Assembly (NCBI GenBank): GCA_050123235.1
Contig: JASFHL010000007.1
Span: 75 to 64,074 of the forward strand
Direction: 5' to 3'
DNA from: Candidatus Woesebacteria bacterium
GTDB taxonomy: Bacteria; Patescibacteriota; Microgenomatia; UBA1400; PJMF01
Length of the DNA: 64,000 nucleotides
Each line of letters opens with the position of its first letter. Position 1 is the first letter of the stretch. The notes below the pieces were generated by a model. The model was not told where the DNA came from and searched no databases. It saw only the letters and a program-made list of their open reading frames with translations. Positions 1-64,000 of the stretch are shown one piece after another. A program made the translations under genes and the position numbers.

Positions 1-209
1 CTGATTAGTTGTATTAGTAATTAAATGTATTTTTTTATTAAACATTATATTTTTGTAAGTTGCTAAAGCCTTGATTAATAGATATAGTGTTAGATCTATA
101 ATTTGTTTATTTAATTGATTTTGAGCTAAATTGATCTTGCTTTAAGACTCACAAAAATATAATGTTTAATGAAAATAGCAATTACAATACAAGCTAATCA
201 AGGAAACTT

Positions 210-839
210 ATGGCTTTGAAAAAATATAAATACAAAAATATCACCATTTCTGGTTTGCCTGGTTGTGGCTCAACTACTTTATTGAATAAACTACGAGAGG
301 TTCTAAAATTTGATAAATGGACAGGTTTTAGTGGTGGTGAGTTTATGAGAGCATATGCAGTAGAAAAGGGTCTCTTTGATGACAATAGTAAATTCCACCA
401 TCCTGCTACTGCTTACGGGAGTGATTTTGATCGTCAAGTTGATATGGGAATGAGGCAAAAGCTGCAAACTCAGTCTAAATGGATACTTGAGTCATGGTTA
501 TCTGGTTTTTTTGCTCAGGGTGTCCCTGGTGTTTTGAAAATCCTCATGATTTGCAGTGATGATAGTGTTAGAGTAGACAGAATTGTTAACCGTGATAATG
601 TTACTCCCAATCAAGCTAAAAAAAATATTCTTGATAGATATAAAGCTAATTTAGGTAAATGGAGAAACTTGTATCACAAAGAATGGAAAGAATGGGTAGT
701 TAAAACTGGTATAGTAAAAGAACATGATCCAATTGATTTTTGGATCCCAGATCTTTACGATATAGTCATTGATACTTATTCTACTAATCAAGAACAAACT
801 TTAAAAAAGGTTTTAGATGCCATCAAAAAGAAAAAGTAA
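210..839 (+). CDS. P-loop nucleoside/nucleotide kinase-like protein (cytidylate-kinase-like AAA fold)
   Basis: N-terminal Walker A 'ISGLPGCGSTTLLNKL' in a 209-aa soluble ORF. No other family-specific motif recognised. Confidence 0.5.
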   Translation: MALKKYKYKNITISGLPGCGSTTLLNKLREVLKFDKWTGFSGGEFMRAYAVEKGLFDDNSKFHHPATAYGSDFDRQVDMGMRQKLQTQSKWILESWLSGFFAQGVPGVLKILMICSDDSVRVDRIVNRDNVTPNQAKKNILDRYKANLGKWRNLYHKEWKEWVVKTGIVKEHDPIDFWIPDLYDIVIDTYSTNQEQTLKKVLDAIKKKK

Positions 840-1509
840 AAAAAGAAGAATTGCCAAAAAATCTCATTTATTGTTTTTTCCATTGCTTTTTCTAGTTTTG
901 TTATTATGGGTAGTTTATCGCAGTATCTTCTCCTTTCCAGTTTGGTTTGATGAAAGCATTGGCAAGGCTATTTTTTTCGCTATCCCTGTCTGGCTTTATG
1001 TTTTAGTAAGTAATTTCAGGCCGATTGTTAACAGTTTTGCTTTTTTTAAAATGAAAAGAGGTTTAATGTTAGGTCTGGCTGTGGGTGGCATTTTTGGTTT
1101 TGTAACCTCTTTGATTGGAGTGATACAAAAAAATGCCAATATCGAAGCAGCTATGCTCTTCACTTCTGATAAATTTTGGTGGGAATTCTTTTTGGCTTTG
1201 ATGACTGCATTTTGGGAAACTCTATTTTTCTTCAGTTTCATTTATACAGTGATTCAAGATAAATATGCTCACTGGGATTTATTGAAAAGAGTTTTATTAG
1301 CTTCTTTAATTTTTCTTGTTTTCCATTTGCCCAATACATTTTTGAGATTTACTAGTTTAAATCATATTTTGGCTCAAATATTTTTATTATTTCTATTTGC
1401 TATTGGCCAGAGCTTACTGTTTGAAAAGGAAAAAAATGCTTACGCCTTGGTACTTTCTCATAGTATCTGGGGGATGGTGCTCTTGATTCATGTAAATTCT
1501 GGCCTATAA
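817..1509 (+). CDS. CPBP-family (CAAX/Abi-like) intramembrane metalloprotease
   Basis: Polytopic membrane ORF with ordered motifs 'WETLFF' (EExxxR-like), 'FLVFH' (FxxxH) and 'HSIWGMV' (HxxxN/D-like). The true start may lie downstream of the overlap with the preceding ORF. Confidence 0.45.
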   Translation: MPSKRKSKKRRIAKKSHLLFFPLLFLVLLLWVVYRSIFSFPVWFDESIGKAIFFAIPVWLYVLVSNFRPIVNSFAFFKMKRGLMLGLAVGGIFGFVTSLIGVIQKNANIEAAMLFTSDKFWWEFFLALMTAFWETLFFFSFIYTVIQDKYAHWDLLKRVLLASLIFLVFHLPNTFLRFTSLNHILAQIFLLFLFAIGQSLLFEKEKNAYALVLSHSIWGMVLLIHVNSGL

Positions 1510-1634
1510 AGCAAGCCCGATTTTGCAATAGTCCTTTGGCTATCAGAATTAAGGTCAGGATGTTATAATGATTACCCTGTGTTTCGATTATTTTCACAGG
1601 TTCTGCTTGAGCCGACTTGCTGATGTAGTAAAAA

Positions 1635-2189
1635 TTGAGGATTGATAACTTTATGAAAAATTTAAGATTTATAGCTTCTATAGGCGCTTTATTATTTGGT
1701 ATTGCCATTGTAGCAGCCTCCTTGTCTTCAGCAAGTATTGTGCAAGGCCAAGAAGAAACAGTCAGTCAAAAAAAACTTTATTGGTCACAAACCATCTTGC
1801 CTGACCATATTTTTTATCCCTTTGTAGCTGCTGCTGACAGAATTAAATTAGAGATTGCTTCTCCCAGCGAAAAACCTTATTTACAAATAGAATATGCTAA
1901 TAGACGTTTGGCTTATAGCAAAGAACTTTTGGAAAAAGGCAATCAGGGTTTAGCTTTGACTACTCTTACTAAATCTCAAAAATATCTAATTTTTGCTGTT
2001 CAAGAAGCTATTGATAATGATCAAGCTCCTGCTTTGACAAAAAAATACCTAAAAGATGCACTTGAACAACATATGACAGAAGTAAAAAACATGATTAGTA
2101 AATTCTCTGCTTCAGAGAGAGATGTGATTGAAAAATTGTGTGCTGAAACCCAAACATTAAAGGAGCAATTAGAAAGTGAAATTAAATAG
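1635..2189 (+). CDS. secreted hypothetical protein
   Basis: N-terminal signal-peptide-like hydrophobic segment 'LLFGIAIVAASLSSA' followed by a hydrophilic helical body. No recognisable domain. Confidence 0.45.
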   Translation: MRIDNFMKNLRFIASIGALLFGIAIVAASLSSASIVQGQEETVSQKKLYWSQTILPDHIFYPFVAAADRIKLEIASPSEKPYLQIEYANRRLAYSKELLEKGNQGLALTTLTKSQKYLIFAVQEAIDNDQAPALTKKYLKDALEQHMTEVKNMISKFSASERDVIEKLCAETQTLKEQLESEIK

Positions 2190-2327
2190 TTCAAATTCTT
2201 ATTTTTTGATTGTTGTTTAAGGAAAAATAATTTTTAAGTTTTAAAAACTGATAGTTTTTGACCCATTTGATTATAGTTGACAGGTATCCCCTTTGTGTGA
2301 GATTCTTTTATCCCATAAGCTCAATAA

Positions 2328-2343
2328 ACACAAGTTATTGTGG
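2328..2343 (+). promoter_or_regulatory. NrdR box-like palindrome upstream of nrdR-nrdJ
   Basis: ACACAAGTTATTGTGG is a 16-bp palindrome matching the ACACAA...TTGTGT NrdR operator pattern. It lies about 60 bp upstream of the nrdR start. Confidence 0.45.
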
Positions 2344-2402
2344 TTAATCTTTAACAAAGATACAAGAGTTAGTAGTTTTTTAGTTGAGTTTATTTTAATT
2401 AA

Positions 2403-2849
2403 ATGCAATGTCCTTATTGTCAAAACAGCGACACTTTTGTAATTGACTCACGTGAAGCTGACAATGGCTCTACTATTAGAAGAAGAAGAGTGTGCAATAA
2501 ATGCCAGCGTCGTTTTACCACTTATGAAAGAGTGGAAAAAATAGACTTACTAGTGGTGAAAAAAGATGGTTCAAAACAAGAATTTGACAGAGAGAAAATT
2601 AAAAGAGGCCTGATGAAGGCTACTTGGAAAAGGCCTATTTCGATTGCCCAAATCAATGAGTTAATTGAGGAAGTAGAAAAAAAATTAAAATTAAAAGAAA
2701 CAAGAGAAGTTAAAAGTTGGGAGGTAGGGAATCTAGTGATCAATCGTTTAAAGAAAATTGATCCATTATCATATTTATTATTTGCTTGTGTTTATCGAGA
2801 TTTTGAAAGTCTAGAAAATTTTGAACAAGAATTAAAAAAAATAAGATAG
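2403..2849 (+). CDS. nrdR: transcriptional repressor NrdR
   Basis: Zinc ribbon 'CPYCQ...CNKCQRRFTTYERVE' followed by an ATP-cone. Sits immediately upstream of the ribonucleotide reductase gene. Confidence 0.9.
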   Translation: MQCPYCQNSDTFVIDSREADNGSTIRRRRVCNKCQRRFTTYERVEKIDLLVVKKDGSKQEFDREKIKRGLMKATWKRPISIAQINELIEEVEKKLKLKETREVKSWEVGNLVINRLKKIDPLSYLLFACVYRDFESLENFEQELKKIR

Positions 2850-2855
2850 ATTTAT

Positions 2856-5057
2856 ATGGCACAGAAGAAAAAAACAAGATCTAGTCATAAACAGTCATTG
2901 CCAAAAAGAAGAATGAGGTTTGCTGTGCGTAAGTTAGCTAAGGGTTTGGGTGAGGCTGTAGCTAAAAGAACTTATTTGCGTACAGATAAAGATGGCAATT
3001 TAGAGAAATGGGCGGAAGTTGCTCATCGGGTTGCTTTGGGAAATTCTTCTTTGGCTATTGATAGCAATAAAAAACATCGTCAAGAAGAGTATGAGATTTT
3101 GAAAAAGCATATTGCTAATGCTTCTTTGTTGATGAGTGGTCGTCACTTACAACATGGTGATAAAGATCAGATTAAGAAAAACATGGAGGTCTTTACTAAC
3201 TGTGCTACTGCTTCTAGTTCTTTCTTGCTTTTTTATCTTTTGTTGAATGGTTCTGGAGTAGGTAGGGCTTATGATGATGATTTGATGGTTGTTGATTGGG
3301 ACAACATGCCCAATATTCACTGTGTTTTATCTGAAGATCACAAAGATTTTGTTTGGGGTGAGGATGAAAGTACTCAAGAGGCTAGACATAAATATCATAA
3401 GGCACATTGGTATAAAATACCTGATACTCGTGAGGGCTGGGCTCAAGCAGTAGAAAAAATAGAAGTGATGGCTTTTGAAAAGAAATATAAAGATGATTTG
3501 CTAGTAGTTGATTTCTCTGATGTTAGGGGCAAAGGTTCTTTGATTAAAGGAATGCAAAATAGACCTGCGTCAGGTCCTAGACCCTTGATTAAGGCTATTC
3601 AAAAAGTAGCGACTGTACGTAGCGCTGGTATGGAGCGTTGGAAACAAACACTATTTATTGATCATTATTTGTCTGAATGCGTTTTGGTTGGAGGGGCTAG
3701 AAGGGCAGCTAGAATTGCCACTAAAGCTTGGACTGATCCTGGTATTTTAGATTTTATCTCAGTTAAAAAGAATGGTTTCTTGTGGTCAGCTAATAATAGC
3801 GTGGCAGTTGATGATAAGTTTTGGAAGCAGAAAAGTAAGCACTCACAAAAGGTTTTGGATGCTGTTTTGCATGCTTCTTATCATCATAAAACAGGTGAAC
3901 CAGGTTTTGTAAATCAACACAAACTAGTACAGAATGATGAGGATTTTGATGGTTATCTAGATGGAAAATATGCTAGGAGCAAAAAATATAAGTCATTTAA
4001 AAGAACGACCAAGATGATGGCAGCAATTGCTAGGCATGCTAGTAGTAAATACTACACCCAAATTCCTAATCCTTGTGGTGAAATTACTCTCAATATGTTG
4101 GGTGGCTATTGTGTGATTGCTGATGTAGTACCTTATTTTGCTCCTAATACTGAGGCTGCAGAAGAAGCTTTTAGAGCTGCCAGCAGAGCTTTGATTAGAG
4201 TGAATACATATATGGATTGTTTGTACAAACGTGAGGTTAAAAGGACCAATAGAATTGGAGTTAGTATAACTGGGATTCATGAATATGCTTGGAATGCATT
4301 TGGTTTTGGTTTCAGAGATTTGATTGATGAAGAAAAGAGTAAGGATTTTTGGATGACCATTGCAAGATATAAAAGAGCAGTTATGGAAGAGGCAGAGAAA
4401 TACTCCAAACAGCTGAAAGTAACAGTACCTCACACCAATACTACTATCAAACCTTCTGGTACGATTTCTAAGTTATTTGCTTTGAGCGAAGGAGCACATC
4501 TACCGGCTATGCGTGAGTATTTACGCTGGGTGCAGTTTAGAGATGATGAGCCTTTAGTTAAGCGTTATAAACGCTTAGGTTATCCAGTGAAAGTTCTTAA
4601 GAGCTATCGTGGGACTACAGTAGTTGGTTTTCCCACCCAACCAGAAGTTTGTAAATTAGGTATGAATGGTAAGCTAGTGACTGCCAGCGAAGCAACCCCA
4701 GAGGAGCAATATAAATGGTTGATGTTATTAGAAAAGTATTGGATTGTTGGGGTTGATGTAAATGGTCAAGCTTTGTCAGAAGATACGGGTAATCAAGTTT
4801 CTTATACTCTCAAATATGATCCTAAAAAAGTTAGCTACAGACAGTTTTCTAGAATGCTAAGAAAATATCAACCTTTGATTAAAACTTGTAGTGTCATGCC
4901 ACAAGTAGATCGTACTGCTTATGAATATCAACCAGAAGAATCGCTAACGATTAATGAGTTTATGAAAGTGATCCGTGAGATTACTGATGATGAGGATGTT
5001 TTGGAAGATATTGATTTGGAGCACCTCAAGTGCCAAAATGGAGCTTGTCCGATATAG
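2856..5057 (+). CDS. nrdJ: class II (adenosylcobalamin-dependent) ribonucleotide reductase, monomeric RTPR-like
   Basis: 733-aa ORF carrying the active-site thiyl-cysteine motif 'NPCGEITL'. Operon position directly after nrdR. Length is similar to the Lactobacillus RTPR type. Confidence 0.7.
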   Translation: MAQKKKTRSSHKQSLPKRRMRFAVRKLAKGLGEAVAKRTYLRTDKDGNLEKWAEVAHRVALGNSSLAIDSNKKHRQEEYEILKKHIANASLLMSGRHLQHGDKDQIKKNMEVFTNCATASSSFLLFYLLLNGSGVGRAYDDDLMVVDWDNMPNIHCVLSEDHKDFVWGEDESTQEARHKYHKAHWYKIPDTREGWAQAVEKIEVMAFEKKYKDDLLVVDFSDVRGKGSLIKGMQNRPASGPRPLIKAIQKVATVRSAGMERWKQTLFIDHYLSECVLVGGARRAARIATKAWTDPGILDFISVKKNGFLWSANNSVAVDDKFWKQKSKHSQKVLDAVLHASYHHKTGEPGFVNQHKLVQNDEDFDGYLDGKYARSKKYKSFKRTTKMMAAIARHASSKYYTQIPNPCGEITLNMLGGYCVIADVVPYFAPNTEAAEEAFRAASRALIRVNTYMDCLYKREVKRTNRIGVSITGIHEYAWNAFGFGFRDLIDEEKSKDFWMTIARYKRAVMEEAEKYSKQLKVTVPHTNTTIKPSGTISKLFALSEGAHLPAMREYLRWVQFRDDEPLVKRYKRLGYPVKVLKSYRGTTVVGFPTQPEVCKLGMNGKLVTASEATPEEQYKWLMLLEKYWIVGVDVNGQALSEDTGNQVSYTLKYDPKKVSYRQFSRMLRKYQPLIKTCSVMPQVDRTAYEYQPEESLTINEFMKVIREITDDEDVLEDIDLEHLKCQNGACPI

Positions 5058-5141
5058 TCATTTAGCCATCGCTGCCACTACAAATCTTCCGTCCTTTTCA
5101 CCAATCAACTACTTTCATCGTTAGACAGTTTTTTTTATTTT

Positions 5142-6473
5142 TTAATCTGCCAGACCACTTACATCTTCTTGTTTTTTTTCTTGAATTAGAAAATCAGCCT
5201 TTGTTTTTTCAACTATAACTGGCTTAACGTAATCTGTCACCATTTTTTTCGAATCTACCACATTTAGAGCTTTAAAAAAGAAGCTAAAACGTTGAGCCAA
5301 GCTATCACGGATTTTAGCTTTGTTTTCTTCAGGAATATTCCAGATTTCTTGTTTAAATTGTCCCCATCCTTTTTTTCTCATTTTGTAGTGGAATTGAGCA
5401 GTGCTTTGATCAGCTTTTTTTTCATTGATTTGTTCAGTATCTAGCCAATGATAGATTTTATTTAGCAGATCTTGGGGAAAGGCAGGGTGATCCATTTGTA
5501 AATTTTGTATACCAGTAGCTAGATGTACCTCAATAGCCTCAGAAGCAGGGAATTGCTCAAAATATTTATCGTCAAGTGTCGAAGCTCCATGTTGCACAGT
5601 TCCTCCAAGCTGATACTTTTCCCGTCCTAATTTTGAGATTTTATCAAGAATTGAAAAATCGATCTTAATATCAGCCAAAGAACCATCAGTCAAAACTACT
5701 CCTCCATGATGGCTACCTGTTTGCACACTGATTTTACTTAAGCCTGCCATTTTTGAAGGCAAGCCAGCTTTAAAGCCATTCATAAAGGCTTCAAAGTCTG
5801 CTATGGTACTATTTTTACCACCAATGTGTCCGATTTCTCCACCTATAGAAATAGTTATTCCTTTAGGCTCAAGAGATCTAATTAATTTAGTCATTTCCAA
5901 GGAGTATTTAATATTAGCAACTTGTTGTTCTGTTTCTATGTCTTGGCTGAGATCTACCAAAGTAGACATATCAATATCAATGTTGTAAAAACCAGCTTTG
6001 ATTGCTTGTCTAATTAGTTTTTTGATTGTTTCGATTTCTCCTGTTTTTGGCTGCCCGGCTTGATTAGAGACTTTAGCTTGAAAATGATCGCCTTGGATAA
6101 ACAACGGTCCAGACCAATTTTCCCTGAAAGCAGCAGCAGCAATGACAGTCACATATTCTTGAGGAGATTGATTGGTATAAGTTATCTCAGAACGAGCAAG
6201 TTCAAAAATCATTGCTCCTACATTGATTTGTTTAGCAGCCTGGAAAGCCGCTCTAGCAGTATCGTAAGTCAAACCTTTGATATTAAAAGCAGGCACAGTG
6301 AAATCGTGAGCTAATTTATTTTTGGCTCTTGCTAGATAAAGATCATGGATTGAAGCAGGAATAATCTTGTTTTCTGTGGATAGCTGCCAGATTTGGTAGC
6401 GTGCTGCTTGCTTTTGCTCATCAGAGCCAAAAACAGCTTTTTGTACTAAATCATCCATCTTATCTTTTTTCAT
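5142..6473 (-). CDS. class II fructose-bisphosphate aldolase family (long form)
   Basis: Class II aldolase motifs 'PAFN', 'IQGDHF' (zinc His), 'SIGGEIGHIGG' and 'QTGSHHGG'. Lies in the same minus-strand block as pgk. Confidence 0.6.
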   Translation of the reverse strand: MKKDKMDDLVQKAVFGSDEQKQAARYQIWQLSTENKIIPASIHDLYLARAKNKLAHDFTVPAFNIKGLTYDTARAAFQAAKQINVGAMIFELARSEITYTNQSPQEYVTVIAAAAFRENWSGPLFIQGDHFQAKVSNQAGQPKTGEIETIKKLIRQAIKAGFYNIDIDMSTLVDLSQDIETEQQVANIKYSLEMTKLIRSLEPKGITISIGGEIGHIGGKNSTIADFEAFMNGFKAGLPSKMAGLSKISVQTGSHHGGVVLTDGSLADIKIDFSILDKISKLGREKYQLGGTVQHGASTLDDKYFEQFPASEAIEVHLATGIQNLQMDHPAFPQDLLNKIYHWLDTEQINEKKADQSTAQFHYKMRKKGWGQFKQEIWNIPEENKAKIRDSLAQRFSFFFKALNVVDSKKMVTDYVKPVIVEKTKADFLIQEKKQEDVSGLAD

Positions 6474-6475
6474 AA

Positions 6476-7294
6476 TTATTTTTGATTAATATTTTTAATT
6501 ACTTTTTTATAATTACTATCACTGCTTACATCGAACCAAATTCCCTGAAAAGGAAAAGCTAATAAGCGATTGTTTTCTGTTAATTTGGGAAAAACATCTT
6601 GTTCTAGTGTAGTTGGAGTTTTATCAGGAATAGCTTGAAAGATTTCATGCTCAAATATATAAATACCAGTATTGACGATACTGGCGGTTTGCCCAAGTTG
6701 ACGTTTTTTAAAGTCCACGATCCTATGACCCTGCATAAAAACATTGTCATAAGAATCCTGTGACATTCTGGGTTTAACAGCCATTGTGACAAGACTTTTA
6801 TTTTGAATATGAAATTCCAGCATATCTTCTAAGTTGATATTTGTGAGGATATCTCCGGCGATAACATAAAAAGTATCTTTGATTAATTTTTTAGTATTTT
6901 TAATTGCTCCAGCTGTTCCGAGAGGTTTTTTTTCATAAAGATAATCAATTGTAAGATTAAATTGTGAGCCGTCACCCAATAGTTCTTGTATTTTTTTTCC
7001 TCGTGAATTAGTGGCAATGATTACTTTTTCTACTCCATATTTTTTAAGATGATCAATGGTGTAGCTAATGAGAGGTTTTTTATCAATCAAAGTCAGTGCT
7101 TTAATCATAGTTTCATTGGGAAGCTTAACTCCACCAGCTAAAATAACAGCGGTTTTAAGACGATGCTTTAGACTTTGTTCAAGTAAATGCTCAATGGCGT
7201 GAGAACGATTACGGATTTCTTTTTTATCAATCAATTGATCAATTTTTTTAAGAGTAGAGCTGGATAAGCTGATAGTTAATCTGGATTTACTCAT
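6476..7294 (-). CDS. sugar-phosphate nucleotidyltransferase with N-terminal ribbon-helix-helix (CopG-like) domain
   Basis: First ~45 aa 'LTISLSSSTLKKIDQLIDKKEIRNRSHAIEHLLEQSL' has an RHH pattern. This is followed by an NTP-transferase fold with 'VILAGGV...' and 'GTAGAI'. Confidence 0.5.
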   Translation of the reverse strand: MSKSRLTISLSSSTLKKIDQLIDKKEIRNRSHAIEHLLEQSLKHRLKTAVILAGGVKLPNETMIKALTLIDKKPLISYTIDHLKKYGVEKVIIATNSRGKKIQELLGDGSQFNLTIDYLYEKKPLGTAGAIKNTKKLIKDTFYVIAGDILTNINLEDMLEFHIQNKSLVTMAVKPRMSQDSYDNVFMQGHRIVDFKKRQLGQTASIVNTGIYIFEHEIFQAIPDKTPTTLEQDVFPKLTENNRLLAFPFQGIWFDVSSDSNYKKVIKNINQK

Positions 7295-7301
7295 TAGATC
7301 T

Positions 7302-8561
7302 CTATAATTTTTTGATTAGGGGTTTAATTCCTGGCAACATTTTACCAGATAAAAATTCTAAAGCAGAGCCACCGGCTGCTGAAACATAGTCAAAACGATG
7401 TTCCAATTTAAATTTTTTGATAGCAGCGATGGTATCTCCACCTCCAAGGATGGTAGTGGCACTGCTTTTAGCAATCGCTTTAGCGATTTCTCTAGTCCCT
7501 TTTGCAAAAAGTTCATTTTCAAACACTCCCATTGGCCCGTTCCAAAAAATAGTTTGCGCTTGAAGAATTAGTTCTTTGAAAAGGCGGATGGTTTTTTTAC
7601 CAATATCCAAGTACATCAGGTTTTTATGAGGATGATCGTCAACTAGATCTATGCTGACAATTTTTTTACTATTCACTGATCTTGCAGCCAGTACATCTGT
7701 AGGATAGATAATTTTAGGCAGAGGAATATAGTTATCTTTGAGTAGTCTTTCTTGCTTTGTATCTTCGATCAATTCTTCTGCTATTTCAACATAATCCACG
7801 CCTTGTTTTTTAAGATCAGCTGGTGCATCTTGTAAATAGGATTTAGAGATATCAAAACCTTCTGCTTTCAAAAAATTGTTAGCCACTCCACCCCCAACTA
7901 AAACAGCATCAGCAATTTTAGCTAGATGTTCAATAGCTGCAACCTTATCAGAAATTTTGGCACCGCCAATTACAATGATAAAAGGACGTCTGGGTTGAGT
8001 CATTAGAGAAGACAGAGCCTCTACCTCTTTTTTGAGAACGAAACCAGGATAACTAGGTAGATACTTAGTCACTGCTACAAAAGAAGCATGAGATCGGTGA
8101 GAGGTGGAAAAGGCTTCGTTGACATAAATGTCTGCCAGTTTAGCCAGCTGTTTAGCAAACTGTTGATTATTCTTTTTTTCTTCTGGATAGAAACGTAAAT
8201 TTTCCAATAATAATATTTCTCCATTTTGAGCTGCTTTTATTTGGCTTTCAACTTCATCCCCAATGCAGTCATCAATAAATTTGACAGATTTTTTTAATAA
8301 AGAAGCAAGATGTTTAGCAATTGGTTTAAGACTAAGTTCTTTTTTAGCTTTACCAGCAGGTCTGCCCAAGTGAGAAATAATAACTATTTTGGCATTGCTT
8401 TTGAGTAAAAAATTAATTGTTTCCAGAGAATCCTGGATGCGCTTGTCATCACTGATGATGATTTTTCCATTCTTTTCTTTTAAAGGCACATTATAATCAG
8501 CTCTTAAGAGAACAGTTTTATTTTGTATATCTTGTGGAGATAAAATTTTGAGTTTTAACAT
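7302..8561 (-). CDS. pgk: phosphoglycerate kinase
   Basis: Motifs 'RADYNVPL', 'ISHLGRP' and 'IIVIGGAKISDK', with the expected length. Confidence 0.9.
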   Translation of the reverse strand: MLKLKILSPQDIQNKTVLLRADYNVPLKEKNGKIIISDDKRIQDSLETINFLLKSNAKIVIISHLGRPAGKAKKELSLKPIAKHLASLLKKSVKFIDDCIGDEVESQIKAAQNGEILLLENLRFYPEEKKNNQQFAKQLAKLADIYVNEAFSTSHRSHASFVAVTKYLPSYPGFVLKKEVEALSSLMTQPRRPFIIVIGGAKISDKVAAIEHLAKIADAVLVGGGVANNFLKAEGFDISKSYLQDAPADLKKQGVDYVEIAEELIEDTKQERLLKDNYIPLPKIIYPTDVLAARSVNSKKIVSIDLVDDHPHKNLMYLDIGKKTIRLFKELILQAQTIFWNGPMGVFENELFAKGTREIAKAIAKSSATTILGGGDTIAAIKKFKLEHRFDYVSAAGGSALEFLSGKMLPGIKPLIKKL

Positions 8562-8601
8562 ATTTCTGCTTGCCGCGCTTGTATCTTAGTTTAATAAGAT
8601 A

Positions 8602-9075
8602 CTAAGTAAGTTTATTTTTAATCCAATTGCCTGCTATTTTGCTTAAAAAAATTACAATTAGGGCAATTAACAGGTGTTCAGTCACAGCTTTCCAAGCAGC
8701 CTTTTTTTGCTGTTTTGCCATCATGAAACTAAAAATTGTTAACAATGTTATTCCCCAGCTAAGATCAAGCATAAAAGCAGTTTTGAGAGAAAAGAATATG
8801 AAGGGCCAGACAAAACTAAGGGCAAAAATGAATTTGAAAAATAAAGTGGTTATGGTAGCTAGCCAGATTTCTTTATGTTTTTTTTTCTTAATTTCTTCTG
8901 CAATATGAATACCTAGAGCATCTGACATAGAATCAGCAATGGCAATAGTCAAAATTCCAGCAATAATGACATTGTTTGAAGCATCTCCAGAGATTAAACC
9001 TGTAATTAAACCTAAAGTAGTGATTATCCCTGAAGTTAGTCCAAAACTAAAACCAGTTTTAACTGAATTTTTCAT
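8602..9075 (-). CDS. small polytopic membrane protein (VIT/CCC1-like?)
   Basis: Four predicted TM helices with a glycine-rich 'GLITGLISGDASNN' segment. Family assignment is uncertain. Confidence 0.35.
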   Translation of the reverse strand: MKNSVKTGFSFGLTSGIITTLGLITGLISGDASNNVIIAGILTIAIADSMSDALGIHIAEEIKKKKHKEIWLATITTLFFKFIFALSFVWPFIFFSLKTAFMLDLSWGITLLTIFSFMMAKQQKKAAWKAVTEHLLIALIVIFLSKIAGNWIKNKLT

Positions 9076-9216
9076 GATTAAGGTTTATATTAAGCTTAAT
9101 CATGAAATTAGCCAAGAGTCTATTTTTAATTTGAGATTAGATTATTGCTAGATTTTTTAAAATATTAATATCCGTTATATTGATCAATATAGGATCTCAT
9201 GTTAGGATAACACATT

Positions 9217-11772
9217 GTGAAAAAGAAGCATCCTATAAGAAGAGCAAATAAAAGAAAAAATATCAAAAGATATAAAAATATTACCAAAAAAAACAATGGT
9301 ATTAATTTTATTTTAGAGATAAAAAAGATAATCAAAAGATTAATTAATTTATCAGAATATAAAAAAAATATTCAAAAAATCAAAAAAAAGCTATTAAAAC
9401 TTAGAATTGCTATAAAGAAAAAGAATAAGTCTTTAAATAAAAAATATAGGATTGTTTTTAAACAAAAAAGAATTAAATCAAAATTTGAAAAATTTAAGCA
9501 AAAGTTTAATAAATCAAAAAAAGACTTTCAAAAATCTCTAAGAGCATATTTGCAAAATAAAAAGAAAACAATCAAGATTAAAAAAAAATCTGGTGTTATT
9601 TTTTCCCAAGGGATTTCTTTCAAAAGTTTTTATCAAGCTAAAAGAAAGTATTTAAGTAGTTTTTCAAAAAAATCATTAACTAAGCTTCAGCAGAATTTTT
9701 TCCATCCTATTGCCTTCTATTTAAAAAGACATCCCAGAAGAAGCTCTTTATCTTTGGGTATTACGGTATTAATCATTGTTAATAGCATTGCTGTTTATAA
9801 TTGGATTTTCAAGGATTTACCTTCACCAATGGGTTTGAGTGAGAATGAACAAGTGGTGACTACCAGAATATTAGATCGCAATGGTAATTTGCTTTTCAGG
9901 ATCTATAAAGATGAAAATCGCACTCTAATTCCGCTTTCTCAGGTACCAGAGCACATGATACAGGCTACTTTAGCTATAGAGGACCAAGATTTTTATAAGC
10001 ATCATGGTTTTTCTATTAAAGGAATTATCAGGGCTTTGATTGCCAATGTCCAAGGCAAGTCGATTCAAGGAGGTTCTACTATCACCCAACAATTAGTGAA
10101 AAATAGATTGCTTAGTTCAGAAAGAACCATTAGAAGAAAAATAAGAGAGGTGATTTTGTCAATTTTGGTAGAGGGAAGTTATTCCAAAGAAGAGATCTTA
10201 GAAATGTATTTAAATCAAGTTGCTTATGGTGGCTCAACCTATGGCATTGAGGAAGCAGCCTGGAGATACTTCAATAAAAAAGCAAAAAATTTAACTTTAG
10301 CTGAAAGTGCGATGTTGGCAGCTTTACCTGCAGCTCCTAGTGTTTACACGCCATTTGGCTCTAATCCAGAATTAGCCTATACTAGGCAACGTGAGGTACT
10401 AAGGAGGATGGTAGAAGATGATTATATTGAGCAAGAACAAGCAAATGTAGCTAAAAACGAAGAATTGAAATTTAGACAAGATGTAATTGATATAAGAGCT
10501 CCTCACTTTGTGATGTATTTGAAAAGACTATTGGCAGAAAGGTATGGTGAAGAGATTTTATATGAAGGTGGCTTAGAGGTAAGGACCACTCTAGATCTTG
10601 CTTTGCAAGAAGAGGTACAAAAAATTGTTACAGCAGAGGTAGAAAAACTAGCTCCTTTACGAGTGAATAATGGTGCCAGTCTGGTCACTAATCCTCAAAC
10701 TGGAGAAATTCTAGCGATGGTGGGTAGTAAGAATTACTTTGATTTTGCCAATGATGGACAAGTGAATGTTACAATTAGACCAAGACAGCCAGGTAGTTCT
10801 ATTAAACCTTTGACTTATGCCTTAGCTTTTGAGAAAGGTAAAACTCCATCTTCCACTATTGATGACAGCCCAATTACTTATAGTATTCCTGGCAGTCAAC
10901 CTTATAGCCCTAAAAACTATGATGGTAAATATCATGGTAGGGTAACTATTAGAGAAGCCTTAGCTTCTTCTTATAATATTCCTGCAGTGAAAACCTTAGC
11001 CAGTATTGGAGTTGAGCAAATGCTTGATAAGGCGGAAGAAATAGGTATTAGCACTTGGACTGATCGTAAGCGTTTTGGTTTATCTCTGACTTTAGGAGCT
11101 GGTGAAGTATTGATGACTGATATGGCAAAACTCTATGCTACTTTTGCTAATTTGGGGAACACAGTGGATCTAAATCCTTTTTTGGAAATAAAAAATTATA
11201 AAGGAGAAGTTTTATATAAAAACAGCTGTGTCTTAAATAAAAAAGACTGTGTGGTTAGACCTACTTTTGATGCTCAGATAGCTTATCAAATCACTAGTAT
11301 TCTAGCTGATAATCAAGCTCGCACACCTGCTTTTGGCCCCAGAAGCGTTTTACATATTCCTAATCAAGAAGTGGCTGTCAAGACAGGTACAACTAATAAT
11401 TTACGTGATAACTGGACAATTGGTTATACTACTGATCGTTTGGTAGCAGTTTGGGTGGGTAATAACGACAATCAACCTATGAGTTATGTAGCTTCTGGTA
11501 TCACTGGCGCTTCGCCAATTTGGAACAACATTATGCTCTTATTGCTAGATGATGAGCAAGCACATGTTTTTGCTATTCCTGATGGTTTTGTAAAGCTTAA
11601 AGTTTGTAGTCCAACAGGCACTTTGCCATGTAAAGGTTGTCCAGTGATAAGAGAAGAAATTTTTATTATTGGCACTGAACCTAAAAAGGCTTGTAATCCT
11701 GCTTGGTTTAAACCAGAAGATGAGGAAGAAGGGGAGAATAGAGACAAGATTTTAGAAGGAATTAGTATCTAA
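9217..11772 (+). CDS. class A penicillin-binding protein (PBP1A; transglycosylase + transpeptidase) with polylysine N-terminal extension
   Basis: GT51 motifs 'EDQDFYKHHGF' and 'GGSTITQQLVKN'. Transpeptidase motifs 'SSIKP' (SxxK), 'SYN' and 'KTGTT'. A single TM precedes the GT51 module. Confidence 0.85.
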   Translation: MKKKHPIRRANKRKNIKRYKNITKKNNGINFILEIKKIIKRLINLSEYKKNIQKIKKKLLKLRIAIKKKNKSLNKKYRIVFKQKRIKSKFEKFKQKFNKSKKDFQKSLRAYLQNKKKTIKIKKKSGVIFSQGISFKSFYQAKRKYLSSFSKKSLTKLQQNFFHPIAFYLKRHPRRSSLSLGITVLIIVNSIAVYNWIFKDLPSPMGLSENEQVVTTRILDRNGNLLFRIYKDENRTLIPLSQVPEHMIQATLAIEDQDFYKHHGFSIKGIIRALIANVQGKSIQGGSTITQQLVKNRLLSSERTIRRKIREVILSILVEGSYSKEEILEMYLNQVAYGGSTYGIEEAAWRYFNKKAKNLTLAESAMLAALPAAPSVYTPFGSNPELAYTRQREVLRRMVEDDYIEQEQANVAKNEELKFRQDVIDIRAPHFVMYLKRLLAERYGEEILYEGGLEVRTTLDLALQEEVQKIVTAEVEKLAPLRVNNGASLVTNPQTGEILAMVGSKNYFDFANDGQVNVTIRPRQPGSSIKPLTYALAFEKGKTPSSTIDDSPITYSIPGSQPYSPKNYDGKYHGRVTIREALASSYNIPAVKTLASIGVEQMLDKAEEIGISTWTDRKRFGLSLTLGAGEVLMTDMAKLYATFANLGNTVDLNPFLEIKNYKGEVLYKNSCVLNKKDCVVRPTFDAQIAYQITSILADNQARTPAFGPRSVLHIPNQEVAVKTGTTNNLRDNWTIGYTTDRLVAVWVGNNDNQPMSYVASGITGASPIWNNIMLLLLDDEQAHVFAIPDGFVKLKVCSPTGTLPCKGCPVIREEIFIIGTEPKKACNPAWFKPEDEEEGENRDKILEGISI

Positions 11773-11982
11773 AAAGCAAAGCTTTGAATAGCCGTTTGCC
11801 TAATTTTAGTATTTTTGGCAGAGTTTTATTTTCTTGTCTGCATGATAAGATAGGAAATGATCACTGTGACCAGCAAGAGAATTGGAGCTACCAATTTTTC
11901 TGCTAAACTAACTTCTTCTTTTTTGTGATTGGCAGTGAGCTTTTTAGGTTTTTTTCGTCTTTTTTCGTCTTTTAATTTTTTT

Positions 11983-12747
11983 TCAGAAGTTTTTTTTATA
12001 AAATTTTTCATAAAATCCATTTTTTTGATTTTCTTGTTCTTGTTTTAGGAATCTAACTCTTTCTACAATCATATCAACTACTTTATCAATATTTAAATCA
12101 GAGCTTTCTATCACCCAAGCATCAGGCATAATATAGAGTGGGTCTGTTGATCGATTTCTATCTCTCTCATCTCTTTTTTTTATTTCTTCTTGCATTTGGT
12201 CAAAGTTAACATCTATTCCATGAGATTGTCTTTGAAAGTGTCTCCTTCTAGATCTAACTAATTCATTGGCAGTAAGGAAAATTTTTAAACTAGCATTAGG
12301 TAGTACTCTATAAGTAATATCTCTACCTTCCATAATGACGTCTTGTTGTTTGGCAATTTCTTGTTGTTTTTCAACTAAAATATTTCTTACCTTAGGATGA
12401 GTAGAAACGATAGAAGATCCCAAAGCCAATTTCTCTGTCCTAATTTTCCAAGACACATCTTCACCATTAAGCAGCGCTGTAGTTAAGCGACCATCTCGTT
12501 CTTCAGCTCTAGGGTTTCTTAATTCTATACGAGCATTTTTAATAAGCTCAACAATAGCATCTTCATCCTCCCATGAGACATTATGTTGATCACATAGTAG
12601 AGCAACCATCCGATACATAGCACCAGTGTCAACATAAAGTAAGCCTAATCTCTGAGCTACTAATCTGGAAACAGTACCTTTGCCAGCTGCCACTGGGCCA
12701 TCAATTGCAATTTGAAGTGGTTTTTTCATAGCAAGCTTTAATAACAA
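11983..12747 (-). CDS. cmk: cytidylate kinase
   Basis: 'IAIDGPVAAGKGTVSRLVAQRLGLLYVDTGAMYR' is the canonical Cmk N-terminus. Confidence 0.85.
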   Translation of the reverse strand: MLLKLAMKKPLQIAIDGPVAAGKGTVSRLVAQRLGLLYVDTGAMYRMVALLCDQHNVSWEDEDAIVELIKNARIELRNPRAEERDGRLTTALLNGEDVSWKIRTEKLALGSSIVSTHPKVRNILVEKQQEIAKQQDVIMEGRDITYRVLPNASLKIFLTANELVRSRRRHFQRQSHGIDVNFDQMQEEIKKRDERDRNRSTDPLYIMPDAWVIESSDLNIDKVVDMIVERVRFLKQEQENQKNGFYEKFYKKNF

Positions 12748-12816
12748 GATTTTTTATGAAGTAAAAGAACGCTTACTTTCTATTCCGCTACAAGTCTATT
12801 CAGTTTTTAAAATGAC

Positions 12817-13053
12817 TTATTTCTTTCTTCTTCTGGTTCTTTTTGAAGTAGTTTTTCTTTTTTTACGAGTTTTCTTTTTATTATCTACTAGCCAGTCATC
12901 TCTATCAGAAGTTAATAATCCTCCCAGCCCAACTACAATCAATATCACTGGCCAGAGATTCCAGAATGATTTTGGTAACATACCCATATTAGAGGCCAAA
13001 AAGATTAATCCCATCACAACTAAAGTAGCTGGCCAAAATACTTTTTTAGGCAT
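12817..13053 (-). CDS. small membrane protein with polybasic C-terminal tail
   Basis: Two TM helices then 'KKKTRKKRKTTSKRTRRRKK'. Same strand as its neighbours. The overlapping plus-strand ORF looks like a shadow ORF. Confidence 0.35.
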   Translation of the reverse strand: MPKKVFWPATLVVMGLIFLASNMGMLPKSFWNLWPVILIVVGLGGLLTSDRDDWLVDNKKKTRKKRKTTSKRTRRRKK

Positions 13054-13169
13054 AATTCCTCCTTTTATTTATAAATTCTTATTTAAGAATAAGTCTATTA
13101 AAACTTAATTTTTCTATCTAGACAAGAGGAAGAAAGTAAAGTTAGTTTATATCTTTCAATAATCTCTTG

Positions 13170-14651
13170 CTATTTTTTTAGATTTTTAATAAAAATCACA
13201 GCATATTCATCTTGATAAGTTAATTGCCATTCCGGATCTAAATTCCTGGCTTTAAGAAAAGCTTGTCCCCAATCTGTCAGATCTAAATGACTGAAAAATA
13301 TGCTTTGGAAATCATATTGATTCATTAATTCTTGCCATTTTTTTTCACTTATTTGCATCGGAATATATTGTTCTTGAAAAAATATTTTGCCATATGCTTC
13401 AGGACGGTTGTCAGTAAAGACTTGCCAATCAGGATAAAGTGTATAAATTAGATAACTACCAATATCATAGTTATTAAAGATTTTACCTTTGATATTGAGC
13501 TTGATGAAAAATTCAGCAGCAGCAAATTGTTCTTTAGCAGGGGCCAAGGCGCGATTTTTAAAAGAAAAAAGAGGAGAGAATTTGCCAGATACAACTAGGG
13601 CAGAAATAAATAGATAAATAATACTGATAATAACTAGAATATTTTGTTTTTGATTTTGGATCTTGATTTTCTTTTTTAAGCGCTGGCAAATTCTAGATAG
13701 GGAAATGGCCATTATTGGTAAAGTGAAAAAACAAAAAATAGGTAAATTTCTTAAGGCCATAAATCCAAGCAAAATCCCTGATAAGTTAATAATCTTATGA
13801 TCTAATTCACTATGTTTAAAATCGATGATAAAGAAAAGCAATCCCAAACTAGCAAAAATAAGATATAAGTACATTACTGGACTGATAAAAAATTTACTTA
13901 GAAAAAGCAAATCCTGATTTTCTAATACCTGGTAGCCATAATCATTGAAGATAGTGAAAGGTGTCAGTAAGCCTTGGTAAGTGTGAGGATTGATCAAAGA
14001 CAGCAAAGTGAGCGTTACAGTGAGGTAGACTAGCTTTTTTTTCTCAGTTGGGTGAAATTTATCGCTCAATAGGGCAGTAAAAGTAAAAATTAGACTAAGA
14101 TAAATAGCAAAGACAAATGAAATATGCAAGTTGACCCAGAGTAACTGTTGCAAGCTAAGTAAAAAAAATTGCTTTTTTCTAATTTTTTTATTTTTTTTAA
14201 TAATTGTAAATTGCCATAGACTATAGCCCAAAAAAAGATAGCCAAAACTTTCAGGTCTAATATCATAACGATGGGAAACAATTAAAACGGCCACTAGAGT
14301 TAAAATTAAGGCTAAATTAGTGGATGAGTTGGCTTTAATAGTTTTAAATAAAAATAAAAGTGCTATCAGTAAAATGAAAATATGAAAGATAGTTAGAGTT
14401 TGAAAATTAAAAGTTTTGACAATTAGAAAAAAAACTAAGCCAGAAAGCCAATGGTGATTAATGAATTTTTTTTCTGGCAAAGTATAAGAGTAGTGGTTTT
14501 TAAAAAGAACATTGAAATTGCCATTGATAATCTCTCTGCCATTACTTAGATGGCGGCCTAAGTCAATTCTAGTTAAATCATTTGGGGTGGCAAGTATAAA
14601 ACCATAAAGAGCCATGACCGTAATTAAGAGTAAAGTTTGGAATTTAGACAT
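13170..14651 (-). CDS. polytopic membrane protein (possible GT-C/ligase-like)
   Basis: More than ten hydrophobic helices with a large C-terminal soluble domain. No specific motif identified. Confidence 0.45.
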   Translation of the reverse strand: MSKFQTLLLITVMALYGFILATPNDLTRIDLGRHLSNGREIINGNFNVLFKNHYSYTLPEKKFINHHWLSGLVFFLIVKTFNFQTLTIFHIFILLIALLFLFKTIKANSSTNLALILTLVAVLIVSHRYDIRPESFGYLFLGYSLWQFTIIKKNKKIRKKQFFLLSLQQLLWVNLHISFVFAIYLSLIFTFTALLSDKFHPTEKKKLVYLTVTLTLLSLINPHTYQGLLTPFTIFNDYGYQVLENQDLLFLSKFFISPVMYLYLIFASLGLLFFIIDFKHSELDHKIINLSGILLGFMALRNLPIFCFFTLPIMAISLSRICQRLKKKIKIQNQKQNILVIISIIYLFISALVVSGKFSPLFSFKNRALAPAKEQFAAAEFFIKLNIKGKIFNNYDIGSYLIYTLYPDWQVFTDNRPEAYGKIFFQEQYIPMQISEKKWQELMNQYDFQSIFFSHLDLTDWGQAFLKARNLDPEWQLTYQDEYAVIFIKNLKK

Positions 14652-14655
14652 GCTT

Positions 14656-15099
14656 TCAATAGGATGATTTCATTTGTTTGGCAATTTGCCTTTTGATATC
14701 TCGTTTTTTAATTTTTTCCCTTTTTTCGTATTCTTTTTTCCCTTTGCCAACGCCAAAGTTTAATTTAATCACATTGCGTTTCAATTCAAAAGACAAAGGA
14801 ACTATAGTCCAGCCTTTTTGGTCACTAAGACCAATCAATTGCTGGATTTCTTTTTTTTTAAGTAGCAATTTGCGACTCCGTTTTGGATCGTAGTCTGTGT
14901 TGTCAGCAAATTTATAGGGATTGATCTGGGCATTAATTAGAAAGGCCTCTCCATCTAGGATTTTGATAAAACTACCACGCAGGCTAGCATGTTTGTTTCT
15001 CAGACTTTTGACTTCTGGTCCAGTTAAAACAATCCCAGCGTGGTAGGTTTTGGAAATCTGATAGTCAAATTTGGCTCTTTTGTTGATGACCAGTGGCAT
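14656..15099 (-). CDS. smpB: SsrA-binding protein SmpB
   Basis: 'KFDYQISKTYHAGIVLTGPEVKSLR...GSFIKILDGEAFLINAQINPY' is the SmpB core. Confidence 0.85.
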   Translation of the reverse strand: MPLVINKRAKFDYQISKTYHAGIVLTGPEVKSLRNKHASLRGSFIKILDGEAFLINAQINPYKFADNTDYDPKRSRKLLLKKKEIQQLIGLSDQKGWTIVPLSFELKRNVIKLNFGVGKGKKEYEKREKIKKRDIKRQIAKQMKSSY

Positions 15100-15180
15100 A
15101 GTGATAGTATACAGTTGGTGAAGCTCGGTAGTAAATTGTCTGCTAACTCAAGCTTAGCCAGACCTCGCTTCAACGCTCTA
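15100..15180 (-). repeat. family-A hairpin repeat, copy A1 (truncated), abutting the smpB start codon
   Basis: Contains the core GTTGAAGCGAGGTCTGG...TTTACTACCGAGCTTCACC in minus orientation. Ends 1 nt before the smpB ATG. Confidence 0.7.
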
Positions 15181-15243
15181 AGATTCATCATATAGTAAAT
15201 TAAAATCAATAAATCAAAGGAACATTTAGTAAAATATTAGCTG

Positions 15244-17337
15244 TCACAACTCCATCTCATAGAGCAGTGATCCACTGACAGCAAAAATCTTATTTTTTTC
15301 TTTACTAATCACAAAATCAGTTACGCTCTTCAAGGAAAGGCTTTTCTTTTCACTAAAGTATTTACCATCCTTAGTTAAAGCTACCACTCTAAATTGATTT
15401 GCATCCAAAACATAGAGATATTCTAGTTCTTCGCTAGTAAAGATTTTTATTTTTGAATCAAAAGCATCAACTAAACCTTCGATATTAAATTCCACTTCAC
15501 TACCTTTGGAAAATTTTTTTATTTCTCCAGAATTAGTAGTTAGCCAGATAGAACCATCAATAGTCATTGAATCTATTTCTTCAAACTTAATGTCTTTTTT
15601 AGACACAAACCAACCAATTGCCTGACTCAAACCATCTTCACCTTGGCTGTAGCGATAGAGATTTCTTTTTTCTGGGTTAAGAATATAAAGATAGCTGTTG
15701 AATCTGCCAAAAATATTACCAGCCCTATCTGAGTCTCCTTCCTCTTTCAGAACTGTTATCTTTTTACTGCCTAAATCAATTTGGCGAATACCATTGCCAA
15801 GTAAATAAATTTTATTTTCGCCCAAAACTACATCCACTAATTTATCAGCATCTTCTACATTAAAGACCTCATGTTCTTTGTTATCCAAATTGATAACAAT
15901 AATTTGTTTTTTACCAGTATCCAAAAAGGCTAATTTTTCCTTGTTAATCGCGATTTTGGAACTGACAAAATTAGATTCAATATTTCTTAAGTCAACGAAA
16001 ACAGTCAATTCGTCAAATTCTTGTCTGCCTGATATTTCCTGATAAAAATCTTTAGCGGCTGAAAGTTCTTTTTGGATTTCTTTGAGTGATCGTTTTTTTT
16101 GCTCTTTTGCTTTAGCCAAGTTTTCTAAATTTTCAATAGCAAGAGTTAATTTTTCTCTAGCAGTAATCGGATCTTGCTCTGCAATGTCTTTAGCTTCAGC
16201 AATCATTTGCACAAAGGGATTAATTTCTTCTCTGATAGCATTTAGTTCTTTGTTGACCTTCATCCTCCAGACAACAATTAAAGTCGAGCCAACAATGATA
16301 AAAACTAAGATCGAAAACAGCACTTTAGCGATTTTTTTTGATGAATATTTGCTGACATAAGTTTCTTTGGAAGATAGATTCTGTTTCAGGAAATCACTAC
16401 CCTTTTGTAGAATTTTTTGGCTTAATTTAAGACTTTTAAGAACAGTGTTTTTACTGCCACTTAGGCCGCGTTTAATAAGTACGCTGGCAGATTTAAGAAA
16501 TTTTTTAAATTGAAAATTTGGCCTTTTTTTAGAAATATTGCTAGTTGTTTGAGTAGGGGCAAAGTTATCTATTATTTCTAAATCAGGATCTGCAATGCTT
16601 TCTTCTTGCCAGTCAAGTTCATTTTGTTTTTTTACTTTGTTTTTTTGCTTGAAAATATCATCTGCTGCTTGCTCTAGCACGTTATCAGTATTTAAACTTT
16701 GTTCTAATCTTTCTGCTTCAGTATCAATTTCTAAACTAAAATCTAGATTCTTTGTTTTTTCAACTTTTTCTTCACTTAATTTTTGGTAGACAAAGCTCAG
16801 CGCAGACAATGATGAATTTGCTTGAGCATGGATGGCCGGCACAATTGAGGTAATCACAGTTTCCAGCTCAAACCCTTGATTTAGTTTTTGTTTGATTTCT
16901 TCTAAAAATTTAAATACTTGATGAGTAGTGAGGAGAAGCACATCCTCTTTTTTAAATTCACCTTGGATGATTTTAATTCTATTAGTACTGGAAAGTATCT
17001 TGCCAATTTTATCGCCTCTTTTAAGGGTAATACTACCGTTATATGTGAGAAAGAAGGCCTGTCCTTCTTGAGGAAAAAAAGCTGCTGACAATTGTAATTG
17101 GCAGTTATTATCTCTGAGATTTTTGATAGAACTTAAAAGCAGCTGATGAAGAGCGGCCGCACTAGCATTAGCAGGAGTTTGTTTGAGTTGTTGACTGAAA
17201 TCTTTGCCAATGTTTTTTGCATTTTTTCCAGCTATGGAAAAAGCACAGATCAGGTTGCCAGCCTCATTTGCAGTTATTTGAGACCAACCATTAGCAAGTG
17301 GCAGGCCAATCAGGGGTGTTGACTGCACTCTTGGCAT
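15244..17337 (-). CDS. large membrane-anchored protein: N-terminal cytoplasmic domain, coiled-coil, single TM, C-terminal extracytoplasmic beta-rich domain
   Basis: 697-aa ORF. The TM is 'VLFSILVFIIVGSTLIVVW' and there is an E/K-rich helical region. No catalytic motif recognised. Confidence 0.45.
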   Translation of the reverse strand: MPRVQSTPLIGLPLANGWSQITANEAGNLICAFSIAGKNAKNIGKDFSQQLKQTPANASAAALHQLLLSSIKNLRDNNCQLQLSAAFFPQEGQAFFLTYNGSITLKRGDKIGKILSSTNRIKIIQGEFKKEDVLLLTTHQVFKFLEEIKQKLNQGFELETVITSIVPAIHAQANSSLSALSFVYQKLSEEKVEKTKNLDFSLEIDTEAERLEQSLNTDNVLEQAADDIFKQKNKVKKQNELDWQEESIADPDLEIIDNFAPTQTTSNISKKRPNFQFKKFLKSASVLIKRGLSGSKNTVLKSLKLSQKILQKGSDFLKQNLSSKETYVSKYSSKKIAKVLFSILVFIIVGSTLIVVWRMKVNKELNAIREEINPFVQMIAEAKDIAEQDPITAREKLTLAIENLENLAKAKEQKKRSLKEIQKELSAAKDFYQEISGRQEFDELTVFVDLRNIESNFVSSKIAINKEKLAFLDTGKKQIIVINLDNKEHEVFNVEDADKLVDVVLGENKIYLLGNGIRQIDLGSKKITVLKEEGDSDRAGNIFGRFNSYLYILNPEKRNLYRYSQGEDGLSQAIGWFVSKKDIKFEEIDSMTIDGSIWLTTNSGEIKKFSKGSEVEFNIEGLVDAFDSKIKIFTSEELEYLYVLDANQFRVVALTKDGKYFSEKKSLSLKSVTDFVISKEKNKIFAVSGSLLYEMEL

Positions 17338-17452
17338 AGGGCTATTGTATCATAAGCGAGTTTGGAGGATTTTAGTGGAGTTATACCTTAGATCTTAAAA
17401 TAGTGATAATTATAATTTAAATAATCTTAAGTCTGCTAAAATACTATAATTA

Positions 17453-18541
17453 ATGATCATTTTAAATACAAAAGACACCAGTCAAGCAGAAATAATTGAA
17501 CAAGCGGTAGCTGTTTTAAAAAAAGGCGGTTTAGTGATTTATCCTACAGAGACCGTGTATGGGGCCGGGGTAGACGTCAGCAATCAGGCGGCAGTGAATA
17601 AGTTATTGCAGTACAAGTCACGTCGAGAAGGAAAGCCTTTGTCAGTGGCAGTCACTGATCAAAAAATGGCTGAAAAATATGTAGAGATTAATAAGCAAGC
17701 CAAAAAATTATATAAACAATTTTTACCTGGGCCAATGACAATCATTTCTAAAGGCAAAGATACAGTGGCGGCTGGAGTTGAATCTGAATTTGGAACTTTA
17801 GGAATTAGAATTCCTGATTATGATTTGATTTTGAAAATAGTAGCAAAATTAGGCAGAGGGATTACTGCTACTTCTGCTAATGCCTCTGGTAAAAAAAGAC
17901 CCTATACAGTAGCAGATATTTTAAATAATCTTTCAGCAAAGCAGAAAAACTTGATAGATTTAATTATTGATGCTGGCAAATTAGCGCCTAATCCACCCTC
18001 TACAGTGATTGATACCACTTTATCTACTCCTACTATTTTACGAAAAGGCAAGACTAAGCTTGTTGGTTCTGATGAAAAAAGCACTCAACTTAAATCAGAA
18101 TCAGAAAAGATGACTAAAGAAATTGCCGGTCGAATTATGCTCAAATACTGGGATCGAATTAAAAAAACAGCTTTGATTTTAGGCTTAGATGGTCAATTAG
18201 GAGCTGGTAAAACAATTTTTACCAAAGGTGTGGCTGAATTTCTTAAAATCAAAGAAACTATCAGTTCCCCAACTTATACTTATCTCAATGAATATGACTT
18301 TAAAAGATACCAAACAAAAGGGAAACTCTACCACTTTGACATGTGGAAAGTAGATTCAGAAAAGGAGTTGACTTTGTTTGAGATAGATAAGTTAGTTAGA
18401 CCTAATAATGTCTTGGTGATCGAGTGGTGGGATCAGATTGCTGGCTTTTTAGCTAATAAGAGATATGCAATTATTAAAATAAATATTGATGTATTAGATA
18501 AAGAAAATAGGGAGTTGATAATTACTGAAAAATTTTCATAA
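17453..18541 (+). CDS. fused TsaC (YrdC, L-threonylcarbamoyladenylate synthase) and TsaE (P-loop ATPase) t6A biosynthesis protein
   Basis: N-terminus 'VIYPTETVYGAGVDVSNQAAVNKLLQYKSR' is the YrdC fold. C-terminus has the TsaE motifs 'LGLDGQLGAGKTIFTKG', 'SPTYTYLNEY' and 'YHFDMWKV'. Confidence 0.75.
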   Translation: MIILNTKDTSQAEIIEQAVAVLKKGGLVIYPTETVYGAGVDVSNQAAVNKLLQYKSRREGKPLSVAVTDQKMAEKYVEINKQAKKLYKQFLPGPMTIISKGKDTVAAGVESEFGTLGIRIPDYDLILKIVAKLGRGITATSANASGKKRPYTVADILNNLSAKQKNLIDLIIDAGKLAPNPPSTVIDTTLSTPTILRKGKTKLVGSDEKSTQLKSESEKMTKEIAGRIMLKYWDRIKKTALILGLDGQLGAGKTIFTKGVAEFLKIKETISSPTYTYLNEYDFKRYQTKGKLYHFDMWKVDSEKELTLFEIDKLVRPNNVLVIEWWDQIAGFLANKRYAIIKINIDVLDKENRELIITEKFS

Positions 18542-18614
18542 TTCAGAGAAGCTGCTGATAAGGTCAGATTAGATTAATAAAATATCAACTTATTTAAGTG
18601 ATTTTTAGAAAAAA

Positions 18615-18768
18615 CATTAGTATATATAAATCTTGACCGTTGAAGCGAGGTCTGATTAGGATTGACCTAGATCTTTATATACTACCGAGCTTCACCGAGT
18701 GAGCTTTGTATCTTATAAAACAGAAGAAATATTTCTGCGAACGTGTTCAAGATTTATGTATAGTAATG
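18615..18768 (+). repeat. family-A repeat, copy A2 (about 154 bp, 24-bp imperfect TIRs)
   Basis: TIRs are CATTAGTATATATAAATCTTGACC and GTTCAAGATTTATGTATAGTAATG. Carries the conserved core and the GCGAACG...ATTTAT 3' module. Lies between tsaCE and tsaD. Confidence 0.7.
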
Positions 18769-18819
18769 TTTTGGATGCTGAACTTTACATGAACTCGTCT
18801 GATATTTTATTAATTAATT

Positions 18820-20058
18820 ATGACCAATCTACTACCTCTCATCCTCGCCATCGACACTTCTTGTGATGATACTTCAGTCGCTATTACTCAAGGTCAAGTA
18901 GTCTTGGCCAATGTCATTTCCTCTCAAACTCAGCTACACAAACCTTATGGAGGAGTTTTTCCTACTATAGCTAAGCAAGCTCATAAAGAAAATATTGATG
19001 CAGCTATTAAAATAGCTCTTAAGCGTGCTAGTCTTACAATAGGTAAAATTGATGCTTTTGCGGTAACCATAGGTCCAGGTTTGGCACCAGCTCTGGAAGT
19101 TGGCATTGCTAAAGCAAAAGCTTTAGCCAAATTAGATCAAAAACTTTTAATAGCCATCAACCACACAGAAGGGCATATTTTATCGGTTTTGGCTCAAAGG
19201 AAATCCAGAACTGGCAGGCAAGGTTTGGAGCAAAAAGTCAAAACCACAGCTCGAAAGTCAACAACAGGAGTAAGAAAAACAAATTTATCCCAAGCAAAAA
19301 GCATCCACCCTCTTCCGACAGAAAAATTTCCAGCCCTAGCCATTGTAGTTTCAGGGGGTCACAGTCAATTTATTCTGGTCAAAAATATTGGCGATTATCA
19401 GATTTTAGGTTCCACTATCGATGATGCTGCTGGAGAATGTTTAGACAAAGTAGGCCGAATGCTCAATCTAGGTTATCCTGCTGGGCCAGTAATAGAAGAA
19501 TTTGCCAAAAAAGGCAATGCAAAAAAGTTTGAATTTCCTTTACCAATGACTACTATTAAAAATTTTAATTTAAGTTTTTCTGGTCTTAAAACTTATGCTA
19601 GCAATTTGATTAGGCAATTAGAGGCAGCAGGCAAACTAAACAAACAAGCAATTTATGATATTTCTGCCTCTTTTCAAAGAGCTGTATTTAAACATATTGC
19701 TTATAAATTGGACAAGATTCTTAAAGCAGAAACAAGTCTACTCCAAAGCGAAAAATATTTTCAAGAAATCTGGTTGGGTGGAGGGGTCAGTGCCAATATT
19801 AGTTTAAGAAAAATGATTCGTGAGACAATAAAAAACTATCTTAGTTCTACTGATAAGTCACTTTTAAAATTAGAACAAGATAGAGAAAAATTAATGAGTT
19901 CCCAGAAGCGGAAACTCAGGCTCAAAGTTCCTTTCTCAAAAAAATTATGTAGTGATAATGCTGCTATGATTGGCATAGCTGCTTTTTATAAATATCAACA
20001 AGCTGAATTTGTCGACAAAATAGATCAGTTAGAAAGAAAACCAAGATTCTTAGTTTAG
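18820..20058 (+). CDS. tsaD: tRNA N6-adenosine threonylcarbamoyltransferase TsaD (Kae1/YgjD family) with basic insertion
   Basis: 'ILAIDTSCDDTSVAI' and the metal-binding 'NHTEGH', plus 'VSGGHS' and 'SGGVSAN'. An R/K-rich insert of about 40 aa is absent from canonical TsaD. Confidence 0.8.
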   Translation: MTNLLPLILAIDTSCDDTSVAITQGQVVLANVISSQTQLHKPYGGVFPTIAKQAHKENIDAAIKIALKRASLTIGKIDAFAVTIGPGLAPALEVGIAKAKALAKLDQKLLIAINHTEGHILSVLAQRKSRTGRQGLEQKVKTTARKSTTGVRKTNLSQAKSIHPLPTEKFPALAIVVSGGHSQFILVKNIGDYQILGSTIDDAAGECLDKVGRMLNLGYPAGPVIEEFAKKGNAKKFEFPLPMTTIKNFNLSFSGLKTYASNLIRQLEAAGKLNKQAIYDISASFQRAVFKHIAYKLDKILKAETSLLQSEKYFQEIWLGGGVSANISLRKMIRETIKNYLSSTDKSLLKLEQDREKLMSSQKRKLRLKVPFSKKLCSDNAAMIGIAAFYKYQQAEFVDKIDQLERKPRFLV

Positions 20059-20088
20059 CAGTCGGCTTATTTTATAAATTTGATATAA

Positions 20089-20457
20089 TTGCCCTGCTCT
20101 ATGAAATATAGTAAAAGTAAGCATGATCAATCCTTATTATCTCTTACTCAAGAAGTATCTGCTGATGAGGTTAAATTTGATTTATATATTAAAGCTCGAG
20201 AAATTAAACAGATTAATGAGTATTTAGAAAGGATTATGCTCTTTAGTAAAAAAAGAAAGCAAGCATGGCTTGGTGAAAACGAAGAAATGATTAATCAGCT
20301 TTTGGATTCTATAATGGAAGACTCAATGATGGTCATGGATGGTTTGGAAGTAGATAGTGAATCAATGGAGCTAAGTGTTGAATTAATGATTAACCTCAGA
20401 AATGCAGTCTATACTCTTAGAAATTTAATTTATTCAAAACAGAGGATTAAACATTGA
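20089..20457 (+). CDS. hypothetical protein
   Basis: 122-aa acidic helical ORF whose stop overlaps the start of the CHASE2-cyclase gene. Confidence 0.35.
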   Translation: MPCSMKYSKSKHDQSLLSLTQEVSADEVKFDLYIKAREIKQINEYLERIMLFSKKRKQAWLGENEEMINQLLDSIMEDSMMVMDGLEVDSESMELSVELMINLRNAVYTLRNLIYSKQRIKH

Positions 20458-22073
20458 CAATGTCTCGTTATGGTCATTTAAAAATCATTTTCTATTTGCT
20501 AACTACTTTTTTTGTATTTGTTATTTTGCTTCTTTTTTTTCAACCTTTTTATAATTTAAATAATAAAATTAATGATTTATTTTATAGCTCTACAAATCAG
20601 AAATCAGAAATTGTAATTGTAGCTATCGATGATTTATCCTTGCAAACAGTACAAGCTTGGCCATGGTCAGCTGAAAAGCAAGCTGAGTTAATTAATATTA
20701 TCAAAGAGCAGCATCCCAAATTGATTGCCTATGCAGCAAGCTATCCTAGCCCAGATGTAGAAGAACAAGTAGTTTTAAGTAAATTGAATGAAATTGATAA
20801 TCTAGTGATGAGCAAGGTAAATAATTTTTATTTAGGACCAAAGGGTCATCTAGATTTAGAAAAATCCTCAGATGGAAAAGTAAGACAGATTTTAACTGAA
20901 AAAAACCTATTTCCTTCATTTTCACTTGTCAGTGCCGAAGTTTTGAACTATACCATGACTGAAACACATTTAAATATCAATTATCGATTTAAAACTGGCA
21001 GCCTATTACAATTATCTGCTCAAGATATTTTTTCAGGCAGGAATTTAATTAAACTTAAAGATAAAATTGTTTTGATTGATTTAGTGAATGCTGATTCCAG
21101 TATGGATGTAGAAACGCCTTTAGGTTTAATGAAGCCAATTGAGGTTCAGGCAAATGCAATTGATACAGTTTTGAGTTTGAGAGCCTTACGCAAATTACCA
21201 AAAAGTCAAGAAACAATTATTGCTCTTTTTTTAGCAATTTTACCTCTTTTTCTTGCTAAATTTATTCGCATTAAACAATGGCTTGGTTCAGCAATTTTCC
21301 TTTTATTAGGGATTGTTTTAATTGCTTTCCTAGCTTTTAGATTCTTTTATATTATTACACCTGTTTTTTATTGGTTACTGCTAATTTTATTTGGAGTTTT
21401 ATTAGCTATTTTTATTAAGTGGAAATTAAAAAATCTAACTCAAGTTCTTCTGAAAAAAATTTTTGGCAACACTGTTTCTCCAGAAGTGCTAAGCACTTTG
21501 TTAAAGAATCCAGAAAAAGTATCTTTGCAAGGTGAGAAACTTGAGTTAACTGTTTTGTTTGTAAGAATCAAAAATTTCAGTGATTTTGTAGAAAAAAATG
21601 ATGCTAAAACAACAGTGTCTAAATTAAAGAATTTTTTAGAAACTTGCACAGACATTGTTATTAGTCACCAAGGTACAATTGATAAATACTCAAGAAATAC
21701 AATAATAGCTTTTTGGGGAGCGCCACTATCAGATAAGCAACAGGCTAGTAAGGCTTGTGTGACTGCTTTAGAGATTCAAGATCGTATTGGGGAAGAAAGT
21801 CAACTTGAGCTAAGTATTGGCATCAGCTATGGGCTAGCAACTGTTGCTAGTTTGGAACTTGAAGGTTTAGATTATTCAGCCATTGGTGAAACAGTGGATC
21901 AAGCAATTATGCTTGAATCTGCTACTCAGGAACTAAAACAGACAATGCTTGTTTCTGAAAGCGTAGTTAAGAAGAACAAAGAAGAAAATAGTGATTTTAG
22001 ATTTACAAAACTTAAGGCAATTAAAGTGGAAGGAAGTAGAAAGTCTGTTAAAGCTTATGGATTAGAGGGATAG
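20454..22073 (+). CDS. CHASE2 sensor domain - class III nucleotidyl cyclase (degenerate motifs)
   Basis: N-terminal TM, then the CHASE2 signature 'VIVAIDDLSLQ...WPWS', then three TM helices. C-terminal cyclase-like 'LTVLFVRIKNFSDF...IAFWGAPL'. Confidence 0.55.
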   Translation: MTMSRYGHLKIIFYLLTTFFVFVILLLFFQPFYNLNNKINDLFYSSTNQKSEIVIVAIDDLSLQTVQAWPWSAEKQAELINIIKEQHPKLIAYAASYPSPDVEEQVVLSKLNEIDNLVMSKVNNFYLGPKGHLDLEKSSDGKVRQILTEKNLFPSFSLVSAEVLNYTMTETHLNINYRFKTGSLLQLSAQDIFSGRNLIKLKDKIVLIDLVNADSSMDVETPLGLMKPIEVQANAIDTVLSLRALRKLPKSQETIIALFLAILPLFLAKFIRIKQWLGSAIFLLLGIVLIAFLAFRFFYIITPVFYWLLLILFGVLLAIFIKWKLKNLTQVLLKKIFGNTVSPEVLSTLLKNPEKVSLQGEKLELTVLFVRIKNFSDFVEKNDAKTTVSKLKNFLETCTDIVISHQGTIDKYSRNTIIAFWGAPLSDKQQASKACVTALEIQDRIGEESQLELSIGISYGLATVASLELEGLDYSAIGETVDQAIMLESATQELKQTMLVSESVVKKNKEENSDFRFTKLKAIKVEGSRKSVKAYGLEG

Positions 22074-22109
22074 TTGATGGGTTTTTTTGAGAAAATATGA
22101 TTACATAAT

Positions 22110-22263
22110 CTTAATATTTAATTAATTTGAGAGTCGTTCGCGGCAGCATTTCGTTTATTTTTAAGATGCAAGGCTCACTGGTGAAGCTCGGCAGTAAATT
22201 GATTACTTGATCAAGACCGAACCAGACCTCGCTTCAACACTCTCAAATTAATTAAATATTAAG
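22110..22263 (-). repeat. family-A repeat, copy A3 (154 bp, 24-bp perfect TIRs CTTAATATTTAATTAATTTGAGAG)
   Basis: Perfect inverted repeat at 22110-22133 and 22240-22263. The conserved core and the GCGAACGACTC module lie between them. Confidence 0.75.
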
Positions 22264-22325
22264 ATTATTTGATCGACTCTTTCAAAATAAAACCCATCTA
22301 ACATCCTTATAACCGCAATCCGTGG

Positions 22326-22363
22326 TTGACAGATTTTTAGCAGTCTTTTAAGATATCTGCTAG
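22326..22363 (+). promoter_or_regulatory. sigma70-like promoter (TTGACA-N17-TAAGAT) overlapped by a CIRCE-like HrcA operator
   Basis: TTGACA at 22326-22331. TTAGCAGTC-TTTTAAGAT-ATCTGCTAG at 22337-22363. Located upstream of groES. Confidence 0.6.
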
Positions 22364-22415
22364 TAATTAACTATTTTAACTGCCAATTTTTAAAATCAAA
22401 TAGAAAGGATTATTT

Positions 22416-22724
22416 ATGTCAGCTCAAATCAAAGTTTCTCAACTCAAACCCCTGTCAGGGTATATTTTAGTAGAACCAGCTAAATCAGAAACTAAAACCG
22501 CTGCTGGGATTTATTTACCAGAAAATGATAGTGACAAACCCCAACATGGTAAAGTTTTAGCTTGTGGTGCTTCAGTTTGGGAAAGTGGAGTCAAAGAAAT
22601 CAAATGCCCTGTTAAAAAAGGCGATCAGGTGATCTACAAAAAATGGGGTGGTAATGATGTCAAAATTGATGATGTAGAATATCAATTTTTAAAATTTGAC
22701 GATGTCTTAGCAGTTATTAAATAA
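22416..22724 (+). CDS. groES: co-chaperonin GroES
   Basis: 'LKPLSGYILVEP...GKVLACG' with about 100 aa, immediately upstream of groEL. Confidence 0.9.
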   Translation: MSAQIKVSQLKPLSGYILVEPAKSETKTAAGIYLPENDSDKPQHGKVLACGASVWESGVKEIKCPVKKGDQVIYKKWGGNDVKIDDVEYQFLKFDDVLAVIK

Positions 22725-24389
<1,665 letters not shown>

Positions 24390-24423
24390 GTTTAGCCAAA
24401 AATTTAGAATAATATTTGGAAAA

Positions 24424-24453
24424 AAGGGCGAGTGTTTTTACTCGCTCTTTTTA
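24424..24453 (+). terminator. Rho-independent terminator after groEL
   Basis: GGGCGAGTG-ttttt-ACTCGCTC followed by a T-run. Confidence 0.65.
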
Positions 24454-24496
24454 GTTTTGACTTGATTTATTGAGTTAGTCTTGTCATAGTTAATTT

Positions 24497-25054
24497 ATGT
24501 CTTTACAAAAAAAATTTACCAGTATTTTTCCATTTTCTAAATTTTTTGGAAATGAAATTGGGCCTTCAAACGATGAAGAGAATTTGGAAGAAAATTTATT
24601 TTGGGTAAATGCCGCTTTAAACAAGATTAATTATGAATTAACTCAGGCTGGTCTAGAAAGTTACCACGTCTTAGGAACTAAAGAAAATCAAGGTGAACCA
24701 GTAATTCTTACTAATAATTCTCCAAAAGCAGCTTACAATCTTTTATATGAATTGATTTTGTCTGAGCTTGACAAAATTAGTAATCACTATGTAGCTACTA
24801 TTAATCAGGACAAGGCTGTTACTATTTGGCATTTAAATCCAACTGGGGCGTATAAATCTTATTTAGCTTTAGTCAAGGTCAATATTAGGGTTTATGCAAG
24901 ATATTCACCCAGTTTTTCTCAGGAGCCTAGAATTTTTTTAAATTTTAATCCTCCTAATAGATTGAATATCAAAAAAATTCAAGCAATTATGTCACCAGAA
25001 GAATATAGGAGGATTTTTGTTTTACAGGAGTTGCAGCGTGAAGTTGGAGAATAA
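24497..25054 (+). CDS. hypothetical protein
   Basis: 185-aa ORF with no recognisable domain. Confidence 0.4.
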   Translation: MSLQKKFTSIFPFSKFFGNEIGPSNDEENLEENLFWVNAALNKINYELTQAGLESYHVLGTKENQGEPVILTNNSPKAAYNLLYELILSELDKISNHYVATINQDKAVTIWHLNPTGAYKSYLALVKVNIRVYARYSPSFSQEPRIFLNFNPPNRLNIKKIQAIMSPEEYRRIFVLQELQREVGE

Positions 25055-25141
25055 ACAATAAATGTAAGTCTTTAGAGCGCGAAGCTTCACTTCTTAGATT
25101 AGTGGAACTTTACTAGGATTGTTTTAAAATGTAGCAGAGGT

Positions 25142-25215
25142 GGGATTTGAACCCACGACCTTCGGTTTATGAATCCGATGCTCTAACCAACTGAGCTACC
25201 CTGCCAAGTAAAACG
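25142..25215 (-). tRNA. tRNA with CAU anticodon (Met elongator or Ile2-lysidine type)
   Basis: Reverse complement reads GGCAGGGTAGCTCAGTTGGTTAGAGCA-TCGGA-TTCATAA-ACCGA-AGGTC-GTGGGTTCAAATCCCAC-CTCTGC. D and T arms are canonical and the anticodon loop is TT-CAT-AA. G1:C72 means it is not an initiator. CCA is not encoded. Confidence 0.8.
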
Positions 25216-25357
25216 AGTTAGAATTTTTATAAGTCGCTTATTAGCTTAACTGCAAACATGCAGATCGCTTAGATTAAATTCAACGTCCTTGATTATATCA
25301 GACTACTTGGGGTATAATAAACCCCTCTTTATATCTCTTTAGGAAAATATAAAAGAC

Positions 25358-25425
25358 GCGCGGGATAGTGTACGGTGCACGTGAGGCTCATAATCTTACA
25401 GGCTAGGTTCGACTCCTAGTCCCGC
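25358..25425 (+). other. tRNA-like sequence with CAU anticodon loop (possible second tRNA, or an att-site tRNA remnant)
   Basis: CGCGGGA...TCCCGCA acceptor with a C1:A72 mismatch. T arm CTAGG-TTCGACT-CCTAG. Anticodon arm TGAGG-CTCATAA-TCTTA. The D loop is short (5 nt). It abuts or overlaps the 3' end of the serine recombinase gene. Confidence 0.35.
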
Positions 25426-27176
25426 AACAATGAGGGAATGAGAGGTTGTAGATAGGTTAATTTGTCCTCTACATCCATCAATTTTCCAGGTTCGACCGAA
25501 ATACCTAAGTCTTTTGCTTCTTGCTTGCATTTTTCTATCATCCAAAATGGGTTATCCCGATTTATCAACACTTTTTTATTATGTAGCTTTAGGTTCGACC
25601 CAAGCATCTGAAGTATTTGAGTCTTAGTTTTAACATCACCTTGAGCAAACCAATAACGGGCATAGCAGGCAAACTCGAAAGTTTTTTTTGATATTTCAAT
25701 CCAATCATATTGCCTTTGGTCCGTTGTTTGCATATCATTTTTTACTGTCTCAATTTCTTTTTTAAGTTTACTGAGTTCTGCCTCATAAGCTTCTTTCTCT
25801 TCTTCACTGGATTCTTCATATAGATCAGTAAAGCGGTGCTTTGTCATCCTTCTAAGCCTGGATTTGAGCTTCTCGTAGTTGGTAGTATTTCGTTTAGTAG
25901 CATCCTGGTCCTGGTCCACTTCTTTGTCATTTAATTCACTTATGTGATTAATAGCCCAATCTTTGAAGTCAGGATCAATCTCGAATTTTTTTAACTCATT
26001 GTCAATTTGTTCTTCAAGCTTTCCTATTTCTAAATATCCTTGAGAACAATTTTTATTGACCTTTTTGGTGCAGTGATAGTAGATGTAATGGAGAATAGTG
26101 GGGTTTTTCATCAATTCTATTTTCAAACCACACTTAATACACCTATCTCTTTTCCTTGTTTTAGCAAATTTTTTGCTACATTTTGGACAAATTATTTGCC
26201 ATTTTTCCTCAGCAGTGATAAAACCACCACATTCACCACAAGTCATAATCCCTTTATAGGGAAAATCATATTTTTTTTGTATCGAGCGGCTTTTTTTACC
26301 TAGTCTAATCTGGATAATATCCCATTCATCTTTAGTAAACATTTTTGGGTATTTATGTTCACTTTCTTGGGTTACGCCTTCGATCTTTCTACTCATAACT
26401 CCATAATAAAAAGGGTCAGATAAAAGTCTGTAATAAGTTGATCTTGAAAGCGGTCCATCTCCTTGTTTTCTTTGAGGTAGGGTCCTGTATCCCATATCAT
26501 TATTGAGCCAGTTTAAACTTTCTAAAACGGTCATTTCACCGCTAATTATTTTTTTTCCAGCCTGTTGTAGCAAAGAAAATCTTTTTTGATCTACTTTAAC
26601 ATCGCGTTTTTTGGTAAAAGGATGAGTAAAATTAATAAATCCTTGCTTAGCTGGACCACCCCATTCTTTATTCTCAAAAAATTTATACTTATTTCCACTA
26701 TGAACATGGTCCGAAAGCTTAGTTGATTCATACTGTGATTGACTCAAGGCAAACTGGAGCAGCAAAATACCTTCGGCACTGTTATCAAATGTATAAGTGG
26801 CAAACTTAATATCTAGAATCTTTTTATCTGCTATGAGTTGCACGATTTTTCCTGCCTCAGTGGGGTTCCTTGAGAGTCTATTAGGGTGAAATACAATTAA
26901 GCCTGTTACTTTGCCTGCCTCAATTAAGTTAATCAATTTATTAAACTCGGGACGGTTGTCTGGTTTATAAGCACTTTTGCTTTCTGATAGATGATAACTT
27001 CTCTTATATTCTTTTTTTGGGAAACGTTTTGCTAGTTCTTGTCTCTGGCGAGGTATTGAGACATTCTGCTTATTAGATTTTTCATCTGATGAACGCCTGC
27101 TATATTCTGCCCAGATAATTTTATTTGGTGTGATGTTTATTCTTGGCATATAAAAACCCTCTCTGGGTGGACTCAA
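25416..27176 (-). CDS. large serine recombinase (phage-integrase type)
   Basis: N-terminal resolvase catalytic motif 'AEYSRRSSDEKSNKQ' (nucleophile Ser). Followed by a recombinase domain and a zinc ribbon 'CGECGG...CPKCSKKF', then a coiled-coil C-terminus. Confidence 0.8.
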   Translation of the reverse strand: MSPPREGFYMPRINITPNKIIWAEYSRRSSDEKSNKQNVSIPRQRQELAKRFPKKEYKRSYHLSESKSAYKPDNRPEFNKLINLIEAGKVTGLIVFHPNRLSRNPTEAGKIVQLIADKKILDIKFATYTFDNSAEGILLLQFALSQSQYESTKLSDHVHSGNKYKFFENKEWGGPAKQGFINFTHPFTKKRDVKVDQKRFSLLQQAGKKIISGEMTVLESLNWLNNDMGYRTLPQRKQGDGPLSRSTYYRLLSDPFYYGVMSRKIEGVTQESEHKYPKMFTKDEWDIIQIRLGKKSRSIQKKYDFPYKGIMTCGECGGFITAEEKWQIICPKCSKKFAKTRKRDRCIKCGLKIELMKNPTILHYIYYHCTKKVNKNCSQGYLEIGKLEEQIDNELKKFEIDPDFKDWAINHISELNDKEVDQDQDATKRNTTNYEKLKSRLRRMTKHRFTDLYEESSEEEKEAYEAELSKLKKEIETVKNDMQTTDQRQYDWIEISKKTFEFACYARYWFAQGDVKTKTQILQMLGSNLKLHNKKVLINRDNPFWMIEKCKQEAKDLGISVEPGKLMDVEDKLTYLQPLIPSLLRD

Positions 27177-27250
27177 ATCAAACTAATGACTTGTCCCAAA
27201 GAGGGTATTTATAGTCACTAGTTTAAGATTGAGTCCATAATCATTTTATA

Positions 27251-27439
27251 CTAATTTTCATTACTAAGTTGATTTAAAATATCTTGGTCCTCAATTGGGA
27301 TTGGTTTATAAATTAGAGCGAATCGCTTTAATTCCTTTAAAGCCATAACTTGAGCTTCTTCATAATCAAGCCATACACCGCATTTCTTTTGGTAAAGTTT
27401 TTGAAAGCTGGTGATGGCTTCGTGGCTTAGTTGCATCAC
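27251..27439 (-). CDS. hypothetical small protein
   Basis: 62-aa ORF in the same orientation as the recombinase block. Confidence 0.3.
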   Translation of the reverse strand: MMQLSHEAITSFQKLYQKKCGVWLDYEEAQVMALKELKRFALIYKPIPIEDQDILNQLSNEN

Positions 27440-28092
27440 AGAATAGTCCTTTCATCTGCTGTAATGTGTTCATCAAGCCATTTCATGTCTTCTGGTGGTA
27501 AATACTGGAAACCTTCTTCCTTATGAATGCGTTGGTAATCAGCCATAGTTCTTTGGTTTCCAACGGGGAGTGTGGTAACCACAGGGCTATTAACTTTAGA
27601 GTTAACCTTAGAGGAATTTAGAGTTCTAGGAGAATCAATCTCGAGGCAATTACGAACGGTTTGTTCAAAAGATTGAACTTTTGCTTCAGTTATTTGAAAA
27701 TTAGGTGCAATATTTTGAATAATTTGTTCAAACGATTGATTTAGTTCTTTTTGCTGAAATTGACTAGCTTGACCACCCCATTTTTTAGTTGTGGCTATAT
27801 ATCTTTCAGCATTGAAAATCTCATAAGTCTGTGGTTCTTGTGTAGGAATTAAAATACCTAAGGTTGTTAACTTAGTTATTTTTGTCCTAATTGAATTTGT
27901 GGAGCTATACCCTAAACAGGAGGCAAACTGTTTAAAATCTATTTTTACCTTTTTATATTGGCTATTTCTTGAATCAAACCCCATTTGATCAAGGCATAAC
28001 TCAAAAATAATAAATTCCTCTCTAGTTAAAATTTCGTGTTTTACCAGGAGAAAGCGGTTGCGATGAGAGGGGCGATAAGCATTGAAATTCAT
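27436..28092 (-). CDS. hypothetical protein with N-terminal winged-helix-like region (element replication/regulation candidate)
   Basis: 218 aa. No catalytic motif. Overlapping stop/start couplings with its neighbours suggest an operon. Confidence 0.35.
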   Translation of the reverse strand: MNFNAYRPSHRNRFLLVKHEILTREEFIIFELCLDQMGFDSRNSQYKKVKIDFKQFASCLGYSSTNSIRTKITKLTTLGILIPTQEPQTYEIFNAERYIATTKKWGGQASQFQQKELNQSFEQIIQNIAPNFQITEAKVQSFEQTVRNCLEIDSPRTLNSSKVNSKVNSPVVTTLPVGNQRTMADYQRIHKEEGFQYLPPEDMKWLDEHITADERTIL

Positions 28093-28358
28093 TACACCCC
28101 TTCATTAAATGCCTCCCAGGCAATCATGAAGTCAGTTAAGGTTCTATAATTACCTTCATTAATTGCTTGAACTGTTTCACCAAAATTAGTTAAAATTTTT
28201 CCATAATTGATTTTTAGGTAAAAAAAATCGACTTCTGAGATTTTTGCTTGCTTAACTTTATAAAGAATTCGTCTTCTTTTTTTGGAAAAGTAGTGCTTAA
28301 CCCTTCCATCTTTAAAAAAGATTTTTAGTTGATATCTCTTGGGTTTTTGAATTTTCAT
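28092..28358 (-). CDS. hypothetical small basic protein
   Basis: 88 aa, basic, first gene of the leftward block. Confidence 0.3.
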   Translation of the reverse strand: MKIQKPKRYQLKIFFKDGRVKHYFSKKRRRILYKVKQAKISEVDFFYLKINYGKILTNFGETVQAINEGNYRTLTDFMIAWEAFNEGV

Positions 28359-28383
28359 AAAAAAACTCCTTAGTAACTCCAGG

Positions 28384-28465
28384 TACGGAGTGTGACCTAG
28401 AGTTGCTAAAGAGTTTTTATCACTCCGTTTTTAGGCAAAAAAAAACCACGCAAAAAATTGCGTGG
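28384..28465. terminator. divergent-block hairpins
   Basis: CGGAGTG...CACTCCG+TTTTT on the plus strand. On the minus strand, a 9-nt A-run followed by CCACGCA-aaaaat-TGCGTGG gives a hairpin with a downstream T-run. Confidence 0.4.
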
Positions 28466-28482
28466 ATGTATTTTTATCCTAG

Positions 28483-28830
28483 TTGAAAGCGATTATAACA
28501 TATAGTTTTTTTTACAAAAGTAGTATATTCTCTTTAGAGAAAGATAGTTTAGCTATGTATAACAAACCAATGTCCCGTCAAGCTCTTTATTCCAAGGTTA
28601 GTAGTTATACTCCAGAAATCATTGATCGTCTTTTAGAGCTGAGTCGATCTTCCAATGAGAATGTTGCATTAGGAGCTTGCAAAACTTTACTTAGCAAATC
28701 AATTCCAGACTTAAAGGCTTTAAATGCAGCTGGTTTTGAAAATTATCAGCATGTGCGGAATGTTATCTATTTGCCTATAGAAAAAAAATGTTTGATCAAT
28801 AATGGGACGACTAACTTACCAGACTCATAG
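28483..28830 (+). CDS. hypothetical protein
   Basis: 115 aa. A more likely start is the internal Met 'MYNKPMSRQ'. Confidence 0.3.
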   Translation: MKAIITYSFFYKSSIFSLEKDSLAMYNKPMSRQALYSKVSSYTPEIIDRLLELSRSSNENVALGACKTLLSKSIPDLKALNAAGFENYQHVRNVIYLPIEKKCLINNGTTNLPDS

Positions 28831-28883
28831 AGGGGGGAGTGGTATAATGTATAATAGATTAAGTAAAATTAATCTTTGGACTT

Positions 28884-30548
28884 ATGCCTTCAAATAAAAC
28901 CTCTAAAACTAAGGTAAAAACGAAAAAACGTAAAACTTCAACTAAAACTCGCAAAAAAAAGTCTATTTCAAAAGTAAAAAAGGGAACTAAAAAGACTTCT
29001 ATTGCATCATTTTGCCCTGATTGTGGTACAAAACTTACTAAGACTGCTAAATTTTGTTCAGGCTGTGGTGAGAAGATAGCAAGTATCACAAGTAATAGTG
29101 AAAAGAGTAGAAATAAGCAAACTTTTTCATTGTTTAAAACTGTAATTCACTACTTTGAACGGATAAAACAAATTGATCGGAAAGTTGCTATAGCTATCGT
29201 GGTTATGATAGGCATACTATGCATTGGCATAGGCCATAAGTTAGGTGTTACAGATAGAATCATAATTGCAACGAGACAATGTTCAATAACCAATTCATCA
29301 GAAAAAGCACTTAACTCAGTTGTAAAAATAACAACTGATATGAATAGTGGTAGTGGTTTTTTTGTTGACGAGACTCATATTGTTACGAATAACCATGTTA
29401 TGGAGGGTGTTAAAGAAGCTAATATCACGCTTGGAACAGGTAAACTGACGAAAGCTAAGATTATTGGTTCAGATGAAGAAGCCGATATTGCTGTTCTAGA
29501 AATTGATGATGAAATAAAACCAGAATATTTGAAATGGGCTGAAGTAAAAGAAAAAGTTGCATCGGATATTGTAGCTATAGGTTTTCCTTTAAGTGACGAA
29601 GAATCGCTTAAGGGTGATGCTACTGTTACCAAAGGGACTATTTCTGCATATCGTGATGGTCTATATGGTATTCAGTATATACAAACTGATACGAGCATAA
29701 ATCCCGGCAATAGCGGTGGACCATTGCTTAATGAATGTGGTGAAGTGATCGGAGTAAATGATTTATATTTTAATCCCATAGGAAGTGCAGATCCTATTTT
29801 TTATGCCATCAACACAAAGTCAGCTAAGAAGGCAGTTGAAAAAATTCTAAAAGATCCTTCATATTCTGAACCTGTAGGCACATTGCCAAGATTTGAGGAT
29901 AACATAGAGCCTACTGATGTTGTCATGGCTTATTATCAGGGTTTGACAGAGGGCAGCTACATGATGTCGTATCAACTATTTACTATTGGCCGTCAAAAGG
30001 AATGGAAACCTGAGGAATGGCAAAATTTGTTTACAAATGTTCTGTCTATTGAGGTAAAAAATATCCAACAAATATCTACTGATCCAGTAAAAGTAAAAGC
30101 TGAAATGGATTTATATACAACTGATGGAGTTAATCTTTTAGTTAAGACAGCAGATTCGATTTGGACATTAAAGTATTCTCTTGGAAGGCTGGCACTTGAT
30201 GATGTTGAAATAGAATATGGTGAAGAGAAAGCGATATTTAATCAAGATTACGAAGATGCAATTAGGTTTAACAAAAGTTTAGCCGATACAGTTTATCCGG
30301 CTATTTTAAATAAAGACATGTCCTATTATCCTCAGCAACAGGTTGTAATTATTAAAGCTTTGATTGAAGAAAATACTGAAATTATCAACAGGCTTTTTCA
30401 AAAGGTAACCAATGGTGAGCCTTTGGATGAGTCGGAATTTTATGATAATGATCTTTTTGTTTCCAATCATGATCAAATATTAGACATAAACAAGGAATTT
30501 GAAAGCATTGATTTACAGAATTATTATTTAAATTATTACTCTGAGTAG
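28884..30548 (+). CDS. membrane-anchored trypsin-like (S1/HtrA-fold) serine protease with N-terminal zinc ribbon and unknown C-terminal domain
   Basis: Polybasic N-terminus, then 'CPDCGTKLTKTAKFCSGCGEKI', then TM 'VAIAIVVMIGILCIGI'. Catalytic triad contexts 'THIVTNNHV', 'DIAVLEID' and 'GNSGGPLLN'. The C-terminal ~220-aa domain matches nothing I recognise. Confidence 0.65.
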   Translation: MPSNKTSKTKVKTKKRKTSTKTRKKKSISKVKKGTKKTSIASFCPDCGTKLTKTAKFCSGCGEKIASITSNSEKSRNKQTFSLFKTVIHYFERIKQIDRKVAIAIVVMIGILCIGIGHKLGVTDRIIIATRQCSITNSSEKALNSVVKITTDMNSGSGFFVDETHIVTNNHVMEGVKEANITLGTGKLTKAKIIGSDEEADIAVLEIDDEIKPEYLKWAEVKEKVASDIVAIGFPLSDEESLKGDATVTKGTISAYRDGLYGIQYIQTDTSINPGNSGGPLLNECGEVIGVNDLYFNPIGSADPIFYAINTKSAKKAVEKILKDPSYSEPVGTLPRFEDNIEPTDVVMAYYQGLTEGSYMMSYQLFTIGRQKEWKPEEWQNLFTNVLSIEVKNIQQISTDPVKVKAEMDLYTTDGVNLLVKTADSIWTLKYSLGRLALDDVEIEYGEEKAIFNQDYEDAIRFNKSLADTVYPAILNKDMSYYPQQQVVIIKALIEENTEIINRLFQKVTNGEPLDESEFYDNDLFVSNHDQILDINKEFESIDLQNYYLNYYSE

Positions 30549-30673
30549 TTAATATTATTTTGCTGTAGCTGCAAGTAAGTCTTCTTGACTATTTTTATCT
30601 TTTATTTATTTTTATTAGGTTAATAGATGATTATAGATTGTGTATTTTTTTGATGCATTAAGCTATACTAACA

Positions 30674-30889
30674 ATGTGGGAAGAAAAACAAGATTTAAGC
30701 AAATTTGTATTTGAATTACCAGGTAGATATTATGCTCAAGCAGATTGCTTAACTAGAGGTAGGTATAAAATAACTATATCTGTTTATGGTAAAAATGCGA
30801 AAAAAATAACCAGAAATTTTTTTATATCATGGTCGGGTAATTGGAAAGACAATACAAATGATATGTTTAAAGAGTTAGTTATTAAGTGA
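30674..30889 (+). CDS. hypothetical small protein
   Basis: 71-aa ORF. Confidence 0.25.
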   Translation: MWEEKQDLSKFVFELPGRYYAQADCLTRGRYKITISVYGKNAKKITRNFFISWSGNWKDNTNDMFKELVIK

Positions 30890-30930
30890 GAGGATATCTA
30901 TCATGATAATTTGGTATACTCTATTTTAGA

Positions 30931-31437
30931 ATGCTTAGCTTTTTTGGTACCAAATCCCCTCCAAAGTTTACTCCTAAAGATACTAAGGATACAAAAAAAT
31001 TGATGAAGTTTGTTAAGTGGTTTGTTAACAATACCTCTAATGGAAAACTTTTGATTGATGAAGTGTCACGGTCTATTTTTGCTAGTGGTATTAGACCTGT
31101 TTCTGGTACAAGGAATACACCAAATTTGCCTCCTGAATTGGATACTGATCCGTATTATTGGTTTTTAGAGAGAATTAGATTAAGCCTAATAATGATATCT
31201 GAGAGAGAAGAAAACGACGTTAATGGAGTTATTTCCTTGATGGAGGAAGAGCTTGCTAGACATACTGCTGAGCTTAAAAGTTTATGCGAACAATATGGTG
31301 TAGTGTTTGAAGGTACGGATGTTTTAGCTGAAATTGAAAAAATTAGTAATGATATTGATAGGAAATGGTTTAAAAGTAAGTTGTTAGATTTTCGTTTTTC
31401 AATTCTAGAGTTAGATATCATCAAAACACTTTATTAG
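30931..31437 (+). CDS. hypothetical protein
   Basis: 168-aa ORF, helical and acidic. Confidence 0.35.
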   Translation: MLSFFGTKSPPKFTPKDTKDTKKLMKFVKWFVNNTSNGKLLIDEVSRSIFASGIRPVSGTRNTPNLPPELDTDPYYWFLERIRLSLIMISEREENDVNGVISLMEEELARHTAELKSLCEQYGVVFEGTDVLAEIEKISNDIDRKWFKSKLLDFRFSILELDIIKTLY

Positions 31438-31549
31438 TGATGGTTTTATAGCTAGCTTTTACAATTACGATTTAACTTATAGTGACGTAATTTACTGCTT
31501 TTTTTGAGGTAAAATAGGTTCTAACTTTCTCCCACATTGTCAACAATAG

Positions 31550-31575
31550 AAAAAAGACCCACAAGTGGGTCTTTT
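31550..31575. terminator. bidirectional Rho-independent terminator between convergent genes
   Basis: AAAAAGACCCAC-aa-GTGGGTCTTTT, with a perfect 10-bp stem flanked by A and T runs. Confidence 0.65.
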
Positions 31576-31616
31576 AAGTATTCTTCCAAAACACTTTTTT
31601 ATCTAAGAACATTTTC

Positions 31617-32252
31617 TCACTTCCTAGTTATTTTAAAAGATGTACTTTGCTCCTTTTTTAAAATATGATCTCCTCTTTCTCTTAATAAAAGTCTGTGACT
31701 GGCTACATCAACTAATGGAGAACTAATCAGCCAGTCAGTATAAAAATTGGGAATTCTTTCTGATAGTACGCGATAGAGAGCTGTTAGATCATCTTTACTA
31801 ATTGAGCAGGCGATAGCTACAAAACAGCCACTTTTTTCTTTTAAACGTGATGTTGCCGTAACTAGTAAAGAAACAATTTTTTCTAAATCAGGCAAGTTAT
31901 GCAATTCATGAGCTTTCTTTGTTTTGAACTCTTTTTCAGTTAAAAATCTACCCCAGATAGGAGGAGCTTTCATAATAATATAATCAAAATAATGAAGAGG
32001 ATAATACTCTCCCAGCTTATAAGCATCACCAATGATATGATTTGGTCCATTGAATGTTCCTAGATCTACTGAATGATACTCACCACCACGCTCTCTGATA
32101 GGGAGCATCATCGATGATTGAGCATCTCCTGAAAAAAGTTCAAGTATGCATTTACCTCTTAGATCTTCTGGTAATTGAAGCCATTCTTTGACTGCTTTTT
32201 CTGCCACAGGTTCAGGATCTGGATACCACTTTATTCTTGGATCTTCTGACAT
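31617..32252 (-). CDS. SAM-dependent methyltransferase-like protein (amino-MTase motif order I then IV, atypical 'APPIW')
   Basis: 'ILELFSGDAQSS' is an FxGxG-like motif I. About 55 aa later, 'DYIIMKAPPIW' resembles (D/N/S)PP(Y/F/W) with Ala in the first position. Confidence 0.3.
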   Translation of the reverse strand: MSEDPRIKWYPDPEPVAEKAVKEWLQLPEDLRGKCILELFSGDAQSSMMLPIRERGGEYHSVDLGTFNGPNHIIGDAYKLGEYYPLHYFDYIIMKAPPIWGRFLTEKEFKTKKAHELHNLPDLEKIVSLLVTATSRLKEKSGCFVAIACSISKDDLTALYRVLSERIPNFYTDWLISSPLVDVASHRLLLRERGDHILKKEQSTSFKITRK

Positions 32253-32418
32253 AAAGATAGTTTATTACTAAGTCATCGCTTTTATCAAATGATGATTGGG
32301 ATCTTAGTATTGTTCAAAGTTTGGTCTTTGAGATAAGATTATTTAGAAAGATTTTAATCCATTTATCAAGTCAAACTTAGAAATAAACCTTAAGATAATC
32401 ATACTATATTTGGGATTT

Positions 32419-32775
32419 TTAATCTCCAAATAACAACTTTTTCCATTCCTGCCAAGGACTTTCTATCTCTATTGCGATTTTTTTATTCTCGTTTTTTGTC
32501 TCAGTAGGAATTTGGATAATATATTCTCCTGGACGTTGCATCAAAAGATCATTTCTTTGAATTTTTTCTTTTGTTAGAGGATAGTCTGCTTCTGCAATCT
32601 TATTTTCTAATTCTTGGATGTTTTCAGATTGTTTTTTGACTTCGTTTTGTAAAATTTCTACATTTTTCTGTGATTGATGGCTAATATTTTCAGTTTTCTT
32701 GAGGGAAAGAATAAAAGATAAGCTAAGAATGCTAAAAGCAATAAGAATAATTGGTTGTGATAGAAAACGATTCAT
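32419..32775 (-). CDS. membrane-anchored coiled-coil protein
   Basis: N-terminal TM followed by an E/K-rich heptad region. Confidence 0.35.
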   Translation of the reverse strand: MNRFLSQPIILIAFSILSLSFILSLKKTENISHQSQKNVEILQNEVKKQSENIQELENKIAEADYPLTKEKIQRNDLLMQRPGEYIIQIPTETKNENKKIAIEIESPWQEWKKLLFGD

Positions 32776-32919
32776 AATATATAATACTATTTGCTAAAAA
32801 GCCTTATTTATGATACTATAAGATAGTCGAGAAATAGATTTTTCGTTATCTGGTCACGAAATAACTGTTTTTAGACTAATTTTGTATTTAATTGTAATAA
32901 TATCTAAGATAAACAAAAT

Positions 32920-33789
32920 ATGTCAATTACTTTAACTGACGCACAAGTTAAATTTAAGCAACACCTAGAAGAGTCTGGAAAGGCTCATGCCACGGTGATT
33001 GCTTACAGTAAAGATATAGAACAATTAGTAGAGTTCTTAAATAAAGGAGGCAAACTTCAAGCTGAAGAAGTACTTGCCGATAATATTGATGATTTTAAAG
33101 AACTCTTAAAAAAGCAACGCTATACCAGTAAGTCTATTTCAAGAAAAATCAATTCAATCAAAGCCTTTTTTAGATATTTAGTTAATCAAGGTTTGGTAGA
33201 AAGCAATCCTGCTAAGGTAATTTCTCATCCTAAGTTTGAACAAAGCTTACCTAGAGTTTTATCAAAGGTTGAATATCGAGCTTTAAGAGATGCCTGTAGG
33301 GGTGATGTGCGTATTGCTGCAATCGTAGAGTTATTATTGCAAACTGGAATGAGAATTAGTGAATTAGCTAATTTAAAGCTCCAGGAACTTGATTTAGAAA
33401 GAAATGTGATTAATATTGTTGCTCAGAATTCTAGAGATGCTAGAAAAGTGCCTATCAATAAAGCAGCCAAGAATGCTTTGATGGATTATTTGAAAATTAG
33501 GCCAAGAGCTAGAGAAAAGACTATTTTTTTAACCAAAACTTGTCGACCTTTTTTGGTTAGAAATATTCGTACTGCAATTGACAGGTATTTTAGATTAGCT
33601 GGAATCAAAGGTGCTAAAGTTAATGACTTAAGACATACCTTTATTGTTGAACAACTTAAGGCCGGTACTCCATTGGTTTATATTTCCCAATTAGTGGGCC
33701 ACAAAAGAATTACTACTACTGAAAAATACCTTAAATTGGTTGAGCAAAATGATGAGTTGAGTCCAACTGTACAGATAGAGGAATTGTAA
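32920..33789 (+). CDS. tyrosine recombinase, XerC/XerD family
   Basis: N-terminal core-binding domain. Catalytic region 'TGMRISELANL', 'DLRHTF' and 'VGHKRITTTEKY' matches the R...HxxR...Y pattern. Confidence 0.75.
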   Translation: MSITLTDAQVKFKQHLEESGKAHATVIAYSKDIEQLVEFLNKGGKLQAEEVLADNIDDFKELLKKQRYTSKSISRKINSIKAFFRYLVNQGLVESNPAKVISHPKFEQSLPRVLSKVEYRALRDACRGDVRIAAIVELLLQTGMRISELANLKLQELDLERNVINIVAQNSRDARKVPINKAAKNALMDYLKIRPRAREKTIFLTKTCRPFLVRNIRTAIDRYFRLAGIKGAKVNDLRHTFIVEQLKAGTPLVYISQLVGHKRITTTEKYLKLVEQNDELSPTVQIEEL

Positions 33790-33929
33790 ATTGTAATTTG
33801 ACAAAATAATTTTTTGTGTAAAAATATAAAAGATATGAAATATAACAATCAAAGCACTAACAACAGTTGGTGGAGTTCCCTCAGCTAAAAGGGAGTCTGA
33901 TTGTATTGTTTTAAAAATAAATAGAGATT

Positions 33930-33952
33930 GAGCTCCCAAAAGGGAGTTTTTT
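33930..33952 (+). terminator. Rho-independent terminator after the xer-like gene / in the trpS leader
   Basis: GAGCTCCC-aaaa-GGGAG followed by TTTTTT. Confidence 0.55.
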
Positions 33953-34053
33953 AGTGCCTCAATAGCTCACTGCACTAAAAAGTAGAATCTTTAAAGAATT
34001 ACTCAGAGGAGAATCAATTTTATTTTGTTATTATATTAATAAGGAGAAAATTT

Positions 34054-35082
34054 ATGAAAAATAATAAAGTTATTTTAACTGGTATCACCCCTTCAGGCAC
34101 GGGTGAAGTTCATATTGGCAATTATTTCGGAGCCGTAGTTCCTTTTTTTGAATTGCAAAAGAATGCAACTAGAGTTTATTTTTTTATTGCAGATTTACAT
34201 GCTTTAACCACCATTAAAAATAAAAAACAATTACAAAGAAATGTAGAAAATTTATTACTCTCTTACTTATCTTTTGGTATAGATCCTGACAAAGTATTTT
34301 TTTATCGACAGTCAGATATCCCACTTCACACGGAATTGCAAAGTATTCTGAATAATGTCACTCCCATTGGTTTGGTCAAAAGATGTCATGCTTATAAAGA
34401 CAAATTGCAAAAAGGTTTTGATCCTGAAAAAGTAAATATGGGTTTGTTCAGTTATCCAGTCTTAATGGCGGCTGACATTTTGCTCTATGATGCTGATTAT
34501 GTCCCAGTAGGTGAAGACCAAAAACAGCATATTGAGGTTACTAGAGATATTGCAGAGAGTTTTAATAAAACTTTTGGCAAAACCTTTAAGTTGCCAGATA
34601 TTTACAACGTTAAAGAAACTGCACGATTGCTAGGCACTGATGGCAAACGTAAAATGAGTAAGAGTCTAGGTAATTATATTTCTATTTTTGATGATGAGAA
34701 AGTTATTAGGAAGCAAATAATGGCTTGTTTCACAGATCCAGATAGATTGCGCTCAACTGATCCTGGACAGGTGGAAGGAAATCCTGTTTTCATTTACCAT
34801 AATCTGATCAATGAAAATAAAAATGAAGTTACAGATTTAAAAGATCGATATAGACAGGGTAAGGTTGGCGATGTAGAGGTCAAAGAGAAATTGTTTAAAG
34901 CTTTATTAAAGAGATTTAAAAAAGAACGAGAGCTTTACCAAAAATTGAAAAATGATCCCAAAAGAATCAAGGAAATTTTGCAACAAGGAACAAAAAAAGT
35001 CAGAAAACAGGCGGTAAAAAAGATGACTTTGGTAAGAGAAAAAATTGGAATCACTAATCAGTATTCATTTTTTGAGTATTAA
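34054..35082 (+). CDS. trpS: tryptophanyl-tRNA synthetase
   Basis: HIGH-type motif 'GEVHIGNY' and 'KMSKS'. Length 342 aa. Confidence 0.9.
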   Translation: MKNNKVILTGITPSGTGEVHIGNYFGAVVPFFELQKNATRVYFFIADLHALTTIKNKKQLQRNVENLLLSYLSFGIDPDKVFFYRQSDIPLHTELQSILNNVTPIGLVKRCHAYKDKLQKGFDPEKVNMGLFSYPVLMAADILLYDADYVPVGEDQKQHIEVTRDIAESFNKTFGKTFKLPDIYNVKETARLLGTDGKRKMSKSLGNYISIFDDEKVIRKQIMACFTDPDRLRSTDPGQVEGNPVFIYHNLINENKNEVTDLKDRYRQGKVGDVEVKEKLFKALLKRFKKERELYQKLKNDPKRIKEILQQGTKKVRKQAVKKMTLVREKIGITNQYSFFEY

Positions 35083-35094
35083 AGAAAGGTCATC

Positions 35095-35430
35095 ATGAAA
35101 GATATTATCACTTATCAAGATTTTGACAAATTAGATTTGCGTGTCGGTAAGATAATTGCTGCCACTGAGCCGGACTGGAGTGAAAAAATGTTAGAATTCA
35201 AGGTAGATTTTGGATCAGATATTGGTGAGCGTATAATTTTAGCAGGCATGAAAAAGTGGCATCAAGCAACAGAGTTTGTTGGTAAGAATTATCTATTTAT
35301 TGTTAATTTGGCAGAACGGAAAATAGGTCCTGCTGTTAGCCAAGGCATGATGTTGGCGATTGATGATGGAGAAAAACCAGTTTTATTTGAAATTAATCAG
35401 TCAGTTGAACCTGGTTCAATTGTTAGATAG
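35095..35430 (+). CDS. tRNA-binding protein (Trbp111/CsaA/EMAP-like OB-fold domain)
   Basis: 'LDLRVGKIIAA...KMLEFKVDFG...LIVNLAERKIGP...SQGMMLA' is the classic Myf/tRNA-binding domain. Confidence 0.7.
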   Translation: MKDIITYQDFDKLDLRVGKIIAATEPDWSEKMLEFKVDFGSDIGERIILAGMKKWHQATEFVGKNYLFIVNLAERKIGPAVSQGMMLAIDDGEKPVLFEINQSVEPGSIVR

Positions 35431-35538
35431 TTGAAATCATCTCTTTTTTTACACAGCTTGAATAGAGGGTTTAAAACCCGAAGTTGAATGAGAGGCTTAT
35501 TAAAAAAGCCTTTACTACATGATAGAATATAGCTTCAT

Positions 35539-37485
35539 ATGGCAAAAAAGATACAAAAAGATTCCAAAGAGATTGAAAAAAAAGAGCCTCAGATTAATCA
35601 AAAAGCTCAATTAAGTAAAAAGAAACTTCCCAAAAATTTAAAAATTCGTAGAGTTGAAGTGAATGTTAACTTAAATAAGTTCTTAAATAAAGGTTTGATC
35701 TATATTATCATCGCCCTTTTGTTTTTTCCTTTTTTTATTTCTTTATTTAAAAACGGTCGCGATGATCAAATCACTTTAAGTCAACTAGTCAAAGATATTA
35801 GAGAAGAAAAAGTTGAAAAATTGGAAGTAGCTGGCCCAGAATTAAGAGTTGTTTACAAAGATTTTAGCCGTAAGTTTGCTCGTAAAGAGGACGGTCAACA
35901 AGCCTTATTTATTTTAGAATCAGCTGGCATCGATTTAGCTGAGATTGATTTAGAAGTGCAAAACATTAGCTACGGCCAGATGCTTTTCGAGTTAGCGATT
36001 AATGTTTTGCCTATTGTTCTGATGATTATTTTTTTCCTCTTCATTTTTCGTCAAGCTAAAGGAGGTGCTGGTGGTGGCCTATGGGGCATTGGTAAAAGCA
36101 AAGCTAAAGTTTTTATCAAAGGAAAGCAAGATTCTAAATTTAAAGATGTCGGCGGTATGAAGGAAGCTAAACAAGAGCTTGAGGAAGTGGTCGACTTTTT
36201 AAAACACCCTAGGAAATATCGTAAAGTTGGAGCTAGAACACCAAAAGGTGTTTTGTTGGTTGGTCCTTCTGGAACTGGTAAAACTTTACTTGCCAGAGCA
36301 GTGGCTGGTGAAGCCAATGTTCAATTCTTATCAATTGCTGGTAGTGAATTTATGGAAATGTTGGTTGGTGTTGGTGCTTCTAGAGTGAGGGATCTTTTTG
36401 CCACTGCTAAAAAATTAGCACCTTCAATTATTTTTATTGACGAAATTGACGCTATCGGTCGGATGAGAGGTCATGGCCTATCAGGTGGCCATGATGAAAG
36501 AGAACAAACCTTAAATCAGATTCTGGTCGAGATGGATGGTTTTACACCTCATGATAATGTGATTGTGATGGCAGCAACTAATAGGGGTGATATGCTTGAT
36601 CCAGCTTTGATCCGTCCAGGACGTTTTGATCGTAGAGTAGTGCTGCGTTTACCAGATTTAGAAGAAAGAAAATTCATTTTAGAGATTCATGCTAAAGGCA
36701 AACCTTTAGCCACAAAAGTAGATTTAAATAAAGTAGCTAAACGCACTGTTGGTTTTTCTGGTGCAGATATTGAAAATATGTTAAATGAAGCAGCAATTGC
36801 CATTGCCAGGGCTAATAAACTTAAGATTAGCATGGATGACATAGAAGAAGCTTCTTTGAAGGTAAAGCTAGGGCCAAGTAAAAAACGTTTGCAGGATGAT
36901 TACGAAAGAAGTATGACTGCTTATCATGAAGCCGGACATGCTGTGATTGCCCATGTTTTGCCTAATGCTGATCCTGTTCATAGAATTTCTATTGTATCTA
37001 GGGGTCATTCTTTGGGTTATACGCTTACTCCCCCTGAAAAAGATAAACTGCAGACTACCAAGTCAGAATTATTAGATAGAATTGCAGTACTCTTGGGTGG
37101 TCGTGTTGCTGAACAGATGATTTTTAATGAACAAACTGCTGGAGCAAGCAATGATATTGATCGAGCTACTAGGATTGCTAGATCAATGGTGGTTGAGTTT
37201 GGGATGAGTGATTTAGGTCCGATGCACTTTGGCCCACAATATGAAGTTTCTAATTACTCTCGCGCTTTTGGTGAGCCTCACAAGATTTCTGATAATTTAC
37301 AAAATAAAGTTGATGCTGAAATAGCTAAAATTATTAGTAAAGCTAAACAAGAGGCTAGTAAAATTTTGAAAAAGTATAAAAAACAACTTGATAAAGTTTC
37401 TGCTAAACTTCTGGATGTAGAAACTTTAGATGCTGATGAGTTTAAGGAATTAATGGGCATTGAGAAGACTAAAAATAAGAGGTAG
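35539..37485 (+). CDS. ftsH: ATP-dependent zinc metalloprotease FtsH
   Basis: Walker A '[18 protein letters not shown]', second region of homology, and zinc site 'HEAGHAV'. Confidence 0.9.
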
Positions 37486-37509
37486 GTGAGTTAATGTTAA
37501 AATAGTTTT

Positions 37510-38541
37510 ATGAAACGGCAACACAATTTTCTCCTGATTGATGCTCATGCTGTTATCTACCGAGCTTTTTATGCCTTTCCCAAACAATTAACCGATCCTC
37601 AAGGGCAAATGGTCAATGCTGTCTATGGTTTTTCTAGAATTATTCTCACTGCCATCCGCAAATTTGAACCTGAATACATGGCGATTGCCTTTGATCATCC
37701 TAAGCCTACTTTTAGACATAAAGAATTTGATGCGTATAAAGCTCATCGGCCAGAAATGCCTGACGAGCTCAAGCCACAGATTGAGATAATCAAAAAGGTA
37801 GTGGAAGCTCTTAATATTCCTCAATATGAGATAGAAGGTTATGAGGCTGATGATTTAATTGGGACCATCAGTTTGCAGATAGATCAAGCAGTGGCTGCTA
37901 AAAACAAAAAAGCAAATTCAAAGCCAGCAGCTTTAAAAACTCTTTTATCACTTTTGACAATTATTGTGACAGGAGACCATGATACTTTTCAGCTAGTAGA
38001 TCAGAACACTCATGTTTGGTTGCCAGGCAGAGGAAAAAGACAACAGGATACAGAATATGATGCAGAAAAAGTAGAGGAGAAAATTGGGCTTAGACCAGAA
38101 CAAGTAATTGACCTAAAAGCGCTCATGGGAGATCCCTCAGATAACATTCCTGGTATTAAGGGCGTTGGGCCTAAGACTGCTGTAAAATTGATCAAGGAAT
38201 TTGGCAATATAGAAGAAATTTATCAGTTTATTGAAAATATGACTGATTATGGTCAAGTTAAGAAAGCTAAAAAGGCTAAGTCCGATAAAGCTACTCCAGC
38301 TTTCCTTAAAGGTTCCTTACTAAAAAAATTAAAAATAGGTAAAGAAGACGCTTTTTTAAGTAAGAAATTGGCAACAATTGATAGTCATGTCCCTCTGAAA
38401 TTCGATTTAGAAACCTGCAGAGTAAGCAGTTATGATAAAACCAAAGCAGTGGCTATATTTAAAAAATTAGATTTTAAATCTCTGATTCGTCTTTTACCAG
38501 ATGATGCTTTTGAAAGAGATTTACAAGAAGCATTATTTTAA
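37510..38541 (+). CDS. stand-alone 5'-3' exonuclease / flap endonuclease (Pol I N-terminal domain homologue)
   Basis: 'LLIDAHAVIYRAFYAF', acidic clusters, and H3TH 'GIKGVGPKTAVKLIKEFG'. No polymerase domain. Confidence 0.8.
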   Translation: MKRQHNFLLIDAHAVIYRAFYAFPKQLTDPQGQMVNAVYGFSRIILTAIRKFEPEYMAIAFDHPKPTFRHKEFDAYKAHRPEMPDELKPQIEIIKKVVEALNIPQYEIEGYEADDLIGTISLQIDQAVAAKNKKANSKPAALKTLLSLLTIIVTGDHDTFQLVDQNTHVWLPGRGKRQQDTEYDAEKVEEKIGLRPEQVIDLKALMGDPSDNIPGIKGVGPKTAVKLIKEFGNIEEIYQFIENMTDYGQVKKAKKAKSDKATPAFLKGSLLKKLKIGKEDAFLSKKLATIDSHVPLKFDLETCRVSSYDKTKAVAIFKKLDFKSLIRLLPDDAFERDLQEALF

Positions 38542-38547
38542 ATCAAT

Positions 38548-39768
38548 ATGAAAAAGAAATTTAAAAAAACATTGAAAGTTGCCCTAGTTCATGATTTTTT
38601 GCGTGAATATGGCGGAGCAGAGCGTGTCTTAGAAGCTTTACATGAGATTTTTCCTAAAGCACCAGTTTATACTGCTTTTTTTGACAAAAAAGCCCTTGGT
38701 ATCCATTGGCAGGTTTTTAAAGATTGGGATCTACGTCAAACTTGGTTAAGTAAAATTCCTTTAATTAAAAAGATTTATTCTCCATTGCGTTTCTTAGCAC
38801 CTAAAGCTTTTGCTGATTTAGATTTATCTGATTTTGATTTAGTAATTTCCTCTTCTAATGCTTTTGAAGCAAAAGCAGTCTTGAGTAAGAACCGAGCTAT
38901 TTATAATGATGCCAGCACTCATGATCGTAAGCCTGTTCATATCTGTTATTGCCACACTCCGCCGCGAGCACTTTATGGCTATTCAACGATGTCATCTTGG
39001 AAAAAGAATCCAGTAATTCATTTTTTCGGTAATTTGATCAATCATTATATGAGAATAATTGATTATCAGCTGGCGCAAAAAGTTGACTATTTTATTGCTA
39101 ATTCAGAAGAAGTAAAAAAGAGAATTAAAAAGTTTTATCGTCGAGACTCAACAGTGATTAATCCTCCAGTCAATGTAGAAAAAAATTTTGAATTAGTAAA
39201 AAAATTGCGAGCCAATCTCAAACAAAAACAACTAAGTTCAAAAACTGAGAAAAAAATACAAGACTATTATCTTTTTATTTCTCGCCTTGGTTTGCAAAAA
39301 CATCCAGAATTAGCAGTACAGGCTTGTAAGCAACTAGAACTACCATTAAAGCTGGCAGGCACTGGTCAAATGCTAAGAAGTTTGAAAGAAATAGCTGGCC
39401 CTACGATTGAGTTTTTAGGGGCAGTCACTGAGCAGGAATTAGTTGAACTTTATCTTGGAGCTAAAGCCCTTTTGTATCCAGTAGAGGATGAAGATTTTGG
39501 AATTGTACCAGTAGAAGCAATGGCCTATGGATTGCCAGTGATTGCTCATCGATCTGGAGGGCCGCAAGAGACAATTTTAGAAGGCAAAACAGGTTTGTTT
39601 TTTAATGAGTTAAATGTAAAGTCTCTGATTGCATCAATTAAAAAATTTGAAAAATCAGATCATGAAAAATTCAATCCCCAAAGAATTCATCAGCATGCTT
39701 CACAGTTTAATAAAAGAAATTTTCAAAAGAAAATTTTGGCATTTATGAATAGAATTATTGAGAAATAA
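38548..39768 (+). CDS. GT4-family glycosyltransferase
   Basis: C-terminal EX7E region 'EDFGIVPVEAMAYGLPVIAHRSGGPQE'. Confidence 0.7.
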   Translation: MKKKFKKTLKVALVHDFLREYGGAERVLEALHEIFPKAPVYTAFFDKKALGIHWQVFKDWDLRQTWLSKIPLIKKIYSPLRFLAPKAFADLDLSDFDLVISSSNAFEAKAVLSKNRAIYNDASTHDRKPVHICYCHTPPRALYGYSTMSSWKKNPVIHFFGNLINHYMRIIDYQLAQKVDYFIANSEEVKKRIKKFYRRDSTVINPPVNVEKNFELVKKLRANLKQKQLSSKTEKKIQDYYLFISRLGLQKHPELAVQACKQLELPLKLAGTGQMLRSLKEIAGPTIEFLGAVTEQELVELYLGAKALLYPVEDEDFGIVPVEAMAYGLPVIAHRSGGPQETILEGKTGLFFNELNVKSLIASIKKFEKSDHEKFNPQRIHQHASQFNKRNFQKKILAFMNRIIEK

Positions 39769-39840
39769 AAATATGATAAAGTAATCTTGCTTTGGTTTGG
39801 CAGTGATCTTTTTAAAGTTTTTTAATTGCTCAACTAGAGA

Positions 39841-41355
39841 TTAGTTGACTTTCTCTAACTCCAGAAGCAAGACATCATTCACTCTCATATCTACCTGAGT
39901 GCCGATTCTACCATTAGCGCTTAAAATTTGCTGTCTGATTTCTTTTCCGTTAAGGAATTTATATTTTAAATTATAAGTTCCCATGTCTAAGTTAATAAAA
40001 GTGATAGGCACAATTTCTTTATGAGTCACTGCAGGATCAAAGTTAACTACTATCAGCACAATTTTACCTCCCTTATCTTTTGCTGCTATGGCTTTAATGT
40101 ATTGATTTTGGCCACTGAGTTTTAATTCTTCATCACCCAGGGAGTTAAGCATTCTAAGAGCATAAAAGCGAGGCTTGGCTTGATTTTCTGAATCTATTAT
40201 GCCCCAGCGTCCCCATTTGGTTTGGCCGTCAGGATTCTCACCATCCTGAATTTCAAAAATCAAAGCTTCCCTAATATTGTTGACCATTACAATGGATGTA
40301 GCTACTGTATGAGCAGCGCCATAATATGAATCATAGCCAGGATGATTTTCACTATCATGCCCCCATTCAGTGATATGTAATTCCAAACTACTTTGTAAGT
40401 CAGGATATTCTTTGCTCCAAGATTGAGCTTTTTTCATATCTTCTTCAAAATCTTCCAGGGAATGGCTGTAACGGTGCCAAGAAAAGAAATCTAGTCTTAG
40501 ATTGTTAGCTCTGGCGTGTTTTACTAAAGCATCAAACCAGCTTTTATAAAGACCAGTAGTAGCTGGACCTCCAAATTTAAAGTCTTCAACGCCTTTGGCA
40601 TTAGCAGCCCCTTTAGCTGCATGAGTGTAAAGCTCCAGGTAATTTTTATCACCTTGATAATCCCAGTCGCCAAAATGATCAGGTTCATTCCAAACTTCGT
40701 AATAAACATCTTTAATTTTTTTAGTTCCAGAAATATGTTCAATGCTGCGCTGCACTGTATATTGCCAATCTTCCCAGCGTTTTGGTTTATTAACCACATC
40801 TCCATCGGCAATTACAGGTGGCATATATCCAAGAGAAATATACGGCTTGGCACCACTAGCTAAAATATCATCTAGGATGAGATCAAATTTAGTCCAATCA
40901 AATTCCAAATTACCAGGTTCTCCTTTAACTATTTCATAAAAGTCATAAATATGGTCAATTCTGATATATTTTGGTTTTAAGGTTTTAACTTGGCTCAATA
41001 TTGGTTGCAATCGCCATTCTTTATCTTCTCCTCCTTGAGATAGATCTTGCCAAGGGCGTTGTAGAGGCCCGACCACAGAGCCAGTATCAATGACTAAATT
41101 GGCTGGCTGGCTGGCTAAAGCTGAGTCATCGATATCACTTTCACCTAGCACTTGCCTATGAGAACTAAGCCATTGAAAAATGCCAAAAGTGACTAAGAAC
41201 ATGGCTGTTATCACGAAACTAGCCACCATGAATTTTGAAGTAAAAATTTTATCCAAATGTTTATTTTCAATCTTTTTTGTTAAAATTTTACCCAATTTGA
41301 TTTTTTTTGATTGTTTCAGAGCTTTAATTTTTAGCTTTTTATCCATAATATCCAC
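39841..41355 (-). CDS. membrane-anchored glycoside hydrolase, clan GH-A (GH5/GH39-like)
   Basis: N-terminal TM. The 'YYEVWNEPD' acid/base motif is typical of GH-A (beta/alpha)8 hydrolases. Confidence 0.5.
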   Translation of the reverse strand: MDIMDKKLKIKALKQSKKIKLGKILTKKIENKHLDKIFTSKFMVASFVITAMFLVTFGIFQWLSSHRQVLGESDIDDSALASQPANLVIDTGSVVGPLQRPWQDLSQGGEDKEWRLQPILSQVKTLKPKYIRIDHIYDFYEIVKGEPGNLEFDWTKFDLILDDILASGAKPYISLGYMPPVIADGDVVNKPKRWEDWQYTVQRSIEHISGTKKIKDVYYEVWNEPDHFGDWDYQGDKNYLELYTHAAKGAANAKGVEDFKFGGPATTGLYKSWFDALVKHARANNLRLDFFSWHRYSHSLEDFEEDMKKAQSWSKEYPDLQSSLELHITEWGHDSENHPGYDSYYGAAHTVATSIVMVNNIREALIFEIQDGENPDGQTKWGRWGIIDSENQAKPRFYALRMLNSLGDEELKLSGQNQYIKAIAAKDKGGKIVLIVVNFDPAVTHKEIVPITFINLDMGTYNLKYKFLNGKEIRQQILSANGRIGTQVDMRVNDVLLLELEKVN

Positions 41356-41449
41356 GATATCAAAATTTTTTTCTTAAAAGAAGTATTAATTACTAAATTA
41401 TTACTTTTTTAAATTTAAGGAGCTGGAAGTGAGTGGAGAGGACATTATT

Positions 41450-41513
41450 GTACACAAATCTTGATCGTTGAAGCGAGGTTGGGCTTATTTGTATTATAGA
41501 TTAGTATTTTAAT
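41450..41513 (+). repeat. family-A repeat fragment A5 (left TIR and 5' core only)
   Basis: ACAAATCTTGATCGTTGAAGCGAGG matches the left end of A2. It is truncated where B1 begins. Confidence 0.55.
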
Positions 41514-41671
41514 CACTTACATATATTATTAAACTAGGAACCTTGAAGTGAAGTCAAAAAAGATAAGAATAAGATATAAGTAAGGACTGAGCTTCAGAGA
41601 AGGAGCTCTGTAGTGATGATTTAGCAGCTAACTTACTGCGACTGTGTCCTAGTTTAATAATATATTAAGTG
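41514..41671 (+). repeat. family-B repeat, copy B1 (158 bp, ~26-bp TIRs CACTTAcATATATTATTAAACTAGGA)
   Basis: About 92% identical to B2 (50775-50931). TIRs are CACTTA...ACTAGGAAC and GTCCTAGT...TAAGTG. Confidence 0.75.
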
Positions 41672-41696
41672 AAGTATAATACTATTCTTAATCTGC

Positions 41697-41731
41697 TTGA
41701 CTTTTTAGCAGTCTATAAGATATATTGCTAG
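41697..41731 (+). promoter_or_regulatory. promoter (TTGACT -35) overlapped by a CIRCE-like operator upstream of hrcA
   Basis: TTGACT at 41697-41702. TTAGCAGTC-TATAAGATA-TATTGCTAG at 41705-41731. A -10-like ATATAT sits within the spacer. Confidence 0.55.
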
Positions 41732-41734
41732 CAA

Positions 41735-42454
41735 ATGATCGATCTTGTAGCTAGGCAAGTTCAAATTTTACGTGCCATTATTGAAGAATTTATCCAAACC
41801 GCTAAACCAGTTGGTTCTGAAACTATTGATAAAAAATATAACATTGGTGTTTCTCCAGCAACCATTCGCAACGAAATGGTTTATCTAACCAAACAAGGTT
41901 ATTTAAATAAAGCTCATACCAGCTCTGGTAGAGTACCTACGCCTTTGGCTCTAAAACTTTATGTTAATGAACTGATGAAAGAGAAGGAGCTATCAGTGGC
42001 AGATGAAGTTGGTGCTAAAGAGAAAATCTGGGAGAGCAGGAAAGAAGTAGATAGACTTTTGCATGAGTCGGCCAAGGTCCTAGCCAATAAAGCCAAAGCC
42101 TTAGGTTTGGCTATGACTGATGAACGTCGACTTTATCATGCTGGTTATGCCAACTTACTCCACATGCCTGAATTCTATGATATTAAAGTGATGCGCCATG
42201 TTTTGACCCTAATTGAAGAGGCTAGTCTGATGGAAGAAGTTTTTGAACAAGGAGCCAGTGAAAATCCTGTTCAATTAGTTTTTGGCCAGGAGTTAGGCAA
42301 CAAGCATTTGGAACCAATCAGTATTATTTACATTTCAGTTAATGCCGGTGGTCACCCTTGTAAAGTTGGAGTTTTGGGTTCCAACCGTTTTGATTATCCA
42401 TACTTAATTCCAATGATGAAATACTTCAAAGCTCTAATTGAAGAGATGGTGTAA
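41735..42454 (+). CDS. hrcA: heat-inducible transcription repressor HrcA (short form)
   Basis: 'LRAIIEEFIQTAKPVGSETI...VSPATIRNEMVYLTKQGYL...HTSSGRVPT' is the HrcA wHTH. Operon with grpE-dnaK and CIRCE. Confidence 0.8.
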   Translation: MIDLVARQVQILRAIIEEFIQTAKPVGSETIDKKYNIGVSPATIRNEMVYLTKQGYLNKAHTSSGRVPTPLALKLYVNELMKEKELSVADEVGAKEKIWESRKEVDRLLHESAKVLANKAKALGLAMTDERRLYHAGYANLLHMPEFYDIKVMRHVLTLIEEASLMEEVFEQGASENPVQLVFGQELGNKHLEPISIIYISVNAGGHPCKVGVLGSNRFDYPYLIPMMKYFKALIEEMV

Positions 42455-42968
42455 AATATTCCATATGAAAAAAGATCAAAGTAAGCATGCCAAAGTTAAA
42501 GTTACTGCTGCTAAAAATTCAACTTCAAAACAAAAGAAGTCAGAATTAGCTCAACTGAAATCTCTTTGCCAAGAATTACAAACAAAATTAACAGCTGCAG
42601 AAGAAAAAGAAAAGCGAACTTTAGCAGACTATCAAAATTTAATCAGGCGCAATCGTGAAGAAAGAGCAGCTCTGATTAAAATGGCAAACAAAGATTTACT
42701 ATCAGGATTATTACAAGCACTTGATAATCTTAGTCGCGCTAGTCAGGAAATTGATAATCCTGGACTTAATATGGTTATTAAGCAATTTTGGCAAAGCTTA
42801 AAAGAATTTGGTTTGGAAGAGATTGAAGTAATGGATCAAGAATTTGATGTCGATACTATGGAAGTGGTAGATAAAAAAGATAAAGCCAAAAAAGTAATTG
42901 CAGTGGTCAGCAAAGGTTATAAACTTAATGGTGAAGTCATACAACACGCCAAGGTAATTTTAGATTAA
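42438..42968 (+). CDS. grpE: nucleotide exchange factor GrpE
   Basis: Coiled-coil 'TLADYQNLIRRNREE' (the conserved DFxNYRKR region) and a C-terminal beta domain. The start may instead be Met 42465. Confidence 0.8.
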   Translation: MKRWCKIFHMKKDQSKHAKVKVTAAKNSTSKQKKSELAQLKSLCQELQTKLTAAEEKEKRTLADYQNLIRRNREERAALIKMANKDLLSGLLQALDNLSRASQEIDNPGLNMVIKQFWQSLKEFGLEEIEVMDQEFDVDTMEVVDKKDKAKKVIAVVSKGYKLNGEVIQHAKVILD

Positions 42969-43004
42969 TATTTCATGCTTTTTACTAAATTTAAAAATTC
43001 CTAC

Positions 43005-43040
43005 TTGCAAAAATTAGCAGTCTATGATTTACTCTGCTAA
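43005..43040 (+). promoter_or_regulatory. CIRCE-like operator with upstream -35-like TTGCAA, 250 nt upstream of dnaK
   Basis: TTAGCAGTC-TATGATTTA-CTCTGCTAA at 43014-43040. Confidence 0.55.
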
Positions 43041-43084
43041 TAGTCGTGATTGAATATAATAATAATTTATAAATTAGATTTTAA

Positions 43085-43241
43085 CATTTACTACAGATAA
43101 ATTTTGAAGCGTTGAAGTGAGGTCTGGCTAGGCTTGAAGTAGCAAGTAATTTACTACCGAACTTCACCGAGTGAGCCTTATGTTTAGAAAGATAACGAAA
43201 ATGTAGCAGCGAACGACTCCAAAATTTATCTGTAGTAAATG
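43085..43241 (+). repeat. family-A repeat, copy A4 (157 bp, 21-bp perfect TIRs CATTTACTACAGATAAATTTT) in the dnaK leader
   Basis: Perfect TIRs at 43085-43105 and 43221-43241. The core carries the compensatory pair GTTGAAGTGAGG / CCGAACTTCACC. Confidence 0.75.
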
Positions 43242-43292
43242 TGACACAATCTTATTTTTAATAAATGTTAAAACAAAATATAAGGAGAATAT

Positions 43293-45254
43293 ATGGCAAA
43301 CAAAACTACTGCTAAAATCATTGGTATTGATCTTGGAACCACTAATTCTGCTGTGGCTGTCATGGAAGCAGGTACAGCCAAAGTTATTCCAACAGCTGAA
43401 GGTCGCAATACTTTTCCTTCAATTGTTTCTTTCAAAGGAAAAGAAATCAAAGTTGGTGATCCAGCTAAACGCCAAATGGTGATGAATCCCAAGACTACTG
43501 TCCACTCAGTCAAAAGATTTATGGGTAGGCGTTTAAAAGATAAAGAAGTGCAAACTGCTATCAAAAATGTATCTTATGATATTGTGGAAGGTAAAGATGG
43601 CATGGCTGTGGTTGAAGTAGCTGGTAAAAAATATACTCCTCAAGAAATTTCTGCCAAAGTTTTATCTAAAGCTAAAGAGGATGCAGAAAGCTATCTGGGC
43701 TCCAAAGTTGAGCGAGCAGTGATTACTGTGCCAGCATATTTTGATGACTCCCAGCGTCAAGCTACCAAGCAAGCTGGTGAAATTGCTGGGCTGAAAGTAG
43801 AAAGAATTGTTAATGAGCCAACCGCTGCTGCTTTGGCCTATGGTTTGGATAAAAAAGGTAGCCAAACGATTGCTGTTTATGATCTTGGTGGTGGTACTTT
43901 TGATATTTCCATTTTAGAAATTGGAGACGGTGTTTTTGAAGTTAAATCTACCAATGGTGACACTTTTCTTGGTGGGAATGATTTTGATAATAAAATCATG
44001 GATTGGATTGTAGATGAATTTAAAAAAGAAACAGGCAAAGATCTATCCAAAGACCCACAAGCTATGCAGCGCATTAAGGATAGCGCAGAAAAAGCTAAAA
44101 TAGAGTTATCATCTTCTCAACAAACTGAGATCAATCAACCTTTTATTGCTCAAGGTGAAGACGGTCAAGCTTTACATCTTACCATGACACTCAGTCGTTC
44201 TAAGCTTGAAGAACTAGTTGATGATCTGATCAAAAGATCTATTACCCCGGTTAAAAAGGCACTCAAAGATGCCAAGCTAGATCCCAAAGATATTGACGAA
44301 GTGATCTTGGTTGGTGGTCAAACTAGGATGCCTAAAGTTCAAGAGGAAGTTAAAAAATTGTTTGGCAAGGAAGCACACAAAGGGGTTAATCCTGATGAGG
44401 TAGTGGCCATTGGCGCAGCTGTGCAAGCTGGCGTGATTTCTGGCGATGTTTCTGATGTAGTGCTTTTGGATGTCACTCCCTTGACTCTAGGTTTGGAAAC
44501 TTTAGGAGGAATTAGGACTCCTCTGATCGAGCGTAATACCACCATTCCCACCAGCAAGTCTCAGACTTTTTCAACAGCTGCTGATAATCAAACCCAAGTG
44601 GAAATTAATGTACTACAGGGCGAGCGCGAAATGGCTGCTGACAACAAAAGTTTAGGTCGTTTTTTCCTGGATGGTATTCCACCTGCTCCAAGAGGTGTGC
44701 CTCAAGTTGAAGTGGCCTTTGACATTGATTCCAATGGTATTCTGAACGTCACTGCTAAGGATAAAAATACTGGCAAAGAACAAAAAATTACCATTCAAAA
44801 CTCAACTAATTTGTCTGATGAAGAAATTGAAAAAATGAAAACTGACGCAGAAAAGCATGCTGAGGAAGATAAACAAAAGAAAGAGTTGATAGAAAGCAAA
44901 AACAAAGCCAATAGTGTTGCCTTTGAAATAGAAAAACAGCTCAAAGAATACGGTGATAAACTTGATGAAAAAGACAAAACCGCCATTGAAGAGAATGTAA
45001 AACAGCTCAAAGAAATGGCAGCCAAAGAGGACGCTAAAAAAGAAGAGTTGGATAAGGCTGTAGAAGAAACTCTCACTAGCGCTCAAAAAATTGGTGAGGC
45101 CATGCAAAAAGCACAAGCTACTCAGGCACAAGCAGGCGCTGGGGCTAAAGGTGATGATGCTGGTAAAGGCGGCAAAAAAAAGGCCAAAAAATCAGACAAA
45201 AAAGCTGCTGATGAGAAAAAAGATGCTGAAGAAGGGGAGGTAGTTGAAGAATAA
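43293..45254 (+). CDS. dnaK: chaperone DnaK (Hsp70)
   Basis: '[14 protein letters not shown]', 'DLGGGTFD' and a C-terminal 'EEGEVVEE'. Confidence 0.95.
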
Positions 45255-45432
45255 GGGGATGAGTTTGAGTTGATTTTCAAGATCAGCAAATTTAGCTGCA
45301 TATTGATCGTAATATTATTAGTTAAAAACTAACTTTAGCTGTGTCCCAATCAAAAACAGGATCAGCAGTTGCTTCTTAACTTTGCTTCATCCATCTCTGG
45401 TGATGCCTCAGCTATGCCTACTCTGCTTCTAA

Positions 45433-45753
45433 CTAATCTAAAAGTTGTTTTATCTCTGCTAAGGACTGCTCTACTTTGTCTTTATCTACATATTGTACTT
45501 TATTAGGAAAATACATTCTTTTTAACAAACGTTTTACCTTTAGCAAGGTATCAATCGCGGTTATGTCCAGACTAGCTATCTTTCCCTCATCACCATAAGG
45601 ATATAAACGCATAGCTATCGCTATAAAGCTGTCATATAATTCTCCCTAACCTTCCTGCCTATATAAAATGATGTTATTTACATAGTCATAAAAAAGATTT
45701 CTAAAAAAATCTTGAGCAGAATTGATTTCCCTTTGACGATCCATTTCTGACAT
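45433..45753 (-). pseudogene. ORF interrupted by a single in-frame TAG (possible degraded TA-island gene)
   Basis: Minus-strand reading 'MSEMDRQREINSAQDFFRNLFYDYVNNIILYRQEG*GELYDSFIAIAMRLYPYGDEGK...EIKQLLD*'. The stop is at plus 45646-45648. Frame continuity was checked by hand. Confidence 0.3.
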
Positions 45754-45825
45754 AAGTTATCCTTTCGGAGTTAAATTTTAAAAATTATTAATAGCTTGAT
45801 TATACTACAAAAAATTAGATGATTA

Positions 45826-46131
45826 TTGACATATAATTATACATATAATATTATGTTTTATATGAGTCTAATGCCAACCATCGTCTCAGCTAGGGACATT
45901 CAAAGGAATTATCGCAAGATATTTGACCAAGTTAAAAATTCTAATCCTATTTTTGTGTTAAACAACAATCAACCTGAAGTAGCTATTATTGATATTAAAT
46001 TACTTGAAAGGCTATATCAAAAAGCCAAAAGAACCGACTTGCTAGAAGCATTGCAAGCTGTTAATATCTATCAAAAAGAGAAACAACTTAAGAAACTCAA
46101 AAAACTAAATTCACTTCGAGACTTGACTTAA
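45826..46131 (+). CDS. type II antitoxin, Phd/YefM family
   Basis: 'TIVSARDIQRNYRKIFDQVKNSNPIFVLNNNQPEVAIIDIKLLERL' matches the Phd/YefM pattern. The true start is probably an internal Met. Confidence 0.6.
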   Translation: MTYNYTYNIMFYMSLMPTIVSARDIQRNYRKIFDQVKNSNPIFVLNNNQPEVAIIDIKLLERLYQKAKRTDLLEALQAVNIYQKEKQLKKLKKLNSLRDLT

Positions 46132-46189
46132 ATCATTTAGTCTAATTAGCTGCCCAATACTCAGATAATTTTTTAATCACATTCAATTA

Positions 46190-46456
46190 ATGAATATCCA
46201 TACTATCTACTATACAAGCCATTTTGCCAAAAAGTATAAAAAGCTCCCTGTGAGAATCAAAAAATTAGCAGAAAAAAAAGAAAAAGTTTTTAGAAATAAC
46301 CTTGCTGCAAAAATATTGAAAACTCATAAATTAACTGGAAAATTAAAAAATTACTATGCTTTTTCCATTAATCGAGAATACCGCATTTTATTTTGTTTTG
46401 AAAAAGATGGCAGTGTGACTTTTATTAATATCGGGACGCACGCGATTTATCAATAG
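46190..46456 (+). CDS. type II toxin, RelE/ParE superfamily
   Basis: 88 aa. 'FAKKYKKL...KLTGKLKNYYAFSINREYRILFCFEKDGSVTFINIGTH' matches the RelE/YoeB-like pattern. Lies downstream of the antitoxin. Confidence 0.6.
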   Translation: MNIHTIYYTSHFAKKYKKLPVRIKKLAEKKEKVFRNNLAAKILKTHKLTGKLKNYYAFSINREYRILFCFEKDGSVTFINIGTHAIYQ

Positions 46457-46554
46457 GCTGGTCCATTGTTAATACTCTTTCAGAGTAAGCTGTTTATTTC
46501 AGCAACATTTAAACATCCTTTGCCTTGCTCTAAATTAGCTTGTAAACTAAAAGC

Positions 46555-48120
46555 ATGAAGCATAAACAAGCTTTGTTTGGTTTGTTGCTAGTTTTAAAAA
46601 AAGAAAAAAAATTAATTGCTATTTGTTTTGCTCTCTGTGCGCTTTTTCTTTTTCTTAGAATTTATAAACTTACTAGCTCATTTGAGCTGTTTGCTGATAT
46701 CGGACGTGATTTGCATGTCTTGATGTTGATGGTGATTGAAAAAAAACCACCTCTTTTAGGGCCGAGTACTAGCTGGCTGCCCATTAACCAAAGCCCAATA
46801 TATTTTTATATGCTTGTGCCGATTTTCTTACTTAGTGGCTTTTCCGGCTTTACTGTTCAGCTTACAGTTTTTGCCTTGTATTTAGTTTTTTTTGTGCTGG
46901 GAGTTTTATTTTTGCGACAGGATAAATTACTCTTAGCTGTGTTACTGGTAACAGCTTTACTGCTGACTATGCACCCAGAAGTTGTTTTACAAACTAGGTT
47001 ACCATGGAATCCTTCATTTGCTCCGCCTTTTTTACTCATGAGTATTTTTGTTTTAGTTTTGTTGCGGCAGAAATTTAGTCAATTAAAACTTTTTTTCCTA
47101 AGCTTGGGTTTGGTAATAGCAATTGCCTTGAGTTACTCCAATTTTCCAATCTTATCTTTGTTTTTTCTGTATTTGCTTTTCTCGTTTAGAAAAAATAGAC
47201 AGAGAATCTTGTCACTTTTTAGCAGTTTTTTCGTTTCTTTTTTGATTGCTTTTTTGCCAATTCTGATTTTTGAACTCAGAAATAAATTTTTCTTTTTCAA
47301 GCGTCTGACTATGGACGAACCATTTTTGATGAAGCCAAAAATTGATTATTTGCAAAAACTCACTTTATTTTTGAAATATTTAGGAGGTAGTTTTTTACCA
47401 GAGATGAATAGCTTAGTACTGCTAGTCATGTTTTTAGCCTTGTTGATTAATTTAATTTTGATCAAAGGACAATGGTGGCATAATTTTTTAAACAGAAAAA
47501 ACAAAAATGCTAAGGCAGCTAAGAAAGTTAGCAAGAACAAAGCTGTGAAAAAAACTAATTTTTCAGAACAAGATCAGTTATTTCTTTTCTTTTTAAAATT
47601 CTTCTTATTAATCTTTTTCTTTACTCTGCTGATGCCATTTAAGATTATGGCTCATTATATTTTTGCCACTTTGTGCTTGCTGTTTGTCACTTTGGCTTTA
47701 ATCAGGAAAGAACTGCTTTTGCCGTTGCTAGTAATTTTAGCCTTAATTTGGTTGCGACCAAGACAAGTCATTTTTTATACTGCCCCAGCCAAAAGGACAG
47801 TAGCTCAACTAGAAGCTTGTGCTAAAAAAGTTTGTCAAATAGAAAAAGAGCCGCTCTTTGTAACAGTGCAGGCTTGGTATCATTATCATTTTGCACCAGA
47901 TCATATTTTTTTCATGAATAAACATGGTTGCCAAGCTAGAGATATCACACAAAGTCCGGGCTTTGCTAATAAAATGGCCGTAGTCTCTGATCAATCAAAG
48001 TATGAACATGGTAAAACAGCTTTTAATGAGTTGACTTTATTTGGTGAGTCTGAATTGATGTTAGAATATCATTGCGAGGGTAATATTAGTATCTATATAT
48101 TAGAGAGGGTAGCAGAATAG
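46555..48120 (+). CDS. GT-C-like polytopic membrane protein (paralog 1)
   Basis: More than ten TM helices with an N-terminal periplasmic loop. 'LGPSTSWLPINQSPIYFYMLVPIF' is shared with paralogs 2 to 4. Confidence 0.45.
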   Translation: MKHKQALFGLLLVLKKEKKLIAICFALCALFLFLRIYKLTSSFELFADIGRDLHVLMLMVIEKKPPLLGPSTSWLPINQSPIYFYMLVPIFLLSGFSGFTVQLTVFALYLVFFVLGVLFLRQDKLLLAVLLVTALLLTMHPEVVLQTRLPWNPSFAPPFLLMSIFVLVLLRQKFSQLKLFFLSLGLVIAIALSYSNFPILSLFFLYLLFSFRKNRQRILSLFSSFFVSFLIAFLPILIFELRNKFFFFKRLTMDEPFLMKPKIDYLQKLTLFLKYLGGSFLPEMNSLVLLVMFLALLINLILIKGQWWHNFLNRKNKNAKAAKKVSKNKAVKKTNFSEQDQLFLFFLKFFLLIFFFTLLMPFKIMAHYIFATLCLLFVTLALIRKELLLPLLVILALIWLRPRQVIFYTAPAKRTVAQLEACAKKVCQIEKEPLFVTVQAWYHYHFAPDHIFFMNKHGCQARDITQSPGFANKMAVVSDQSKYEHGKTAFNELTLFGESELMLEYHCEGNISIYILERVAE

Positions 48121-48125
48121 AATTT

Positions 48126-48860
48126 ATGTCAGAAATAGAAACCATCCAAGAACCACAAAATTATCAAGAAGCTAAAGAATTCTTGATCAATTCAAGTCAT
48201 CCTAGAACTCATGCTGGTAAAGATACTAGAATTGCTCTCTTGAATAAAGTTTATGAAGGGGAAAGAGAAACTGTTTATGCAAAAATGCTTCAACAATATT
48301 TAAAAAAAGCATTTGAAGATAGAAGACGAGGCACAATTTTTCATTTATTGGAATTTCCAGAAACACGCAGATTAATGCTCATTAAAGCAGATAAAGATCG
48401 TTTCCCTAGAGAAATGTATGCAGAGGAAGTAAAAATTTTTCCCAGTGAATTATTGCCCTTTTTCCGTAATTATCTTGAAAGAATTGAAAGCTACTGCCAG
48501 GATCTCGATCCAAACACAGAGCGAGATGCAGAAGTAAAAACTCGAGTAGAAGAATTATTATTGGCAATTTTAAATAAACAAATTCCTGATACTAATTTTA
48601 CGCTTTATAAATTTTTATTTGATCATTTCAGGAGGAGTGATACTTCTCTAGATGAAACAAAAGGTGTTATTTATGATTATATAAGCTTGCCACTCAGTAA
48701 TTTAATTTTAGAAATAAAAAGTCATGCTGAAGATAGAAAATATCAAATGGCTAAAAGAGCCAGAATTATTTCAGAAGATCAATTTAGAAGAATAAAAACA
48801 TGGGAAGATGCTGATAGACAAAAAGGGTTACTACGAGCTAGACAAGCTAGGCTGCGCTAA
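48126..48860 (+). CDS. hypothetical soluble protein within the glycosyltransferase island
   Basis: 244 aa, R/E-rich and helical. Confidence 0.4.
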   Translation: MSEIETIQEPQNYQEAKEFLINSSHPRTHAGKDTRIALLNKVYEGERETVYAKMLQQYLKKAFEDRRRGTIFHLLEFPETRRLMLIKADKDRFPREMYAEEVKIFPSELLPFFRNYLERIESYCQDLDPNTERDAEVKTRVEELLLAILNKQIPDTNFTLYKFLFDHFRRSDTSLDETKGVIYDYISLPLSNLILEIKSHAEDRKYQMAKRARIISEDQFRRIKTWEDADRQKGLLRARQARLR

Positions 48861-48933
48861 GCCGCTAAGTAAGTATAAAATCTCGCAGTCGCTAGTTGTT
48901 AAGATCTAAGCTCAGGCATTACAATATTGCTAA

Positions 48934-50745
48934 ATGAAAAATAAAAAAGTTTCTCATCTTTTACAAAAAATTTTTCCAAAGAGCAAAAAATTTAAATTTT
49001 TTTTCAAAAAGGGTCTTTCTTGCCCTTTTTTAAAGAGATTTAGCTCATACTTTGCTATCTTTTTTTTGGTCGCGTTTACAGTAGCTCTTCGTTTTTTACC
49101 AATCTCCACAGGCAATTTTTCTTTTATGTATGATAATGCTAAGGATTCCCTGCTGATTCGCAGAATAGGGGTGCAACATAAACCCGCTTTATATGGAGCT
49201 GTCACTAGTATTGATGGAGTTTATAATGGACCACTTTGGTATTACTTAGCTCTACCTCTCAATTGCTTGCTTAATTATCACCCCATGGCTAGTATTTTGA
49301 TGGTGATTGTTTTGGCGGTTCTGTCTGTTTTAATTTTGTATTTTTCACTGGGTTTTTTTGAAGCATTTCTTTATGCCATCTCTTTTGGTCTAATTGCCAG
49401 TCAGCAATCGGCTTGGACGCCATACATGACGCCATTTGTGCTTTTACTAATTCTCTTAATTTTTTTAAGTTTTAAGTCAGAGTCTAAAAACAAACAATCA
49501 AAGTTTAAAAAAATTTCTAGTTTTTCAGGATTGATAAAATCTAAGCTGCTTAGGCTAGCTAGCCCCTTCCGCGCACTAAAAAAATTTAAATATCGATCTT
49601 TATGCCAAGCTTGTTTTGAGCAGCAAACTCTCAAATTAGCTAGTATTTTTTTACTCACATCTTTTGCTTTCCATTTTCAAACAGCCTATGGCATGGTTTT
49701 ATTACCCACGGTTTTAATTTTACTTTTTGTTTTAAAGATCAGACCAAATTCAAAACAAATTTTAATTAGCTTGCTGGCTTTTCTGATACCATTCACTCCT
49801 TTTTTTATTTTTGAACTTAGAAATGACTTTCATCAGAGCAAAGCAATTTTGCATTTTATCAAAGATTATAAAAATCAAGCTCAAGTGATTAATCCTAACC
49901 AAAAGGGTTTAGCCAGATGGGGAGAAATAGCAGGCTATATCTATCAAAGTAGCTGGCAAGCTTTAGCTCCAGCAGAAATTCCAGCTTTGGGTTGCTTGGG
50001 GGTGATGGGGATTTTTATATATTTGCTTGATCGCTGTTTATTGCGAAGATCAGTAGATAGATTTGAAGGGAAAATCTTTGCTGTTTTTATTTTAAGTCCA
50101 CTTATTTTTTATCAAATTTTACCTTGTAAATCATATTACCTAGTTGCCTTAATGCCAGTCTGGATTATTTTTTTTGCTAAATTTATTAGGGCTTATTTTG
50201 CTAAAATTCTACCGTTGCTAATAATTTTATTCACTGGGGTAGCTTTAATTAATTTAAGCCAAAGTCTTGATCATTACCAATTACTTGCTCAAACAGAATC
50301 TTTTCCATTCTCAGCTAAACTAGCTGCAGTTAAAAAAGTTTATCAATTAAGTGAAGGTCAAAAATTTAGTTCCTATCATTTTGTGCCAGAAGTATATGAT
50401 TACACTTACCAGCAAATTTATTTGTATTTGATTGACCAGGATTATCCAGAGCCTTTGGAGTTTAGCTATGCGCCAGGTGAATTTACTTATATGAGACCAC
50501 AGTATTTACCTTTGCAACCGCCTAAATTGCAAAAACAAGATAGTAGCCAAGCGGATGACTCCATGATGGCAGAAAATATCGAAACATCAAACTTAGTATT
50601 TTTAATTGTTGAGAAATATTACAGCCAAGAGGTTTTTAATCAATGGTGGCAACGAGTGAGTGCTGATTTGGAAATTTTGGAAAGTTCTCAAATTAATGAT
50701 GCGATTAGGGTTTATAAAGCGAGGAGGGTACAAATAAATGAGTAG
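48934..50745 (+). CDS. GT-C-like polytopic membrane protein (paralog 2)
   Basis: 'KPALYGAVTSIDGVYNGPLWYYLALPL' aligns with paralogs 3 and 4. Has a large C-terminal soluble domain. Confidence 0.45.
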   Translation: MKNKKVSHLLQKIFPKSKKFKFFFKKGLSCPFLKRFSSYFAIFFLVAFTVALRFLPISTGNFSFMYDNAKDSLLIRRIGVQHKPALYGAVTSIDGVYNGPLWYYLALPLNCLLNYHPMASILMVIVLAVLSVLILYFSLGFFEAFLYAISFGLIASQQSAWTPYMTPFVLLLILLIFLSFKSESKNKQSKFKKISSFSGLIKSKLLRLASPFRALKKFKYRSLCQACFEQQTLKLASIFLLTSFAFHFQTAYGMVLLPTVLILLFVLKIRPNSKQILISLLAFLIPFTPFFIFELRNDFHQSKAILHFIKDYKNQAQVINPNQKGLARWGEIAGYIYQSSWQALAPAEIPALGCLGVMGIFIYLLDRCLLRRSVDRFEGKIFAVFILSPLIFYQILPCKSYYLVALMPVWIIFFAKFIRAYFAKILPLLIILFTGVALINLSQSLDHYQLLAQTESFPFSAKLAAVKKVYQLSEGQKFSSYHFVPEVYDYTYQQIYLYLIDQDYPEPLEFSYAPGEFTYMRPQYLPLQPPKLQKQDSSQADDSMMAENIETSNLVFLIVEKYYSQEVFNQWWQRVSADLEILESSQINDAIRVYKARRVQINE

Positions 50746-50774
50746 TTATAAATATTATAGATAAGTATTTACAT

Positions 50775-50931
50775 CACTTAGTATATTATTAAACTAGGAA
50801 CCTTGAAGCGAAGTCATAAAAGAAAAGAATAAGATATAAGTAAGGACTGAGCTTCAGAGAAAAAGCTTTGTAGTGATGATTAAGCATTTAGCTTACTGCG
50901 ACTGTGTCTTAGTTTAATAATATACTAAGTG
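50775..50931 (+). repeat. family-B repeat, copy B2 (157 bp)
   Basis: Near-identical to B1 and followed by the A-type module GTAGCGAACGACTCTAAGATTTAT. Confidence 0.75.
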
Positions 50932-51002
50932 AAACAGCATACTATTCTGTAGCGAACGACTCTAAGATTTATTGCTATTGAGTTTTCAACAGTTTCCTTA
51001 AT

Positions 51003-52679
51003 ATGAAAAAAAGGATTAAATTACCAACAATTAATCTGTCCCGCAGAGAATTATGCTTATTCTTTTTAATTTTTTTACTGGGTTTAACTTTACGCCTCTA
51101 TCCTGGTCGTGATCACTACATTTGGTTTTACGACCAGGCTCGTGATCGCGCAGTCATTCAGTCTATCATTGAAGATAAAAATTTAGTTTTGTTGGGGCCA
51201 GCTACTTCTAAGTGGGGACTGTTTCATGGGCCATTATTCTATTATTTTTTAGCTCCCTTTTATTTTTTATCTCAAGGAGATACATTTTTAGCAATCTGGG
51301 CAATGATTTTGTTCAATTTATCAGCCATGATTCCTTTGGCACTCTTAACTTTTGCTCTTTTTAAAAATAAGAAAATAGTTTATTTATCTTTGTTTTTCTT
51401 TGCTATTTCTTATGAAATGATCGAATATGCTCGCTGGCTAACTAATGTTTCGATGGCCATTCCTTTTTTACTGTGGGCTTTTTACTTTGCTTATCGAATC
51501 AGACCTGATTTGTCTGAGCGAGAAATAATTAGCTATTTTTTAGGAAAAAGCAAATTACTTCCACAGAGCATTGCTAATCTTGTTCAACAGAAAAAAACAG
51601 TTTTACTGCCTATTTGTTTTGCTATCTCTCTAGGTTTAGCAATTCAAAGTGAGATTTTTTTAATTTATTTGATCCCTTTTTTCTTGCTATATTTTTTCTT
51701 GATTCATTTGTCTTTGCGCAAAATTCTACTATCAGCTTTGACTTTGATCTTAACTTTATCTCCTTTGGTTTTAGCGGAGTTTAAATTTTCCTTTCAGATG
51801 AGTAAAAGTTTTTTTCAGCAACTTTTGCAGACTGGAGCAGAAACTAGATTCTTTGTCAAAGAATCACTCTTAAAATATTTTGAACGGCTAGCTCTGAGTG
51901 CCCAACTTAATTTGTTTGGGCTGCCTTTAACTATGAGTTTTTTCATCTTATTAGTTACTTTTACTGCTGTTGTCTATTTTATGCGGCGAGAATCAGATAG
52001 AAATAAAAAAACTCTCTATTTTCTATTCTTTTTCTTATTTAGCCAAATAGTTTTATTTATTTTTCCCTTTGTTGATAGAATTTATTTAAATTTAACAGTA
52101 GGCATGTTGCTGATTATTTTAGCGGCTTATTTTTTGAACAAACTAATGCAATCTAAATTTGCAGCTTTAGCTAAACTAATACTGCTGTTATTTTTTTTAT
52201 TGCAAATTTTTCAATTGCGCAGCAATACTTTGGGTAAAACTCCTTTTAGTAAATATGAATCAACTTCACCAGCTTATATAATGTCTAGCTATTTTGCAGT
52301 GCTTGATAAAATTTATGAAGAAGCTGAAGGTGAGAAGTTTAGTATTGCAGTTTTGGCTAATCCTTATGGAGTACGTACCACTTGGGCTGGCATTTTTCAG
52401 ATTTATTTTAATAGAAAATCACTAGCAAATGAAGATCCGCCCACTTGGTTTGGCTACCATGCTAATGGTTACTGGGAGGATGATTACTTTCCCACTCTTG
52501 ACTATCCTCAAGACCTGCATTTTTTAATTATTTATCCGCAGTCTGATGGATTTTTGCCAGCACCGATTCTAGAAGAGTTTTTTGAGCAGCAGGATGACGC
52601 AACCTTGAAAATATCTGAGTATAATATTGATGAGATTATGGTGGAAAAGAGAATTAGAAAAGCAGAAATAGATAAATAA
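51003..52679 (+). CDS. GT-C-like polytopic membrane protein (paralog 3; ArnT/PMT-like topology)
   Basis: 'IWFYDQARDRAVIQSIIEDKNLVLLGPATSKWGLFHGPLFYYFLAPFYFLSQGD' near the N-terminus and 'WFGYHANGYWEDDYF' near the C-terminus. Confidence 0.5.
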   Translation: MKKRIKLPTINLSRRELCLFFLIFLLGLTLRLYPGRDHYIWFYDQARDRAVIQSIIEDKNLVLLGPATSKWGLFHGPLFYYFLAPFYFLSQGDTFLAIWAMILFNLSAMIPLALLTFALFKNKKIVYLSLFFFAISYEMIEYARWLTNVSMAIPFLLWAFYFAYRIRPDLSEREIISYFLGKSKLLPQSIANLVQQKKTVLLPICFAISLGLAIQSEIFLIYLIPFFLLYFFLIHLSLRKILLSALTLILTLSPLVLAEFKFSFQMSKSFFQQLLQTGAETRFFVKESLLKYFERLALSAQLNLFGLPLTMSFFILLVTFTAVVYFMRRESDRNKKTLYFLFFFLFSQIVLFIFPFVDRIYLNLTVGMLLIILAAYFLNKLMQSKFAALAKLILLLFFLLQIFQLRSNTLGKTPFSKYESTSPAYIMSSYFAVLDKIYEEAEGEKFSIAVLANPYGVRTTWAGIFQIYFNRKSLANEDPPTWFGYHANGYWEDDYFPTLDYPQDLHFLIIYPQSDGFLPAPILEEFFEQQDDATLKISEYNIDEIMVEKRIRKAEIDK

Positions 52680-52697
52680 TGGTAAATTTAATTAATT

Positions 52698-54269
52698 ATG
52701 CAATCAGTCAAAAATTTAACTAAGATAGAAATATTAATTTTGGTTTTCATTGTTATTCTAGGAATTTTTATAAGATTAATTCCAGGAAAAGGTCATTTCA
52801 TTTGGGATTATGATCAAGCAAGAGATTCTTTTGAAATTAGAAAAATTATTCAAAACAAAGATCTAATTTTAATTGGCCCACAAGCTGAAAAACATGGAAT
52901 GTTTCACGGGCCGTTATATTATTATTATTTGGCTCCTTTTTACTATCTTTCTCATGGTGATCAAAATTTACCTCTGTTAGCTATGATTTTTTTAAATTTA
53001 TCTAGCATTATTCCTCTGGCTTTATTAAGCAAACAATTATTTTCTAAACTTGGTTCAAAACAAAGTAAGTTGATCACGTTCTTAGTTATTTTTTTATTCG
53101 TAATTTCTTATGAACAAGTTGAATACGCTCGCTGGTTATCTAATGTTTCAATTACCATTCCACTTTTAGCATGGAGTTATTATTTTATTTGGAAATTGTT
53201 TAGCAGCAGAAAATATGCTTTTTATTTAGGCTTATCATTGGGTTTGGCAATTCAAGGAGAAATTTTTCTAATCTATTTAATTGCATATTCGTATCTATTA
53301 TTGCTTTTAAATAGACATAAAATAAAGGATTGGATAAAATTTCATTTTGGTCTAGCTGTTGGCCTATTACCTTTAATTCTTGCGGAATTAAAATTTAATT
53401 TTCAAAGCACAAAAACTTTTATCAATTATTTTATTAATCGTCATAGTGTAGAAGATTTATCAGCTGGACAGTCAATTCTAAGTTATTTAGATCATATGGG
53501 TTTTACTGTTAAGAATAATTTATCTGGTTTTTCAAACTCATTTGGTCTTTATTTTTTAATCCTGATATTAATTTTATATTTATTTTGGAAGAGAGATATT
53601 ACAAAACTGAAAATTAAGAAAGAAATTGCTTATATTTTCATTTGGCTTTTTTCTCATTTTATTCTTTTCTCATTTCATTTTGTTGATGCAGTATTTCTGA
53701 ATTTAGGCATAGGCTTAAGTATGATTTTTTTAATGTCATTTTTAATCTATTTATTTTGCTACAAAAAACAAAAAATCATGGCTTCTTTATTTTTGATTTT
53801 TGTAGTATTTATGCAAATCAGATTGTTAATGGTTAATACTCATCATAATCAACCATTTAATAAATTTAAGTTTGTTCAAAAAGATGCAATTCTTTTTAAA
53901 GAAAAGATAGCAATTGTTGATCAGATATATCAGTTAGCCAATAATGAGTCATTTACTTTTGCTGTTTTAGGAACACCTTATGGTGTAAGAACAAAATGGG
54001 CCAGTGTTTTTGAACAATATGCCAGACAAAATGATGTTGAGATACCACATTGGTTTGGCTACTATGCCAACGGCTATCCAGGGGAAAAACTGTTTATAAC
54101 TCAAGATTTTCCAGAACAAAAACATATTGTCTTAATCGAATCAAGTCAACACTTAATTGATCCTTACACCAGAAAAAATTATCTAATAGAGCAGGATAGA
54201 ACAACGAGATTGATAGAGGAAAAGGAATTGTATGGTCATAGAATTCAGTTGCGGGAGAGAAAAGAGTAA
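52698..54269 (+). CDS. GT-C-like polytopic membrane protein (paralog 4; tandem duplicate of paralog 3)
   Basis: 'IWDYDQARDSFEIRKIIQNKDLILIGPQAEKHGMFHGPLYYYYLAPFYYLSHGD' and 'WFGYYANGYPGEKLF' are collinear with paralog 3. Confidence 0.5.
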   Translation: MQSVKNLTKIEILILVFIVILGIFIRLIPGKGHFIWDYDQARDSFEIRKIIQNKDLILIGPQAEKHGMFHGPLYYYYLAPFYYLSHGDQNLPLLAMIFLNLSSIIPLALLSKQLFSKLGSKQSKLITFLVIFLFVISYEQVEYARWLSNVSITIPLLAWSYYFIWKLFSSRKYAFYLGLSLGLAIQGEIFLIYLIAYSYLLLLLNRHKIKDWIKFHFGLAVGLLPLILAELKFNFQSTKTFINYFINRHSVEDLSAGQSILSYLDHMGFTVKNNLSGFSNSFGLYFLILILILYLFWKRDITKLKIKKEIAYIFIWLFSHFILFSFHFVDAVFLNLGIGLSMIFLMSFLIYLFCYKKQKIMASLFLIFVVFMQIRLLMVNTHHNQPFNKFKFVQKDAILFKEKIAIVDQIYQLANNESFTFAVLGTPYGVRTKWASVFEQYARQNDVEIPHWFGYYANGYPGEKLFITQDFPEQKHIVLIESSQHLIDPYTRKNYLIEQDRTTRLIEEKELYGHRIQLRERKE

Positions 54270-54400
54270 GTTTGTTTTTAGAAGCTAGACGTTTGATTAA
54301 ATATGGTCACCAGGTAAAGTAGGCCTTGAATGAGTTCCTGTCTTTCAAACTATAACAGTTGGCAGCTCCATTTATACTGAATTTTGCTATACTAAAACTC

Positions 54401-55090
54401 ATGAAACTATCTGTCATCGTTCCCGTTTATAATGAAGCGGCTACCATTGCGGAAATTCTTAATAAATTAGTCAAAGTCAAGGACGTTTATGAAATTATTA
54501 TTGTTAATGACGGCTCTACTGATCACAGTCTCCAAATTATTGAAAAAACGAAAAAAGAATTAGGCAAGCTTAAAGCTAGAAAGATCAAAGTTTTTGACAA
54601 AGAAAATGGAGGCAAGGGTAGTTCAGTCCGTTTAGCTTTGACTAAGGTCACTGGAGATTATGTTTTAATCCAAGATGCTGATCTGGAATATGACCCTGAT
54701 GATATTGCTGCTTTATTGGAGCCGATCAAAAAAGGCAGAGTTGAGGTGGTTTATGGCTCTCGTTTTTTAGGTCCACATTCCAATCTTTTGTTTTGGCACA
54801 AAGTTGGCAATACTTTTTTAAATTTAGTGGTAAATATACTCTACGACACCACGCTTTCTGATATGGAGACTTGTTATAAAGTTTTACCCACTAAGCTCTT
54901 TAAGGAACTTGATATTAAAGCAGCTAAATTTGATTTAGAACCAGAAATTACTTGTAAAGTTTTAAAAAAAGGTATCAGGATTTTTGAAGTACCAATTACT
55001 TATATAGGGAGAGATTTTTCTGAAGGTAAAAAAATTACTTGGAAAGATGGCTTTTCAGCTTTGTGGACTATTATCAAGTTGAGGTTTTAG
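54401..55090 (+). CDS. GT2 polyprenol-phosphate glycosyltransferase (DPM1/GtrB/ArnC-like)
   Basis: 'MKLSVIVPVYNEAATI', 'IIVNDGSTDHS' and 'LIQDADLEYDP' (DxD). The start is set at the ATG at 54401 rather than the TTG at 54359. Confidence 0.75.
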   Translation: MKLSVIVPVYNEAATIAEILNKLVKVKDVYEIIIVNDGSTDHSLQIIEKTKKELGKLKARKIKVFDKENGGKGSSVRLALTKVTGDYVLIQDADLEYDPDDIAALLEPIKKGRVEVVYGSRFLGPHSNLLFWHKVGNTFLNLVVNILYDTTLSDMETCYKVLPTKLFKELDIKAAKFDLEPEITCKVLKKGIRIFEVPITYIGRDFSEGKKITWKDGFSALWTIIKLRF

Positions 55091-55101
55091 TGCCACTTAA
55101 A

Positions 55102-57216
55102 ATGAAAAATTTGTTAAATTTATATGATTTAATAATACTGAACATGTCCTACCCGTTATTTAGTATTTCATTCATCCTACATTTCTTACTCTTCATCTTA
55201 GCTTTGTTTTTTTCTCTTTATTTACCAGGGTCTTTCTTTATCAATTCTCTTTTTTCTAAAAGCAAAGTTCCTCAATTAAAAAAATATAGCGCCTTACTCA
55301 AACTGGTTTCATCTTTGGTTTTGGGATTAGTGTTATGGACAGCTCAAGGTGTATTTTTTGGCTATTTACGATTGAGAAATCTAAGTTATCTTTATATAAT
55401 TTTTTTCTTTTTAGCTTTTTTGTGGCAAAAAAAACCCAGTTTGAGCAAAATTTTTGTTGCCGCAAAAGCAATTGGCAAAAATTTTAAATCAATCAATCCT
55501 GTTGTTTTAATTTTTCTAACAATTGGCTCTTTTTTGCAACTCTTAGTGATCAGTGGCTCTGGCTTTTTGAGTGAGCAAGGAATTAAGTTTTATTTTGATA
55601 ATGCAGCTGAACCGATCATGCATTTAGCCTATATCCAAGCTTTGATTCGTAATTTTCCAGCAATAGAACCTGGTTTAGCAACAGTGCCTTTGCTTAATTA
55701 TCATTATTGGTCAGATTTTTTTATGGCCGAACTAGCTAGAGTTTGGCAATTACCAGTTATTCATCTCTATTTTCATTTTTTACCCCCGCTACTCGCTATC
55801 TTGAGTAGTTTTTTGATTTATTTGATTGTTAAAGCATGGCGAGGTACTGATTTAGTGGCTTTTTTAGCTTTGTTTTTCTTTTTCTTTGGGGCTGATGCTG
55901 CCTATACTATTTATTTTTTACTTCACCGACAACTTAGTTTTCATGTTGCTGGGATTGATAATGGCATGGAACAGTTTTTCAATTCACCTCATGTTTTTGC
56001 CAAGCTGATTTTTTTGGCAAGTTTACTGGTTTTATTTTTCTGGCAAAAGCTGAGTTCAAAACAAAGAAGCCTAGATAAAAAATGGGGCTTACTTTATTTG
56101 ACTTTAGCAGCTCCTTTAGTTGGTTTTAAGGTTTATTATGGTATTTTTTCAGCTATTGCTTTGTCAGTGCTGGTAGCTGTTAGAGTTTTGAAAGCTATCT
56201 ATAAAAAAGACTGGCGAAACTGGCGTTCAATTTTTCTCCAAGAAAAATTTTCACTGTTTTTATTGTTTTTATTCGCTCTAATTTCGGCGACTATTTATTT
56301 TCCAACTAATAGCAGTGCTGGCGGCCTATTTTTCATTCCATTGGAATGGCCGAAATTGTTATTAGCGCCACACAATTTAGATTTTAATGATTGGTTTCTT
56401 CGTCAACAGGTCTATCACGCTGCTGGAAATATTCGCAATTTACTAATTCTGGACTTTTTGGCAATATTAATTGCTTTGATTAGTATTCATGGCACAAGAT
56501 TAATTGGTTTTTTGCCCACCAAAAAATTGGCTAAAATTCTGGGATTTGAATATTTACTTTACTTATTAATTCCTAGCATTATTTTCACTATTGCTGGTTT
56601 TTTTACCCTGCAACAGTCAGGCGCTTTTAATGTGTTTAATTTTTTTATTGTCAGTTTAATTGTTTTTAGTTTTTTTGCTGCCTTTAGATTGGCAGATTTT
56701 TTAAAGTCAAAAAACTTTTTCCTAAAAATTCTGGCTGTGTTGATTATAATTTTGACAGTCCCCAAATCAACTCATGCTCTTTATTTAGCCGCCACAGAAC
56801 TGAATGATGCAGAAGCACAGATCTTGGTTAGTAAAGTTGAACTAGAAGCTTTTATAAAATTACGCAGTCTTTTGCCAGCAACGGCAGTTGTCCAATCTCA
56901 TCCTAAAAATAGCTTAGACCAAGACACACCTTATTTATCTTTTTTTCTTAATAGACAAAGTTATTCAGCTGGTTTCAATCTATTGGAGAATCTGGGCAAA
57001 GCTAATTTAGAAAGAAAAACTAATTTAGAAAAAATGTTTTTAACTGAAGATGCTACCAGTCTAGCCAGTGAGATGAGGCAGCGTGGTATAGATTACCTTT
57101 ATTTACAAAAAAAGCCAGCTCAAAAGCTGAATTTTGATTTAGCAAAAAGTGATAATATATTTAAAGTGCTTTATGAAGATGAACTAGTGCTGGTAGTGGG
57201 TCTTGCAGAACAGTGA
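55102..57216 (+). CDS. large polytopic membrane protein, YfhO/GT-C-like
   Basis: About 700 aa with more than 12 TM helices. Immediately downstream of the GT2, as in CsbB/YfhO and GtrB/GtrC pairs. The start is set at Met 55102. Confidence 0.4.
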   Translation: MKNLLNLYDLIILNMSYPLFSISFILHFLLFILALFFSLYLPGSFFINSLFSKSKVPQLKKYSALLKLVSSLVLGLVLWTAQGVFFGYLRLRNLSYLYIIFFFLAFLWQKKPSLSKIFVAAKAIGKNFKSINPVVLIFLTIGSFLQLLVISGSGFLSEQGIKFYFDNAAEPIMHLAYIQALIRNFPAIEPGLATVPLLNYHYWSDFFMAELARVWQLPVIHLYFHFLPPLLAILSSFLIYLIVKAWRGTDLVAFLALFFFFFGADAAYTIYFLLHRQLSFHVAGIDNGMEQFFNSPHVFAKLIFLASLLVLFFWQKLSSKQRSLDKKWGLLYLTLAAPLVGFKVYYGIFSAIALSVLVAVRVLKAIYKKDWRNWRSIFLQEKFSLFLLFLFALISATIYFPTNSSAGGLFFIPLEWPKLLLAPHNLDFNDWFLRQQVYHAAGNIRNLLILDFLAILIALISIHGTRLIGFLPTKKLAKILGFEYLLYLLIPSIIFTIAGFFTLQQSGAFNVFNFFIVSLIVFSFFAAFRLADFLKSKNFFLKILAVLIIILTVPKSTHALYLAATELNDAEAQILVSKVELEAFIKLRSLLPATAVVQSHPKNSLDQDTPYLSFFLNRQSYSAGFNLLENLGKANLERKTNLEKMFLTEDATSLASEMRQRGIDYLYLQKKPAQKLNFDLAKSDNIFKVLYEDELVLVVGLAEQ

Positions 57217-57240
57217 ATAATTTAGCTATGTTTCTATTAT

Positions 57241-59712
57241 ATGAATATGTTTAGTAATTTTAAACAAATAAAGTTTAATATGAAACTCCTTCGACAGCCT
57301 TATTTTAAATTTGCTTTGATATTTTTAATTTTATTGGGCATCCGTTTTTACCCAATTTTTTTTCAAAATAAGAGTTTATTTTTTGGCGACAACTATGCTT
57401 TGATGGTGCCTGGAAAAATTTTTACAGCCCGCTGGCTAAGGCATGGCGTTTTGCCTTTATGGAATCCAACGATTTTAGCTGGTATCTCTTGGATTGGGGA
57501 TGTAAATCAATCTATTTTGTATCCTAGCACTTTATTTTTTGTTTTTTTGGAAGCAAGCACTGCATTAACAGTAACTGTTATCAGTCATTTGCTGATTTCA
57601 GTGTTAGGCATGTATTACATCGTATTACAATGTATACAGAATAAGAAAAACACTAAGCAAGTTAATTTAGTTAGCAATAAACAATCAATCTCTTTTTTAT
57701 CCGCCTGTCTGTGGGTTTTTTCCACTCAGCTCACTAACTCAATTAATAATATTTCAATGCTGCAGTCATTAGCTTGGCTGCCATGGCTGGTTTTCTTAGC
57801 TTTTAAAATTAGGAAAAACTTAAAAAATAAGTTTTTATTTGCCATAGTAGTTTTTTTACAATTTGCTGGTGGTTATCCGCAACATGTGATTTATGGCATC
57901 TTGACAGCAGTTTTGATTTCTAGTTTTTATTTTTTTCAGCCTCAACTTACTGCTAAGAAAATAAAAATTTGGCTAAATCATTGGTCTATAACAGCTCTTT
58001 TTACTTTACTATTATCAGCAGTTATTTATTTGCCATTTCTCGAAACTCTGTTAAATTCCACCCGCACTTTACAAACAGAAACACAAGCAGTGTCTGGTTC
58101 ATTGCATCCGATGGAATTAATTAAAATGCTGCTGCCTTATTTTTTTGAAAGCCCACATGATGGGATGCGTTGGGGGCCGATGTGGAACAGCATGCCCAAC
58201 GTAACAATTTATTTCACTGGCTTTGCTTTTTTGATGTTGCTACTTTCTTTGCTTAATAAAAAATTAAGAGACTCGGAAATTAAATTTTTTGCGCTATTCC
58301 TTTTTTTAACTTTAATTTTAGCTTTAGGAAAGTATTTACCTTTTTTTGCTACTTTGCAGCAGATTTTGCCTATCTTTAAAATTACCAGAGGGCCGAGCTT
58401 GATTTTAACTGTCAGTACTTTTGTGGCAATCACTTACTTAGGTTTGGCTTTGACAAAAATTATATCAAAAACTAAAAACTCTAAAACTAAATTTCGATTT
58501 CTTACTAAGATCAATTTTTTAAGTAAATTGCCTGTTTTCAGTAAAAATGCTGGGCGAATTTTTTCTTTTTTTCTTTTTTTAATACTGATCATATTTTTAA
58601 GTTTATCCCTCTTAGCTAAATTCAATTTTAACTTAGTTTGGGATTTAGCTAATAGAATGGGTAACAATTTTTTAATCAACAGTGCTTTTCATAGTTTTGA
58701 AAAAGATCAGATAATTTTGAAGGTGATTAGTCAAAATGTTTTATTTAACTGTATTTTCTTTTTGATCGCAGTTTTAGCTTGGCAAAGAAAAAGGATTTTA
58801 TTACTGACTTTAATTTTGTCTCTAGACATGATTTACAACACTCAAGGCATGCTCTTTTTTGCCCCGCGAGATATTTATCCATCGTGGCAAGAGATAGAGA
58901 CAGCTAATCCGATTTTTAGTCAAACAAATAATTATCGTTATTTGATCCGCAACTACAATTATCCTTATACAGATTTTGGTGCTTATTGGGAGGCTTTGCT
59001 AGTTAGAAAACCATTTTCTGATTCTTATATTGATGAAGAAGAATTAGCTAGTTACAAAAATCTAAAGCGTTTTGCTAAAGGTATGACCCCTGATTGGAAT
59101 ATACCCTTTTTATTGCAGTCAATTAATGGTTACACCACGCTTTTACCCAAAGACAGTCATCAGTTATGGAATCCAGATCAGGAGACAAGAATTAATAATT
59201 TGGCAGAAATTAAATTAGATAATCCATTACTTAAAAAGTGGGCAGTTAAATTTTATTTAGTGGATGATTGGTTTTTTGTAAATGAAGATTTGTCTTCCTT
59301 AGCAGTTATTTATGAAAAAGATTGGTGGCAAGTTTATGAATTGCCAGCTCTACCAAGGTTTAGATATGAAGACGATACAGCTATCAACTTTGACCAAGAC
59401 CATATTGAGAATCCTAATTTTATCTCGCTGAAATTCAATAATGATAGCAGTCATAGTCACTTATTAATTGCTGATCGCTATGATAAAAATTGGCGGGCTT
59501 GGGTGAATGGTCAAGAAGTTGAGATTGAAAATTTTGAAAGGATGAGAAAAGTTAAAATTACAGCTGGTAAGAATCAGGTAGTATTTAAATATCAGCCAAA
59601 GTTGTTTTATTTGGGAGCTGCTATCTCTATTTTAAGTTTTTTAGCAGTCTCCTTATTCATCTGCTTAACATTTTTTATTTTCCCTGTTAAAATTAAACGC
59701 GTTGCCAAATAG
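57241..59712 (+). CDS. large polytopic membrane protein, YfhO-like
   Basis: 823 aa with many TM helices, an extracytoplasmic C-terminal domain and a final TM anchor. Confidence 0.4.
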   Translation: MNMFSNFKQIKFNMKLLRQPYFKFALIFLILLGIRFYPIFFQNKSLFFGDNYALMVPGKIFTARWLRHGVLPLWNPTILAGISWIGDVNQSILYPSTLFFVFLEASTALTVTVISHLLISVLGMYYIVLQCIQNKKNTKQVNLVSNKQSISFLSACLWVFSTQLTNSINNISMLQSLAWLPWLVFLAFKIRKNLKNKFLFAIVVFLQFAGGYPQHVIYGILTAVLISSFYFFQPQLTAKKIKIWLNHWSITALFTLLLSAVIYLPFLETLLNSTRTLQTETQAVSGSLHPMELIKMLLPYFFESPHDGMRWGPMWNSMPNVTIYFTGFAFLMLLLSLLNKKLRDSEIKFFALFLFLTLILALGKYLPFFATLQQILPIFKITRGPSLILTVSTFVAITYLGLALTKIISKTKNSKTKFRFLTKINFLSKLPVFSKNAGRIFSFFLFLILIIFLSLSLLAKFNFNLVWDLANRMGNNFLINSAFHSFEKDQIILKVISQNVLFNCIFFLIAVLAWQRKRILLLTLILSLDMIYNTQGMLFFAPRDIYPSWQEIETANPIFSQTNNYRYLIRNYNYPYTDFGAYWEALLVRKPFSDSYIDEEELASYKNLKRFAKGMTPDWNIPFLLQSINGYTTLLPKDSHQLWNPDQETRINNLAEIKLDNPLLKKWAVKFYLVDDWFFVNEDLSSLAVIYEKDWWQVYELPALPRFRYEDDTAINFDQDHIENPNFISLKFNNDSSHSHLLIADRYDKNWRAWVNGQEVEIENFERMRKVKITAGKNQVVFKYQPKLFYLGAAISILSFLAVSLFICLTFFIFPVKIKRVAK

Positions 59713-59786
59713 AGTGAAATTAGCCAAGGTGCTATTTCGAGATTCAATTTAATAACAAGTCTACTAATCAGCATTGAAATTTACCT

Positions 59787-60641
59787 ATGTCAAATAAAAG
59801 AGACTATTATGAAGTGCTAGGTCTTAAAAAAGACGCTACTGATCAAGCAATTAAATCAGCTTATCGCAAAATGGCTCTGAAATATCATCCCGATAAAAAT
59901 AAAGCTAAAGATGCAGAAGAAAAGTTTAAGGAGATAAACGAAGCTTACCAAGTTTTATCTGATAAAAAAAAGCGTCAAACTTACGACCAGTTTGGTCATA
60001 GTGCCTTTAATGCTGGAGCTGCTGGGGGCGCTAATCCTTTTGGTGGTGGTTTTCAATCTGGGCCATTTACTTGGAGTTATTCCACTACCGGGGCGAATCC
60101 TTTTGATGGCTTTGATTTTGGAGATCCATTTGAGATTTTCGAGTCATTTTTTGGAGGTGCTGGATTTAGACAAGCGCGTCGTCGACCACGTTACACTTTG
60201 AAGATTGATTTTATAGAAGCTGTCAAAGGAACGAACAAAGAGGTGGAGATTGAAGGTAAAAAACAAAAAATTAAAGTTCCTGCTGGTGTTAATGATGGCA
60301 CAAGAATTCGTTTTGATGAATTTGATATTAGTTTTGATGTGGCCGCTCATCCTCAGTTTAAACGAGATGGCTATGATTTATTTATTGATAAAAAAATTAA
60401 TCTTAGTACTGCTTGTCTAGGTGGAAAAATAGAAGTTCCGACAGTAGATAAAAAACTCAAAATGAAAGTCAGGTCAGGTACGCAGTCTCACACTTTGGTG
60501 CGACTCCGCGGTGAAGGTGTGCCACATATCAGAGGCAGGGGCAAGGGTGATTTATATGTCAGATTGATAGTGGAAATTCCTGAGGATCTGACAAGAGAAC
60601 AGAAAAAATTGTTGGAGCAGTTGAAGGAAAACGGATTATAA
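59787..60641 (+). CDS. DnaJ-like co-chaperone lacking the zinc-finger domain (CbpA-like)
   Basis: J-domain '[12 protein letters not shown]...KYHPDKN', a G/F-rich region and C-terminal substrate-binding domains. No CxxCxGxG repeats. Confidence 0.75.
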
Positions 60642-60768
60642 GAATTTTTTGCTTTTTCACTTGCTTTGTTTTATAATGATAGTGTTATAAATATGTTTAG
60701 AAGACGGGCTCAAAAGCGCGTTTTTTTATTTTTTAATTTAAACAAAACAAGCAATAATAAAGGATTTT

Positions 60769-62025
60769 ATGTCAAATCTTAATACTGTGGTCAGAACAGA
60801 GTTTGCTGCTGCTATCTCTCAGATTGCCAGCGAACGTAAAATCAGCGAAGAGTCAATCTATGAGGCAATTAAGCAAGCTCTTATTTCTGCTTATCGTAAG
60901 CAAATCGGTGAATTAGCTACAGATTTCTACTACTTTGTAAAACTTAATAAAGAAACAGGGGTAGCTAGGATTTTCAAAGCCCCAGTCACTAAAAAAGATG
61001 AAGAAACTGAAGAAATTCTAGAATGGGATGAAAATAAAGCTGAAGATGTCACGCCGGCAGGCTTTGGTAGAATTGCTGCTCAAACTGCCAAGCAAGTAAT
61101 TTTGCAAAAAATTAGGCAATCTGAAAAAGATCAAATAATTTCTGATTATCAAGCTAGGATAGGTGAATTAGTCACTGCCCAAGTTCTCAGAATGGATAAA
61201 CGCAGTGTTGTTTTTGACATTGGTAGAGGGCAGGGATATATGCCTCCAGAAGAGCAAATGCGTGGTGAATTCTATCGCACTAATCAGCGTTTGGCAGTTT
61301 TAATAAAAGAAATAAGAGAAGGTTTCAAAGGTAAACAGATCATTTGTTCTCGAGCAGATAGAGATTTAGTACTTAAACTTTTTACTAGAGAAGTACCAGA
61401 AGTTGCATCCGGGGCAGTAGAAATTGTAAGTATTGCTAGAGAAGCAGGTGTGCGTAGCAAAATTACTGTTAGATCTACTCAAGAGGGTGTTGATCCAGTT
61501 GGTGCTTGTGTAGGACAACGTGGTGTCAGAGTTCAAAAGGTGATTGAAGAATTAAATAATGAAAAAATTGACATTATTCCCTTTAGCGAAGATTTAAAAT
61601 TATTATTACAAGGAGCTTTAGCTCCAGCTGAGAGTTTAACAATTGAAATTGATGAAAAGAACAGGAAAGTAATAGTAACAGCGCCAGACGATCAGTTGTC
61701 ACTAGCAATTGGCAAAGGTGGTCAAAATGTAAGATTAGCAGCTAAGCTCACTGGTTTCCAGATTACTGTTAAATCAGCCACTGGTCAAGTTGCATCCAAA
61801 GTTACCGGTGATGAACAATATGAGATTGATACTTTTGAAGATTTAACAGATGAGGCAAGAGAAATTTTAATTCAACATAAACTTACTACTTTGGAAGATT
61901 TATCTAGATTTAAAGATAAATGGTTAGGTCTTAAGGATTTGGCCAAGGATCAACAAGAATTATTGTTGAAAAAAGTAGAAGAATACGAAAAAGAGGAGGA
62001 AACAAAAAAAGATGCTGCAAAATAG
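60769..62025 (+). CDS. nusA: transcription termination/antitermination factor NusA
   Basis: N-terminal domain 'EAIKQALISAYRK', an S1 domain and two KH domains ('GACVGQRGVRVQKV', 'AIGKGGQNVRLAAKL'). Confidence 0.9.
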   Translation: MSNLNTVVRTEFAAAISQIASERKISEESIYEAIKQALISAYRKQIGELATDFYYFVKLNKETGVARIFKAPVTKKDEETEEILEWDENKAEDVTPAGFGRIAAQTAKQVILQKIRQSEKDQIISDYQARIGELVTAQVLRMDKRSVVFDIGRGQGYMPPEEQMRGEFYRTNQRLAVLIKEIREGFKGKQIICSRADRDLVLKLFTREVPEVASGAVEIVSIAREAGVRSKITVRSTQEGVDPVGACVGQRGVRVQKVIEELNNEKIDIIPFSEDLKLLLQGALAPAESLTIEIDEKNRKVIVTAPDDQLSLAIGKGGQNVRLAAKLTGFQITVKSATGQVASKVTGDEQYEIDTFEDLTDEAREILIQHKLTTLEDLSRFKDKWLGLKDLAKDQQELLLKKVEEYEKEEETKKDAAK

Positions 62026-63496
62026 AGCCGCTGTCATTACTATCATGGGCCATGTTGATCATGGTAAAACCACTCTCCTAGACTATATTAGGAAAACTAA
62101 AATTCAGTCTAGAGAAGCTGGTGGTATCACTCAACATATTGGAGCTTATCAAATTGAGTTTAAAAATAGGAAAATTACTTTTATCGATACTCCTGGACAT
62201 GCTGCTTTTAATAAAATGCGACAACGTGGTGCTCAAATTACTGATCTAGTAATTTTAGTTGTAGCTGCCAACGATGGTGTAAAGCCACAAACCATTGAAT
62301 CTATTCGTTATATCAAGGAAAGCAAAGTTCCTTTTATTGTAGCTATTAACAAAATTGATTTAAAAGATATTCATTTAGACAAAGTTAAATCTGAATTAGC
62401 AGAACAAGAGGTCTTGGTGCAGGATTATGGCGGGGATATTGATGTAGTAGAAGTTTCTGCCAAAACTGGCAAGGATGTAGACAAATTATTAGAAACAGTG
62501 GTTACCATGGCAGAATTGCTAGAACTCAAAGCTGATCCGGATCAAGCTTTGGAGGCAGTGGTAATTGAGTCAACCAAAGATAAAAGAAAAGGCCCAGTTG
62601 CTACAGTCATTGTCCAACAAGGAACTTTAAAAGCTCGCCAAGATGTTTTTGTGGACAATATCATAGGCAGAGTGAGATTATTAACTGATGAAAATGGACA
62701 AGCTTTGAGTGAAGTTAAACCAGGTTCACCAGCTGAGATTATCGGTTTAAAAGATGTGCCAGAGGTTGGTGCTATTCTCAAAGAAGAAGGGGCGGATTAT
62801 CAAAAAACGAAACTTAAGACAGGGGCGAGTGCTGAACAAAGTTCCGAGCTTGAGCTAGATCAAAGCCAAGTTTGGGAAAATTTAGACTTTGATGCTTTAC
62901 TTGGAGAAAAGAGAAAACTTAAACTTATTGTTAAAGCAGATGTTAAGGGTACTTTGGAAGCAATTTTACAAACTCTTGATGAAGAAAGTGTTGAGCTGAT
63001 TAGTTCTGGAGTAGGTCAGGTAACTCAGAAGGATCTTGAATTAGCTGAAACAAGCCAGGCTTTATTGGTGGCTTTTGGTATCAAAGTTCCTAAAAAGATA
63101 AAAAATTTAGCCAAGCAATTAGGAGTCAAACTTAAGGAATATGACATTATTTATCATCTTTTAGAGGATTTACAAAAACAAATGTTGAAGATCATGGAGC
63201 CTACTATTGATGAAGTCGTTACTGGTGAGGCTGAGATTTTGCAGGTCTTTGAAATGAAAGGTGAAAAGATCGCTGGGATCAGAGTCAAAACAGGAGAAAT
63301 TAAGAAAAGTGATCTATTACATTTAAAAAGAGGCGATGAGATTATTCTCAATCCGGTCATTAATTCAATGAAACATGGCAAAGATGATATCTTGGTAGTC
63401 AAAAGTAAAAATGAAGCTGGTTTGACTTTCAAAAATAAAAAATTAGATTTCCAAGTAGGTGATATTTTGCTGGCTTATAAAAAGGATGATAGTTAG
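62012..63496 (+). CDS. infB: translation initiation factor IF-2 (short form starting at the G domain)
   Basis: 'VITIMGHVDHGKTTLLD', 'DTPGH' and 'NKID'. Overlaps the end of nusA. Confidence 0.85.
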   Translation: MLQNRAAVITIMGHVDHGKTTLLDYIRKTKIQSREAGGITQHIGAYQIEFKNRKITFIDTPGHAAFNKMRQRGAQITDLVILVVAANDGVKPQTIESIRYIKESKVPFIVAINKIDLKDIHLDKVKSELAEQEVLVQDYGGDIDVVEVSAKTGKDVDKLLETVVTMAELLELKADPDQALEAVVIESTKDKRKGPVATVIVQQGTLKARQDVFVDNIIGRVRLLTDENGQALSEVKPGSPAEIIGLKDVPEVGAILKEEGADYQKTKLKTGASAEQSSELELDQSQVWENLDFDALLGEKRKLKLIVKADVKGTLEAILQTLDEESVELISSGVGQVTQKDLELAETSQALLVAFGIKVPKKIKNLAKQLGVKLKEYDIIYHLLEDLQKQMLKIMEPTIDEVVTGEAEILQVFEMKGEKIAGIRVKTGEIKKSDLLHLKRGDEIILNPVINSMKHGKDDILVVKSKNEAGLTFKNKKLDFQVGDILLAYKKDDS

Positions 63497-63629
63497 CTCT
63501 TATTTTGCTTGATACCCATTAAGAAAAGCATGTTATAATACAAGTTCTTAAAATTAAAACAAATAAAATAAATGACTACTTTACTTGCTGGTTTCAGACT
63601 CGCAAGCTAAGGGCAAAGAAAGGCAAATT

Positions 63630-63899
63630 ATGTCATTAACTAAAAAACAAAAACAGCAAATAATTCAAGATTTTGCTTTAATGAAAGGAGACACAGGATC
63701 TCCAGAGGTACAGATAGCTCTTCTCACTGCTTCTATCCAACATTTGACTGCACATCTTAAAAAACATAAAAAAGATAATCACTCAAGAAGAGGTCTGCTT
63801 AAACAAGTATCTAAAAGAAGGAGATTGTTACGTTTCCTTTTGCAACGCAGTGAAGAGAGATATAGGAAGTTGATTGAAAACTTGGGTTTAAGCAAATAA
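63630..63899 (+). CDS. rpsO: 30S ribosomal protein S15
   Basis: '[37 protein letters not shown]'. The start is set at the ATG at 63630, which has an upstream AAAGG. Confidence 0.85.
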
Positions 63900-64000
63900 G
63901 AATGTTATAATAGTTTTATTAAAAAGTTATATAGAGGAAATTTGGATAATCTTAAAAGGATTTTCGATTGGCAAGTAGTGAATGTGGTAAGAAATTTGCA

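Follow-up and report, generated by a model that had tools for sequence, protein, structure and literature searches.

The 64-kb stretch of DNA analyzed here (the window) comes from a Woesebacteria (CPR) bacterium with a tiny genome. Between dnaK (43293..45254, plus strand; Pfam HSP70, 2.8e-256; NCBIfam DnaK) and dnaJ (59787..60641, plus strand; Pfam DnaJ and DnaJ_C), which form the upstream and downstream edges of a conserved site, it contains an array of genes for one GT2 glycosyltransferase, six large polytopic proteins (M1, M3, M4, M5, M7 and M8) and a soluble protein, X2. The genes hrcA (41735-42454) and grpE (42438-42968) precede dnaK, and nusA and infB, encoding NusA and IF-2, come after dnaJ. 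All eight open reading frames of the array (46555-59712) were found on the plus strand at the coordinates that an earlier sequence-only reading had given. X2 (48126-48860, plus strand), a charged protein of 244 aa without predicted TM segments, breaks up the array between M1 and M3; it had no match in Pfam or NCBIfam at E≤1, and its HMM matched only the window and none of 85 comparison loci, making it an orphan. A type II toxin-antitoxin pair (45826..46456), consisting of a Phd/YefM-like antitoxin (45826-46131, plus strand; Pfam PF02604, 4.3e-7) and a YafQ/RelE-like toxin (46190-46456, plus strand; Pfam PF15738, 4.9e-6), sits between dnaK and the array and is context outside the glycosylation system; a Phd/YefM gene occupies the equivalent site in one relative (L007). 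The window encodes no GtrA- or Wzx-type flippase and contains no rhamnose or LCP genes, and promoter and terminator scans gave background levels only.

Profile comparisons place four of the polytopic proteins, M1, M3, M4 and M5 (46555-54269), in one divergent PMT_2/ArnT-like GT-C superfamily. M4 (51003..52679, plus strand; 558 aa; subfamily 's') and M5 (52698..54269, plus strand; 523 aa; subfamily 'b', the PMT_2 branch) are collinear full-length homologs with 36-38% identity (36% over 551 aa, E 8e-103), and both contain YDQARD, GPLxYYxLAPFYxLSxGD and WFGYxANGY, the motifs quoted when they were earlier described as tandem duplicates. However, a recent tandem duplication can be ruled out, since each is nearer to orthologs in other genomes (L019b and P0006 share 49-50% identity with M5, and P0004 shares 42% with M4, versus 38% between M4 and M5), indicating that both represent old lineages. 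M3 (48934..50745, plus strand; 603 aa; subfamily 'a') aligned with the M4/M5 family profile A1 with an hhalign probability of 98.6% over 409 columns and is 55% identical to L001a and 41-42% identical to L019a and L003a, all three of which are upstream partners in adjacent a-b pairs. M1 (46555..48120, plus strand; 521 aa; about 10 hydrophobic segments) represents an 'M1-type' branch that aligned with the same family at 97.2% probability over 266 columns. Throughout the group, paralog identities range from 17 to 38%, and closer orthologs of each protein exist in other genomes. M1, M3, M4 and M5 themselves have no direct Pfam match; PMT_2 was matched by six of 18 family members, four of which pass the gathering score over nearly the full model, and L019b and P0006 exceed this score, their matches covering positions 1-154 of the 160 in the profile.

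The N-terminal loop motif that the sequence-only reading had noticed in M1 and M3 was recovered as a first-loop D-x-x-[RK]-D ... GP ... P-x-[YWF]-[YF]-Y, and the two proteins additionally share E-[LF]-[KR]-x-x-F. The acidic part of this loop is invariant in the group, occurring as D48-x-x-R51-D52 in M1 (46696-46710), D67-x-x-K70-D71 in M3 (49132-49146), D44, R47 and D48 in M4 (51132-51146), where E259 is also invariant, and D39-x-x-R42-D43 in M5 (52812-52826). Located after TM1 and a basic N-terminus, the first loop should lie outside the cell according to the positive-inside rule. The shared loop motifs also demonstrate that the similarity is not restricted to low-complexity TM segments. An AF2 model of M4 (pLDDT 86.4, pTM 0.87), which includes a C-terminal alpha/beta domain at about residues 420-558, gave ArnT (5f15; E 2.5e-7; TM-scores 0.54/0.56) as the top Foldseek match, followed by Pmt4, STT3, ALG9, DPY19 and AftB. 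M4 is identical to the NCBI entry PVJ09_04190 (Candidatus Woesebacteria).

The view that all six membrane proteins are paralogs had to be abandoned in favor of three families (M1/M3/M4/M5; M7; M8) without detectable sequence relation to one another, as hhalign gave only 0.1% and 1.1% for M7 and M8 against the four-member group and 24.6% for M7 against M8. Likewise, of the two proteins of about 700-800 aa that were thought to be YfhO-like, only M8 (57241..59712, plus strand; 823 aa) belongs to this family of GT-C enzymes. It scores 44.9 bits against a Pfam YfhO cut-off of 28.5, is labeled 'YfhO family protein' by NCBI, and has an invariant D50 (57388-57390) in a first-loop G-D-N-Y; PF09586 is found in most of its homologs. 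M7 (55102..57216, plus strand), in contrast, matched neither Pfam nor NCBIfam, and none of its 46 homologs has a Pfam domain. It is a polytopic protein of about 690-704 aa with about 13 hydrophobic segments, whose open reading frame as listed from 55039 overlaps GT2; its likely start is at 55102, or at 55144 according to the NCBI 690-aa call. In the AF2 model of M7 (pLDDT 91.5, pTM 0.93) the C-terminal globular domain resembles that of AglB (3vu0), and the top 16 Foldseek matches are all GT-C proteins, including DPY19 (6.7e-8), STT3, AglB, PglB, AftA and ArnT, with TM-scores to solved GT-C structures of 0.34-0.44. A catalytic residue could not be located in M7, which we consider a separate, un-named family with a confidently predicted GT-C fold.

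GT2 (54401..55090, plus strand) is a 229-aa GT-A glycosyltransferase (Pfam PF00535, Glycos_transf_2, 5.6e-33), whose best PDB match is PfDPMS (5mlz; 1.7e-13, residues 1-214) and whose closest relatives of solved structure include Dol-P-Man synthase and ArnC. Its motif D92-A-D94-L-E96 (54674-54688) is of the DADL[QE] type and aligns with DADLQH of PfDPMS, and the alignment shows conservation of the acceptor-loop residues R204 and K210 and of the Arg of G-S-R-[FY], the roles of these residues being known for PfDPMS (PMC5526996). The phosphate-binding Arg131 and Ser135 of PfDPMS are not conserved. These results agree with the earlier proposal that GT2 carries the DxD and signature motifs of enzymes that make polyprenyl-phosphate sugars. 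The best NCBIfam matches were AglJ (1.7e-36), ArnC, PgfS (5.8e-15), Dol-P hexose transferase and PpgS, all with scores far under the equivalog cut-offs. Unlike CsbB, GtrB and ArnC, which have TM helices, GT2 has no predicted TM segment that could serve as a membrane anchor. Given this and the sub-equivalog scores, we only infer the use of a lipid-phosphate acceptor, and GT2 is best described as a predicted polyprenyl-phosphate sugar synthase without TM anchor.

The gap between M3 and M4 contains a repeat copy (50754..50957) that is about 90% identical to the region upstream of hrcA (41492-41693) and belongs to no Rfam family. Within it, inverted terminal repeats of 26 nt (50774-50799 and 50907-50932) delimit an element of 159 nt, which lies 71 nt upstream of M4 and whose region has an RNA fold z of -5.95.

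Comparison with other CPR genomes revealed the order GrpE-DnaK-GT2-YfhO-DnaJ in 32 of 45 related loci, where DnaK precedes the GT2-YfhO pair and DnaJ comes after it. Of the 43 related loci for which sufficient upstream sequence exists, 38 carry an orthologous GT2 in front of YfhO on the same strand; in 32 of the 43 the two genes are within 200 nt of each other and frequently overlap. In most relatives the two genes are alone at the site. Gene order in these loci shows the pair to be the conserved core of an hrcA-grpE-dnaK-[GT2-yfhO]-dnaJ site in this CPR clade. DnaK-DnaJ intervals span 3.0 to 14.5 kb (median 3.8 kb) and often include unrelated inserts and a toxin-antitoxin gene; that of the window (14.5 kb) is the largest of 35. 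The other GT-C types occur elsewhere in relatives: the a, b, s and M7 types adjoin genes for RmlB/C/D-like proteins, Wzx flippase, LCP ligase and cytoplasmic GT2/GT4 enzymes, M7-like proteins have a PMT_2-like neighbor in 21 of 36 metagenome loci, adjacent a-b pairs are kept in L001, L003 and L019, and M1-type proteins, such as those of L039 and L050 with which M1 clusters, adjoin YfhO and GT2. By this comparison the remaining five GT-C genes represent separately conserved lineages that came together at the dnaK site in the present genome. Of these wall-polysaccharide loci with rhamnose, Wzx and LCP genes, one encodes nine polytopic proteins in 21 kb, which means that multiplicity recurs in CPR; the multiplicity described as unusual by the sequence-only reading is therefore unusual for the dnaK-dnaJ site but not for CPR generally.

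In summary, the array probably represents a lipid-carrier glycosylation system in which one GT2 may feed six GT-C enzymes that would act on various acceptors or positions of envelope glycopolymers. As judged from homology, GT2 would load undecaprenyl phosphate with one sugar taken from a nucleotide sugar at the cytoplasmic face, where, lacking a TM segment, it would have to be held at the membrane by amphipathic helices or a partner. A flippase, presumably encoded outside the window, would then bring this lipid-linked product to the outer leaflet. As suggested by their folds and families and by the acidic residues conserved in their loops, the six GT-C enzymes (four PMT_2/ArnT-like proteins of four old subfamilies, one protein whose family has no name and one YfhO protein) would use a lipid-linked sugar outside the membrane, each probably with its own acceptor or position. 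The combination of a GT2 donor synthase and GT-C enzymes, for which the earlier reading had cited CsbB/YfhO, GtrB/GtrC, ArnC/ArnT and Ppm1/Pmt, fits every test run, including the relatives of GT2, the GT-C models of M4 and M7 and the YfhO assignment of M8. Our literature search found no paper on CPR envelope polymers that mentions these enzymes.

Alternatively, the six GT-C enzymes could act sequentially outside the cell, using a single polyprenyl-phosphate sugar to assemble one glycan or lipoglycan. In mycobacteria Ppm1 supplies PimE, MptA, MptB and MptC for lipomannan, and in the ER DPM1 supplies ALG3/9/12; mycobacterial and human DPM1-type enzymes also have no TM anchor, as is the case for GT2, whose best match of solved structure is a Dol-P-Man synthase. 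A single co-directional array with one donor synthase for six transferases, the adjacency of a-b pairs, expected of consecutive steps or a heterodimer, and the presence of AftA and AftB among the M4 and M7 fold matches would be in line with such a pathway. However, relatives have these GT-C types spread across different loci in varying combinations, which a fixed pathway would not predict, and in most of them GT2 and YfhO stand alone at the site; we consider such a pathway rather unlikely. Somewhat less likely still is that GT2 and YfhO, perhaps with the PMT_2-like enzymes, O-glycosylate secreted or membrane proteins in the manner of streptococcal GtrB/PgtC2 and PgfS/PgfM1 and of actinobacterial Ppm1/Pmt, with the position in the chaperone operon reflecting heat-shock co-regulation. 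The location of the pair between DnaK and DnaJ, the copy of the hrcA upstream region in front of M4, the PgfS match of GT2 and the naming of PMT_2 after protein O-mannosyltransferases would be consistent with this idea, and there is a precedent in the YfhO-family enzymes PgtC2 and PgfM1, which O-glycosylate Ser/Thr-rich regions of PrsA, PBP1a, LytR and PknB (PMC11092751). On the other hand, the proteins encoded in the window contain no Ser/Thr-rich stretch (maximum 37% S+T per 30 residues), teichoic acids are the substrates of the YfhO enzymes in Bacillus and Listeria (PMC8035078), gene order by itself is no proof of co-regulation, and promoter and terminator signals were at background.

The sequence-only reading had also suggested phase-variable surface glycosylation. 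In such a scenario, copies would be switched on and off, or would be recent duplicates, so as to vary the surface. Gene content at the site does vary between species, and the geometry of the inverted repeats upstream of M4 is compatible with an invertible switch. However, neither homopolymers (≥9 A/T or ≥7 G/C) nor tandem repeats occur between 45.2 and 59.8 kb, and repeat-based switching is already largely refuted. The inverted-repeat element duplicates the one that precedes the housekeeping hrcA operon, and no recombinase gene was seen within 17 kb. Together with the low identity of the paralogs and their closer orthologs elsewhere, this makes phase-variable or rapidly diversifying surface glycosylation very improbable. 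Least probable of all is that the membrane proteins lack glycosyltransferase function and act, for instance, as transporters, polymerases or ligases that resemble GT-C enzymes in generic polytopic architecture. While five of the six have no direct Pfam match and the TM-scores to solved GT-C structures are moderate (0.34-0.56), no transporter family was matched by them in Pfam or NCBIfam, the outcome that the sequence-only reading had named as refuting it thus not being observed, all significant fold matches of M4 and M7 are GT-C proteins, with other membrane proteins appearing only at E>0.05, family members exceed the PMT_2 and YfhO gathering scores, and conservation extends to the loops.

Viewed as a lipid-carrier glycosylation system, the array is of a known type that is unusually expanded and oddly placed. 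Such systems, including examples of one GT-A serving two GT-C enzymes, have been defined previously (PMC8035078). Among the closest is CsbB/GtcA/YfhO of Bacillus subtilis, Staphylococcus aureus and Listeria monocytogenes, which modifies lipoteichoic or wall teichoic acid with a C55-P-sugar made inside and transferred outside (PMC8035078). The direct coupling of a GT2 to a YfhO-family GT-C and the predicted route are the same here, but GT2 has no TM helices and no GtrA-type flippase nearby, and the pair lies in a dnaK operon with five more GT-C genes. To our knowledge, teichoic acids are not known in CPR. In ArnC/ArnT (GT83) and GtrA/B/C of Gram-negative bacteria the likeness lies in ArnC as a GT2 match and in ArnT with bound undecaprenyl phosphate as the best structural match of M4; however, M4 and ArnT share just 10-11% identity, ArnE/F genes are absent, and a CPR cell would not be expected to offer lipid A or O-antigen as an acceptor. 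The streptococcal GtrB/PgtC2 and PgfS/PgfM1/PgfM2 systems also combine a GT2 with YfhO-family enzymes, with two GT-C genes per locus, and their targets include extracytoplasmic folding and wall-synthesis proteins (PMC11092751), whereas the present array has no epimerase gene, and no Ser/Thr-rich candidate substrates are seen in the window. Ppm1, with Pmt, PimE and MptA-C, and DPM1, with ALG3/9/12, PMT and DPY19, illustrate that one synthase, even one without TM anchor, can feed many GT-C families, although their genes are dispersed rather than arrayed and GT2 differs from PfDPMS at Arg131/Ser135. Similarly, in Lactococcus lactis (CsdAB/CsdCD/CsdEF and CflA) and streptococci (GacI/J/K/L), side chains of rhamnose-rich wall polysaccharides are glycosylated (PMC8035078). 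While these GT-A/GT-C pairs are one-to-one rather than one to six, PMT_2-type GT-C enzymes decorate wall polymers there, GacI with GacJ provides a precedent for a TM-less GT-A, and the a-, b- and M7-type genes of CPR relatives likewise sit among Rml, Wzx and LCP genes, although those of the window do not.

Ten ORFs run in one direction between dnaK (43293-45254) and dnaJ (59787-60641). A toxin-antitoxin pair (Phd/YefM and YafQ/RelE-like, 45826-46456), read in the direction of the array, lies directly 3' of dnaK, and a Phd/YefM gene is also present in the corresponding interval of the closest relative (L007, 8758-9036). The pair is followed by the polytopic membrane protein M1 (46555-48120, 521 aa), the soluble X2 (48126-48860, 244 aa), the membrane proteins M3 (48934-50745, 603 aa), M4 (51003-52679, 558 aa; identical to PVJ09_04190 at NCBI) and M5 (52698-54269, 523 aa), the GT-A glycosyltransferase GT2 (54401-55090, 229 aa), and finally M7 (starting at 55102 or 55144 and ending at 57216, approximately 700 aa; identical to PVJ09_04205) and M8 (57241-59712, 823 aa; identical to an NCBI 'YfhO family protein'). 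Each of the six M proteins contains 8 to 13 strongly hydrophobic segments, while GT2 and X2 contain none. X2, which is highly charged and starts 5 nt past the end of M1, had no Pfam or NCBIfam match and no counterpart among the 85 loci searched for comparison. When the array proteins were scanned directly against Pfam and NCBIfam, only GT2 and the C-terminus of M8 were named; for M1, M3, M4, M5 and M7 the scans returned noise-level matches (CbiQ, FixQ, DUF6708). The sequence-only reading had described the membrane proteins as six paralogs, but hhalign, Pfam and fold searches divide these six GT-C-type proteins into three families, since M7 and M8 are unrelated by sequence both to the M1/M3/M4/M5 group (hhalign probabilities of 0.1% and 1.1%, respectively) and to each other (24.6% for M7 against the M8 family).

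Within the first family, M4 and M5 are homologous along their full length (36% identity across 551 aa, E 8e-103), and the motifs that had been noted in them are present in both sequences. M1 and M3 show weak BLAST similarity and align with the M4/M5 family profile at hhalign probabilities of 97.2% (266 columns) and 98.6% (409 columns), respectively. All four carry, besides an R that closes TM1, the motifs D-x-x-[RK]-D, GP, P-x-[YWF]-[YF]-Y and E-[LF]-[KR]-x-x-F, so that their similarity, as the sequence-only reading had supposed, involves loop motifs and not hydrophobic runs alone. PMT_2 (Pfam PF13231) did not match M1, M3, M4 or M5 themselves at E<=1, whereas 6 of the 18 members of the M4/M5 family matched it, including the M5 orthologs P0006 (32.9 bits), P0010 (35.8), P0013 (29.0) and P0017 (26.5), which score above the cut-off of 26.1 bits and align over profile positions 1-155 of 160. 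Because the direct score fails and the orthologs pass, the four proteins belong to PMT_2 (CAZy GT39/GT83-like GT-C) at the superfamily level only, by transitive homology and fold. At E<=1e-3 the M4/M5 profile retrieved 5,403 cluster representatives, of which 516 reached E<=1e-30, and the family is therefore large. A profile search of PDB sequences with the M4 family alignment found nothing meaningful. The AlphaFold2 model of M4 (pLDDT 86.4) matched best to ArnT with bound undecaprenyl phosphate (5f15; E 2.5e-7, TM 0.54/0.56), followed by Pmt4 (5.4e-5) and by STT3, ALG9, DPY19 and AftB, with non-GT-C proteins appearing only at E>0.05. This ArnT/PMT-like fold is accompanied by conserved acidic residues in the first predicted outer loop, where D44 and D48 are invariant across 18 sequences.

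A tree and an identity matrix place the PMT_2-like proteins in four groups, namely a (M3, 55% identical to its counterpart in L001 and 41-42% to those in L019 and L003), b (M5, 49-50% identical to P0006 and the L019 counterpart), s (M4, 42% identical to P0004) and an M1 group containing proteins from L039 and L050 that adjoin YfhO and GT2. Since M4 and M5 are just 38% identical to each other in this matrix and each has closer orthologs elsewhere, they represent old lineages, and a recent tandem duplication of M4/M5 was rejected. The a and b genes are repeatedly found side by side (L001, L003 and L019); in the window, a (M3) is separated from b (M5) by M4 and a non-coding segment that has been duplicated.

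M7 represents a GT-C family for which Pfam has no model. A protein search returned 46 close homologs, none with a Pfam domain, and the few that carry an organism label are all from CPR (Woesebacteria, Roizmanbacteria, Patescibacteria group). Its AlphaFold2 model (pLDDT 91.5) gave 16 significant fold matches, all 16 of them GT-C, including DPY19, STT3, AglB, PglB, AftA and ArnT. Its likeness to AglB is restricted to the overall fold and the shape of the C-terminal domain; an assignment as an STT3/AglB/PglB oligosaccharyltransferase was rejected at the family level, as M7 has no WWDYG and no sequence homology to these enzymes (WWDxG is absent from both the M7 sequence and the family consensus, and the M7 profile found no oligosaccharyltransferase and nothing meaningful among PDB sequences). 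M7 had also been grouped with M8 as one of two YfhO-like proteins, which holds for M8 only: M7 has no Pfam match and falls short against the YfhO-family profile, while M8 scores 44.9 bits against YfhO (PF09586; cut-off 28.5) over the last 73 model positions only. The YfhO gathering score was passed by 22 of 34 M8 orthologs, and the N-terminal half is covered by alignments with distant YfhO proteins. M8 carries an invariant Asp (D50) in G-D-N-Y after TM1; a PDB sequence search with the YfhO family alignment profile found nothing meaningful.

The seventh enzyme, GT2, is predicted to be a lipid-sugar synthase. It matched the GT2 domain in the profile scans, with all NCBIfam equivalog scores under their cut-offs, and its best solved relatives are the Pyrococcus Dol-P-Man synthase (PfDPMS, aligned over residues 1-214) and then ArnC. 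It carries the DADLQ-type motif and the R-x-x-G-E-S-K acceptor-loop signature of DPM1/GtrB/ArnC-type enzymes, each in modified form: D92-A-D-L-E96 aligns with DADLQH of PfDPMS, with Glu in place of Gln, and R204-D-F-S-E-G-K210 aligns with R202...K208, with the order of G and S swapped. The roles of these catalytic and acceptor-loop residues are known from DPMS (PMC5526996). The Arg of GSR[FY] is likewise kept in the alignment, while the phosphate-binding Arg131 and Ser135 of PfDPMS are not conserved. The 229 residues of GT2 contain no hydrophobic segment, and thus the C-terminal TM helices of GtrB, CsbB, ArnC and archaeal DPMS are absent; orthologs in 34 loci have 223-281 aa and 0-1 predicted segment. 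Since GT2 ends just past the second interface helix, it resembles the anchor-less DPM1 class and not GtrB or CsbB. In the relative L003 (11560-13315), an M4-type gene is followed by a GT2, a DUF2304 protein (113 aa) and a GT2 on the opposite strand, and by analogy with GacJ this small membrane protein may act as the partner that a GT2 without TM helices has in the membrane; no DUF2304-like ORF lies beside GT2 in the window. A sugar-1-phosphate nucleotidyltransferase with an N-terminal ribbon-helix-helix domain (6476-7294, minus strand), part of the gene string pgk-NTP_transferase-aldolase, may provide GT2 with its nucleotide sugar.

A scan with the YfhO alignment, using one genome per species, yielded 79 loci, in which ORFs were called and scored with profiles of the window proteins; 45 of them contained a strong M8 ortholog. 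Of the 43 loci whose upstream sequence was long enough, 38 have an orthologous GT2 upstream of YfhO in the same orientation; in 32 the gap is at most 200 nt, and the two genes frequently overlap. DnaK lies upstream and DnaJ downstream in 32 of 45 loci, mostly in the order GrpE-DnaK-GT2-YfhO-DnaJ-NusA. The closest relative, L007, whose YfhO is 51% identical, also has the wider gene order of the window (exonuclease, GT4, GH39, HrcA, GrpE, DnaK, Phd/YefM, GT2, YfhO, DnaJ, NusA, IF-2, S15). The comparison therefore identifies GT2-YfhO as the conserved core of the site; our search found no paper describing this pair between dnaK and dnaJ. Counting the window, both flanks are present in 35 intervals; their median DnaK-DnaJ distance is 3.8 kb and approximately half hold GT2 and YfhO alone, while the interval of the window, at 14.5 kb, is the largest and the sole one with M1-, M4- or M7-type genes. 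One other species (L019) has a PMT_2-like pair inside the interval, and in other species the gap between dnaK and GT2 holds unrelated ORFs. The DnaK-DnaJ interval is thus an insertion hot spot, of which the window is the most expanded version. Many of the records between L007 and L066 are titled 'uncultured Pseudomonadales', a label that is probably wrong, as it clashes with a gene content resembling that of CPR.

Elsewhere in the genomes of relatives, genes of the a, b, s and M7 types stand among RmlB/C/D-like genes, a Wzx flippase, an LCP ligase and cytoplasmic GT2/GT4 enzymes, and one such locus, 21 kb long, encodes nine polytopic proteins that are each 430 aa or longer. In the metagenome collection the M7 family occurs at 66 loci; among 36 loci with an M7-like gene, PMT_2-like genes accompany it in 21, YfhO-like genes in 11 and GT2 in 11. 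This co-occurrence, together with the nine-protein locus, indicates that GT-C multiplicity is a recurrent CPR trait, so that the multiplicity which had been called unusual is unusual in its location, the largest of the intervals, but not in itself.

Taken together, we favor, with somewhat better than even confidence, a model in which GT2 would load a sugar onto undecaprenyl phosphate, a flippase encoded elsewhere would expose the lipid-linked sugar on the outside, and the six GT-C enzymes would each pass on this sugar, or another one carried by a lipid, to an acceptor or position of its own. Wall glycopolymers are the most likely acceptors because of the gene neighborhoods in relatives. Families, folds, conserved residues and synteny are what the analysis shows, and the lipid acceptor, the topology, the shared donor and the acceptors are inferred from them. 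The definition of multi-component (three-component) transmembrane glycosylation systems admits both a TM-less GT-A and one GT-A serving two GT-C enzymes (PMC8035078). The invariant D-x-x-[RK]-D of M1, M3, M4 and M5 and D50 of M8 all lie after TM1, in acidic, DxD-like loops which by the positive-inside rule are predicted to be outside the membrane. M4 and M7 match GT-C enzymes by fold and M8 is YfhO by family; a role other than glycosyl transfer for the membrane proteins is contradicted by the same fold and family results. No GtrA or Polysacc_synt flippase was found in the 50 window ORFs scanned against Pfam (five short ORFs lay outside the scan). Several known systems encode the flippase away from the locus, and by analogy it may be encoded beyond the 64-kb window.

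A sequential assembly line, for which mycobacterial lipomannan provides a precedent, is compatible with the one-to-six ratio of GT2 to GT-C enzymes and with the conserved a-b pair, although the variable gene combinations across genomes fit it less well. Protein O-glycosylation is attractive given the position of the array at the dnaK operon, and the streptococcal YfhO-family enzymes PgtC2 and PgfM1 glycosylate PrsA, PBP1a and other proteins (PMC11092751); however, no Ser/Thr-rich candidate glycoprotein substrate is visible in the window. The suggestion of phase-variable glycosylation did not survive: the locus has no homopolymer or tandem repeats, which essentially excludes repeat-based switching, and an element flanked by inverted repeats upstream of M4 duplicates the sequence preceding hrcA and has no adjacent recombinase; inversion is unlikely.

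This element lies in the 257-nt gap between M3 and M4, where 50754-50957 is an approximately 90% identical copy of the region upstream of hrcA (41492-41693). Within this non-coding segment of about 200 nt lies a 159-nt element whose ends are 26-nt inverted terminal repeats (TCACTTAGTATATTATTAAACTAGGA), each arm being a CTTAGT-N10-ACTAAG palindrome, and a third, solo arm is found at 8584-8609, 23 nt upstream of pgk. The element has a stable predicted RNA fold (z = -5.95) and no Rfam family, and its core had no match in the 86 loci searched or the metagenome collection. At hrcA, TTGACT and a degenerate CIRCE-like repeat, TTAGCAGTC-N9-TATTGCTAG, come after the copy, just 5' of the start codon (41697-41734); L007 has TTAGCAAAC-N9-GATTGCTAA at the corresponding place (3930-3985), and in the M4 copy the left half of the repeat is gone. 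Canonical CIRCE is absent from the window, allowing up to 3 mismatches, no CIRCE-like site was found before groES (22416), and promoter and terminator scans performed no better than shuffles. The duplicated segment may supply a promoter for M4-dnaJ after the insertion split these genes from the hrcA promoter. HrcA (41735-42454, 239 aa), which is short and matches Pfam in its C-terminal domain only, and DnaJ (59787-60641, 284 aa), which has J and C-terminal domains and no zinc-finger match, are reduced versions of these two regulators that are kept in relatives' loci (DnaJ approximately 284-295 aa). A more far-reaching and, in our judgment, improbable proposal is that GT2 and YfhO are integral, co-transcribed members of the hrcA-grpE-dnaK-dnaJ heat-shock operon in a CPR clade (Woesebacteria/Pacebacteria-like), where glycosylation of proteins or wall polymers at the outer face would form a stress-regulated arm of proteostasis, the module of the window having grown to six transferases and the hrcA region copy before M4 keeping the downstream genes, including dnaJ, under the same control. 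If the chaperone-operon link is regulatory, it would tie heat shock to surface glycosylation in a new way.

CPR bacteria have genomes of approximately 1 Mb and live attached to other cells, and to our knowledge their envelope is almost uncharacterized. Against this background, seven glycosylation enzymes at one site take up 13 kb, or over 1% of a genome of this size, and the GT2, YfhO, PMT_2-like and M7 enzymes are good candidates for shaping the surface of CPR cells and, through it, their attachment to hosts. The mechanism is well known in Firmicutes, Proteobacteria, Actinobacteria and eukaryotes, and therefore the finding extends rather than overturns existing knowledge. What is new, with nothing found in the literature searched on any of the three points, is the fixation of GT2-YfhO in a CPR chaperone operon, the one-to-six arrangement and the GT-C family without a Pfam model; literature searches on YfhO, GT-C or wall glycosyltransferases in CPR, Patescibacteria or Microgenomates likewise returned nothing relevant. 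Units suited for study are the GT2-YfhO pair fixed in the dnaK operon of dozens of species, the four old PMT_2-like subfamilies with their recurrent a-b pair, and the M7 family.

Two further features were observed outside the array. A 493-aa protein (13170-14651, minus strand) has at least seven hydrophobic segments, a soluble C-terminal part and a D-x-x-R-x-D-like first-loop motif (NDLTRIDLGRH). It has no Pfam match, and hhalign against the PMT_2-like and YfhO families and hmmsearch against all three family profiles revealed no relation to the GT-C families of the array; the protein may nevertheless be GT-C-like, and would then be the seventh of this kind. The region 25132-33789 has the look of an integrated mobile element. 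Its tRNA genes at 25132-25205 (minus strand) and 25359-25427 (plus strand) are followed by a serine recombinase (25416-27176) and, at the far end, a tyrosine integrase (32920-33789), with a Rep3_N-like protein (27436-28092) and several ORFs without annotation between the two.
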